A stretch of 64,000 bases of DNA from Macrostomum hystrix (Eukaryota > Animalia > Platyhelminthes): the NCBI GenBank assembly GCA_950097015.1, contig CATNEN010000038.1, forward strand, positions 28,520,001 to 28,584,000, in the 5' to 3' direction. Positions 1 to 64,000 of this stretch are shown here, piece by piece. How positions within the stretch are numbered: the stretch's first letter is position 1; every line of letters begins with the position of its first letter. The translations under genes and the position numbers were made by a program. A model generated the notes under the pieces. It worked only from the letters and a program-made list of their open reading frames with translations, searched no databases and was not told where the DNA came from.

Positions 1-2402
1 AGAGGCGGTCTGCACGCAGGCGCATGTACACAACAGGAACTCGAGCTCATCTGAGCAGGGATTGTGAAAGGCGGCCAGGCTGCAGTGCATCTGGCGGTAC
101 TCGACTCCGCCATCAATGGCACCGTCGCCAACGGTCCTCAGGCGGCAGGCGGCGGCGCAGTGGGCCTGACCGCGGCCGGCAGCGGCTGCCAGAGCGGCCG
201 CTCTAAGCCTGGCCCGGTCGGCAGGGGCTGCCAGGTCGGACAGCGGCCGGCCAATCAGATCCGAAGGCCGGTGACCAAGAATGCCGGCGACTCGCTGATC
301 GCAGAATGTCACCAGCGTGGGATCCGACTCACCGCTGTCCGATCCCGCAGGCGGGCAGATTCTGAGAACAAACTCGGACTGGGACTGGCCTAGAGCTCCC
401 ATCATTAGCGCCAGCTGCTGCTGCTGCTGCTGCTGCTGAGGAGCAGGATGATGCGGCAGGTCGGGTGGCAGAGCTGTTGGCTGCAGTCTGGCTAGGGCAA
501 CTAGACAATGTGGCACTGAGGAAGCTGCATCAGCAGCCTCATCCGATTGTACGTGATGATGATGATGCTGCTGCTGCTGTGAGGGCCATTGCTTCAAATA
601 GCCGGACACATGAGCTATCACGTACTGTTGACCGTCTGTAGCCGGAGCGAGCATTGTGCGCTGCCTCTGGCGCTGGTGCTGATGTTGCGAATCCGGCTGG
701 GCCATTCTCATCCGGCAGATGAAGGAGCGCCTGGCTCCCATTGTGCTGCGCATGTGGGCTGAGGAATTGAAAGAATTCAGGCCAATGCTTGAGATACAGC
801 GCAGTGAATTAGGAGAATTACTGTTAACAAGCAACAGTAACGGAATGCCAAGCCATTGTCAGAGATGAGAGGTCTAAGAAGCTCGACACAGTGTCTGCGA
901 GAACTTATTTGAAATGAGCAGGATGCGGTTAATAGAGGTCAGGTGACATAAGCCAAAGAGATTTAAAGGTGACTAAAGCAGGATGGAGTCAAAGGTCAGG
1001 TGACTCAAGCAGGATGGAGTCAAAGGTCAGGTGACTCAAGCAGGATGGAGTCAAAGGTCACGAAGACTCTGAAAGCAGGATGGAGTCAAAGGTCAGGTGA
1101 CTCAAGCAGGATGGAGTCAAAGGTCACGAAGACTCTGAAAGCAGGATGGAGTCAAAGGTCAGGTGACTCAAGCAGGATGGAGTCAAAGGTCACGGTGACT
1201 CAAGCAGGATGGAGTCAAAGGTCACGGTGACTCAAGCAGGATGGAGTCAAAGGTCAGGTGACTCAAGCACGATGGAGTCAAAGGTCAGGTGACTCAAGCA
1301 GGATGGAGTCAAAGGTCACGGTGACTCAAGCAGGATGGAGTCAAAGGTCAGGTGACTCAAGCAGGATGGAGTCAAAGGTCAGGTGACTCAAGCAGGATGG
1401 AGTCAAAGGTCAGGTGAATCAGGCAGGATGGAGTCAAAGGTCACGAAGACTCTGAAAGCAGGATGGAGTCAAAGGTCAGGTGACTCAAGCAGGATGGAGT
1501 CAAAGGTCAGGTGACTCAAGCAGGATGGAGTCAAAGGTCACGGTGACTCAAGCAGGATGGAGTCAAAGGTCAGGTGACTCAAGCACGATGGAGTCAAAGG
1601 TCAGGTGACTCAAGCAGGATGGAGTCAAAGGTCAGGTGAATCAGGCAGGATGGGGTCAAAGGTCAGGTGACTCAAGCAGGATGGAGTCAAAGGTCAGGTG
1701 ACTCAAGCAGGAGGGGGTTCAAAGGTCAGGTGAATCAGGCAGGATGGGGTCAAAGGTCACGGGCTTACCGTGATAGCCGTCCTTCTTCACGGTACCAGTT
1801 TTGAGGTCCAGAACTCTAGCGGCCGCAGGATCCGCTGATGCTAGCTGGTCGCGAACCTTCTCTCTATCGTCCGGATGCAGCAGGTCGTACAGTGGTCTCT
1901 GATAGCATTCGGCCTGGCTAAAGCCTAGCACTGGACTAACAGAGTCGCTAACATAGACTAGGCGGCCTGTGTCGCACTGGCAGACGAACAGGAACCCGTC
2001 TGCCGCCTCCAATACAAGATGCTTCAATTCCAGATCGCTGAGAAATGACGGTTTATATGTGCCATCGACTCCGGTATTGCCAGTGCCGCGTAAGCCACGC
2101 ATATGGGCCACAGCCATGCGGAGTATAGTGAGTTTGTCAGGCTTGCGGGCTAGATTAGCACAGCTGGGCACCATGTCGCACAATTCGCCAATGTAGGCGG
2201 ACATTTTGTTACGCCTCCGACGCTCGATTTCGCAGTGACTCTCGCGTGCGTAGCGCTCCTTGTCAAGGGTCTCCTGATCGCGTGGTCCGCGACCGCCGCC
2301 GCTGCCACCGCCGCCGGCACCGCCGCTGGAGGCGCCAACGATGCCTAGATTAGACGACGAATTGCTGCTGTCACTGCTGGCGCTGTCATTGAAGTCGTCC
2401 AT
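1..2402 (-). CDS. ARNT: ARNT / HIF-1beta-like bHLH-PAS transcription factor (3' end outside window)
   Basis: Exon 2402-1769 encodes the b[19 protein letters not shown]...[12 protein letters not shown] and PAS-A ([24 protein letters not shown]). GTAAG donor at 1768, AG acceptor at 760-759. Exon 758-1 continues in frame: [11 protein letters not shown] ... [16 protein letters not shown] (ARNT PAS-A end and PAS-B/PAC). Confidence 0.93.
977..1760. repeat. ~31-bp minisatellite filling the ARNT intron (GCAGGATGGAGTCAAAGGTCAGGTGACTCAA)
   Basis: About 25 tandem units seen directly; the array begins 8 bp from the splice donor. Confidence 0.97.
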
Positions 2403-2497
2403 TTTATTTGAGCGCGTTTTTTCAAACCTCAAGATTTTAGATTGACAGCTATGAAATGAGGAAGGCAAAACTATACTAAAGTTAAGTTAATAACAGT

Positions 2498-2836
2498 AAT
2501 AATAATAATAATAATAATAATAATTACAGAAGGGCTGTGGGCAATGGCACATTATTTGGTGACACTTGACCTGCAGCCAGCGAGGAGGCAATTCAGCCCA
2601 TTTCGCTGACTCCTGAGCATACATTCACACGTGTGTACACATCTGCCCTGACTTTCTCATTGTCAGGCAGTCTACACCCTGACTGTGCCTTGGAGGTTGG
2701 CCCTCAAGGGCATAAATTGCACGACAAGTCCCCAAGCCTTTTTTCAGCGGCTGCGCCCCAAATGAATGTGACCTCGCAGTGGAATCGAGCTTAGGGACCT
2801 TGGTGCGAGAGGCAAACGCTTTAAACACTCTGTCAC
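2498..2836 (-). mobile_element. tRNA-derived SINE family A copy
   Basis: Reverse complement of the element at 17187-17546 and 27509-27822; (AAT)n tail at 2498-2525, B-box-like GCTCGATTCC. Confidence 0.88.
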
Positions 2837-3980
2837 AAACCCACAAGTTACACTAAAGATAAGCTAACAACAGCATGGACAAAAGTAACAACAGACTCCA
2901 GAATCATTCTGGCACAAACTCTGCAGATGGTTGAACTGAAGCACTATTGAATTTCAAGCCTTTTCTCAGCAGGGCACAAATGATATTTTAGAAAATGATT
3001 TCCCACAGTCTTAAATAATATTTAAAGATACAAGCATAAAAGTGACATGAAGAGTAAGTTACATTTTACACGAGATAGTATCATCATTTTATGCAATTAA
3101 TTTTGTGCTTATGATGGATAACTATAATAACATGTTTAATGACTTACTTATAAATATTCTGATACATAATATGATACATCTGGATACATGATGATTGGTT
3201 TTAGCTAAAAATAATTAGGAAGGTTATTTTCTAAAAACTGCTAAAACAAAAACTAAAAAGCTATTAATTTTCCCACCAGATAACTTTTAATAAAATAATA
3301 GATACCTAGAATTTAGTTTATTCATATATTAACATGAAGAAATTTTTTTGAAATTTGAAGTGGAGTAGTGGGCACTAGCAAATACTTTGGTGGCAATAGA
3401 CTTGTAACCAGCAAGGAGCCATTCTCATTAGAGGAGATATAAAAAAAGTTAATTTGAGACATTTGGCCATTGCTTAAAGCATAATTTGACAAACTTTTGT
3501 TGGTTAAATCTGGCCTAGAAGACCTCTTTACTTGGCTTACATGATTATGCAATCCCTTAATGTTATTGTGGCCCAAAATGTTTAGCAAAATTCAGTTTTA
3601 ATAACATTTTACTATATTAGTTGATTATAAATTGTTGCCATCTAGCATTTCTATTATTATATTTAGGAGCCATATATTTTTGCTTTTATGATTTTAATGA
3701 CTTTTAGACTTGACTTTTAGGAGACCTAAGCATAACTAATAAGCAAAATATGGCATAAACTTGGCATATGAACATCAAAGTTTTGATTTTCTTTCTAGCA
3801 TACCATAACCACTGAGTGATCTAGAGTCTAGTCAATGGCGATAGGGATAAGCTGAGTAATACATTACAATGATTATATTTGGCTTAAATAAAAATATCTT
3901 AAGACTTCTAAAAAAGTTCTGCTTGACTCAGAATGTAGCTAAAAGCACAAATAAAGAAGCTAACAAAATTTTAAGCTTTA

Positions 3981-4623
3981 GGGTAATGTATCATCAACCG
4001 AACAGTGTATCTTCAAAACCGAACAAGAATTTTGACTCCTTCCTTGGTCTTGTGCAAGACAGAAACAAGCTATTGTGTTTCACAGAACAACTAATTTGAA
4101 AGTTGAAGAAATTATCTACAAGCTGAGGCATGATGTGCAATGAAGCATTAAGAGGAAAGAAAGATATAGATGTTTCAGTAGAAATTTTTATTGCAAAAGC
4201 ATACTTTTTAACAACATTTTTTCAGCATGTACTTTAGACGAAGATTGTATATGGTTGCTTGCCAATTTAATGACCATAAATGTAGTTATTTATAGAGCAT
4301 GAAAAATGCTTTCAAATGACATAATTCATGATAGTTCACTCCTTAAAATAAGATTAAACCACTCACTCAAATTGTAAAACCGAACATCAAATTCTCTGTT
4401 TGGTTTGAAGATACATGAAAATCATTGTTTGGTTTTAGATTAAAAACACAAATAACTTTTTTTCTATTTGACAAAAAAGCAAAAGCAGATACTTTTTAGA
4501 AAGATATAACTGTTTTCTATAACTTGGCTTTTGATTTATCATCATATCTTAAATAGAAAATCTGTAGCATATGTTTGAAGTTAAAAAAATACACATTCTT
4601 GTTTGGTTGATGATACATTACCC
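3981..4623. mobile_element. Non-autonomous TIR element (MITE) flanked by TA
   Basis: Left end GGGTAATGTATCATCAACCGAACA, right end TGTTTGGTTGATGATACATTACCC; TA on both sides; internal subterminal repeats. Confidence 0.85.
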
Positions 4624-5991
4624 TATAGGAATTGAGCAACTTAATTTATATAAATTTTTTTTTTGGCAAGTAAAAAACTAAATTAAAATGAATTTCAAAA
4701 ATACTATATTTCTTATTTCTTAGGCCTATCTCTCCAGTGTCTCCTCCCCCCTGTCTGATCTTCCACATTTCTCATATTTTTAGAGTCAATGTGGCCTTTA
4801 GTCCAGATCATGCTAGCCATATGCCAGAAGATATTTTATATGTTTTCTTAAATTTACGCTAAATAACAACAAGTGGAAAACTGGCCCAAAAGTGTTAATC
4901 CAAATTATAGGACTCAAAAAGGATGCCCAGAATTTAGGAAAAATGCACAAAGTGGTTAGCATCAAATAGTATTTTTTAAGTTTAAACTAAATAGGCCTAG
5001 CAATTTTTAAAAAGATATTTAATATTTTTCATCTGTCATCTAGTCTTGTCATATTGTCATCTTGGCATCAAAATTTTGTGGAAAGCTACACGATTTGGAC
5101 TATAGAATGTGGCACAGTTGCCTCTGTGGCCCGTGTGCTAATATGTTTGCTGAGCCCTGGTCTACCCTATTATCACTGTCACTATTCTGTCAAAGTGATA
5201 CACTAACACTCTGAGTGATACAAGTGATAGAAGTAAGTGATACAAGTAACCTGTTTAACAAAATTATCCTAGGCATAATCCGCCTGTGTTTTGTGTTTTG
5301 TGCTTTGTTCTTTGTTTACAGGATAGCTAGGCAGGCTGTTGTCTTGCTGTACTAGATTTGCTATAGTTACACTTGTGGTTTAGTGTAAAAAACAGACGTT
5401 AATACAAACACCAAGGATAATATAAAATATATGGAATTTTTTTAGGCTTTGGCTCAGACAGGATGCCAGCTAGGCCAATAGTTAGTTATATTTGTGTAGA
5501 ATTTATAACAACTTAGATTCACTTTAAAATTGCACGTAATAAACGTTTTAAAAAATTGCACATTTAACAAGAAACTAGTTATAATAGTTAAACTAAATAA
5601 AAAATATGCTACTTAATGTCAACAACTTAAAATGTGACTTTCTTGATGCAAATGATTTAAATTATCAGGTCATACATCAGCAAGACGATTAACGTTTTCA
5701 AGTTTTACCCGACGAGACAACAAAATCTATCAAGATTCCTGAAGTTCCTGATTCCTGATGTCACCAGATAAAACGTAAGATAAATTAAAACTAGACCAAG
5801 CTCAAGGGCAATAAAGGCAGCCACACCAAACCTGAATTCGAGATTGTATTCATTTTAATGCTGGGTCATTTGATGTAAACTGAAATTAAGTTTCTCGCTC
5901 AGGACAAAAAATTGTCTTCCCTGGGCTGATCGATTCGAACTACAAACCTCTAGGTCAAAACTCCAAAGCTTTACGAGCTCAGTAAAATGAC

Positions 5992-6722
5992 TCAGTGCAC
6001 TCTGAACTTGACCCAGTCGGCGTTCGCCTCGATGGCTTCCTCAACCTGAGCGTCAGTGAACTGCAGCAGGCGGCAGATCTTCATCGCGCGCTGTTGTACA
6101 GCACGTGTCTCCTGTTGCCTGAGCGCATTGCAGCCGCCACGCACCTGATTGAGCTGGTTACCTGCAGCAGGTCAGAGTAGCAGTACTCAGAGCTCGGATT
6201 GTAGCTGGTGCGCTTGAACGGAGTCCTCTGCCACGAGGCGATGGCGACAGGCTTGTACGGATCTGCATGTGCGAACTCGCAGGCGAAACCCACGCGCAAT
6301 GAGCAAGGAACATCATTGAGAGTGTAGCCATCCGTTAAAGCGCAATCTTCTTTCCCATTAGCATTGTTTGGCTCGTTTGAGCTCCACATCAAGTCACTCG
6401 CCGATTGCGAAATCGTTCCATCGGTCATCTGCCAGCCCGTTTTGTTTTTGAATCTCTCCTCTGCCAGGTCCGAGGCTCCGATCCACATCCAGCAGCTGCT
6501 GCAGTTCAGACTTGTTCCCAGCAGCTGCAGTGAGCTGAACGAGCTCAAGAGCTCGCCTCTCATTGATGCGCACTGTCGATTGGCCGAGCACCAGGTGAAT
6601 TGGCCAGACGTTTTGGCAAAAACGCAACCGGCATCTCCCAGGCTATACGGAGCCGGGCACTGGGCTTTCACATACAGCATCTGAACGCCTACAAGCAGCA
6701 GCACAAAAACTTTAGTAGCCAT
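5992..6722 (-). pseudogene. Secreted C-type lectin (EPN) + PAN/apple-like domain, copy 1, with a 2-bp frameshift near the 3' end (ORF 6722-6081)
   Basis: Signal peptide, WIGASD, EPN and LND motifs. Against the paralog at 11446-12195, GCG CTG AAG has become GCG CGA TGA AG, giving a stop at 6081. The lost C-terminus (KICRLLQFTDAQVEEAIEANADWVKFRVH*) is still present in the shifted frame to 5992. It could be a truncated functional gene or an assembly error. Confidence 0.8.
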
Positions 6723-7536
6723 GGTTGGCTAGTTTGAGAGAATCGAGTAACGTTAGGAACGTCCTTCACGTTCCAACGCCTTTTATTCTTTGATGTGTGT
6801 TGATGTGTGCTGTCATTGATCTTCTTTATGATTGGTTTTTCTGACACGAATGGCAAAGGCAAGCGTTGAAGTTGTATATGAACTTCAGTTTTAGGAAATG
6901 AAAAACCTTCCTAAAAGGACCAATTGGAGTAAGTAATGAAATTACGTTTCTTAGAAAATGTTTTGTAGGCTGCATGCTTCTGCCGAGCAGACACAATGGA
7001 GATGTTTTTACTAAGAAAGATTAACAGAAATCTATATCACGCTTCAAATAAGGAAGCTAATATCAAAAGATGAGCCTTCAAATGAAACACAGTAACTAAA
7101 TGTTTTGCAGAAGATAGTGAAACTTTGCCTATCTCTGTAGTGAATTTTTAGCGAAAAGCTGCCTTCAATACCAGTTTTAAGAAACGTTGTTTTGTGTACT
7201 TCTACTCATAGTGGTCCTTGCATGGTCCACGCATAAGTTCACAAACAGTCCTGTGGACTTACAGATAGTGTTGTTTTTCATTAAAAGAAGTGCAATGGGC
7301 TTGAGGCTTAGAAGAGGCGAAAACAGCGAAAGACACGGAGTCATCAAGCCTCTCTATGCAAGCTTTCTTCTTCTTTGTTAAAAAAGTTAACACTGTATTG
7401 CTTATGTGTATGCAACATGCCAAAATAGTTTTTTTCGTATGTAGTGTGTAGCATAGTTGTTAAACATGCAACATTTAATTGTTGTTTCGTCTGGGCAAGT
7501 TGTTAAACAAATCTCTCAGCTTGTCAACTGCATGGC

Positions 7537-7851
7537 TCAGTGCACAATGACTCAGTCGGTACCCGTCTCGATGGCCTCCTCAACCTGAGCGTCAGTGAAC
7601 TGCTGCAGGCGGCACATCTTCAGCACACTGTTGTACAGCACGTGCGTGTCTGCTGATTACTGAGCTGAGATTCCACAGCTTGCAGGTTCCGCAGCTCATG
7701 CTGGACATGTTGCCAATCAGCTGCAGCGAGCCGAACGAGCTCATCAGCTGGCCTCCAATCGATGCGCACTGCCTGAGCGGAGCCGGGCACTGAGCCTGCA
7801 CTGACAGCAGCTGAATGCCTAGAGCAGCAATACGAAACTGTTAGGCCTCAT
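7537..7851 (-). pseudogene. C-type lectin pseudogene, copy 2 (frameshift plus several internal deletions)
   Basis: Fragments QAQCPAP / RQCASIGGQLMSSF / HVLYNS / QFTDAQVEEAIE are collinear with the paralogs, but most of the CRD is deleted; early TAG in the signal-peptide region. Confidence 0.88.
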
Positions 7852-8577
7852 TTTGCAAGATTCGTTGCTGAAGATAAAGACTTTCTATCAGAATCCTAGC
7901 AGTAAATATTGGACAGTTTTTATAGCTCTTTACAAAGCATATCTGTTGCTTGGCACCACCAACCCGTTTCCATAGATTGTACACATTTTTTCTTCAACAT
8001 TTATAACTCCGTGACAATTGAGAAAATTTTTGTACGCAGCATAATAGACCTGCAGCTGCATTTTTAGGCTATGGGAGTATGCAGAAGAGAAGAAAAAAGA
8101 AAATTAATAATACTTTTTTTGACAAACAAAGATCCAAAGGCCTAGGTATGAAGCTTCATGTACAGTTGTACTGTTGAACATGAATACAGTACAATGAGCC
8201 CTGCTGCCAGGCTAACATCAAATGAAATTTAGTTTTTTTTACAGTCTCTAGCTCATCTTACTTGTTTGAGTGTGTCAAGTCACAACAGGTAGTTTTCTTT
8301 AAAAATGATTGTTGAATTGTTGGCCCGCGGCAAGTGCTCGCTTCTTAATACGGAAATTCCTGAAAGACATTTTTAATTCACGCATTCTGACGAAAGGTAC
8401 TGAAGCGTATAGGTGTTAAAAGTACGAGCCATTGTAAGTTTTTTTCGAATTTTAAATATTCTCACAGGAGCAAGGCAAATAAGCGTAGTTTTCTTAGGAC
8501 ATTAAGTTTTTGGGCTACCGAATTTGGACTTCTACAATAAGACTGCTAGACTTTGGCTTAGCCGAAGCTATTTGTTA

Positions 8578-9217
8578 TTGGTTTTCAACTTCTATTTCAA
8601 ACTAAGTGACTTCAATTTCGCCAGCGGGGAGGCGGATGCTCGTGTGTACCCGATCAGTGACTTCAATTTCGTCCACGAGACCGGCCTGCCCAAGTTTGAG
8701 CAAATCAATTTCACACAAAGTAACTTCGATTTCGTCTTGCATTTTTTTCATCCGGCTTCAAACATTAATATAGGCCATGATGAGCCTGTATACTTTCAAT
8801 AATATTTGACGTCTCAGGCAGACACCAAAGTGGGAGACAACAAAAAGATCTCGTATTATCGCTCCAATAAGATTGGAGCTTCAAGAGCGGCTGGATGTGA
8901 AAGTGTCGGCGCGATCCAATTAGCTGAATTTATTATGATTCTGTGCTATAGGGTCATAAATTCACAGGGCCATAAATCTCTCGACACTCGAAAGAATTAT
9001 TATAATTGCATTGCGGCAGAGTCGGTGGCGGCATGGGCGAAGATCAAAGGCAAAGACAAAGTCCGTATTTCACAGAGCGGATGCAAACACAAATCGCTGT
9101 GCTGAAGAGACGAAATAGAAGTTACATTTTGTGCAATTTATTTACTCTAACTTGGGCAGGCCGGTCTCGCGGACGAAATTGAAGTTTACTTAGTTTAAAA
9201 TAGAATTTGAAAACCAA
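8578..9217 (+). mobile_element. MITE family X copy 1 (long TIRs, TA TSD)
   Basis: TIR TTGGTTTTCAACTTCTATTTCAAACTAAGT... / ...ACTTAGTTTAAAATAGAATTTGAAAACCAA; TA at 8576-77 and 9218-19; internal inverted CGAGACCGGCCTGCCCAAGTT repeats. Confidence 0.9.
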
Positions 9218-9395
9218 TAGCACTTCTACATGAGTGTACAGTTTGTGTTAGCGTGTTCTGACTCGGTTTCAGTTCGTCTTTAGTTTTACTCGATCGCGGC
9301 AGTGTAGACGTGATTCACGTGGCAATTCGCGTTTACAGTTTGACGTGAACTGAAGCACTATAGGTAAATTAAGGGAATTAAGTATCTTGTTCGTG

Positions 9396-9673
9396 TGGGT
9401 TGAATGGCAGAGCGGTCTAATGCGTCAATTACCTCTCCAATCAAGGCCTCGGAGCTTGATTCCGCAGCGAGGCCACACTCATTTTGGGCGCAACAGAGAA
9501 GGCTTGACATGCAATTTGCGACATTGAGGGCCAACCTCCAAGGCATAGTGAAAGTGTACACTGCATGACACAATGAGAAAGTCAGAGCAGATGTACACAC
9601 CTGTGCAGGTCTACTCGCCGGCTGCGGGTCTACTATCACCAAATGATGCGCCAACTGCAATTACAATTACTAT
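9396..9673 (+). mobile_element. tRNA-derived SINE family A copy
   Basis: A box TGGCAGAGCGG, B-box-like GCTTGATTCC, shared body (GAGAAAGTCAG...GATGTACACAC), ATT-type tail. Confidence 0.85.
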
Positions 9674-10454
9674 TTTAAGTGTTTCGCTGCCTCTAGCATC
9701 TAAGAACAGGTAGTCTATTCTCGAGCTTCACATTCCTGCTTGCTTGGGCATGTCAAGTGGGAAAAAAAGTTGTTTCTACAGATCTTTTTATTGAGCGCTC
9801 ATCCGTTGCCTGCCGCGTCTGTGGGCTTGCAACCAGCTGTCGATGCGTTGCTTGGCAACTGAGAAATTCTTGCATCTTTAGAGCTGCAACTCAGTATGCC
9901 TATATTATTGGTTTTTGCCACCTGTCGTCACCCCGACGAGAACCGTTGAATATCTCGACTATGCGATGTTTTGTGATTCTGGAAGTTTTTTCATGAGATA
10001 GAGTGGAGAATTTTAGCCTGTGTTCGATTTTGATGGCGATTGGTTGAATATTTTGAGAGACAAAAAAAAACACTTGTGGTATTTTACTTCTTAGTAGGGT
10101 TAGACAATTCGCATCTTAATTGAGTTTTGCAGCAGACTAAAGCAGATGAACTTGCAGTTCAACTTCTAAACAGTAAGCAAAATTGCTTGCAGAAAACTTT
10201 GCTCGTAATCATTCTAACGATGCATCTTTTCGACGTCCCTCGAATCCATGCTGACGTCTTTCAACGTCTTGGACGTCCACCAAATCTACGTTGATGCCAA
10301 CCAAATCAAAGGATCATCTCAATAATGCGCTCAGAGCCAGTGACACAGGCATAGTCTCGCTGAAATGTCTATGGCACTCGCAATCAAACTGAATCTCTGA
10401 TTAAGTATATAAGCATATGATTAAGTGTATAATATTATATAATATATAATAATA

Positions 10455-11108
10455 TTAGTTTTCAACTTCTATTTCAAACTAAGTAACTTCAATTTCGTCC
10501 GCGAGACCGGCCTGCCCAAGTTAGAGTAAATAAATTGCACAAAATGTAACTTCTATTTCGTCTCTGCAGCACAGCGATTTGTGTTTGCGTCCGCTCTGTG
10601 AAATACGGACTTTGTCCTAATTGCCTTTGATCTTCGCCGACGCCGCCACCGACTCTGCCGCAATGCAATTATAATAGTTCTTTCGAGTGTCGAGAGATTT
10701 ATGGCCCTGTGAATTTATGATCCTATAGCACAGAATCATTATAAAAAAACCAGCTAATTGGATAGCGCCGACACTTTCACATTCAGCCGCTCTTGAAGCT
10801 CCAATCTTATTGGAGCGACAATACGAGCTCTTTTTGTTGTTTGTCTCCCACTTTGGTGTCTTGCCTGAGACGTCAAAAATATATATTGAAAGTATACAGG
10901 CCCATCATGGCCTATATTAATTTTTGAAGCCGGATGAAAAAATGCAAGACGAAATAGAAGTTACTTTGTGTGAAATTGATTTGCTCTAACTTGGGCAGGC
11001 CGGTCTCGCGGACGAAATTGAAGTTACTGATCGGGTACACACTATCGCATCCCCCTCTTCGCGACCGAAATCGAAGTCACTTAGTTTGAAATAGAAGTTG
11101 AAAACCAA
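10455..11108 (-). mobile_element. MITE family X copy 2, inverted relative to copy 1
   Basis: Near full-length reverse complement of 8578-9217; TA at 10453-54 and 11109-10. Confidence 0.9.
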
Positions 11109-11445
11109 TATTATCAGCGTGTGTGCGTTCTGTCAATCGTCAGCGGAATCGGCAGAATTGTCGTTATTTTAAGGGCAAAATATTTAAAGAGTATTGTCTC
11201 GATTCGCTTCACTCATTTAGAAAATTTGGCGCTATTAGAAACAAAAAAACTGGGATGAATCCCGAAAGGGGGTTACATATAGTCAATGGACATCTCCAAT
11301 TATATCAAATAAGGCACACATTCGCATGGAAAACACAAACAAACAAACATCCAGATAAGTTCTTACTGACGTTCTGCGTTCAAAATTTTATTGTTTCAGC
11401 ACTTTTTATCATTTGTCAAGCAAATACCACAGCTAGCAAGCTCGC

Positions 11446-12195
11446 TCAATACATGCGGAGCTTGACCCAGTCGGCGCTCGTCTCGATGGCCTCCTCAACC
11501 TGAGCGTCAGTGAACTGCAGCAGGCGGCAGATCTTCAGCGCGCTGTTGTACAGCACGTGTCTGCTGTTACCTGAGCGCATTGCAGCGGCCACGCACCTGA
11601 TTGAGCTGGTTACCTGCAGCAGGTCAGAGTAGCAGTACTCAGAGCTCGGATTGTAGTTGGTTCGCTTGAACGGAGTCAGCTGCCATGAGGCACTGGCGAC
11701 AGGCTTGTACGGAGCTGCAGGTGCGAACTCGCAGACGAATCCACCCAGACTTGAGCACGAGAAATCATTTAGAACACCTGCGCTGTTCAACTTTAGAACG
11801 CAATCTTCATTTCCATTCCAATTGTTAGGCTCATTTGAATTCCAATATAAGTCACTTGGCGATTGCGAAATCCTTCCATCATTCATCTGCCAGCCCGTTT
11901 TGTTTTTGAATCTCTCATCTGCCAGGTCAGAGGCTCCGATCCACAGTTTACAGTTGCAACTTACGCCGGGCATACTGCTCAGCAGCTGCAGCGAGCTGAA
12001 CGAGCTCATGAGCTGGCCTCCGATCGATGCGCACTGCCGATTGGCCGAGCACCAGCTGAAACTATACGAAGTGTTGGCGAACACGCACCTGCCCGCCTCC
12101 AAGCTGAACGGAGCCGGGCAATGAGCCTGCACTGACAGCAGCTGAATGCTGACAAGCAGCAGCAGTGATATCGGCTGCTTGCCTCGGACAGCCAT
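11446..12195 (-). CDS. Secreted C-type lectin (EPN motif) with C-terminal PAN/apple-like domain, intact copy 3, single exon
   Basis: 249-aa ORF: signal peptide, long-form CTLD cysteines, WIGASD, EPNN...EDC, LND, GFVCE; C-terminal SSIRC...LYNSALKICRL segment resembles PAN. Confidence 0.92.
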   Translation of the reverse strand: MAVRGKQPISLLLLVSIQLLSVQAHCPAPFSLEAGRCVFANTSYSFSWCSANRQCASIGGQLMSSFSSLQLLSSMPGVSCNCKLWIGASDLADERFKNKTGWQMNDGRISQSPSDLYWNSNEPNNWNGNEDCVLKLNSAGVLNDFSCSSLGGFVCEFAPAAPYKPVASASWQLTPFKRTNYNPSSEYCYSDLLQVTSSIRCVAAAMRSGNSRHVLYNSALKICRLLQFTDAQVEEAIETSADWVKLRMY

Positions 12196-12869
12196 GCTAA
12201 ATTAAGCTATGCCTAGGATTCTGGCAAAATCCGGCTTTTATGTGCAGACTTTGATTGCCTTAAAGAAGGCGCAATTATTGGCCTTTTTAGTGTGTCACTC
12301 ACCTTGTTTGATTGTTCTTTTCTTTCTTTGATTTTCACACTGGGATGTAAATAATTGACAAAGCAAGTGTCCCATCTGGAATCTTAGACAATGACATGCA
12401 CTACAATAATGCGACTCGATCATACTTTTATTTCTAAGTTGCTATTTATGGGTCTACGCATTGTTAATTGGCAGTTAAAAAGCAGTGAAATGTAGCAAAT
12501 TTCTAAGATTTCGTTACTTTTAAAGAAAGTCTCCTTATTAACGTTGGTAAACAGTAGACTATGGTACTAAATTTAGTACCATTGTCTACTGTTTTTAGAT
12601 TTTAAAATCTAGAAGGCGCACTATTTACCAATATCTTTATCTTCGACGTTGCTTTGCTACTGGCACAAATTGATAGCTTTCTTTCAATTCGCGCAATTTA
12701 TTTGGCCCCTTTTGCGCCCATAAAGCATCGATCATATTTGCGATTTTCACAATTTTAACTCTGAAAAGTACATCTCCTACTAGCTATGTAAATTTACGTG
12801 GACCAGCGTGAAGTCGCCTAGCTATGTGATCGCGAAAGCAATATCGATGAGATGATGACAAAAACAACA

Positions 12870-13800
12870 AAGAACTGCTCCCGCCAGCCACATGCAGTGG
12901 CCAGAAGGAGGGAGGAGTGACACCCGCCAGCTTGGTCCGGGGCGCCAGCATCACCCAGAAGCCGGTCACGGAATCTCGAATTGGTCCGACAGTCCATCTG
13001 GTGTCATCACTGAAGCAGTTGTGTCCTGGACCTCGCTGATGCTCCGGTACATTAGACGCACGAAGCACAATTGAGCCAGGGCGCCGCGAGCCAACGAGTT
13101 AAAAGCCTTGAAGAAGCCAATGAAGATCACCACAAGACTTGACTGATGATGCGGTGGAGGGCAAGGATCTACGTCACTGTACCGCGATGTGGGTGGAGCC
13201 CGTCCTGCATGCTACGGGCGGAGGAACTGGCTCAGCACGGGCTGTAACCGACCTAGCAGCACGTCGTGATTGAACAGCTTCGCAGCGCAGGACATGAGCG
13301 AGATCCCGCGTGCGCTCCACCTTCCGTGTCGTGCCCGGCTTCTTCGGAATCGTGACGATGTGCGCGGTTGTTCATTCGCCGGGCGCGGCATTTCTTAAAG
13401 TGGAAATCGTTCATCACGCAATTAAGCCACCTCAGTGGCAACCTTATTCGTGACTCGTAGTGCCTCCATGGCCTCGTGCTCGTCCGTCCCACCCTCTCGA
13501 CCGTCCGCCTCGCCTCCTAGATCTCCTTATTACTTGCCTTGACCGGGAGACTACTTGGTGCGGAGTTTCGTCAAGGCAGCGTTTTGCTAGTTGCCGTCGC
13601 TGTACTGCCGCACTGATTACGGGCATTGCCGGTGCTCGCAGATTTTACCAGTGCGGCGGCAAACGGGTGCATACCTGCCTCGGGTGTTGCAGTCTCGCAG
13701 CCTGTTGCGAGTAGCGGTGTGGGTGTCGCTTCGGCGGCCAGTGTAGAGCGGGTCCCGGGTGCAAAAGGTTGCAGAAAAGCAGGCGATTGTCGCGGATCGG
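12870..13800 (-). mobile_element. Decayed non-LTR retrotransposon (LINE, RTE-like) reverse-transcriptase fragment
   Basis: Minus-strand frames give APGE*TTAHIVTIPKKPG, RGISLMSCAAKLFN, LLGRLQPVLSQFLRP and SLVVIFIGFFKAFNS (decayed FIDFxKAFDS), with stops and frameshifts. Confidence 0.85.
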
Positions 13801-16800
13801 ATTGACTGTCATGATTGTCATCATCATGAAAAAAATTATAACGTTCGGTGGAGCAGAAAGTTAGACAAGTTATATCAAAAGAACAGCTTAATTTGTGTTT
13901 GCTTCCAATCAATAAAGCTGTCACCATGACCGTGACTACATTAAAAATTGAAAATTTCTAATCCCCAGTGTATTTTTTCTATGAAACTTTGTTTCCTGTC
14001 CTTCTACCCCTAGCGGTTCGTGCTTTTACGTAGTTATAGTAATTATTATTAATTATGTGTCTTGTTTAATTTGTCTTTTGTGGAAGGTCCGGGTAAACTT
14101 TAAAACCCACCAGAGCCAAATTACCAGAGCAAGGTCCGAGATTAAATCTAAAAATTATTTTTAAAACGACATATATACCTTATATGTAAAATGTATTTTG
14201 AAATATTAACACTTTAAACCTACTATATTATTTTCTTGTTTAAAGCGTAAAGCAAAAATCGCAACAAATTGTTTAACTGTTTTCTTAATTTTAAATTACC
14301 TACTTTTTATGCCGGTAATTACAAAACGAATGACGAACAAACAGGCTGCCTTGTACTGAAACTAAGTCTTTCGTAATAATGTCGATGTTGAGCAACATAT
14401 TTAAGCACAAAATGTTAAGTAAACAGTCATATATATTGACTTTTTTGTGTGTATGTCAATGCTTACCACTTTCATAATACGCGTCCTACAGAGTTACATT
14501 TACTATCTATAAATTGCTTCTTAGGACTTACCTACAGGCTGCATTTGCCATTTTAGCTATCCAGGCTTAGCTATTTAGCTACTACAAATGTTTTACTGTG
14601 CATAAACTTTACATTTAAAACATGTAAAGTTGAAGTTAGATAGGCTTAGGCCTAGTAAAGTTAGTTAGGAGAAGGATAGCCAGCTACTATTATTTTAATA
14701 ATACAAAAGTAATAGCTATTTAGGACCTACTTAGGCCTACCTTTAGGCTTAGCTTGTCTAATTTAAAGAAAAATGTTAGTCTTAAAACTTCTATAACAAT
14801 CGTCAAAAAATTATAGTAGGATAAATTTTTTTTACATTTTAGCCTAATTATACTATGGTATATGTCTAATGTCTAGCTACTAAATAAATATGAAAAGTTG
14901 GATTTTTAAATAAGGATAAAATTTTAGTTGGCAGACATTGGGCTTTTGTTATGGAAACATTTTTTGAAACATTTACAATGCGTGGTGAGGGTGGGCCTTC
15001 TTTAGTTTCACTAAAGAGCCTAGGACAATCCTTTGTCCTAGGCTCCTAACCATTTTGATTATGCAATCCTGTATAAAAAAACTGGTAGGCCTAAACAGTA
15101 AAGAATTGTAATCATTTCTTCTAGTCAATTTCTTTCCAGTGCTTAAGGCGTAGTATAAATTTATGAAAAAAGCAACCTAAGCCTTAATACTTTTTTGCAC
15201 AATCTTATAAATGGAGGAATTCTGTTAAATGGGACTGTAAAATATATGTAACAAAAATATTTTTTGATGCCTTGCTAATTGAGCAGCAAGTTAGTACATA
15301 CCATAATTTTTTAATTCAAATTAAAAACTGTATAAATCATACTTAAGTCAAGAAACAACCTAATTTATTTGCTATAATAGAGATCACATAATGAAAAGGC
15401 CAAAAGGCCAAAGGGCAGGTTCAATAAGACCAGCGTCACCAGCATAAAGGGAATGTGTTATGAAAGAGTTGTATAACAAAATAAAATTGTTGATATTAAA
15501 GGCTCAAAGGATTTTCTCACATTTTTCTAATTAGACTAAAGTATATAGTTATTGTTTATTAATATTTTTTATGATATAGGCATACTAATTTTTAAAATAT
15601 ACTCAAGCAAATATACACTTTTTAACCATGCTAAACTGCAACCATAAGGCTTAAAGCAAAACTTTGTTTCAAAGATAAATTTCATTTGCTGATTAAAAGG
15701 AAAACTGAAATTTAAAGAAGTATTAACAAAAAAGTTTTTTTATATTGTGTGTGATGTGAGTTAGTGCTATGATTTTTTTAAATTAAATAATTTATATATA
15801 TAAGATAGGGCTCCCTTTGTACAATTCCTAGAAACCATTTCCTGCAAAAATTTAGTATTTTGTTTAACTTTAAGTTAATTTTTTTATTGCATCAATTTGT
15901 TTAATTGCATTGAAAATAAAATGTTTTTATGAAGTTGCTGGGGTGAGGAGGAGGATAAGTTCTAGTATAAATACACATGAGCAAAAGAGAGAAAAAATAA
16001 CCCTTGTTTGAGACAGGGTTCAGAATAAAGAAAGCTTGAATCTTGAAGTGTTTGTGTTGAAGTTATTTAAAAGAGACATTGCAAAAGAAAAGTAAACAGA
16101 TTAAAGGAGAGCTGTAAATCTAGATCCACTGGTAAAGCCCAATATGGACTGAAGATTGAATTGAAGATTGATTGAAGAGTGATAAAGACTGATAAAAGAA
16201 GGATTAAGATGGATAAAAAGTACTTGCAGAAATAATACAGCAAGGTTATGAGTAAAAGTAAATAGAGAGGATAAATATCAGCCATATAATTCTACCAGAT
16301 TAAATATATAAACGCTACCAATTTGAGTTGAAATAAGAAGTGCATAATTAAAGACATTCATATGATTGATATAAAGACAGTATTTGAATAAGTGTATAAG
16401 CACTATGACAACTTAGGTGATATTCAGTAAGATATTAACTATTGTAAAATAACCCTGCCAAAACTTGGTGGCATTATTAGAATTACAAGTTTAGTAAGAA
16501 AGATAGCCCCACAAAATATATAATTTTATACTATTTACTATGCTATGATTTAATGCTTATATATATATATATATGTATAATATAAAAATATTTTGTTTGC
16601 TATATGAATATGAAGTATATAAATAAATAAGCAAACATTCTTTAAGAACAGTTAGATTTTCAAAAAAAATACTGAAGAGATATGTCATTGTGCATTGGTA
16701 TTGCAAACGGTGTATTCAACTAGTTATAAAGATTATGAAAAGTTGTTTTATGTACAAATAAATTATTATTTGGGGTTTTGATTATTTAGTGACCTATATA

Positions 16801-17076
16801 TTCATAATATGTTGTCTGTATGACAATCATTTTATATTTTATCTGCATATAAACATATATTGGAAATACTATAAAATCATTGATTGGTGTTTCAGGTCTT
16901 GAGTTTCTCTTCATTGTTTAAATTATTGTGTTTACTCAGCAATCATAGTAATTTGAATTTCTGAGATTGTATTCAAGACAAGTGCGCAATCAAAGTTTAT
17001 ATTTAAATTTACAACTTAATGTTACAATTTTAAATTGGCTACACTGCCAGCTTCGAATTGATTGTACACCTGAGAA

Positions 17077-18758
17077 ATGTGAGTTAAACCTTTGCAATTA
17101 ATTAATTTTGACCATTTGAAGTAGAAAATAGCATTCAAGAAACCACTGATGGTACAGCAAAGATGCTTGTAGTTTCGTTTGGTGTAGGGGGGTCGGTGGC
17201 AGAGCAGTTAACGCATTTGCCTCTTGCACCAATGTCCCCAAGTTTGATTCCACAGCAAGGCCACATTTATTTGGGGCGCGGCTGCGGAGAGAAGGCTTTG
17301 GGGACTTGTTGTGTAATTTACACCCTTGAGGGCCAACCTCCAAGTCACAAGAAGTTTACACTGCCTGACGATGAGAAAGTCAGGGTTGATGTACACACCT
17401 GTGTGAGCGTGTGCCTGTGTGCGTGTGTGCTCAGGAGTCAGCGAAATGGGCAGAATTGCCTCCTCGCTGGCTGCGGGTCTAGTGTCACCAAATGATGTGC
17501 CATTGCCCGCAGCCCTCCTGCAATTATTATTATTATTATTATTATTGGTCAGTTGTAGAAAGCAACTGTAATGAGAGTGAGAATATATGCTGCCACTTAA
17601 ATTTTCATTGATATTCAAACAATTTTATATATATCTATTCGCATCAATTTGCTTCAATTTAGGGGATCACGTGGTGGACCAGATTTTCAATCGGAGGATG
17701 AGCCTCAGACCACTGTTTACATAGGCAATTTGCCGAGCGACTCAATCCAGGGCGATGTTGAGCACATTTTTAGTGCCTGCAAAATTCGCAGCATTAGAAT
17801 GGTGCGAGATCGCGAAACGGACGCCTTTCGCGGCTTCGCCTACGTTGAGTTTGAAGACACAGCGTCCGTGAAAAAGGCTTTGGAATTAAACGGAGCGGTG
17901 AGTCATCTGTTTAAAATGTTGTTATCTATTACCTGCCAACTGAATATGGTGCATTCTCGAACATGTAAGTCTTCAAAACCTTTCAGCTTTACGATGGCAA
18001 AGAACTGAAGATTGACATAGCCCAAAATCGCAATAGAAATGGCGGCTTCCGGGGTGGTAAGTGTCATATGATGATTAGCAATGTATACAACGACCCATTG
18101 TCCTTAATTAGTTTTTTTCTTTCTCTGCGCACCTACAGGACGCGGCGGTGGTGGTGGTGGTGGGGGCGGCGGAGGCGGTGGCGGACTGTATCAGCATGGC
18201 AACATGCGTGGCGGCGGTGGCGGTGGCGGTGGCCATGGCAACTACTACGGCGGTAGCATGGAATTCACTCGCGGCGGTCGCGGTAGTCGCGGTGGCGGAG
18301 GCGTACGCGGCGGCGGCGTAGGAGGTCGCGGAGGCGGTATGGGCCAATACCAGCAGCAGCAGCAGCAGCACTTCCAGCCGCCCTATCAGCAGCAGCAGGA
18401 TTATCATCATGGCGGAGGTGGCGCAGGCAGCAATGGCCGCGGCGGTGGTCGTGGCGGCCCGTCCGGCTTCCACGGCGGCGGCGGCGGTGGCGGTCCTCGC
18501 CGTCAGCGGCAGAGCTCCAGCGGAGGCGGCAATAAGGACCCTTCGCCGCCGCCGCCCCCCGCAGCCGGCCGTCCGAAGCTGAAGCTGCTGCCTCGGACCG
18601 TGCCAGCTGAGGCTGCCGCCCCGGATGCCGTAGCCGCGCGCAATCCGTCAATCTTTGGCTCGGGCCGGCCGCGCCCGCCGACTCCGCCTGGCGCCGCCGC
18701 AGCCGCCGATCAGCAGGTTGAAGCTGGCGATGAGCGGGCAGCGCCTTCGGCTGAGTAA
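17077..18758 (+). CDS. EIF4H: Eukaryotic translation initiation factor 4H (RRM + RGG/Q-rich tail)
   Basis: RRM TVYIGNLP...VRDRETDAFRGFAYVEFED and C-terminal RPKLKLLPRTV...SIFGSGRPR are eIF4H signatures. Predicted exons 17077-17078 (AT of a split ATG, GTGAGT donor), 17663-17897, 17987-18056, 18139-18758; all phases are compatible. Confidence 0.9.
17187..17546 (+). mobile_element. tRNA-derived SINE family A, full-length, in eIF4H intron 1
   Basis: A box TGGCAGAGCAG, B box GTTTGATTCC, conserved body, (ATT)n tail. Confidence 0.9.
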
Positions 18759-19571
18759 AACGTGCGGATTTGGGTCACTGAAATAATATTCAACTAATAA
18801 TTCATTATGATCTAATCGTATTGGAGCTCATCATTCGGTTATTTACTGAAATTATATTTCATATTAAATTGAGTTATTTGCTACGTCCAAAAAGCCTGTC
18901 AACATCCTAAGGATTTCTGCTGTTGATTTGTTTAAATCATTATTTCAAATAGTTTTTTTCTTGTGTTCAACATTTCCCCCTACCAGAATCTATTTTTTTT
19001 TCACTAGCTAATGTGGGATTCATTTTTCTCCTGGCAACGTTCCGTTATCTTTTTTGCCATCATCCTCAATAATATTAGTACATTATATATTTCTGTTTCT
19101 TTGCATTTACGTCTTAAAAATAAAGTGTTTAAATAAAACAATATAATAAATTTCATTCTTTTTTATCTGTTTAGAAATGTGAAGCGTTAATTATTTTAGT
19201 TCAGTCGCTCTCATTATAAACTGTCCGTTTTAGTGTTTTGAGTAAAAAAAATTGGCCCTTTCAACCTTGTACCGATATTTATTTTCTTAATAGTGTCTCA
19301 TCTTTTATTTGTTTTGCTATTCTGTTTTGTTTGTTTGTCTCTGCTGTTTCGCCCAATCCTCACTCTGGTTAAAGGAAATTCTACAGGTGGCGCGTTTTCA
19401 TCTCATGTCGAGCTCAATCACGCAGTGGCCGCCAGCTCAGTTTGCGAACGGGAGAAGGAAGTCAAGAAAATAAATAATGCTGGCTGTATGGATACAACAT
19501 TGTTGTGCTGCACAACTTCTTGAATGGAAAAATTAAGATTTTCTCGACTTAAAGACTTTCCCAATTTTTTA

Positions 19572-20757
19572 ATTCTGACTAGCAAGTTTGTCCGAAGATG
19601 ATGCGTGACTAGATGAACTGTCAGAAAATTCTGTCTGACAAGACGGACTGTCAGAAGATGATGTCTGACTAGATGAACTGTCAGAAAATTCTGTCTGACA
19701 AGACGGACTGTCAGAAGATGATGTCTGACTAGATGAACTGTCAGAAGATTCTGTCTGACAAGATGGACTGTCACAAGATTCTGTCGGACAAAATGACTGT
19801 CAGAAGATGATGTCTGACAAGATGGACTGTCACAAGATTCTGTCTGACAAGATGGACTGTCAGAAGATGATGTCTGACAAGATGGACTGTCACAAGATTC
19901 TGTCTGACAAGATGGACTTCAGAAGATGATGTCTGACTAGAGGAACAGCCAGAAGATGATGTCTGACTAGAGGAACTGTCAGAAGATGTCTGACTAGAGT
20001 AACAGCCAGAAGATGATGTCTGACTAGAGGAACTGTCAGAAAATTCTGTCTGACAAGACGGACTGTCAGAAGATGATGTCTGACTAGATGAACTGTCAGA
20101 AAATTCTGTCTGACAAGACGGACTGTCAGAAGATGATGTCTGACTAGATGAACTGTCAGAAGATTCTGTCTGACAAGATGGACTGTCACAAGATTCTGTC
20201 TGACAAGATGGACTGTCAGAAGATGATGTCTGACAAGATGGACTGTCACAAGATTCTGTCTGACAAGATGGACTTCAGAAGATGATGTCTGACTAGAGGA
20301 ACAGCCAGAAGATGATGTCTGACTAGAGGAACTGTCAGAAGATGTCTGACTAGAGTAACAGCCAGAAGATCATGTCTGACTAGAGGAACTGTCAGAAGAT
20401 AATGTCTGACTAGAGGAACAGCCAGAAGATTCTGTCTGACTAGAGGAACTGTCAGAGGATGATGTCTGACTAGAGGAACTGTCAGAGGATGATGTCTGAC
20501 TAGAGGAACAGTCAGAAGATTCTGTCTGACTAGAGGAACTGTCAGAAGATGATGTCTGACTAGAGGAACTGTCATAAGATTCTGTCTGACAAGATGGACT
20601 GTCAGAAGATGATGTCAGACTATAGGAACTGTCAGAAGATAATGTTTGACTAGATAGACTGTCAGAAGATGATGTTTGACTAGAGGAACTGTCAGAAGAT
20701 GATGTCTGACTAGATAGACTGTCAGAAGATGATGTCTGACTAGATAGACTGTCAGAG
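19572..20757. repeat. ~30-bp internally palindromic minisatellite (CTGTCAGAAGATGATGTCTGACTAGAGGAA)
   Basis: About 39 tandem units, each with GTCAGA/TCTGAC inverted arms. Confidence 0.97.
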
Positions 20758-21030
20758 AGATGATTAACTGTAATATTGTTTGTGTGCTAAATTGGTTGGT
20801 ACATTAATTAGGAATTCAGGTAAGAATGCGAAGCAAATTGTTCCGCCGTCTTTCTGAGGTCAAATTTGAACCTCGTAGTTCAACGACAATTTTACATAAT
20901 GTGTTAGGTCTTGATAATTTAAATGCAGTTTTCTGTGAATTTGCTATTCACTAAAATATGGCTATTGTTGTTAAGCATTCTTAGCATGCAACTCTGCAGT
21001 GTGTGGTCTGTGTCGAGCTCATAGACAAAA

Positions 21031-24000
21031 ATGGAAGTCGCCAAAGATATCTTGAAAACTGGCTTGGCTAAAAGAATGTGTACATTGGCTATTGTGCAAT
21101 TAGTTTCTCATCGACCCGCCCTATAGGCAGAGACAGAAAGGCATCTTTAAAGGCTTGGGGGTTGAGGGTGCATAGTTTGTCTGTCTATTTGTGTGACCAG
21201 ATATAAAAGCTATGAAATGTGCATTTTATTATAAAAATTCCTTTTCTACTTTGTGGTTCTAGTCTTCTTAGTAAATTCTTTATACTCGACAGAAACACTC
21301 TGAGAATTTCTCAGTCATGTTCAAGCCAAGCTCAGATTCTGAATTTTCTGCTTCGTCACTGCGCGGGTTGAAGTGAGTGCAGTCTGCCAGCTGTCGCTTT
21401 TACCTTCCAGTACTTGCAGAATTAGTATTTCAGACTGCTACCAGACATCTCAAATCTAGTCTCACTCGCATTCACACTATTTAATTAAGCTAGTTTCGCA
21501 AGGAAGCTTCCAAAATTACTTCTATTTCTGTATTAGGGTTAGCAACTTACAAGGGCTCAATAAGTTTTGCTACATTTGCAATCCATACTTTAATCGTTGT
21601 GTCATAGTTGGTCTAACATGAGTCTTTTGTAAGTGTCTCAGCAGTTCTTGCTTATCTACGAGTTTATTGAAAACCATTTCCGATTGGTAGGGAAAACGTG
21701 TTTGATCATTTCTTAGAAATCCGTTCCCATGTTTTCTTTATAGAAATATGTTGACCTTCTTTCTTTGGAATATTTATTATTAGTCTGGGTTAATTGTTGA
21801 AAAATCGTTTCCAATTATTTCTTAGAAATCTCGTGTTATCTTTACGTAAAAATCCCTTCTTAGAAATATCCTTCCATTCTGTCCTAACAATCATTGTTTC
21901 ATCGTTTGTTATAAATCCACTTACATCCTTTATTCCAAATCGTTTTCAATCTCTTTTTAGAAGAAAATTCAATACTAGCTGTCCTACGAAAATATTTTTA
22001 TAATTTCCTAGAAATATTTCCCATTCTTTCTTAGGATTAACTTCCATTTCTACTTAAAAGTGCCTCACTTTTTTTAATCCAGCACCGCTCTTTCTTAGAA
22101 ATTTCTTTCCATCCATTTTTGAAGTATCTTCTGTCATGACAGTGTCCTCATAGAGTTTATTATTAGAAACTATTTATCCCATTCTATCTGGGAAATTCCC
22201 TTCCATGTTTTCTTATATATCATTTTATCGTTTCATCGTTTCTTTGAAATATGATAAGTTGCCCATCCTTTCTTAGAAATAATTTTACAAAATCTCTTGA
22301 ACGATACTCAATTCCGCACTACGAATCACTTGTATGGGTTTTAGAGATAGAAAAAATTGTTATTTGTCGTGGAAATTCTTTTATATTTAGTTTCAAAAAA
22401 ATTTCTTCCTATACTTCTTAGATATTCAGTTCTATTGTGACTTGCGAGGCGGTAAAATTCCGCGGACCATTATTAACTCTCCCATCACACCTGGTCATTC
22501 GTCCCAGGGGCTCGCGAACGCCCGGGCATCGTTTATCAACGCGGCCGGCGCGTCGTCCGAGCGGCAGCGCCAGCTCAGCCGCTGGCGAGCTCAGCCTGGC
22601 CGGGCCGGCTTGGATCTTTCGCGGCCAGGAGGTCGAGAAGGAGGACGCAGCGAAGGTCATCAAGTTCCCGGAGCTGCACTCGGATCTGGCCAAGTCCTAC
22701 TCCGAGCAGATTAAGCCCTGCTATGATCAGATCGCCCGGCTCAGAGCTCTGGGCTTCGCCAAGGAGCTGCGTCTTCCAGCCATTGTCGTGATCGGCGACC
22801 AGTCCACTGGCAAGAGCTCGGTGCTGGAGAGCATCAGCGGTGTGAGGTTCCCGCGCGGCAACGGCGTGGTGACGCTCTGCCCGCTGCAGCTCAGCATGCG
22901 CACTAGCGAGGACGGAAAATGGCGGGGCAACATTCGCTATTACGACGCCTACGGCAAGCAGATGAAGTGGGACATCGACGGGCCGGAGGACGTCGAGGAC
23001 GCCATCCAGGAGGCGCAGGCTCGCATCACCGGCAAGCAGCGCAGCATCTCCAAGAGCATTATCGAGATGACTCTGGAGAGTCCAGAGTTGCCTAATCTGA
23101 CCCTGATTGACCTGCCGGGCATTGCGCGCTACAACCACAGCAGCGCGGAGGCCGGCGCCAGTGTGCATCAAGTGGTAAGATATGCCGCTCGCGTTCACGT
23201 GCTGATGGACAGTGGGACAAACAAAGCCATTCTGCCACCTGTTTTTATACCATCAGGGGGAGGGAAATCCCCCCTGAAATTTTTGGCAGCGCCCGAATGC
23301 TTACAACGTTGGGTGGTGACTAAGGCTGGTTGACAGACTAGGCGATGGTGTCCTGTGGTTAATAGGCTTAATCAGTGAATTTGGAGAAATTCAAGTCAAG
23401 AGTGTCCAAAGTGACTTATTTCCATCTGTTGTAGCCCTTGAAGGTCCAGCAGTCCGTCTAGATAAAGGTAGGTGACCACCGAAGATGGAGATGATGCAGG
23501 CACACTCGGGTGACATGCTGATAAATTTTGAAGGCCTGGCAATGCCGCACTGAGGCGCAGTGCTAACTCGTGTATAGGGGTGTATGAAATACACTAACTC
23601 TTTTGGGAAAAATCGGACCTTCGTCCAGAAATATTGAATATCTCGACGGTCTGAAGAGCTGGCGACTTGATTCTTGTTTCAGAAGATGCGCAACAAAAAG
23701 TTGGCCCGTGTTCTTGAGTTTCGTGTCCTTGCATTGTTCCGTTCGGGTGCAGCAAAAAAATTGTCAGGGGGGGGAAATCCCCCCCCCCCTTGGTAGTTCT
23801 ACTGTTAAGGGGCTTCGGATTGATATGGACGTCATTTGACGTCAGTCGACACAAGGCCAGCGAAGCTCATTTCGCAAATATTCAGAAAGATTCAAACGCA
23901 TGCCAAATCTCCTTCCAGACCACCGACATCATCAAAGAGTACATCAGACGCGAGGAGACAATCATCTTGGTGGTGATTCCGCTCACAGCGGACACAGCCA

Positions 24001-27000
24001 CGATGGAGGCCCTGCAGCTGGCGAAGGACGCCGATCCGTACGGCATGCGGACTATTGGTGAGATTTTTATTTACAATAAAAAGAGCTTGCAGCCAGCCTA
24101 TTGGCAAACTCCGGCCCGCGGGCCAGATGCGGCCCTCAAAGCTCCAAAATCCGGCCCGTTGCCCCTTACAACACCTACAGTATCCTGTCTCATCTCGCTA
24201 TCAATTGGAGATCGAGATTCTCATCTATCCCGTGTCTTATCTCTCCTGTCTCATCTCTCCCCTGTATAATCTCTCCCTTGTAAGATCTCTCCCCTGTCTT
24301 ATCTCTCCCGTGTCTCGTCTCTCCCCTGTCTCGTCTCTCCTGTCTCATCTCCCCATGCAGTCTCATCTCCCCTGTCTCATCTCTCCCTTGTCTCATCTCT
24401 CCTGTCTCATTTCTCCCGTGTCTCATCTCCCCTATCTTATCTCTCCCTTGTCTCATCTCTCCTGTCTCATCTCTCCCGTGTCTCATCTCCCCTATCATAT
24501 CTCTCCCCTGTCTCATCTCTCTTGTCTTATCTCTCCTGTCTCATCTCTCCTCTGTCTTATCTCTTCCCTGTCTTATCTTATTATGTGACTCATCTATCCC
24601 CTTTCTCATAAGTCAATGCGGCCCGCTGTCGTCTTTTAGGTTCTCTCTGTGGCCAGCTAGCTAATAAGTTTGCCGACCCCTGGGCTAGAGCGTCAGGCTT
24701 CGATAAGATTTCCTCATTTTCTTAGCTTACACTACTGTAGAATTGTTACCTAATAATAATAATAGTGATAATTGACTACAGCTGCTCCAATAGGGCCAGG
24801 TGTGCAGCCGACAGCACAGCCGCAGCTATTGCGCGGCGCATCTGAAGGCTGCGTACGGTTGTTCAGTCCATGGACTGGGGGGGACGCCACACCCACCTTT
24901 AATTATCCCAGCTAATGCTGGTACCCATTTAACAGCTGGGTGAACTGGCAATGCAGTGTTAAGTGTCTTGTTAAAGGACACAAATTGTTTCAGTGGAGTC
25001 GGGAAACGAACCCTTGACCTTCCAGTCGTGAGTCATTAGCTATAACCACTAGGCTACAAGCTCCTTAAAGACGGTCTCTTACTGCGAAGACTCAATCGTT
25101 ACCTAAGTTATCTATATAAACTCAATATTGCCCCCAAGGGAGGGGTTGAGGGCAAAGCTTACCAAGGTCCCAGAGCTCGATTCCGCGGCGAGGCCACATT
25201 TATTTGAAGGCCAAATCTTAATGGACGCGCAATTTACTGAATGATCTTCATTCCGTCCATGGACTGAACTGTTGTAACCTGCTTTTTAAAAGCGTTGTTT
25301 TGTATCTCACTACAAGCAAAATAAAATAATCGACAGGTGTGCTCACGTTTCCCGACCTGGTGAACAAGGGAGCTCAAGAGGAGAAGCTCATGATTGCCAG
25401 GAACATCAGCTACCCGCTAGCTAAGGGCTACGTGACTGTGAAGTGTCGAAACCAGGACGACATCAAGAATCGGAAGCCGTTGAAGGAAGCCAAAGCTGAC
25501 GAGGTACTGTTCTTCAACACTGACCCCTTCTTCAAGCAGCTGGACTCCATGTGTAGAGGCTCCGACATGCTGGCTAAACGGCTAAGCGAGGAACTGCTTC
25601 TCCTGGTCAAGGTGAGTGATTTATGGCTATATCAGCTTCTAATTACGAGGTGATAATTATCTTATTAACTTAAAGAATTGGCTGATTAGCTAATTAGGTT
25701 CGTGCTCCTCTTATGTTTTACGAGTTAGCATAATATTTACTGTAACTTTAATTTATAAATAGCACATTGTATTTCATTTTCCTCAATTGAATTTATGTGT
25801 TTTTGCTTTGCAATGGCTTCATAGCAGCCTTGCAATAATCTCATAGCAGCCTTGCAATAATCTCATAGCAGCCTTGCAATAATCTCATAGCAGCCTTGCA
25901 ATAATCTCATAGCAGCCTTGCAATAATCTCATAGCAGCCTTGCAATAATCTCATAGCAGCTTTGCAATAATCTCATAGCAGCCTTGCAATAATCTCATAG
26001 CAGCCTTGCAATAATCTCATAGCAGCCTTGCAATAATCTCATAGCAGCCTTGCAATAATCTCATAGCAGCTTTGCAATAATCTCATAGCAGCTTTGCAAT
26101 AATCTCATAGCAGCCTTGCAATAATCTCATAGCAGCTTTGCAATAATCTCATAGCAGCCTTGCAATAATCTCATAGCAGCTTTGCAATAATCTCATAGCA
26201 GCTTTGCAATAATCTCATAGCAGAGGTGCTAAATTGAGTCGTTGAAATTAAAATCATTTGAATTGAGTAAAGTTGGACAAATGAACGCTGTTTTAATTAA
26301 TAACCCATTGCGTACATCAAGCAACTATCTTTGATTATAGTAAAAGCAACAATGTCCCTTCGCCAGAAATTCATTCCGGAGCTTATCAGCGATGTCCAGA
26401 GTGTCCGCGAACGCCTCAGTCAGGAGCTAAACCAGATGGGCAAGGGACCGCCTGAAGACGACCGCTCCAAGGTCGCCCTGATTGCGCGCATGTTCAACGA
26501 CTTCTCTAAGCTGTTTGAAAAGGAGGCATCAGGTTGGTGTTGGTGCAAGTACAGTTTAAGGAAGTCATGCTCACATATTTAAGGTGTATAATCTTCATGA
26601 GTTAGGGATGCAAGAAAACTGTTTCCTAAAAATCAATAATTTTGCCTCTCTCGCTAAATGATTCATTTTGATTCATTCATTCAAAACAGGTCTACAAAAG
26701 TTTTCCTAGAAATAATGGTGTGTCAGACCACCGGGGGTGTATTTGAAATATCAAATAATATTTTTTTTTATCTCTTAAAAAACTCAATCAATGTAGAACA
26801 CGGGCTAAAATTTTCCGCTCTATCCGCGCTAAAGGACACATTGTTCCGGTGGAGCCGGGAGTCGAACCCCCGACCATCAAGTCGCGAGTTGTACGCTCTA
26901 ACCACTATACAACCCCATATGGCTTGAACCAATTAGCTACTCTATCACAATCGCGCTAATCCTATTTGGGCAGGTAAGTCGCACAACTTCCAGGACGAAT

Positions 27001-29741
27001 CTGGCAAGAGGAACCTGCACCAGCGCTGCCGCATGCACTGGAGCAGCCTAGCCGAGCAGATGGAGAAGACTGTGCGACAGATTGGCGACGACGACGCCAA
27101 GATTCGCAAGGCTGTGCAGGACTTCCTCGGAGATCAGCGCGGCCGGGAGCTGCCGAACTTCCAGTCGGCCTATCCTGTCATCGAGTGCATCATTCGGCAG
27201 CGTCTGGTGGCTCCGCTGCGTCAGCTGTCAATGAACTGCCTGCGCGATGTCAGCGTGGAGGTCGACGATACGCTGAGGGACCTGGCTGACTCTGTGTTCA
27301 CTTCGTATCCAAAGCTTAACCTCTACGTTAAGGTAGGAAGCCATATTGACCCGCTCAATTGACCCGATTGACCTCTCATTGTGCATTTGGTGTTTGCCCC
27401 TATGGTCATATATCGCCCGACTAGTCCTTAAGCCATTTCTCAGCGGCTCAAATGAATTTATGTAGCAAGAATTCGATGCGTTAAATTAATTATATACTTA
27501 GTTACTACGGGGGTGACTGGTAGAGCGGTTAACACGTCTGCCTCTCGCACCAAGGTCCCTCAGCTCGATTCCGCGGCGAGGCCACATTTATTTCTGGCGC
27601 AGCCGCGGAGAGAAGGCTTGGGGCTTGACCAAACTCCAAGGCACAGTTGAGAGTGTACACTGCCTGACGATGAGAAAGTCAGGGCAGATGTACACAACTG
27701 TGTGCGTATGTTCTCAGGAGTCATCGAAATGGACAGAAATTGCCTCCTAGCTGGCTACAGGTCTAGTGTCACACAAATGATGTCCCATTGCCCACAGCCC
27801 TTCTGCAATAGTTATTATTATTGTTAAATAACAGTTGTTGATATGTTATCAGTTTAAGAGCTGGTTGAATAGAGGCTATTGTTAAATAAGATTCGTCATG
27901 ACTGAGATTCAAGCTCGTATTTTTCCTTAACTGCGTCCCCCCGCCAGGAATGCGTGCAAACCATCAAGGAGCGCATGTACTCAAGGGCCAAAGAGGATCT
28001 TGACAGGCAGTTTGAGCAGGAGAGCTACGTCTGGACCAACGACATCACCTTCGATGAAGAGTCCTGCAAGCGCGAAGCCACCCGCTCACTGGTGATGAAC
28101 GTGATGCTGCCGCCTAGAAAGAACATGTACTCGTTCACCGAGCAGTTCAACAGGCAGGCAGTCGAGTGGATCGCCGATCATTGCTGCCAGAGTGAGTCAA
28201 ATTGCTCACTGGTTGAGGCCATTCTGGAGTGATTTGGTAGTAGGACTACCAAACTGGTAGTGTACACTGGAGCAGCCGTTTTGAAGTTTTGACGTTTTGA
28301 CGTTTTGACGGAGCCGTCCGTTTTGACGAGTTTGGCGAGGGTGTCCCTAATATTTAGGCTTGATCAGTGAAATTAGACAAATTCGCGTCCATGGTGGCCT
28401 AGTTCCACCTGTTCCAGCCATTGAAGGTCCAGCAGTCCGTCTAGATAAAGGTAGGTGACCACCGAAGATGGAGATGATGCAGGCACATTTGGGTGACATG
28501 CTGATAAATTTTGAAGGCCTGGCAAGGCCGCACTGAGGCGCAGTGCTAATTTGTGTATAGGGGTGTATGAAATACACTAGCGTTTACGGGGAAAATCCGA
28601 CCTTCGTCCAGAAACATTGAATATCTGGACGGTCTGAAGGGCTGGCGACTTGACTCTTGTTTCAGAAGATGCGCAACAAAATTTGGTCTCTCTGTTCTTA
28701 AGTTTCGTGTTTTTGCGTTGCTCCGTTCGGGTGTAGCACAAAAATTGTCTGGGGGAAATCCCCCTGGTAGTTGTACTTTAAAACCCTATCTACTTTCTTT
28801 AAACTTCAATTGTTGCTTTAGGTACCGAAGAAGAACCTAATATGGAATTCGCTAGCTGGTTTCAAGGCATCTTTCAGCGTAAGAACTTTCCATTATTGTC
28901 GCTATAACAGCTTTATTTCGCACCAGCTTTACCTTGACATTAACTTTCTTGTCGTCTAAACTAATGCAGAATACTTTAGTCAGTCTTCGAACTCTGGCTC
29001 CGCTGGCGAGAACGGATCTCAGCCGAAGGTTGGCGCTGCTCAGGACACAGATGAAGCGACCGAAAAATGTCTGAACTCACTGCACTCTTATCTCAAGGTA
29101 TATAAATATTAATCTTTGCTTCTTATAATTATAGAATGACCTAATCGGCTTTACTACTAGAAAACTGCACCAGTTTTTTAAATAGAGCAATCAATAATCG
29201 TATTCAATATTCGAGCGTTTTTTGTCTGTAAAAGGATTCCTTTGAAATGAGGTCTCAACTTTGAGTCTAAAAATAGAATTTTTTTCTAAAAATACGTCTA
29301 CAATAATGACGTCAGAGTTTTTAAATCTAAAAATAGATACAAAAATGCACCTAAATATGGATAGTCGATAGTGTTTCTTCAAACAGATCGATGAAGGTAA
29401 ATACATTTGAAAAAGATTTATTTCGTCAGTAAAAATATTTACAACAATTACGTAAGTTTTTTGTCTAAAGAAAATCACAAAAATCGAATTAAAAAAAACC
29501 TCGTTTTCAGATCGCACTGACTCGAATGATTGACAACGTGCCACTGTGCATGATGCACTTCATGCTCTACAAGCTGTCAGACGAGTTGTGCAACGAGGTG
29601 AGCATCTTCCAACAGGAGTCTGAAAAGCTAGACCAGCTGCTTGAGGAGAAGGAAGGCATTAGGCTGCACCGCATTGAGACCAAGAACCGGATGAAGGCCC
29701 TGGCGGAGGCTGAGAACGATCTGTGCCGAATCTCGCTTTGA
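21031..29741 (+). CDS. MX: Mx-like (myxovirus resistance-type) dynamin-superfamily GTPase
   Basis: LPAIVVIGDQSTGKSSVLESISG, FPRGNGVVTLCPL, LTLIDLPGIAR, LAKGYVTVKCRNQ, RGRELPNF and GED YLKIALTRMIDNVPL; no PH or PRD domain. Confident exons: 22508-23174, 23919-24057, 25337-25611, 26367-26532, 26974-27332, 27948-28191, 28822-28878, 28970-29097, 29511-29741. Tentative phase-compatible 5' exons: 21031-21077, 21127-21160, 21293-21372 (alternative ATG at 21317). Confidence 0.9.
21700..22430. promoter_or_regulatory. Putative STAT (GAS) / kB motif cluster formed by a degenerate ~22-bp repeat
   Basis: TTCNNNGAA at 21710, 21819, 21857, 22005, 22092, 22240 and 22270; TTC-N4-GAA at 21761; GGGAAATTCCC at 22190-22200. 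The motifs are seen directly; their function is inferred. Confidence 0.55.
23210..23804 (+). mobile_element. TIR element family Y copy 1 in an Mx intron
   Basis: Ends CAGTGGGACAAACA / TGGTAGTTCTACTG; body shared with 28238-28777 and left arm shared with 46793-46925. Confidence 0.8.
24094..24682. mobile_element. hAT-like MITE interrupted by a ~16-bp CT-rich minisatellite (24225-24600)
   Basis: Left TGGCAAACTCCGGCCCGCGGGCC and right AGTTTGCCGACCCCTG resemble the CAGGGGTCGGCAAAC termini of Charlie/hAT MITEs; TCTCATCTCTCCCCTG tandem array inside. Confidence 0.7.
24754..25064 (-). mobile_element. tRNA-derived SINE family B with CORE-like central domain
   Basis: Minus strand: A box TAGCCTAGTGG, B box GGTTCGTTTCC, then GTGTCCTTTAACAAGACACTTAAC...CACCCAGCTGTTAAATGGG (CORE-like), (ATT)n tail; TSD AATYGTTACCTAA at 24741-24753 and 25094-25106. 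Confidence 0.85.
25063..25096 (+). other. Spliced-leader (SL) exon-derived fragment, 3'-truncated (not an SL RNA gene)
   Basis: CCTTAAAGACGGTCTCTTACTGCGAAGACTCAAT matches, with one mismatch, the 5' 34 nt of the Macrostomum lignano SL as recalled (CCGTAAAGACGGTCTCTTACTGCGAAGACTCAATTTATTGCATG). It lacks the terminal ATG, the donor GT and the Sm site. Confidence 0.8.
25819..26223. repeat. 22-bp minisatellite in an Mx intron (TCATAGCAGCCTTGCAATAATC)
   Basis: About 18 near-perfect tandem units. Confidence 0.97.
26830..26925 (-). mobile_element. SINE family B tRNA head fragment
   Basis: AAAGGACACA...GTGGAGCCGGGAGTCGAACCC...CTCTAACCACTA is homologous to 24970-25055. Confidence 0.75.
27509..27822 (+). 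mobile_element. tRNA-derived SINE family A copy in an Mx intron
   Basis: TGGTAGAGCGG A box, GCTCGATTCC B box, conserved body and tail. Confidence 0.9.
28238..28777 (+). mobile_element. TIR element family Y copy 2 in an Mx intron
   Basis: Starts TAGTAGGACTACCA, ends TGGTAGTTGTACT; about 400 bp is highly similar to 23365-23800. Confidence 0.82.
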
Positions 29742-30217
29742 TTCGGAAATTTTTTGTGTGCTGACTTTGACTAGCTTCTTGACTTTTTCGCTACATATCG
29801 GTTCGCTTTTAATTCCTTTAAAATTCGATTGTGAACCTGAAATTCATGTTAGCAAACCGAAAATTGTTGATCCATTTGATCAAATCTGCTATGTTAATTC
29901 ATTTAATCACACAGTAGCATTATTCGCAACTTTACTCTTTTTCATTTAAATAATTTTAGAACCTACAGTTGCTTCTTACCATTCCGAAAAGGTTTGAACT
30001 AGAGGTGCTAAAAGTTCATAGGAAGTTTTCCGATGTACTGACAAATGAAATATATGACAACTGCTACAAGGAGCACAGTTTAATGCTAAATAACTGAATT
30101 ATATACGTAAATCATTACTAATTAAAAATCTAAACAGTAGCTTGAGCGAATATGTGAGGTAATTTTTTTTCTAATCATAGAATTCGCATGCTTCTGGAAC
30201 AGTACAAGGGTAATATA

Positions 30218-31184
30218 GAAGAGGTGAGAGAGAACGGGTGAGAGAGAATGGGTGAGAGAGAAGGGGTGAGAGAGAAGGGGTGAGAGAGAAGGGGTGAGAG
30301 AGAAGGGGTGAGAGAGAAGGGGTGAGAGAGAAGAGGTGAGAGAGAAGGGGTGAGAGAGAAGGGGTAAAAGAGAATGGGTGAGAGAGAAGGGGTGAGAGAG
30401 AATGGGTGAGAGAGAATGGGTGAGAGAGAAGGGGTGAGAGAGAAGGGGTAAAAGAGAAGGGGTGAGAGAGAAGGGGTGAGAGAGAAGGGGTGAGAGAGAA
30501 GGGGTGAGAGAGAAGGGGTGAGAGAGAAGAGGTGAGAGAGAAGGGGTGAGAGAGAAGGGGAGAGAGAAGGGGTGAGAGAGAAGGGGAGAGAGAAGGGGTG
30601 AGAGAGAAGGGGTGAGAGAGAAGTGGTGAGAGAGAAGGGGTGAGAGAGAATGGGTGAGAGAGAGGGGGTGAGAGAGAAGAGGTGAGAGAGAAGGGGTGAG
30701 AGAGAAGGGGAGAGAGAAGGGGTGAGAGAGAAGGGGAGAGAGAAGGGGTGAGAGAGAAGGGGAGAGAGAAGGGGTGAGAGAGAAGGGGTGAGAGAGAAGG
30801 GGTGAGAGAGAAGTGGTGAGAGAGAAGGGGTGAGAGAGAATGGGTGAGAGAGAGGGGGTGAGAGAGAAGAGGTGAGAGAGAAGGGGTGAGAGAGAAGGGG
30901 AGAGAGAAGGGGTGAGAGAGAAGGGGTGAGAGAGAAGGAGTGAGAGAGAAGGGGTGAGAGAGAACGGGTGAGAGAGAATTGGTGAGAGAGAAGCGGTGAG
31001 AGAGAAGGGAAGAGAGAGAAGGGTTGAGAGAGAAGGAGTGAGAGAGAAGGGGTGAGAGAGAACGGGTGAGAGAGAATGGGTGAGAGAGAAGCGGTGAGAG
31101 AGAAGGAGTGAGAGAGAAGGGGTGAGAGAGAAGGGTTGAGAGAGAAGGGGTGAAAGAGAATGGGTGAGAGAGAACGGATGAGAA
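30218..31184. repeat. 14-bp purine-rich satellite (GGGGTGAGAGAGAA)n between Mx and the CD225 gene
   Basis: About 69 tandem units. Confidence 0.97.
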
Positions 31185-31680
31185 ATGTAGGATATTAAGA
31201 AAGCTGTGATAACGATGAATGTGTCTAAACTTACTGCATACTAATCCAATCTGAAGGCCTGGATTCTAAAAGTACAGTCTACAAGCTTGTTCTTTGTCTA
31301 CATAAATGGAATGCCTAATGACAGAATTTTTTGTCGGAATTAAATTGATCCAGATTTTATCCATCGAATTAGAATTCTTTCTCTAGATAAATCCGAACAC
31401 GCGTCTGCAATGTGAAACAGCTGCAGTCGATGCTTTTACAAATGCTAGAATTGACCTGAACCTAACTCCACCATGTGTTATTCCATGAGCTTTTTGACAT
31501 GTAATAGCTATCAAAAAGAAGCAGAAGAAAATTAACATGTTTTTAAAAAAAGGATTTCAAAATATGGTTTAAATTAATGACGTTTTTATAAGTGAAAATT
31601 TATATTTGCACATTGTTTGAAAATTTTTAATGTGACGTGATTTATTGTGCATACAATTAACTTTTGTTATTTATTTAAAG

Positions 31681-31922
31681 AACTGATTTGGGATCAGCAC
31701 TGACTTGGGATCAGAACTGATTTGGGATCAGAACTGATTTGGGATCAGAACTGATTTGGGATCAGAACTGATTTGGGATCAGAACTGATATGGAATCAGA
31801 ACTGATTTGGGATCTGAACTGATTTGGGATCAGAACTGGTTTGGGATCTGAACTGACTTGGGATCAGAACTGATTTGGGATCTGAACTGATTTGGGATCA
31901 GAACTGATATGGAATCAGAACT
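31681..31922. repeat. 17-bp minisatellite (AACTGATTTGGGATCAG)
   Basis: About 14 units just 3' of the CD225 gene stop codon. Confidence 0.95.
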
Positions 31923-32012
31923 CATGAGAAGATGAAGTATTAAAACGGACTTGTCAGTTCAAAAATACCGAACCAATCGATTATCGACAATGCCGAGAAA
32001 TCGAATCCGGTT

Positions 32013-32608
32013 TCAGTGAGACTTCGAATAAAGATCGAAGCTGCTTCGCATCGCATTGCCTAACGACTCATCCTCAACAGTGCCAATGTTGAGGCTCTTG
32101 ATGAACTTGGCGATGAACACAACAGTCGGGTGGCTCAGCAGGTAGATGAAGATCAGCATTGTGGACAGGACGCCCATTGCGTTGAACAGGAAGGCCAGAT
32201 TGCCATAGAGTATAGCCCGTCTTTGCGAGACCTCGTCCTTCTTATTGGCCAGCAAGTTGTGCGCCCTGATCGACAATGCCACGGCGATGCCACCAAACAC
32301 GAAGTTAAAGAAGATCGTCACAATGACTGACACTACAAAGTTGGTGACTCGATTTTTATTATTGGTCTCAAATTCCATTGGTAAGAGGCGCGGCACCTTT
32401 AATTGTTTTGTTAGAGGGACGCTTGACTCCTGCTGCTGCTGCGGCGGCTGCTGCTGCAGTAGTGGCCTGCTGGATTCTGTTTCAGCTGACTGCAACAGCA
32501 GTGGATGATTCATGAGTCGTATAGTCAATAGACTAGTACCAGGTAGTGCTGAAGCATCGTAGTCTAGACCCTGTGCTGATATCAAAGCGCTCGGGTTGGC
32601 GTACCAAC

Positions 32609-32643
<35 letters not shown>

Positions 32644-32645
32644 AT
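32013..32645 (-). CDS. CD225/dispanin-family (IFITM-like) membrane protein
   Basis: 210-aa ORF with a Q/P-rich N-terminus, then NFVVSVIVTIFFNFVFGGIAVALSIRA-(basic loop)-AILYGNLAFLFNAMGVLSTMLIFIYLL, the two-hydrophobic-segment CD225 pattern. In-frame stop just upstream of the ATG. Confidence 0.8.
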
Positions 32646-33027
32646 TGTTCACACACGGCAGGATGTCTGTTGCAGTTGCATTTGGAATTAAAATGTATAG
32701 CGTTCAGTTTGGATAGGATGGCGGGACTCAGGATTTGATGCTAATATTCCCTACCATGAGAGTTGGCCATCTGTCGTCTATTGATTTTTCCTTCACCTCT
32801 GTCTCTGTTTGGCTGTCTACTAAAAGCAGGCATCAGCAGCCACTCCGCTTATTTTTCTTCCCATCTAAAGCTCCGCGTTCATAGATGCCATCAGTTTTTT
32901 CTGCTCTGCTAGTTCTATACTACCAGATTAGCATTGCTAACTCAATGTGTTTGACTGCACTGCTGCAGGTGCATAGCGTTTAAATAGTGAACTACTGACT
33001 CACAGTATTGCATTTTTTAGGTACAGT

Positions 33028-35183
33028 CGAGTGGAATGCTTCAGGACCATTGGGGTAGAATTCTGCAGGTCCATTGGGGTCGAATGCTGCAGGTCCATTG
33101 GGATAGAATGCTGCAGGTTCATTGGGGTAGAATGCTGCAGGTCCATTGGGGTAGAATGCTGCAGGTTCAGTGAGGTAGAATGCTTCAGGTTCACTGGAGT
33201 GGAATGCTTCAGGACCATTGGGGTAGAATGCTTCAGGTTCATTAAGGTAGAATGCTTCAGGTCCATTGGGGTAGAATGCTGCAGGTCCATTGGGGTAGAA
33301 TGCTGCAGGTCCATTGGGGTAGAATGCTGCAGGTTCAGTGAGGTAGAATGCTTCAGGTTCATTGGAGTGGAATGCTTCAGGACCATTGGGGTAGAATGCT
33401 TCAGGTTCATTCGAGTGGAATGCTTCAGGACCATTGGGGTAGAATGCTTCAGGTTCATTCGAGTGGAATGCTTCAGACTCATTGGGGTAGAATGCTTCAG
33501 GTTCATTCGAGTGAAATGCTTCAGGCTCATTGGGGTAGAATGCTTCAGGTTCATTGGGGTAGAATGCTGCAGGTTCATTTGAGTGAAATGCTTCAGGCTC
33601 ATTGGGGTAGAATGCTTCAGGTTCATTGGGGTAGAATGCTGCAGGTTCATTTGAGTGGAATGCTTCAGGCTCATTGGGGTAGAATTCTTCAGGTTCATTG
33701 GGGTAGAATGCTGCAGGTTCATTTGAGTGAAATGCTTCAGGCTCATTGGGGTAGAATGCTTCAGGCTCATTGGGGTAGAATGCTGCAGGTTCATTTGAGT
33801 GGAATGCTTCAGGCTCATTGGGGTAGAATGCTGCAGGTTCATTCGAGTGGAATGCTTCAGGCTCATTGGGGTAGAATGCTTCAGGTCCATTGGGGTAGAA
33901 TGCTTCAGGTTCTTTGGGGTAAGAATGCTTCAGGACCATTGGGGTAGAATGCTTCAGGTTCATTTGAGTGGAATGCTTCAGGCTCATTGGGGTAGAATGC
34001 TGCAGGTTCATTCGAGTGGAATGCTTCAGGCTCATTGGGGTAGAATTCTGCAGGTTCATTCGAGTGGAATGCTTCAGGCTCATTGGGGTAGAATGCTGCA
34101 GGTTCATTCGAGTGGAATGCTTCAGGCTCATTGGGGTAGAATGCTGCAGGTTCATTCGAGTGGAATGCTTCAGGCTCATTGGGGTAGAATGCTGCAGGTT
34201 CATTCGAGTGGAATGCTTCAGGCTCATTGGGGTAGAATGCTGCAGGTTCATTCGAGTGGAATGCTTCAGGACCATTGGGGTAGAATGCTTCAGGTTCATT
34301 CGAGTGGAATGCTTCAGACTCATTGGGGTAGAATGCTTCAGGTTCATTCGAGTGAAATGCTTCAGGCTCATTGGGGTAGAATGCTTCAGGTTCATTGGGG
34401 TAGAATGCTGCAGGTTCATTTGAGTGAAATGCTTCAGGCTCATTGGGGTAGAATGCTTCAGGTTCATTGGGGTAGAATGCTGCAGGTTCATTTGAGTGGA
34501 ATGCTTCAGGCTCATTGGGGTAGAATTCTTCAGGTTCATTGGGGTAGAATGCTGCAGGTTCATTTGAGTGAAATGCTTCAGGCTCATTGGGGTAGAATGC
34601 TTCAGGTTCATTGGGGTAGAATGCTGCAGGTTCATTTGAGTGGAATGCTTCAGGCTCATTGGGGTAGAATGCTGCAGGTTCATTCGAGTGGAATGCTTCA
34701 GGCTCATTGGGGTAGAATGCTTCAGGTCCATTGGGGTAGAATGCTTCAGGTTCTTTGGGGTAAGAATGCTTCAGGACCATTGGGGTAGAATGCTTCAGGT
34801 TCATTTGAGTGGAATGCTTCAGGCTCATTGGGGTAGAATGCTGCAGGTTCATTCGAGTGGAATGCTTCAGGCTCATTGGGGTAGAATTCTGCAGGTTCAT
34901 TCGAGTGGAATGCTTCAGGCTCATTGGGGTAGAATGCTGCTAGTTCATTCGAGTGGAATGCTTCAGGCTCATTGGGGTAGAATGCTGCAGGTTCATTCGA
35001 GTGGAATGCTTCAGGCTCATTGGGGTAGAATGCTGCAGGTTCATTCGAGTGGAATGCTTCAGGCTCATTGGGGTAGAATGCTGCAGGTTCATTTGAGTGG
35101 AATGCTTCAGGCTCATTGGGGTAGAATGCTTCAGGTCCATTGGGGTAGAATGCTTTAGGTCCATTGGGGTCGAATGCTTCAGG
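33028..35183. repeat. 24-bp minisatellite (CATTGGGGTAGAATGCTTCAGGTT) with an 841-bp higher-order duplication
   Basis: About 90 units; the unique variant TTCTTTGGGGTAAGAATG occurs at ~33910 and ~34751. Confidence 0.97.
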
Positions 35184-35759
35184 GTGATTATATGCATATT
35201 TGGTGTGAGGAAAGGACATGCACAATATAGACAGAATATAATCGATTATCTAGCTACAGTTATATTTCATCAGATGTCACAATGCGACTATAAGTCAGAC
35301 ACAGCATTCACATATGTCATGGCAATTCAAAGACTCAAATAAGACATACCCATGAATTTCTGATTAATTCTAATGCACAGCTTTCCCAAGTCGTACCCTT
35401 TTGGTCAATAAATAATATTAATAATAATAATAAGTTTTCCTCAAAGGATTAGTATACTTATTGCATGGGGGTCTGTGTTTGTGCCTCCTGTTAAATTGAT
35501 ATTCTTTTCCATCAGTTTAATGAATGCTGTGTCGGGTGCAGGGCTCAAAAACTTTTATAATAATACCGCATATACAGGAATATTATAATCCAGATTTTGC
35601 ATGCTTCTAAATGCAAAATGGTCTACTTAGCCTAGAGACAGCATTCTGAATAACACGGGTAGCATTCTGCCCGTGTACTTCTGTGATTTGAGTAGCAGCG
35701 TCTTAGCGAAATAAACACTTGACCAGCATGACAGCCAGTTGATCTGCTATGACAGCCAG

Positions 35760-35955
35760 AAAGTCTATCTCGCAGTATAGGTCTATCCAATCCCGTAGTA
35801 TATCTGTCCAATCTCACAGTAGATCTACCCAATCTCACAGTAGATCTATCCAATCTCACAGTAAATCTATCCAATCTCACAGTAGATCTATCCAATCTCA
35901 CAGTAGATATATCTAATCTCACAGTAGATCTATCCAATCTCACAGTAGATCTGTA
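35760..35955. repeat. 21-bp minisatellite (CTATCCAATCTCACAGTAGAT)
   Basis: About 9 units. Confidence 0.93.
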
Positions 35956-37389
35956 TTTTTTCTGTTTCTCAGTAAATCAATTAATCATTATAAATCAGTT
36001 ACTGGTTTGATTCACTGAAAATTTATAATTTCCTAATTGCTTCATAGGAAGCCCCCTTTTAGATTAAAATGCCGTCTTTCAGTTAATGTGGCTGTCTTTA
36101 ACAAAACTAGATTAATTTTTAGTATTTTCCAAGATAAACAGTTTCACCGACCAGCTTGACCTGGATGCTAATTCACAGCTTCAAGTAACTATCGAGACAA
36201 CGTAAGATTGTACTCTGACACTGTAAGAATGTTTAATTGAGTCTTTGTGAACTGATTCTTTTTAAAACTACGATTATAAAAGGCCAACTCTCACAATTAG
36301 TCAGTTGAGATGATGTTCAGGAAACGTCGTAGACGTTTCTGCTGGCTTTTTTCCTCCATATTTAATACAGGGAAAGCACAGCTGTAAGCAATTTGCTTGA
36401 ATTAGCTTCGCACAAGTCAGGAAATCGAATGAAAGCACCTTTAAAACGCCTGATTTCGATAGACTAGCCTTTTGGGGGGGCGGTAATGCATCTGAACTTG
36501 ATAAGAACAGAGCTAGAGAGGTAGAAACTGACAGATCAATAATTAATTAGATTTTAGCTAAGCCTTCGGCTTACTAATCCACCCCTTATTACTTAACTTT
36601 GATATAAAAGAAGCCACATATTCTGCTTGACTATCTTGTGGCGTGGTAAAATTATTATGAACGCATGGAAATATTTTACAGAAAAAGTATAGTTCGTTTT
36701 TTTATATTGACGCGGAAACGACTAATCACACACTAGTCGATCGTACGGAATGAAATAGGTAAAAATGTTCTGTAGATTAAAGGATGCCTGAGTACGCTTA
36801 AATACGGGACAAGTGCTATTTTTAGCTTCAAGGTCAAACGGCACGTGGTTTACTCGTGTTAGGATAAGTACTGATTCCTTAAGTACTGATTCCTTTTCTT
36901 TGAATGGGGTAGTTTTGCGGGCTATTTTTTGGCGTCATGCTATTTTAGCTTCAAGGTCACACAGCACGTGGTTTACTTGTGCTAGGATAAGTACCGCTTT
37001 CCTTTCTTTGAATGTCATTTTTGTGTTGTTTTTGCATCATTGATGAACAAGGTGAATTATCACTTCAACTTTTTCGTATATTTCTTTGTCAATAGGTTCG
37101 AATTTTGTGTTTTATGGCGTTTGATTATAGCAAAGCATAGATAGTTATATGGGATAACTTTTATTAAAGTATTATATAAAACACACTTTTTAGATGAAAT
37201 CTCAAAGCGCGTAAGAAAAGGCTGTGTTTTTTGTACTTTACAGGCAGTAGGGCAAGGTACAATTTACACAGATGACGATGCTATTAAAATTTAAAAATAT
37301 TTTCAACTGCCTCGCAGTTCGGTCTTTTCCTGATGCTTAAAAAAAGAAATCATAATTTAATCTACATTTGTGCACATTTTCAGTCAGTC

Positions 37390-37612
37390 AGGGGAATCCC
37401 CAGATGTACATTTGGGCGCTTTTTAGGGGCAGTTATTCTGGGGAATCCCCAGATGTACATTTGGTCGCTTTTTAGGGGCAGTTATTCTGGGGAATCCCCG
37501 GATGTACATTTGGTCGCTTTTTGGGGGCAGTTATTCTGGGGAATCCTCAAATGTACATTTGGTCGCTTTTTGCGAGCACTTAGTCAAGGGAATCCCAAGA
37601 CTTACATTCGGT
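37390..37612. repeat. 49-bp tandem repeat carrying kB-type GGGGAATCCCC motifs
   Basis: Motif at 37391, 37440 and 37489, with variants at 37538 and 37588. Confidence 0.92.
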
Positions 37613-37856
37613 CACAGATTCTTAGAGCTAGACTTAGACCCTTGCATAAAAATCTTTTTCTAGAAGAGAAAAGAGAAGAGACAATGTACCTCATTTTGGA
37701 GCATGCAACTCTACAACAGTTTTGCGATGTCAAAGCCCTACTGTTATTTCAGGTCAGGTATTCCATTTCAAACTTATCGCAAAAATTTCAAAATACTTTT
37801 AAAAGTTTAGTAAAAGAAGTGAATCTAAATTGGATGAATTAATCGTCTTCAATTAT

Positions 37857-40800
37857 CTACTTCTTTCCGTAGACGTCCAGAGTTCGAGCCCGATCCAGAG
37901 CCTGGCGGAAAAGTTTGTGCTCGCGCCTCTCGCGCAGCTGACAAGGCGCGAAGCCGCGCATATCCGTGAGGCCCTCAAGCTGATCGGCGGATGGCACCGG
38001 CACTGGGCAGGTGCGAGTCAGCAGCTGGATGTAGCGACTGCCATCAGGGTCAGGCAGCATGTACGCATAGTGAAGTGGGGTCAGGCCCTCCTGTAAATGC
38101 AGGGATATAAGGTGGCTTGCGTTTTGTCTAAGTAGAAAATAATCCTACGTTGTTTACTATCAGTAGAGTACAACGTACATTAAAATAATTTTCAGCCAAT
38201 ATTATGTTAGTAAGTTATAAATTTTATGAGTGAGATAGAGACCCAAACCCCAACCTCCACCTCACTCCTCAGCCCTAGTCCTCCAACCCCAATTCGCAGC
38301 CCCGGTCCCCCACCCCACTCATCAACTCTAGGCCCCCACCCCACTCCTCAGACCCAGTCCCCCGCCCCACTCCTCAGTCTAAGTCCCCAACCCACTCCGC
38401 AGCCCCAGTCCCCCCTCACTCCGATCCCCACTCCCCCCTCACCACTCATCAACTCTAGTACCCACCCACTCCTCAGCCGCTGTCCCCCGGACCACTCCTC
38501 AGACCCAGTCCCCCGCCCCACTCCTCTGCCCAAGTCCCCACCGCACTCCGCAGCCCAGTCCCCCAACCCCCTCATCAACTCTAGTACCCACCCCACTCCT
38601 CAGACCCAGACCCCCGCCCCACTCCTCTGCCCAAGTCCCCACCGCACTCCGCAGCCCCAGTCTCCCACTATTGAGCCTCAGTCCCGCCCCACTACTCAGC
38701 CGCTGTCCCCCGCACCACTCCTCAGACCCAGTCCGCTACCCCAATCCTCAACTCTAGTTCCCCGCCCCACTTCCCCGTCACAATTCTAACCGGTCAGTCA
38801 ATCAGAGTAAAAGTTTTCCAAGAAAATCAAAGAGAAGAAAACTGAATACGCCTGTTTATTTGAACTACCCTATTTTCAGTAGCTGCGCACACTCTCACAT
38901 TGTCTGCCATTGCTGCCTGTTGTGGACGCTCCGCCAGAATCCACAGAGCCATGTCGTATCGGTCGCAGGCCACCGCTCGGATCAGAGCCGTGTATCCATT
39001 GGCGTCGCGATAGTCCGCCTCATTCAGCGCCTTCATCTTCTCCATGTCGTTCTGACGGATAGCCTTGAACAACTCGCTGCAGGATTTCTGTAAGTTTGTG
39101 CGTTATAGCTTAGTGGTTGGATAGGAGAGCGTCTATCCGCACTAAAGGCTTTAGTCAAGGGGAAACTAAACGAACCTCAACCAGCTCGATGCGACTTAGA
39201 AACTGCTCCTTCACTGGGTCCTTCGAACCGCTGACTGGCCCGAAGTTAGCAGCACCGTAGAAGTTCGTGGCCAGCGTCATCAGCAGAGCTTTGGCCTGGC
39301 GTGACTTTGCCTGCTTGAACAATTCGTCAATGACGGAGTCGATTGCGTCAGCCAAATCGCGGCGGTCAAGCCTGATGGCCATCTCGCGCGGCGTGCGCAG
39401 CTCGCAGGCGAAGGGCAGCCGATCCTTCAGCAGCAGAGCGTTCTGGCCCTGCCTGGCCTGCAGGACGCGGGCAAAATGCTGCGGCCTGATGTCCGTGCGA
39501 ATCAGCCGATGAAGCATTGTGAAACCGTCCTGTTTTTTATGTGATCGAGAAGTCAATTGGGACAGGATGAGACACGGTAAAAATGTGCAACAGGATAATA
39601 ATAATAATAATTACAAATCATTTAGTGACACTAGATCCGCAGCCAGCGGAAGGCAATTATGCCCATTTCGCTGACTCCTGAGCACGTCAGACAGGCAGAC
39701 AGGTGGGACAGGATAAGACACGGCAGACAGGTGGGACAGGATAAGACACGGCAGACAGGTGGGACAGGATAAGACACGGCAGACAGGTAGGACAGGATAA
39801 GACACGGCAGACAGGTGGGACAGGATAAGACACGGCAGACTGGTGGGACAGGATAAGACACGGCAGACAGGTGGGACAGGATAAGACACGGCAGACAGGT
39901 AGGACAGGATAAGACACGGCAGACAGGTGGGACAGGATAAGACACGGCAGACAGGTAGGACAGGATAAGACACGGCAGACAGGTGGGACAGGATAAGACA
40001 CGGCAGACTGGTGGGACAGGATAAGACACGGCAGACTGGTGGGACAGGATAAGAAACGGCAGACAGGTGGGACAGGATAAGACACGGCAGACAGGTGGGA
40101 CAGGATAAGACACGGCAGACAGGTGGGACAGGATAAGACACGGCAGACAGGTGGGACAGGATAAGACACGGCAGACAGGTGGGACAGGATAAGACACGGC
40201 AGACAGGTTGGCATTTTGTACAGCGATTCGAAATTCGAATACTAGCGAAAGATGGATAAACTTTCCGTCAAAACACCCCCTCACCGGGTCTCTGGCCTCA
40301 GAGTCCACGCCGGCCTCTACGAGGGTCATCAACAGGTCGAACTGGCAAGCAGACGTGATGGCAAAGTTGGCCAGCGGCTCCCCAGCTGGGCGCAGTCCTC
40401 GCGGCGACGCCCCGGCACTGAGCAGCGCCCTGGTTAGCGCCAGATTCCGATTGCCAACAGCCAGGGAGAGCGGCGTGTGTCGTGTCTCCGGATGCCGCCT
40501 GTCCAGTCGCAGTCGCTGAGGTGGCAGCTTGCGTAGCAGCAACTTGGCACCCTCGGTGTTGTCAGCCAGAATGTTGTGCACCAGATCGAGGAACGGCGCT
40601 TCTCTCTCGATGGCGTTGGCCAGTGCAGGACAGTCGGGCGCGCCGTGGACAGTCGGATGGCCGGAGTAGAAATCCAGCGCTGTATGACCAGGCAGCAGCT
40701 GCGAGTGCGGACTCACCCAGAGGTCAAGAGCTCGAACGCCGGCTTTGTAGCTTCCGCGTCGCAGTGCTTCAGCCAGGCCGGGCGAGTAGCGCTCGAAGAT

Positions 40801-42165
40801 GCCGGTCAGAGAGTCGGCGGAGTCGGCTGGAGCGGAGTCCGCGGGGAGCTGGCCAAGGCGGTCTCGAAGCAGCGGATCGGCGCCGCAGAGCAGCAGAGCG
40901 CGGCACATCTCCGCGTGACCGCGACGCGCCGCCACGTGCAGCGGGGTCTCGCCAGCCTGCGCAGGTAGGGGCGGAGGCGATTGTTAAGGATTGCAGACCG
41001 CAGGTAAGCCGCAAACGTCTAGATAATCAACGGCTCTGACAGAAGGAACAGAGTAACGGAGCTTGCAATTACAAACCTTATTCTGTGTGTTGACATTTAT
41101 GCCCATCAGAGCCAGAGTGTAGGCTGTGACCAGAGCCTGCAGGTCCTGTGAGCCGGCGCACAGGTGTAACAGCGTGTTGCCAGCCTTGTCACTCAGAGCG
41201 TTCTCATAGATTGCCTGCTTAGCCAACTCGTGCAGCTGAAGTGTACGGCGAAGTAATTAGTGAAATTTACTCATTGTTTATACTGAGTAATAAACACGTA
41301 GTCTCGATTCATACGTGTGAGACAACTACGATGGACTAAAAGGACTTTTTAGAAATGACAAGAACAACTAAAGTAGAGGGACACAACAAAACATTCAATT
41401 GAAAATACTTTAAAGGCTATTTATATATAGCTCGTATATATCACTTTTAACTCGATTTCCCTGCGACCTTAAATGTATGACTGAGTATAGGCTAGGCCTA
41501 CGCACTAACAAACAAAACTACGTAAAGGAAAATGTCGTTTAAACTATAAGAAATACACATCGCGACACAATGCTTTAATACGTATTCATTACCTCCTGTA
41601 ATTATTTCTTTCTATTAAAACTCTTGTCTAAAAAACATTTACATCTTTGAGCCTAACGCCGAACTCACACTGCTGAGCTTTTCCTCTCGACTTTCAGCCA
41701 GCAGGAGGTCCACGAATTCTCGAAACTTTTGCGTGTCGCCGGATCTGCGCAGTTCCATCGCCCGACTAAACCGTTGGTAGTTGCCGGCCCTGGCAAGCGT
41801 CTCCACGCTGCTACCATCGTAGTCGCGATTGTGCGGAAATCCGAAGTCGAGCAACAGCGCGGCGCAGTCTTCTTCGCCGTGATGCAGCGCCAGGTAGAGC
41901 GGATCAAAGCCCTGCCGGCCCTGGCTCAGCTGGTCTCGGTGGGTCTGGTAGAGCTCGCGGTAGTCAGCTAGTAGGGTGTGCACCTCGGAGGGATTGCCGC
42001 TGAGCACAGCTTCTCGAAGCTACCAATTGGTTGAATGAATTAGAAGTGTAATTTTCGTACCAGAGTACATTTGTGTATTTAATGTATTTTCTAACACGAA
42101 ATTAATAGAATGATGGACAGAATTACCTTTTCCAGTGCGACGGCAGTTTTTGTGTCACTGGTCAT
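37857..42165 (-). CDS. Multi-ankyrin-repeat protein
   Basis: Repeats GFDPLYLAL, GNTLLHLCA, GETPLHVAARRGH, RHTPLSLAV, GFTMLHRLI, GYTALIRAV and GLTPLHYAY. Phase-0 exons: 42165-42127, 42019-41669, 41235-41077, 40956-40285, 39529-39176, 39087-38899, 38090-37857. Confidence 0.9.
38243..38778. repeat. Degenerate C-rich tandem repeat in an ankyrin-gene intron
   Basis: Repeated CCCCACTCCTCAG(A/C)CCCAGTCCCC units. Confidence 0.88.
39594..40208 (-). repeat. SINE A 3' end (39594-39685) fused to a 28-bp minisatellite (GGCAGACAGGTGGGACAGGATAAGACAC) in an ankyrin-gene intron
   Basis: The SINE tail and body run directly into about 18 tandem units. Confidence 0.93.
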
Positions 42166-43838
42166 TTGTGCTCGAACTTCGTTACTAGAAATTTAGCGAG
42201 TGTTGTCTTTAGAAACGATTTAATAATTATAAAAAGACGTAATCAATTAATCTGAAACATTTCTTTTTGTTTTCATCACAACGTAAATACATTTTTAAGT
42301 TTTAGCAAGGGACAACTTTCAACATATGCTTTCTTTGAAACCACACTGCATTGACCGGAAAGTCAATGTATATTATAAGAGTTGAAATTGTAAAAGCTTC
42401 GCTGTACCAAAAATTTCATAGTAAATGAAATAAATTTCATAGTTAAAAAGTTAAATTGCTCAATAAAAAATGATAAAACATCTAACAGGTTAAAAATGAG
42501 TAAATCATCACTTACTGAAACAGTGATAAAATAATTTTTATATTTGGTTTATTTTGCAAAATGAATTACAACAGTATGACTGTTTTTGTATGATGTTCGG
42601 TGTATAATACATAAATACAAGTTGAAATGATTTGCATGACTCGAAAATCGAAAATAATTAGGGAAAAGATTACCAAGTTAAAAAGATTGTATTTACACTA
42701 GAAATAAGCAGTAAAACAAAGTATATTATTAAAAAACACAAATTAAAGATGAATCCAAATGTAATGCTGATAACTGCGACTTTTAAACATAATGCATTTA
42801 TACTTTAATCAAAATTTAATGGTTCTTAAAGCCATAATGTATCTCTGCAAGCTCCATAGAAAATTCAGCTAATATAAACACAGAAAAAATTTAATTTCGC
42901 TTTTTCGTAAAAACGATTATCTTGTATCTAGTATTATCCTTTTTTGTTTCTGCGCAGTCATCAGCATTTTTTCCAAATCAATTAGCTTTGTAGTGTTTCA
43001 GAAGCGAAGTAATTGCAAGTTATGAGGCTCAGACTAACTAACATTAACGAAGCTTATTTATGAATATATGTTTAATAACTTTAATATTTTATTATTTAAT
43101 TTTCTAGTATTTTATTAGCCCTTTTTAGGTTTCTATCTAAAATCTGGTGGCGTAGCTACCATTATATGCTGTGATAGTATGTTTTTGTGGGATATAGTGA
43201 AGTATGCAATTAACAATTCAATTTTAATAAAAAAATTTGCTAGGTATTTTGACAGGGTTGACATGGTTTTTGGCACTAAATTTCGATCAAGTTTCTGAGC
43301 TTAACTCAAAGCTTGAAAATATTTTGCTAGGTGGCTTTAAAATTAGCTGATTGTCTGAATTTTTCGAAAGATTATAAACTAACTGGTAGAGAGTGTCTGA
43401 CAATATAAATGAATATTTAGCATTTTAAAATTGAATGATAAAATTCACCCAGACTTAATACCAATAATACATAGTTACATATAGACCTATTTCTACATTA
43501 TCATGACATATGTATACAACAATATCAATTGTACTACAATAATCTCAAATATTAAGTCTATCAAGAAAACTATCAATGGCACTTGGCTAGAAATAAAAAT
43601 AAGTCATTTCTTGAATTTCTGGCTTTGTGCAATTTATTGGGGGTGAAATTGTACAAATATAAATTGTGTTTTAATAGATGGAAATTTGGAAGCATCCATC
43701 CACTACTTTCAGTAGAGAAAAGTGCAATACTTACAAAAAGTTTATTACTACAAATCTAATGATGCTTTAAGGGATAAAAAGTTTATTTTTTTCAAAAAGC
43801 TCATTTCTTCATTTTAATATTTACATAAAAACTACAAG

Positions 43839-46800
43839 GACGCATCGACATACTACTCATTGCGCGGGGCAGATATTGCTCCCAAGTCAGCCGCCACAAG
43901 CTCCCAGTCGTCTGCATCTGCCACAGTGTCATCGGCTGCCATGGCAACGCAGGAGACATTAGAATTCGAATTCGCCGATTCTGACACCTATTCGGCGGAG
44001 ATGGCCGAGCTGTACAGCTACTCGGAGGAGCCTGAGCTAGCTGAGAACTATCGCAGCTTCAGCCGCCTCTTTGCTCAGAGGCGTCGAATCGCTGGCAGAT
44101 GGTTGGACACGGACGATGGGGAGCGTGCCGGCTTTATTCAGGGCCTTCTCGCTGCACTAGAGGTGTGCTGGGGTTCAATGGGAGATTTGAGGGGAAGGGA
44201 GAATCGAGGCTAGGGGATATATTATGGAAAGGGGCGGTTTTGTGGAGATGGGGAGATTTGAAGGAAAGGGGAGATTTGAGGAGAAGGGAGATTTGAGGAG
44301 AAGGGGAGATTTGAGGGGATGGAGGATTTGGGGGGAAGGGGGATTTGAGGAGCGGGGGGGTTTGAGGGGATGGGGGATTTGAGGGGAAGGGGTGATTTGA
44401 AGAAAGGGGAGACCGAAGAAAGAGGAGATAGGAACATTTTAGATTTAGATAATGGGAGAATAATGCAAGGGGAAATTGTGGGATGAGGTATTTCAATAAA
44501 GGATTAAACTCTGCAATGTTTAACTCCCACCGCACAATACGCAGGAGGCGCCAACGAGCTCGCATCGGTTGTCCACAGTTCGTGCCCTGCTCTATCTAGC
44601 CCAGGGTGTCTGGGCCGAGTGCCAGGTGGAGCTGGACCAGGACCGTTGGGCCCGGCACAACTGCCGCTTGCTGATTGGCCAGGGCGCGTTCTCTATTTCC
44701 TGGAATCTATTGTCCGCCGCAGCTTCCACCACTATCGCCGGCGCTGCTGAGGCAGCTCAGTTGGACGATTGCGCAGAGCTGAGGGCTCTGGTTAATCTGA
44801 TGTACACACTGGTTGAGACTGCCAGGTTTGCACCGTGTTTTTTCAAGCCATCAATTATCATAATAATTGATTACACCTGCCCCAAATGAGTCACATGTGC
44901 AGCCGACAGCACAGCCGCAGCTATTGCGCGGCGCATCTGAAGACTGCATACGGCTGTTCAGTCAATGGACCGGGGACACCCACCCTTAATTACCCCATCG
45001 GATGCTGGTACCCAATTCTACAGCGGGGTGAAAGGGCGCACATTTTTCCAGTGGAGTCGGGAATCGAACCCCCGACCTTCAATTCGTGAGTCAGACGCTC
45101 TAACCACCAAGAGAAACCTTTCAAACAATGTACTTCTGCTTTCCTCACACTAATACGAATAAAATCCGAATGCAATCCGCTGAACTCCTCAGCGCTCACC
45201 GTACACGCTCAAAAATGGGTTGTGCAACTGCCCTAACTTTCTCATCATCAGGCAGTTTGTACTCTTTGTACTCTCTAACAGCCAACCGATGTACTCACTC
45301 CAGAGCCTACCCGGATGTACCCAGCGCGAACAGTTCAGTCCGAGAGAAGCTAGTCGCTGAACTGGCGGATTCGAGTCGCACTGAGCCGCTCCCAGTTCTG
45401 TTGCTAGGCATGGTCACCAGGTACTGCGCTGGCCAATGCAGTCCTCAGTTTCCCGTCAAGAAATTGCTGCTGTTGATGTGGAAGTCCACTCTGTTGACGC
45501 TGGGCTCCATGGCTAGTTTGCACGAGCGTCGCAACGCCGAGCGCCAATTGGCCGGCCTGTCGCCAGTTGAGGAAGTGACGCAGAATATTTGCGCCTCGAT
45601 GCGGCCATGCAGTCCGCCTCCAACTGGGCTGGACTCGGTCGACTCGCAGCAGCAGCTGGTGCTTGTCATGCCCAGGCGTGGCGCCGGGAGGAAGTCCGCT
45701 TCAGCGTCGTCTGCGTCTGCTGCCGCCGCTGCTGCTGCCGCAGCCGCTGCGACTTCTAGCGCAACCGCTGCAGCTTCAGAATCTGTTGCTGCTGCTGCAG
45801 TTCCTAATGCTGCAAAATCTTTAACGGACACATTGCCTAGCTCTGAATCTAAAGCAATTGATGTTTCAGTTTCTTCTGTTACCAACGGACAAAGTATTCA
45901 GCGTCGGCGTGTGTTGCCATGGCAGCCGAAAGTTTCGCAAAGAGAACTGCAAGTGAGTCTTGAAGATTTGGGGTTAGAACATTGCTGGAACGAGTGTGCC
46001 TTGGGGGTTAGGGAACTGCGGGGACGAGTGTACATTGGGGGTTAGGGAACTGCGGGGACGAGTGTACATTGGGGGTTAGGGAACTGCGGGGACGAGTGTA
46101 CATTGAGGGTTAGGGAACTGCGGGGAAGAGTGTACATTGGGGGTTAGGGAACTGCGTGGACGAGTGTACATTGAGGGTTAGGGAACTGTAGGGACGAGTG
46201 TACATTTAGGGTTAAGGATCTGCGTGGACGAGTGTACATTGATGGTTAGGGAACTGCGTGGACGAGTGTATATTGAGCGTTATCGATTTGCGGGGACGAT
46301 TGTACATAGTCGGTTAGGAAATTAAGGGAAAGGATAAAAGAAAAACCTTTTTTTCTTGTGGTAATCGTGTGTAAACTTTGCCCTTGTAAAAAATTCACAT
46401 CAAAGACCGCCGCTATCCTATCCTTCTCTCTAACTCTCCATCCTTCAGGCCTACCTGCAACAGGTACGGGAAAAGTTCCTAGGCTTCAGAGCTGCCGCCG
46501 CCTCCGCCAACGACACGGAAAGCTTGGCTGGCCTACCGCAACCAATTCACGAGTGCGTCAGGGTGCTGAAATCGCACCTGTACACTAGCCTGACCGAGGT
46601 GCAGATAAAGCTAGAGGAAGAGATTGTTCGTTATCCCATGACCAAAGGACGATCCGAACGAGTGGATCACACTCCTGTTGAGACTCTGTACAGAACAATG
46701 CTGCCATGCGTGCCGCAGTACATGATTGCTCTGCTGAAGGTGAGACCTGAATGATGAAATTTTTTTGTAACCAAAGATAAAGCTGGCCTTCACAGTAGGA

Positions 46801-48347
46801 CTACCAAGCTATTTTGCCGCCAGTTTTTATTCAAAGGGGGGAATTTTTTGGTAGCGCCTGAATGCTAACAGCGTTGGGTGGTGACTGATTGGTTGACAGA
46901 CTAGGCGATGGTGTCCTGTGGTTGAGCCGACCTTTAATGCCGATTGGTTGAAAGCTGACCTTCAATGCCGATTGGTTGAAAGCTGACCTTCAATGCCGAT
47001 TGGTTGAAAGCTGACCTTTAATGCCGATTGGTTGAAAGCTGACCTTAAATGCCGATTGGTTGAAAGCTGACCTTAAATGCCGATTGGTTGAAAGCTGACC
47101 TTAAATGCCGATTGGTTGAAAGCTGACCTTAAATGCCGATTGGTTAAAAGCTGACCTTAAATGCCGATTGGTTGAAAGCTGACCTTTAATGGCGATTGGT
47201 TGAAAGCTGACCTTTATTGCCGATTGGTTGAAAGCTGACCTTAAACAATGATTACTAGGTAAAAAATAGTTTAAAATGTTTTATTCCACCTTTTCGAATT
47301 TCTGGCCCAGATTCTCCTCGCTGCCGCGCCCACCAGCAAGAACAAGAGCGAGAGCATCAACCTCTGCGCCGAGTTGATACCAGAAGACGCCCCCAACAGC
47401 TTAATGAATTCGCAGAAGTTCAACACAGACGTCAATCGTCATAAAGAAATTATTGCAAAAGCTGTCTCGGGATTTCTTCTGCTTCTCTTAAAACACTTGA
47501 AGCTCAGCCACGTGTATCAGTTTGAGTACATTGCTCAACACCTGGTGTTCGCTAATTGTATTCCATTGATTTTGAAGTTCTTCAATCAGAATGTTCTAAG
47601 CTACGTGCAGAGTCAGAACAGTATTGCCCAGCTGGAGTTTCCAGACTGCCTGTTCCAGTCGGACGATGCTGTCGAAAATGCGGCTTCGTCAGCCTCGACA
47701 ATCAGCTGGCGCAACATGTTTACCTGCGTCTGTCTGGCCCGGGTGTTGAACAAACTCACGAAGGCCAAGCACAGCCGCACCATGATGCTTGTTGTATTCA
47801 AATCGGCGCCAATTATTAAACGAGCTCTGCGTGTTCGACATACGCTGCTGCAGGTTTGTCGCACTGCACTACTTAATTAAGTAGAAATGTAAGAATATTG
47901 GTATCTAGATTTAATTGTTCATCGGTATTTTCCCACTGACAGCTGTACCTACTCAAGCTGCTCAAGCTGCAGACAAAATATTTGGGCCGGCAGTGGCGCA
48001 AGATCAACATGAACCTGATGTCCAGCATCTATGAAAAAGTGCGCCATCGTCTCACAGACGACTGGGCGTTCGCCAACGATCTGGACGCTCGACCCTGGGA
48101 CTTTCAGTCCGAGGAGTGTCGCCTTCGAAACGCAGTGGACAGATTCAATCAGAGACGCTATGGAGTTGGCAACGGTTGCCTACCGGAGGGCTACCAACCA
48201 TTTGACAATGATTTGAGCAGTGTGCTCAGCACTGAGGTAGCGCTAGCCCCAGATTTCTGCCGCGGCGGCTACGAGCTCTGGTTAGAGCGGGAGGTATTTT
48301 CTACGCCAATCAACTGGGATCTAGTGCTACAGAGAATTGTTTACTGA
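43839..48347 (+). CDS. STRIP1: Striatin-interacting protein (STRIP1/2, FAM40/Far11; STRIPAK subunit)
   Basis: LEFEFADSDTYSAEMAELYSYSE, FPVKKLLLLMWK, ILLAAAPTSK, RHKEIIAKAVS, KHSRTMMLVVFKSAPI and LDARPWDFQ. Exons: 43839 (or ATG 43941)-44162, 44545-44825, 45304-45952, 46449-46739, 47311-47853, 47943-48347. The start is uncertain. Confidence 0.93.
44175..44430. repeat. ~18-bp G/A-rich degenerate minisatellite in STRIP intron 1
   Basis: GGGGAGATTTGAGGGGAA-type units. Confidence 0.85.
44853..45108 (-). mobile_element. SINE family B copy in a STRIP intron
   Basis: TGTGCAGCCGACAGCACAGCCGCAGCTATTGCGCGGCGCATCTGAAG is identical to 24801-24847; tRNA head GGGAATCGAACCC. Confidence 0.88.
46000..46320. 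repeat. ~33-bp minisatellite (GGTTAGGGAACTGCGGGGACGAGTGTACATTG) in a STRIP intron
   Basis: About 9-10 units, decaying toward the 3' side. Confidence 0.95.
46793..47245 (+). repeat. Left arm of TIR family Y (46793-46925) followed by a 28-bp minisatellite (CCTTAAATGCCGATTGGTTGAAAGCTGA)
   Basis: CAGTAGGACTACCA terminus; homology to 23210-23362; about 11 tandem units. Confidence 0.92.
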
Positions 48348-49566
48348 CTGTCAGCTTGGAGAGAAAAAGACAAACTTTTGAGCGATTTAACTTGAGATTT
48401 CCGTGTTTTAGAGTGCTTGAGCTAAATCTAATTATAATTTACTAGATTTCTTATTGGTTTAAATTTTTCTAGGGTTCCAATTGGTTGAGCGACTCCTACG
48501 GCTTTTATTGGTTGACAGGATGTTCCTGGAAATCGGTAGTTTAACTAGTATTTGAGTAAATTTACCGTGGTTTTCTAGTCCTTGTTCCTGTTGTATTTCT
48601 GTTTTTGGTAAATCTTTGTCAATAGTAATACCAAACTAACACTAACACTACGTGATAACTTTCAATTTTGTCTTAGTTAAATGTCAATTTTTAGTAGAAC
48701 TATCTGCCAGCAGTATTTAACTGTGTTAGGTTCTGTGTCATTGACGTTTTCAAGCGATCTCGTCATGCTTAGTTAGCCTGGAAATATACACAATGGCTAC
48801 AGTTCAGTGGTACATTCGTCAGGTACGACATTGCTGTTTCAATAATCTTACACCACGAAGAGATATATTTATGAATCTAGTTTTTTCTAGTTCCCATTCC
48901 AATTGTTTGTTTTTTCGAATATTATCTGTTTACACGATTTTCTTCACGTGTTTCAGCACCTTTTATGTCATAATTTCGGCATTTTAAACAACAGCTACAA
49001 CTATTGTCATTTCCTAATATATATATTTATACCTTTATTCATAGAAAGTCAATATTTTCTCTTATTGTCCTTTACTAAATAAGAAATCCTTCACAACGAC
49101 TTTTTCCCTGAATCCCAAGAAAAAATATCCTTTTCAAATTCGCGCCATTTTTATCCGACTCAGTTTATTTGTTAATATGAGCTATTTAATTTCAAGCACA
49201 GGATAATCTTACACAATAGTCTTTATTTGATTGCGTTTATTTTTTACGCTTGCAATTACAAATAAACTGTCACTGTGTATTTTTGTTGTCATTTAATTGT
49301 GTGGACCACATGTTATTTTTTTAGCTAAAGCTCGTAGGAATTTCGTAGGATATTGTAAGCTACTGATAAATAGCTATTCTCTGAACAAATTTGCATTGCA
49401 TAAAGTTTTTTCACGAATTTTTTGTGTATTTCATGAACAATTTTTTGCAGCACTAAAGTCTTCACTCAGCAATAAAAACTCAAAAAACATTGTCGAGCAG
49501 CGAATCTAACAAAAAGCCTTTCCGTGAAGCGCGTCATTTTAAGTGCACTTCGCACTAGCTGAGAGG

Positions 49567-52500
49567 ATGGCTGAAAAACAGTTCACACCGCCGCACGCTA
49601 AGCTCGGGAAATATGAGCACATTGTTGGTGCTCAGAAGTACCCGGAGATAAGGCAGCGCGGCTTCTATTCAGATATTGTGCTCGAGACTGACTCGCAGGC
49701 TATGGGCGACGTCATGGACGGACCCGAACGAGATCCCAATCACATGTGGGATCTGAGGACGGCTGATCACACGCCGATGGGTAAGACAATGTTTGCTTTG
49801 AGCTGCTTTAGTTTCTCACACTCCACATTGTGTCTCAGTTTGGCAGTTGTATCAGTTGTGTCTCAGGTTGGCAGTTGTATCAGTTGAGTCTCAGGTTGGC
49901 AGTTGTATCAGTTGTGTCTCAGGATGGCAGTTGTATCAATTGTGTCTCAGGTTGGCAGTTGTATCAGTTGTGTCTCAGTTTGGCAGTTGTATCAGTTGTG
50001 TCTCAGGTTGGCAGTTGTATCAGTTGTGTCTCAGGTTGGCAGTTGTATCAGTTGTGTCTCAGGTTGGCAGTTGTATCAGTTGTGTCTCAGGATGGCAGTT
50101 GTATCAGTTGTGTCTCAGGATGGCAGTTGTATCAGTTGTGTCTCAGGTTGGTATTTGTATCAGTTGTGTCTCAGGTTGGTATTTGTATCAGTTGTGTCTC
50201 AGGTTGGCAGTTGTATCAGTTGTGTCTCTAACAGTTGTCAAATTTTTTATGCATTACATATCATTATTTGACTATACAACTGTTCTACCTACAGTGCACA
50301 CATTTGAGGCTCCGGAAAACCTCATTGAGCAGATAAATGAGCAGACAGACCACGGTCCCACCACTAAGCTGACTGAGCTTTCGGTTAGTCACGATTTCTT
50401 AAAAATAATAATAGAACACGAGACGAAAGTGACGCTTGTTGATTTGTTTTCCTTTTTTGACTTCCAGGACTTTCCCTTGAAAGCCTACGAGCCTAAAGTT
50501 CAGCTGCCGTTCTACACACCGCCCGGTCAGCGTCCGCGACGCGTCGAAGTCGAGCGCAGAAAGCGCGCCTACCAACAGATGGACATTGAGAAGATCCTGC
50601 TAGAGCGCTACAAGATCTCCACAGATCAGCTGGTGCCGAAACAGTCGGACGAGGGCAACCGGCCTGGCGAGTGGCGCAGCTACCTGGCCTTAGAGATGTT
50701 TGATAACACCGACTATGACTGCCGACTGCCAGCCGAGTGGCTTGCCATGGGCATGGACGAAGGCGTCAGAAAACCGGTGCCCGGACGTGCGCTGCTGCCA
50801 TCGCGGGATGATCAGCACGACTGTGAGCCTATTCAGCCACCCCTCACTTGAAAATTCCCAAAAATTAGGTCTATTTACGATGAAAACGATGTCGATTCTA
50901 ATAGTATAAAACGCCTCTGCAAGGACTCTAAGTCATCAAAAACTTCTTCAATGCCGCGCGTGATTGTTTAGAATTGTCGAAAACTTGTTTGAATTATTGT
51001 GCCAGTATAACTGATTTGAAACTTTCGTCTCTCAATTCAAATATTCTACAAACTTGTCGCTTACTAACAGCCACCCCATCACCACCAATTTTAACTGCCA
51101 CTCCTCACGCATTTCGTCTCTCTATTCCTTCCCTCACTGACAGCCACCCCACCCCCTCCAATTTTTGCTGCCACTCCTCCCGCATTTCGTCTCTCCATTC
51201 CTTCCCTCACTGACAGCCACCCCACCCCCTCCAATTTTTGCTGCCACTCCTCACACATTTCGTCTCTCCATTCCTTCCCTCACTGACAGCCACCCCACCC
51301 CCTCCAACTTTAACTGCCACTCTTCACACATTTCGTGTCTCCATTCCTTCCCTCACTGACAGCCACCCCACCCCCTCCAACTTTAACTGCCACTCTTCAC
51401 ACATTTCGTGTCTCCATTTCTTCCCTCACTGACAGCCACCCCACCACCTCCAATTTAACTGCCACTCTTCACACTTTTCTCCCTCTTTTTTTCCCTTACT
51501 GACAACCACTGAAATTTATGTAATTTTTTCAGTGGACATTCGCGACCCGGCCATCACATGGCGCTGGCAAATGGTGGGCGCATTGGACTACGATCCGGAC
51601 TCACAGCTTTGGCTAGTGATGAAGGTCAACAAAAAGGGTCGCCTAGTTGATTCCGAAGGCAACCCTGTTGTGAACGGTGGTTACCTAGGCAACGGTCAGT
51701 TCCTGGATTTGCCAAGCATGTACTGGATACCGCGCATTCAGCTCTACTTTCTAGCCGAAGATCCAACTATCTTTGCCATGCGAGTTGCCGAAGCCTTCGC
51801 CGATAGGCAGCGAGCCGAAGCTCACCTTCGTTATCACCTGTACCTAGACTGTATGCCCAGCGACGGTCTCGGCGAGGCCGACAAGAACTCGTTCAACCGC
51901 ATGATCGAATGGGCCAAGGGTACGCCTAGTTTGAGCAAGGCTAAGAAGTGAGTTCCACTTTACTAGTCATTTAGCTCGTATGTTTATCTCGCTTCTGAAT
52001 CTTTCATCAATTGTCTGGAGTTCGAATCCACGAATACAAATGCATTCGTTGATCAGGGCGTTCTTAACTATATACTCCCGAGTTGCAGTGAGCGTGTACT
52101 CACTAGACGTTAATTGTAACTGTACATGTGACCCTGAGATTACTCTGGGAACTATGCGATTATTCAAACAATGGATCATCAAATATCAATTTAAAATGTC
52201 TTCCATTTGTCCTAATCGAGGGACTGGCTGTTATTTACGTTGCCATTTTTAGAAACATTAGGGAAACTAAGCTACTCCTCGACCTAATCACGTGACTGGC
52301 TGTCAAATCCATTTTCAGCTGGTCAAATTTTGTGTCAAATCTATTTTTAGAAACTCATCTGGGGAACCCCTTGGAAACTCTCCGTCAATCGAATCACGTG
52401 ACTGAATGTTATTTTGGCTATTTTTAGAAACTCTACGACTAGGAATCTCCGTTATTTTTATTTACTATTGCCGCTAAGCCCCATGTACTAATTATTGTAC

Positions 52501-55500
52501 TAATAAGCATCGCAAATCGCTTTCTTAGCTACCAATTTGTGCTGAATCGTCGAAGTCAACAAATGACGGCTGATTTGCGAGAAATGTATATTTTTATAGC
52601 ATACGAAAAGTAGCCTTTGTATTAATTTTTTTATTAATTCCTATTCAGTTGATCACAAGTAACTTTACAAACCAAATGTGAACTTTCCCAATGCATCACT
52701 TACGCTCGAAGACTATAAAATATTCCTATAATTAGTACGAAAATTAAACTTAAATTTTCATTTCGCACATCTGCAGAAGCAGTTCCTAAAATAGTTTTTG
52801 GACAAGCAAAACAACTCTGATAACCCATGAAAATGATAGTTAATTCTTAAAATTATTTTAGATCGCTTCACATGACGACCTTTTTTCACAAGTTTTCTTG
52901 ATTTTTTGTCTGGAATGCGACAACACAATGGATTTTTGTGTTATTCCTGTCTCTTCTGATTCTGGTCCTGTCTGTACTCATTCTGGTCCTGTCTGTACTC
53001 ATTCTGGTCCTGTCTGTACTTATTCTGGTCCTGTCTGTACTCATTCTGGTCCTGTCTGTACTCATTCTGGTCCTGTCTATACTCATTCTGGTCCTGGCTG
53101 TACTCATTCTGGTCCTGTCTGTACTCATTCTGGTCCTGTCTGTACTTATTCTGGTCCTGTACTCATTCTGGTCCTGTCTGTACTCATTCTGGTCCTGTCT
53201 GTACTCATTCTGGTCCTGTACTCATTCTGGTCCTGTCTGTACTCATTCTGGTCCTGTCTATACTCATTCTGGTCCTGGCTGTACTCATTCTGGTCCTGTA
53301 CTCATTCTGGTCCTGTCTGTACTCATTCTGGTCCTGTCTATACTCATTCTGGTCCTGTCTGTACTCCTTCTGGTCCTGTCTGTACTCATACTGGTCCTGT
53401 CTGTACTCATTCTGGTCCTGCCTTCGTTCAGGTCCTGTCGGTTTCTCATTCTTGTCCTGTTTTTTCTGGTCTTGTCTTTGCTGTTCTGATCAATCTGGTT
53501 TAACCGACTGTGGTTTCCATCAAATAAAATTTTAGACTTGACGACAAGGTGCAAAGCTTGGACAAGGAGGTCAACTTTGACTTCTCGCGCAGCATGAACA
53601 AGATTATCTTTAACGGCACCATAGTGCATCATCAGGATCAATACTCCTACGTGACGGTGCCCCAGTCGCTGGAGGAGCCTGTACCCGAGCGCGGCTGTGT
53701 CGACGTTCCTGAGTACAACTTCGACGAGGTTTACAGTTCGTTCGCATTTCACTCCCTACTGACTAGGCCGGAGTCCATCACGGCTATCGGCTGGGTGCGG
53801 TCCGAGTGCAACGAAGTGTCTGCCAAATCCCTGTTTCAGGTGCGTCTTTGGGATCTGGGATCTAGGACCTGGGATCTAGGATCAGGGATCTAGGATCTGG
53901 GATCAAGGATCTGGGATCTAGGATCTGGGATCTAGGATCTGGGATCTAGGATCTGGGATCTAGGATCTGGGATCTAGGATCTGGGATCTAGGATCTGGGA
54001 TCTAGGATCTGGGATCTAGGATCTGGGATCTAGGATCTGGGATCTAGGATCTGGGATCTAGGATCTGGGATCTAGGTTCTGGGATCTAGGATCTGGGATC
54101 TAGGATCTGGGATCTAGGATCTGGGATCTAGGATCTGGGATCTAGGATCTGGGATCTGGGATCTAGGATCTGGGATCTAGGATCTGGGATCTAGGATCTA
54201 GGATCTGGGATCTAGGATCTGGGATCTAGGATCTGGGATCTAGGATCTGGGATCTAGGATCTGGGATCTAGGATCTGGGATCTAGGATCTGGGATCTAGG
54301 ATCTGGGATCTAGGATCTGGGATCTAGGATCTGGGATCTAGGATCTGGGATCTAGGATCTGGGATCTAGGATCTGGGATCTAGGATCTGGGATCTAGGAT
54401 CTGGGATCTAGGATCTGGGATCTAGGATCTGGGATCTAGGATCTGGGATCTAGGATCTGGGATCTGGGATCTAGTCCTCTCCGCTTGAGATGATGAGAGA
54501 TGCCACTCTCCGCTTGGCATCCAACGCAGGTGCCGCTGGCGAAGCACATGCGCCTGGAGGAGTTTGAACAGACGCAGCAGCAGGCGACGCAGCACGTGGC
54601 GCTCTACCTGCGCGACACCTTCAAAGAGAATCTTAGGCGACACATTCGAACTTCGCTTCGCGACTCCGGCAAAGGCTGGTTCGACTTGAACACTGACAAG
54701 TTCTACGTCTACCAGGGCTCCAAACTGAAGAAGTTCATGGAGATGGTGAAGTTCAGCATGCAGGACTCGCTGCGATATCTAGTGCAGGACTCGCTAACCA
54801 ACTTCGCCCAGATGATTGTTGACGCCTGCCAGGCCTGCCTGACTCTACCGGCTAATTACACCTGGCCGCACGACCTGCTTGTGTCTAGCTTGCTGTGCGT
54901 TGCTTTTTAATGCATTAAATGTTTAGAATACAACAGTAGGCTAGCCTGAACATTTTTTTCAGTAATATAAACTAATATTTCAGTCCCAAGCGAAACCCGC
55001 TGTTTCTCGTCGACCTGGTGCTAGATCTGGAGGGCTCGCACTATAGCACCAATTTGAATCAGTTTGAAGCGACACTAATTGCCCTTTTCGACAAGGCAAT
55101 TGCGTCAACGCAGACTGTGCCGCAACTAGAGAAGGTAAATGCGATTTCTAAAAATAGCATCAGTGCACGACATGCACTCGTGACTGGGTTGTTTTTTGGC
55201 TCTAAAAATAGCATCAGAGCACGACATGCACTCGTGACTAAGTTGCGGAGTTTCTAAAAATAGCATCAGTGATACGACATGCAATCTGCATTCGCTAATT
55301 TATCTGAACTTTTACATCCGCCAGTTCATTCTGGAGAATCTGAAAGATCTGCAGAACGAGACTCTTCTGCTAGAGTCTGTCTGGTCCAATGAGCCAGAAG
55401 TTGAACGCCTTCGAGTGACAATTCGTGAAGCAATCGGCAAAGCCCTGGTACCGATGAAGGTCTACGCTCGTCTGTACGATCGCTTCTTGGCGTTGAACAA

Positions 55501-58500
55501 TCTGGAGATCACGCATTACATTGCGTAAGAGTCATTACTAGCTAATTTCAGTAAAATAGTTAAAAACACTTTTGTCGAATTTTTTCTTTTTAACTCAACT
55601 CGATTCCCTAACAAAGCGAGTACGAGGCCAAGTCGCCCACTGCGATCCAGATGAAGGAGGAGGTGGAGAAGCATCTAGCTGAGAAGGAAGTGATGGAGCG
55701 AATCATTCCGTCCAGCATCATTATCGGACCGTTCTTTGTTGCCACTGAGAATGTTCGTCAGAATCTTTCAAAGAAGTGCAAGGCGATGGCCAATGCTGTG
55801 CTGGAGCTACTAGCTAGAAAGCTGCGAAAGCAGGCTGATGACGTAAGTTACATTTTCGTTTAGTTTGTTGATCCCATGACAGAGAAGTTTTAAGACAATC
55901 ATTGCTTTTTTCTAGGCCTGCGAAGAGTTCAAAGCGATCTCCCGGCGCCTTTACGAGACGCCCAACACCATTGAGGACCTGTCTGAGACGCGCGAATGGA
56001 TGAAGACCATTCCGGACAAGTTGGACGAGCACCAGGAGAAAATCGACCTGGCCATGGCTGACTACGACCTAATCGAAGAATTCTACTACAACCTGAGCCA
56101 GGAGGACTTTAACGCTCGCTACACAGCGATGTCCTGGCCTAACAAGATCATCAAGCAGATGGAACAAGTCGAGAAGACGATGGAAGAGTCTGAGGAGCGA
56201 TTCCGAAAGCTGCAAGTTGGCGACACGTCAACTTTCAACGATCGCCTGGACTCGCTAACAATGAGCGTCGCTTCTCTCAGCACGTACACCGATATTAGCA
56301 AGGCGCACGAGGTCGCCAACGAAGTTCGTCGCATTGCCAAGCAGTTGAAGGACGCCGGTCAAGATGCTCAGAAGTTCAACAATCGGGAGCGCCTGTTTGG
56401 CATGCCGGTGACAGACTACTCGAAGTTGGCCCGGCTAAACAAAGACTTTGAGCCGTATCGCTCGATGTGGATCTCGGTGTCGGAGTGGATCCGAATGCGC
56501 GAGTCGGTGATGGCCGATCCCTTGCACACCATCGACGCTGAGAACGTTTCTAATCAGGTTAACGAAGCTGGCCGCATCATGCACAAGTCTGTGCGCATTT
56601 TCCAGGAGTTTCCCGGCGTTCAAGAGGTCGCCGCGAAGATCAAGTCCGAGGTGGAAGACTTCAAGCCCTACATTCCGCTGATCCAGGGTCTGCGCAATCC
56701 GGGCATGCGGTCGCGTCATTGGGAGCAGCTGTCCGCTGAGTTAAAGATGACGCTGGTCGCCAAAAAGGAGCTGACTTTCGCGCGCTGCCTAGAGATGCGG
56801 CTGCAGGACCACATCGAAGTGATTGCCAAAGTCGCTGAAGTGGCAGGCAAAGAGTACAGTATCGAGCTTGCTCTGCGCAAGATGCAATCGGACTGGGAGT
56901 CAGTCTGCTTCGAAGTCATGTCCTACAAGGACACTGGAACTTTCATTGTGAAGATCGGCGAGGAGGTGAACCAACAGTTGGACGATCACATTGTGATGAC
57001 GCAGCAGATAAGCTTCTCACAGTTTAAGAAACCGTTTGAGAACGAGATTAACAAGTGGGAGAGCAAGTTGCGAACCTCGCAGGATGTGCTGGAAGAGTGG
57101 GTGAACTGCCAGAGGCAGTGGCTCTACCTTGAGCCGATCTTCAGCTCGGACGACATCAACCGGCAGCTGCCGCTCGAGGGCAAGCGGTACTCCACAATGG
57201 AACGAATGTGGCGCAAGATCATGAAGAACGCCAAGGAGAATCCCAAGGTCATCGAGATCTGTCCGGACAATCGCCTGCTGGACAATTTAAAGGAATGCAA
57301 CAAACTGCTGGATCAGGTGCAGAAGGGCTTGTCAGAGTACCTAGAGACCAAGCGCAAGGCCTTCCCACGATTCTACTTCCTGTCCGATGACGAGCTGCTG
57401 GAGATCCTGTCACAGACCAAGGATCCCACCGCTGTGCAGCCGCATCTGCGCAAGTGCTTCGAGAACATCGCCAAGTTGCGCTTCGAAGAGGACCTGGAGA
57501 TTACGGCCATGTACTCCGGCGAAGGTGAAATGGTAGAATTCACCGATACCACTTATCCTACTGGCAATGTTGAGGACTGGATGCTGGAGATTGAGAACAT
57601 CATGAAGGAGTCCATGCGAAGGATTATTGAAAAATCGCTCATCGACTATAAGAAGTCGCCGCGCACCGAATGGGTGCTGAAGTGGCCCGGCCAGATTGTC
57701 ATTGCGGGCTGCCAGACGTACTGGACATCGGAGGTCACGGCCGCACTCGAGCGCAACGATCTGAAGGGTTTGTACCCCTTCCTGCTGGAGCAGTTGGACG
57801 GCCTCAGAGGCCTGGTTCGAGGTGACATCAGCCGGATCGGCCGCATGACACTGTCGGCCCTGATTGTGATCGAGGTACACGCGCGAGACGTTGTTAACAA
57901 CATGCTAGAAGAGCGAGTGTCAAACGCCAACGATTTCGAGTGGATCAGCCAGCTGCGCTACTACTGGATCGAGGAGGAGCAGGACAACGGCAAGACGGTG
58001 GGCCACATGAAGCTGCGAGCCGTCAACGCTCAGTTTCAGTACGGCTACGAGTATCTGGGCAACTCGTCCAGGCTTGTCATCACGCCACTGACTGATCGCT
58101 GCTACCTCACACTCACCGGTGCTCTGCATCTCAAGTTCGGCGGAGCTCCTGCTGGACCGGCCGGAACCGGTTAGTTCCAGTTTATTATTGCTTTTTACTC
58201 TCACTCAAAACGTCATGAGGAGCCTTTCCGACCCCTGTTGTCGAAATCTTAAAAGTAGCACAGCCATCCAATCGTTAAACTGTTCTTCTCATGATCAGGT
58301 AAAACTGAGACCACCAAAGATCTGGCTAAAGCCATGGCCATCCAGTGCGTAGTGTTCAACTGCTCAGATCAGCTGGACTTCATGGCCATGGGCAAATTCT
58401 TCAAGGGCCTCGCGTCCTCTGGCGCCTGGGCCTGCTTTGACGAGTTCAACCGCATCGACATCGAGGTGCTGTCTGTCGTGGCTCAGCAGATTGCCGAAAT

Positions 58501-61500
58501 TCAGACCGCCCAGAAGCAGCGCATGGACAGATTTGATTTTGAAGGCGTCGACCTACCGCTGAAGTCATCCTGCGCCGTGTTCATCACAATGAACCCTGGG
58601 TAAGCCCTCACTGACGGGTGACATGAACTACTTTGCTTAGCTGCAGATCGGTCCAAAGACGCAGCGAGTAGGCCGGAGTCGCCCATATCGCTAATCCCTG
58701 AAAACTAGCTGAGGGTTAAGTGGCAGAGCGGTCTAGCGCGCTTGCCTCTCGCGATAAAATCCCCGAGCTCGATTCCACGGCCAAGACAAGCCAACTCGGG
58801 GCTCGCCGTGCAAATCTCAGCCCAAGCACAAATAGCTGTGGGTGTTCCGCAGTCAGTGGAAGGCCCTGAATCGCTGGCTAGTTTTCTATCACCAAACAAT
58901 AGGGTTTTATTTCCATAGTTGATGCTCAGAATCCAAGCAGCTCATACACTAAATTCGACTCGCTTCAAACCCTCAGCTACGCCGGTCGCACGGAACTGCC
59001 AGACAACCTGAAGGCGCTGTTCCGACCAGTCGCCATGATGGTGCCAGACTACGCCCTAATCGCAGAAATTTCCTTATTCAGCTTCGGCTTCGGCGAAGCT
59101 AAATTCTTAGCCAAGAAAATTGTGACCACATTCAAGCTGAGCTCCGAGCAGTTGAGCTCGCAGGATCACTACGACTTCGGCATGCGCGCAGTCAAGTCTG
59201 TCATCTCGGCGGCTGGCAATCTGAAGCGGCAGAACCCGGACATGAACGAGGAGCTCATCTGCCTGCGAGCAATTCGCGATGTCAATGTGCCGAAATTCCT
59301 CATGGACGATCTCAAACTGTTCAGCGGCATCGTCTCCGACCTGTTCCCCAACATCAAGGAGGAGCCCATCGATTATGGCAACCTGATGACCGCCATCAAG
59401 GAGACCTGTCGCAAGCTCATGCTGAAGGATGTAGACGGATTCACGCACAAATGCATTCAACTGTTTGAGACTACGGTGGTGCGACACGGTCTCATGCTGG
59501 TTGGCCCTACTGGATCAGGCAAGACTAAGGTAAGGCATGGGGGTGAGTGCCAGAGCGGTCTAACGCGTTTGCCTCTCGCACCAATGTCCCTGAGCTCGAT
59601 TCCGCAACGAGGCCACATTCATTCAGGGCGCTGCCGCGATAGGAAGGCCTGGGGGCCAACCTCCAGTGAGAGTGAAAGTGAGAGTGTACACTGCCTGAAG
59701 ATGAGAAAGTCAGGGCAGATGTACACACCTGTGTGAGCGAATGCCCGCGTACGGTGTGCGGTTTATCTGTGTGCTTGTGTGCTCAAGAGTCAGCGAAATG
59801 GGCAGAATTGCCTCCTCGCTGGCTGCGGGTCTAGTGTCACCACGCAGCCCTCCTGAAATTTTTTTCTCTTTCTTATTAGGGTAAGGTGTGGAGGCTTTAG
59901 GTGTGGAAACATGTATCTACTGAATCCGAAATCATTAACTCCTGATACTGTTGAACTCACGGATGTCATGTAAACTTACCTGAACGACTTTACAAGTGAC
60001 TCGCTACCCGATTCGTTCATTGCAGTGCTACGAAGTACTTAAGGAGGCCATGTCGAGCCTGAAAGGTGAACCGTCTCCCGCTGGAGATACGTTTGAAACT
60101 GTGCACACAAGCGTGCTGAATCCCAAGTCCATCACTATGGGTCAGCTGTACGGCGAGTTCGACCTTATGACTCACGAATGGACTGATGGAATCTTGTCTA
60201 CGCTGATTCGAGCCGGAGCGAGCTCCACTGATCCCGACAAGAGATGGTCAGTTATCGAACTGTCTGTGGTTTGGGTTCCTGTTTCCTAGTTTTGAGCGCT
60301 AACTCCTCCAAACTTTTCTATCGACGAGTTTATTTAGTTTCTGAATTATATAAACAGTGCAAGATTATTCAGCCTCTTCGAATTGTATTTGAGCGCATGA
60401 AACGAGAATTCGGACCAAGAATGGCAGATGGACCATAGCAAAGCTAAAACGGCCCTTTTAGGGTCCACCTCAAATTGTCTAGGTACGTTGTTAAAAGTTT
60501 TGTACTTAGTTAGCTATTGCCTATTAACTCTCTCAGGTACCTTTTCGATGGCCCAGTCGATGCTGTTTGGATCGAGAACATGAACACCGTACTGGACGAC
60601 AACAAGAAGCTGTGCCTAAGCTCCGGCGAAATTATCAAGCTAACAGAGAACATGACGATGATGTTTGAAGTTCAAGACCTAGCTGTGGCTTCTCCGGCAA
60701 CTGTGTCGCGTTGCGGCATGGTCTACTTGGAGCCCAGCATACTCGGCCTGGCGCCATTCGTTGAATGCTGGATCCGCGGCCTACCAGAGGAGATCTACGC
60801 GCACAAGGCCAAGCTAGAGCACCTGTTTTCCACTTACATGGAGGCAAGTGTTTTGTATGCAAAATTTATTTTATACCTACTCATAGTAGAGCACCATGTA
60901 CAATTCGTATTTATTCTACAAATAAATTGATTGATTCATATGTTTTCCTTACTATAGGACGCTATCGACTTTGTGCGCAAAGGCCTGAAAGAGATCGTGT
61001 CGACAACTAATGGCCAATTGACATTCAGCCTCCTGAAGATGATGGATACATTCTTCAAGCCTTTTATCAAGTCTGAGGAGGTAATGAAATTGTGTTTCGT
61101 TTGTTACATTGGTTACATTTCTGACATAGAATTCGAAAATACATCGACTTTCGCTTCCGTTGTCTTCTTAAAGCGCTACTGGCACAAGCTATTGCCAGAG
61201 GAATTGCTCTGGTTTATTCGGGAGGTACATTCTTTTGAATAGCTGCTTCACAAATGAGTTTCACACTTCAGCTCTTTTTCTCTTCAAAAAATATTATTCA
61301 CTTCATTTTTCACAACAGTGTATTTAATTTTTTTATTAAAGGGTAAAATTTCCACTATGAAAAATGATGATTTTACTAGCGTTTTAAAATACATAAGCAG
61401 CTTTTTTAGTTTAACGATCTTAAAAACGTCATTAGCCATTCAAGGAATTGGCTTCCACATGTTTTCAGTTTTTATGTACTCGTACATTCACACCCGGCCC

Positions 61501-64000
61501 GGTAGGCTATAATTATTTTGGCCTTGGGGCAAACCCCTGCTGGGGCAGAGGTTTTGCAGCTTAAATGTACATTCACACCCGGCCCTGTAGACTATTTTTA
61601 TAGTCTACTTGCCTGTGGGACTGGTCGGTTAAAAGCCTGCGCCATTCCAAACCCCTGGGGCAGAGGTTTCGCAGCTTAAATGTACATTCACACCCTCCCC
61701 TCCTCCTTACGAGTATGACCTTGAAACCCCAACCGCTTATCACCCAGCTCGTTTCATTTAAGCATTCACACACTGAAACACGAAATAAAGCTTTAGATTT
61801 AAGGATTAATTTGGGTCGTTGACGCTTGCATGTTTCAAAGTCACATGATGCCTTTTCTTGTCACGAACAAGACCTTGTTTTACCTCCGCGCTGCAATGCA
61901 ATCACTAGGCCTAGTCTTTATTTTCTCGTAATTAACTATTATTGCTTGTAATTTTCCAGCTTGAATTGGGCACTAAACGAAAGAAGAAGGAAGAGGTACA
62001 TTACGGCTTTAATAGCCACAGAAACGCTTTGGAATGCATTGTTAATATAATACGTAGTCAGTCAGAAAACGGAATGTTGTTTTTCGTTCTGCTCAAAAGA
62101 TTCTCAATATGTATTGCTATGCCGTGTTGTGCAATAAATAATCTGGTATCTAATTATATTTAAATCTCGTTTTTATTTCATTTTCTAACTTGCAGTCCGA
62201 AACAGAGTCTAACCTTAAATTAACTACGTAATCTTGATATTGAGTTTTTTGTTTCGCTAACTAATTATCATTCAAATACTATAATAATTGTCCATGATGA
62301 TTATGTCTTGAGTAAGGACTACAAAAACTAGAATTCGACGCAAGGAATTCGATTCGTGGATAAATAGTTAAAGACAAATTTAAGCCAAAATCGATTGAGA
62401 ACTGTCAATCAATAGAAAACTCCTATATATCATATAATCAAATACTAACTAATGCTGCTTTAAGTTTCAATAATGTTCCAACGAATCAATTGTCTTGCGT
62501 CCTTCTGAATTTATTAGTCATTGGTCTAATAATGATGTCGTTTATAATAAATTGTAGTTTGCGCAAAGCATAGTATTTACCGCTGTTTTTGTTTAACTGC
62601 ATGCCGATACAATGTTTATGCTTCTATGATAACAGCCCTGGTTTAAATTATAGTTTTCTTAGTACAATAAAGCACCACAGTCAATAGTTTTCTTATCTTT
62701 AAAAAATGCAGGAGAAAACGCTGCCACAGGATGTTCTAGACAAGATTGGCGAGGTTCTGGAGCCCTGGTTCTTCTTCTCCCTAGTATGGAGCGTCGGTGC
62801 CACCTGTGACAACGATTCGCGCAAAAAGTTCGACAGATTCCTTCGCGGACGGATGAGCAACGACAGCACGGTGAGTCTCTGTGAAATTAATTTTCTTTGA
62901 AAGCATTCTTAAAAGTAATTTAAGAGACGGATTTCGATAAAGGTTTGGAAATCAAACTATTTAGCAGTGAAGGCATGAGTTCTAATCCGCAGCAACGCCA
63001 AATTTATTTGAGGCACAACCGCTTGTGAATTTTTTTTGCAACTCTTGCCCACAAAGACTGCTGACTCCTGAGCACACTTGCACACAACCGTACGCGGGCA
63101 TTCGCTCACACAGGTGTGTACATCTGCCCTGACTTTCTCATCTTCAGGCAGTTTACACTCTTACTGTGCCTTGGGGGTTGGCCCTCAAGAGCGTAAGTTG
63201 CACGACAAGCCCCAAATGAATGTGGCCTCGCCGCGGAATCGAGCTAAGGGATACTAATACTGATGGTACAGTGAGAGTGTACATTGATCGAAAATGAGAA
63301 AGTCAAGGGCAGATGTACACACGTGCGTGAGTGTTCCTCAGGAGTCAGCGGAATGGGCCCTGAATTGCTTTCTCCCTGGCTGCGGGTTGATTGTCATCAA
63401 AAATGTCCCGAAATTGATGCATCATTGCCCACAGCCCCAATGCGAACGTCAATATAATTTTTCTGAATGCCATTATGAAGACTTGCGATTGATATCCTGG
63501 TTTCATCAATAAACCCCGAACAGGTGACACACAGGTTCCCGGAGGAAGGTCTGGTGTACGACTACTTCTTCAACGACGGCAATTTCCTGTCGCCAAAGAA
63601 GGACGACGAAGAGGAAGAAGAGTCCTCGCCAGAGCAGGCCGCCCAGAAGAAGGCCAAGGACGCTATGCGCTGGGAGAACTGGATGTCCAGTCTGGCAGAT
63701 TTTGTGATCCCACCGGATGCCAAGTTCAGCGAGATTATTGTGCCCACCATTGACAATGTCCGGTCTAGCCGTCTGATTGAGATGCTGCTTGTGAACCGAA
63801 AACGCGTCCTATGCGTTGGTCCAACTGGTACTGGCAAGACATTGTCCATCACGGACAAACTGAATCGCAACATGCCACAGGAGTTTATGATCGAGTCCAT
63901 TGTATTCTCGGCCAAGACTTCGTCCAATCAGACACAGGACCTCATTGACGGCAAGCTGGACAAACGACGCAAAGGTGTGTTCGGCCCGCCGCTGGGCAAG
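49567..64000 (+). CDS. DNAH1: Axonemal inner-arm dynein heavy chain, DNAH1-like (3' end outside window)
   Basis: N-terminal [15 protein letters not shown]; tail/linker [24 protein letters not shown]; AAA1 GPAGTGKT and [11 protein letters not shown]; AAA2 GPTGSGKT; AAA3 GPTGTGKT. Exons: 49567-49780, 50295-50383, 50468-50822, 51533-51947, 53536-53839, 54530-54894, 54984-55134, 55325-55524, 55617-55842, 55916-58169, 58299-58599, 58977-59529, 60026-60246, 60537-60843, 60958-61080, 62712-62870, 63524->64000. Confidence 0.93.
49827..50230. repeat. 28-bp minisatellite in dynein intron 1 (GTTGTGTCTCAGGTTGGCAGTTGTATCA)
   Basis: About 14 units. Confidence 0.96.
51060..51510. repeat. ~73-bp minisatellite in a dynein intron
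   Basis: About 6 units of CACTGACAGCCACCCCACCCCCTCCAA...CATTCCTTCCCT. Confidence 0.95.
52958..53425. repeat. 21-bp minisatellite in a dynein intron (ATTCTGGTCCTGTCTGTACTC)
   Basis: About 22 units. Confidence 0.96.
53849..54474. repeat. 14-bp (2x7) satellite (GGGATCTAGGATCT)n filling a dynein intron
   Basis: About 44 units starting 9 bp after the GT donor at 53840. Confidence 0.97.
58715..58785 (+). mobile_element. SINE A tRNA head fragment
   Basis: TGGCAGAGCGGTCTAGCGCG...GAGCTCGATTCC. Confidence 0.7.
59539..59856 (+). mobile_element. SINE family A copy in a dynein intron
   Basis: A/B boxes and conserved body. Confidence 0.88.
63040..63437. mobile_element. Two oppositely oriented truncated SINE A copies (63040-63250 minus; 63272-63437 plus)
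   Basis: Both contain the GTGTACA...GAGAAAGTCAG...GATGTACAC...CTCAGGAGTCAGC segment, in inverted orientation to each other. Confidence 0.8.

What the first reader, a model, noticed from the sequence alone, without database searches (positions are those of the whole stretch)
21031..37612. Candidate interferon-stimulated-gene-like antiviral locus in a flatworm: Mx-like GTPase tail-to-tail with an IFITM-like gene, with STAT and kB motif arrays
Seen: an Mx-type GTPase and a CD225 gene end 2.3 kb apart, convergent; Mx carries a GAS cluster and kB-type sites; a kB-type repeat lies 5' of the CD225 gene; a turning-over lectin cluster is about 9 kb away. Established: Mx and IFITM are vertebrate interferon/JAK-STAT-induced restriction factors, and invertebrates lack interferons. 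Inference: this may be a co-regulated, interferon-independent antiviral module.
Basis: partly seen in the sequence, partly recalled or inferred. Interest (0 to 1): 0.8.

Follow-up and report, generated by a model that had tools for sequence, protein, structure and literature searches.

The report
STAT-site array in flatworm Mx intron
This is a spliced flatworm copy of the known antiviral-family gene Mx whose first intron keeps seven STAT-type DNA motifs intact inside an otherwise decayed repeat, likely a control switch for Mx, while the IFITM-like neighbour and the kB motifs are probably bystanders.

Summary
The Mx gene is real: 10 exons, 773 aa, spliced in transcript contigs, and 86% identical to Macrostomum lignano PAA94353, one of six flatworm Mx proteins already placed in the Mx clade (Langley 2025). 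The convergent gene 2.27 kb away is a divergent CD225-like protein, not an IFITM. It has no cysteine, no GD or GxxxG motif, and its named relatives are from parasitic flatworms. The kB evidence mostly falls away: three of four Mx sites sit in a high-copy dispersed repeat, and the 49-bp kB array most likely lies in the 3' UTR of an ankyrin gene, 4.7 kb from the CD225 start. What survives is the GAS cluster. Seven TTCNNNGAA sites (0.6 expected) lie in Mx intron 1, inside a decayed 24-bp minisatellite. Their 11-bp cores are 95% alike while the flanks are near background, a pattern that none of 16,275 matched neutral simulations reproduced. Best reading: a STAT-type enhancer made from a minisatellite, controlling Mx alone (0.5). 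A co-regulated Mx-IFITM module is unlikely (0.1). STAT and Rel genes, synteny and induction could not be tested.

The parts
21317..29741 (+). Mx-family GTPase gene, 773 aa, 10 coding exons: 21317-21372, 22508-23174, 23919-24057, 25337-25611, 26367-26532, 26974-27332, 27948-28191, 28822-28878, 28970-29097, 29511-29741
   Evidence: Open spliced frame with GT-AG introns; spliced contigs in runs X2 and X3 fit the exon lengths; 86% identical end to end to M. lignano PAA94353
21690..22430 (.). Decayed minisatellite of about 24 bp, about 31 units, in Mx intron 1; single locus
   Evidence: Lag-24 autocorrelation 0.39 against a mean of 0.30; wraparound score 252 against 94-119 for 5 shuffles; single-copy depth in DNA run X1
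21710..22278 (.). Seven GAS/STAT-type sites TTCNNNGAA at 21710, 21819, 21857, 22005, 22092, 22240 and 22270; five are the identical 11-mer TTCTTAGAAAT
22190..22200 (.). Single kB-type site GGGAAATTCCC, a variant of one unit of the same minisatellite
   Evidence: in register with the GAS units in family D1
23209..23808 (.). High-copy dispersed repeat in Mx intron 2, carrying the kB-like hairpins at 23262 and 23772
   Evidence: 85% identical to 28355-28781, and its 5' part is 76% identical to 46792-46923; depth 73,000-417,000 at listed places against about 70-100 for single-copy DNA in X1
28346..28781 (.). Second copy of the dispersed repeat in Mx intron 7, with the kB-like hairpin at 28753
32013..32645 (-). 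CD225/dispanin-like gene, 210 aa, one ORF, two hydrophobic segments, glutamine-rich N-terminus, no cysteine
   Evidence: Pfam CD225 below cut-off; Atlas best hit CD225 at 0.83; six relatives, three named from monogenean flatworms; covered by contigs of transcript-like runs
33034..35183 (.). 24/48-bp satellite between the CD225-like ORF and the kB array
37391..37613 (.). 49-bp minisatellite, 4.6 copies, with 3 perfect GGGGAATCCCC; likely in the 3' UTR of the ankyrin gene
   Evidence: the spliced ankyrin contig reaches 37526, and other contigs cover 37024-37470
37857..42165 (-). Ankyrin-repeat gene, 665 aa, spliced
   Evidence: Seven CT..AC joints in X6/X8; open frame; Pfam Ank; Atlas returns generic ankyrins only
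6081..12195 (-). Three C-type lectin gene copies (6081-6722 ends early; about 7540-7850 internally deleted; 11446-12195 whole). Context only, not shown to be linked to Mx

Best explanation
This is an expressed Macrostomum Mx gene whose first intron carries a likely STAT-type enhancer: a 24-bp minisatellite in which seven TTCNNNGAA motifs stayed intact while the rest decayed. A STAT dimer would bind these clustered sites 0.4-1.0 kb downstream of the start codon and set Mx output without interferon. Activation on infection is the more likely mode; repression that lifts on infection, as with C. elegans STA-1, is also open. The Mx protein would act as other Mx GTPases do, by oligomerising and recognising targets through loop L4. 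The CD225-like gene is a divergent flatworm dispanin that probably just lies next door, and the kB motifs are by-products of repeats. Shown: gene structure, splicing, Mx identity, motif count, core-over-flank conservation and the repeat context of the kB sites. Inferred: STAT binding, immune induction, antiviral activity.
For: Mx identity: 86% to PAA94353; sister to the three Mlig014920 copies at 99/99; PAA94353 is among six M. lignano proteins in the published Mx trees. The orthologue scores 318 bits on MxB against 174 on dynamin-3 and 153 on Drp1. GAS: 7 observed, 0.62 expected. Spacings of 1, 2, 4 and 5 give 0, 0, 1 and 1, and TTC-N3-GAA ranks first among all gapped 3+3 palindromes with 4 or more copies. 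Cores are 95% pairwise identical and flanks 39%, against a background of 30%. No neutral simulation matched for periodicity gave 5 or more identical 11-mers with flanks at background: 0 of 10,233 and 0 of 6,042 with site-rate variation. Six other arrays in the window keep flank scores of 0.67-0.89 against 0.44 here. A motif learned de novo from flatworm chromatin, WC_0056 (TTTCTT[A/C]GAAA), matches the core. An M. lignano gene is labelled STAT3 in a GO list. L4 is the most divergent stretch: 11 of 30 identical against 21-30 of 30 elsewhere.
Against: No STAT gene was verified: no genome was held, the STAT3 label is only a best-hit name, and STAT Pfam terms were absent from that paper's 4 supplements. 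The sites are units of one repeat, so shuffles overstate them; the count alone (7 or more) arose in 0.7-12% of matched neutral simulations, depending on the model. The simulations do not model short-tract gene conversion and start from a consensus taken from the data. In Nematostella, STAT knockdown did not reduce cGAMP-induced genes. There are no induction data, and conservation of the array in orthologues is untested. All 19 M. lignano Mx entries and this protein lack the G4 lysine, so their GTPase chemistry may differ from MxA.
Confidence: 0.5

Rival explanations
1. The motif is functional but is read by another factor, for example a BCL6-type zinc finger or the unknown factor behind WC_0056, and works as a tissue enhancer or silencer with no link to infection.
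For: The WC_0056 match comes with a muscle and neoblast bias and a poor Stat5a score. The BCL6B matrix printed (TGCTTTCTAGGAATT) overlaps the GAS consensus. Mx contigs are present in both runs X2 and X3, with no sign that these were challenged samples.
Against: Only the N3 spacing is enriched, and all seven sites keep both half-sites, which is the palindrome a STAT dimer needs (established knowledge). The host gene belongs to a family that is STAT-controlled in vertebrates.
Confidence: 0.2
2. The cluster is neutral: one of this genome's many minisatellites happened to contain TTCTTAGAA, and drift or gene conversion left some copies whole.
For: The window has 42 tandem-repeat rows. The sites are in register with a 24-bp period. 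With strong rate differences between units, 5 or more identical 11-mers arose in 17% of matched simulations.
Against: In all 628 simulated arrays that reached 5 identical 11-mers, the flanks were more alike than observed. The one preserved 11-mer is a canonical GAS site, and it sits in intron 1 of an Mx gene.
Confidence: 0.2
3. One reading: Mx and the CD225-like gene form a co-regulated, interferon-independent antiviral module under STAT and NF-kB.
For: The genes are adjacent and both are covered by contigs of the same transcript-like runs. The kB array is not common by chance: 2.4% for any of 18 arrays. One perfect kB site lies among the GAS sites. The CD225 promoter is unmapped and could lie upstream, near the array.
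Against: The genes are tail to tail, so they share no promoter. There is no GAS cluster near CD225. The kB array is covered by ankyrin-gene and adjacent contigs. Three Mx kB sites are in a genome-wide repeat. The CD225-like protein lacks the cysteines and GxxxG that IFITM3 needs. Invertebrate dispanins resemble subfamilies C and D, not IFITM. No Rel/NF-kB evidence was found: the one NFKB2 label in M. lignano rests on an ankyrin-annotated cluster, and M. lignano has no TLR.
Confidence: 0.1

Closest known systems
Macrostomum lignano Mx PAA94353 / Mlig014920 (Langley et al. 2025, PMC11789081)
   Same: Orthologue: 86% identity over 773 aa, same domain order, same TFPD and VVTL motifs.
   Different: L4 region only 11 of 30 identical. 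In the passages I read, the paper covers protein phylogeny, not regulation; whether its intron has the array is unknown.
Vertebrate MxA/MxB (interferon-stimulated GTPases)
   Same: GTPase, middle and GED domains with no PH domain (orthologue); best solved-structure hits are MxB and MxA.
   Different: G4 is TFPD rather than TKPD, and the switch reads VTLC rather than VTRC. Vertebrate Mx promoters use ISRE elements (recalled); no GAAAN1-2GAAA match was found at 20000-23000 here.
IFITM1-3 (dispanin subfamily A)
   Same: Weak CD225 profile match; two hydrophobic segments joined by a basic loop.
   Different: No cysteines, no GD, no GxxxG, no intron between the helices, a long Q-rich N-terminus, and no vertebrate hit in three searches.
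Clustered intronic STAT sites such as the Drosophila Socs36E intron (recalled, no call)
   Same: Several TTCNNNGAA sites within a few hundred bases of a first intron.
   Different: Here the cluster visibly derives from a 24-bp minisatellite, and binding is untested.
C. elegans STA-1 and the oyster interferon-like response
   Same: STAT or ISG-like antiviral control in invertebrates without known interferon (passages).
   Different: STA-1 represses its targets; neither set of passages describes a GAS array in an Mx gene.

Membership tests
Mx clade of dynamin-superfamily GTPases | GTPase, middle and GED domains without a PH domain | tested here: met
   Pfam on window exons and on the orthologue P0001
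Mx clade of dynamin-superfamily GTPases | Closer to Mx than to dynamin or Drp1; groups in the Mx clade | tested here: met
   Orthologue 318 bits on MxB, 174 on dynamin-3, 153 on Drp1; sister to PAA94353 (my tree of 28 rows has no non-Mx outgroup); PAA94353 is in the published Mx trees
Mx clade of dynamin-superfamily GTPases | Canonical GTPase motifs G1-G4 | tested here: inconclusive
   G1 GDQSTGKS, the G2 threonine and G3 DLPG are present; G4 is TFPD. All 19 M. lignano entries have TFPD or TCPD; 100 of the 104 other stored proteins of 300 aa or more have TKPD and 4 gave no match
Mx clade of dynamin-superfamily GTPases | Antiviral activity and immune induction | not testable with these tools
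   No challenge data; contigs show presence only
CD225/dispanin superfamily | CD225 profile match with two hydrophobic helices | tested here: inconclusive
   19.1 bits against a cut-off of 27.1, but 7 of 7 aligned members hit CD225 (best E 1.2e-5); Atlas 0.83, with 10 of the 10 best family hits agreeing; helical hairpin model at pLDDT 66
CD225/dispanin superfamily | C-C motif in helix 1, G-D in the loop, conserved intron in the loop | tested here: not met
   No cysteine, no GD, single ORF; features from PMC3282796 passages, which note that the S. mansoni dispanin also lacks the intron
IFITM (dispanin A) | Palmitoylated cysteines and a loop GxxxG needed for virus restriction | tested here: not met
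   Absent from the sequence; features
IFITM (dispanin A) | Sequence affinity to vertebrate IFITMs | tested here: not met
   Six relatives at E up to 0.001 among 1.84 billion; 3 named are monogenean, 3 unnamed
STAT-bound GAS enhancer | Clustered TTC-N3-GAA beyond chance, specific to the spacing | tested here: met
STAT-bound GAS enhancer | A STAT is encoded in this genome | not testable with these tools
   No genome held; only a STAT3 label for M. lignano
STAT-bound GAS enhancer | STAT occupancy and motif-dependent expression | not testable with these tools
   Needs an experiment
NF-kB-responsive element | kB sites at the promoter of the target gene, outside generic repeats | tested here: not met
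   Three sites in a dispersed repeat; the array lies 244 bp past the ankyrin stop in transcribed sequence; the CD225 start site itself is unmapped

The most novel reading that the evidence does not exclude
A flatworm that has no known interferon built a STAT-responsive antiviral enhancer for Mx by recruiting a minisatellite: selection kept the GAS cores and let the spacers decay. This would be direct cis-regulatory evidence that STAT-to-Mx wiring works through GAS sites without interferon or ISGF3, and a visible case of an immune enhancer arising from a tandem repeat.
Probability: 0.35. Interest if true: 0.7.

Novelty: new member of a known kind. Interest (0 to 1): 0.45.

Why it matters
Mx genes are now known to predate interferon, but what switches invertebrate Mx on is open. 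This intron gives a concrete 0.6-kb element to test in a genus with RNAi and single-cell ATAC data and with transgenics (recalled). If it works, it shows STAT-to-Mx wiring without interferon and an enhancer born from a minisatellite. The wider claim of an Mx-IFITM module is not supported.

Tried and rejected
No whole genome was held, so the STAT/Rel search, the paralogue introns and synteny stayed open. No RNA holder was listed; runs X2, X3, X6 and X8 nonetheless hold spliced contigs. No contig of the transcript-like runs covered about 32650-35600, so the CD225 5' end is unmapped; this blank is not used as evidence. Run X9 lay almost only on repeats. The single-sequence homologue search for the CD225-like protein found nothing among 320 candidates. 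The alignment search returned only 3 of its own members, and no named M. lignano orthologue appeared. Foldseek of the CD225 model found no match at E up to 0.001. The Atlas gave generic ankyrins for the ankyrin exon, so an IkB-like identity is not supported. An exon-2 acceptor at 22430 (798 aa) was dropped because contig X3-13 starts the exon at 22508 and the orthologue fits 773 aa. A heat-shock element was rejected: there are 0 TTC-N2-GAA sites in the intron. Four look-ups of earlier findings returned nothing. Paper searches for STAT or NF-kB in Macrostomum gave no direct statement; passages of PMC7958881 had none either. Supplements of PMC5946080 could not be read and may hold expression data for Mlig014920 or a STAT annotation. 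Files 13-19 of the PMC11789081 supplements were not searched.
Full report
Setting. The window is from a Macrostomum flatworm, inferred from protein hits: the GTPase is 86% identical to M. lignano PAA94353, which points to a congener or a diverged copy. No whole genome was held. Gene order: bHLH-PAS gene, three C-type lectin copies, an RRM gene, Mx (+), CD225-like (-), ankyrin gene (-), a DUF3402 gene and a dynein heavy chain.

The Mx gene. Ten exons from 21317 to 29741 give 773 aa with no internal stop. Contigs in runs X2 (2516 nt) and X3 (2616 nt) are spliced. Their listed pieces match exons 2, 4, 6, 7 and 10, and the gaps between pieces fit exons 3, 5 and 8+9. X3 has 80 more bases 5' of exon 2. 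Its depth in bin 21101-21701 (4.17 = 31.3 x 80/600) and zero depth in 21702-22302 place them at exon 1 and make 21373-22507 an intron. In a tree of 28 Mx rows (27 chosen from the 126 proteins then stored, no non-Mx outgroup) the protein is sister to the three Mlig014920 copies at 99/99. The orthologue scores 318 bits on MxB, 174 on dynamin-3 and 153 on Drp1. Langley et al. 2025 (PMC11789081; passages; 12 of 19 supplements) report at least six M. lignano Mx proteins, and PAA94353 is in their trees. So a flatworm Mx is known. Two details stand out: the L4 stretch is 11 of 30 identical to the orthologue against 21-30 of 30 elsewhere, and the G4 lysine is replaced in all 19 M. lignano entries and here.

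The GAS cluster. Intron 1 holds 7 of the window's 32 TTCNNNGAA sites within 570 bp. Dinucleotide shuffles give a mean of 0.62 and a maximum of 4 in 2000; other spacings are at background; the best other 600-bp stretch has 4. I therefore asked whether the motif decayed less than the rest of the unit. The seven 11-bp cores are 95% pairwise identical and their 13-bp flanks 39%, against a background of 30%. Neutral arrays were simulated and kept only if their periodicity matched. The count alone is only mildly unusual (7 or more sites in 0.7-12%, by model). But none of 10,233 had 5 identical 11-mers with flanks at background; 601 reached 5 copies, all with more similar flanks. With random site rates the result was 0 of 6,042, of which 27 reached 5 copies. 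Six other arrays in the window behave like the simulations (flank score 0.67-0.89 against 0.44). Gene conversion was not modelled. The array is single-copy in DNA run X1. A motif learned de novo from flatworm ATAC data, WC_0056, reads TTTCTT[A/C]GAAA (PMC11398382; passages and supplements). Twelve of its 25 best window hits, counting both strands (7 places), fall in this intron. Its authors score it a poor Stat5a match and list it for muscle and neoblasts, and I did not see its species of origin.

The kB motifs. The matches at 23262, 23772 and 28753 are hairpins within a dispersed repeat: two copies are 85% identical, with depth of 73,000-417,000 against about 70-100 for unique DNA. The site at 22190 is a variant unit of the GAS array. 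The 49-bp array has 3 perfect sites; some array among 18 would hold a kB consensus by chance 2.4% of the time. It lies 244 bp past the stop of a spliced 665-aa ankyrin gene. That gene's contig runs to 37526 in X8, and further contigs cover 37024-37470. No contig bridges 37471-37525, so '3' UTR' is likely, not shown. The CD225 ATG is 4746 bp away, beyond a 2.15-kb satellite.

The CD225-like gene. It encodes 210 aa with two hydrophobic segments and no cysteine. Pfam CD225 is below cut-off, but all 7 aligned members hit it, and the Atlas agrees at lead level. A full scan of 1.84 billion representatives found 6 relatives; 3 are named, from Cichlidogyrus and Protopolystoma. They share a T-x4-S...F-x-N...G motif set. 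IFITM3's palmitoylated cysteines and GxxxG (PMC3282796 and PMC7665892; passages) are absent, and invertebrate dispanins resemble subfamilies C and D. It is best described as a divergent flatworm dispanin. Pfam's label 'interferon-induced transmembrane protein' names the family, not a function.

Regulators. I could not test for STAT or Rel. PMC5173321 supplements list an M. lignano gene labelled STAT3 and an NFKB2 label on an ankyrin-annotated cluster; STAT and Rel Pfam terms were absent from those 4 files. M. lignano lacks TLRs (PMC8609888; passages). Invertebrate precedent is mixed. Oysters induce ISG homologues and have JAK and STAT (PMC5869526; passages). C. elegans STA-1 represses antiviral genes (10.64898/2026.06.24.734234; passages). 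Nematostella STAT knockdown had no effect on cGAMP-induced genes (PMC8713801; passages). A 2026 preprint claims an interferon network in amphioxus (10.64898/2026.08.17.745176; search listing only), which qualifies the statement that invertebrates lack interferons.

Mechanism and verdict. Most likely (0.5), a STAT dimer binds the intronic array and controls Mx alone; the direction is open, with activation favoured. Rivals: another factor reads the motif (0.2), neutral repeat (0.2), co-regulated Mx-CD225 module (0.1). Searches listed no paper on a GAS array in an invertebrate Mx gene; the library lacks most subscription journals, so this is weak. Novelty: new member of a known kind. Interest 0.45, because the element makes the regulation of pre-interferon Mx directly testable, while the module as proposed does not hold.

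Noticed in passing
window 25337-25350 (Mx exon 4) and M. lignano entries such as P0001, P0004, P0024: All 19 M. lignano Mx entries and this protein replace the G4 lysine (TKPD to TFPD or TCPD); this subclade also has VTLC for VTRC. It may change nucleotide binding or turnover.
   Followed up: partly
window 28822-29097: Loop L4 is coded by a 57-bp in-frame exon (amphipathic-looking, FASWFQGIFQ) plus the next exon; the part after it is the most divergent from the orthologue (11 of 30).
   Followed up: partly
window 6948-6956: A single TTCTTAGAA, identical to the Mx core, lies about 226 bp upstream of the start of the first lectin copy; another GAS-type site is in Mx intron 5 (26703). Single sites are within chance.
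   Followed up: no
window 8576-11114: A 2.5-kb element with long, nested inverted arms (89-98%) sits between lectin copies; likely a fold-back or non-autonomous DNA transposon.
   Followed up: no
window 36803: Contigs in X4 and X5 begin with a loose end that looks like a template-switch adapter (identity recalled) at a genomic TACGGG; either a library artefact or a + strand RNA in the gap between CD225 and the ankyrin gene.
   Followed up: no
P0127-P0132 and window 32013-32396: A small cysteine-pair-less CD225-like family shared with monogenean flatworms; the three members listed carry no precomputed Pfam annotation.
   Followed up: partly
runs X2, X3, X6, X8: Runs listed as 'DNA?' or '?' contain spliced contigs and so behave as RNA libraries.
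   Followed up: yes
window 36814-36880 and 36938-37004: A 68-bp direct duplication (88%) with CACGTG E-boxes, each copy ending at or near a TTCTTTGAA.
   Followed up: no
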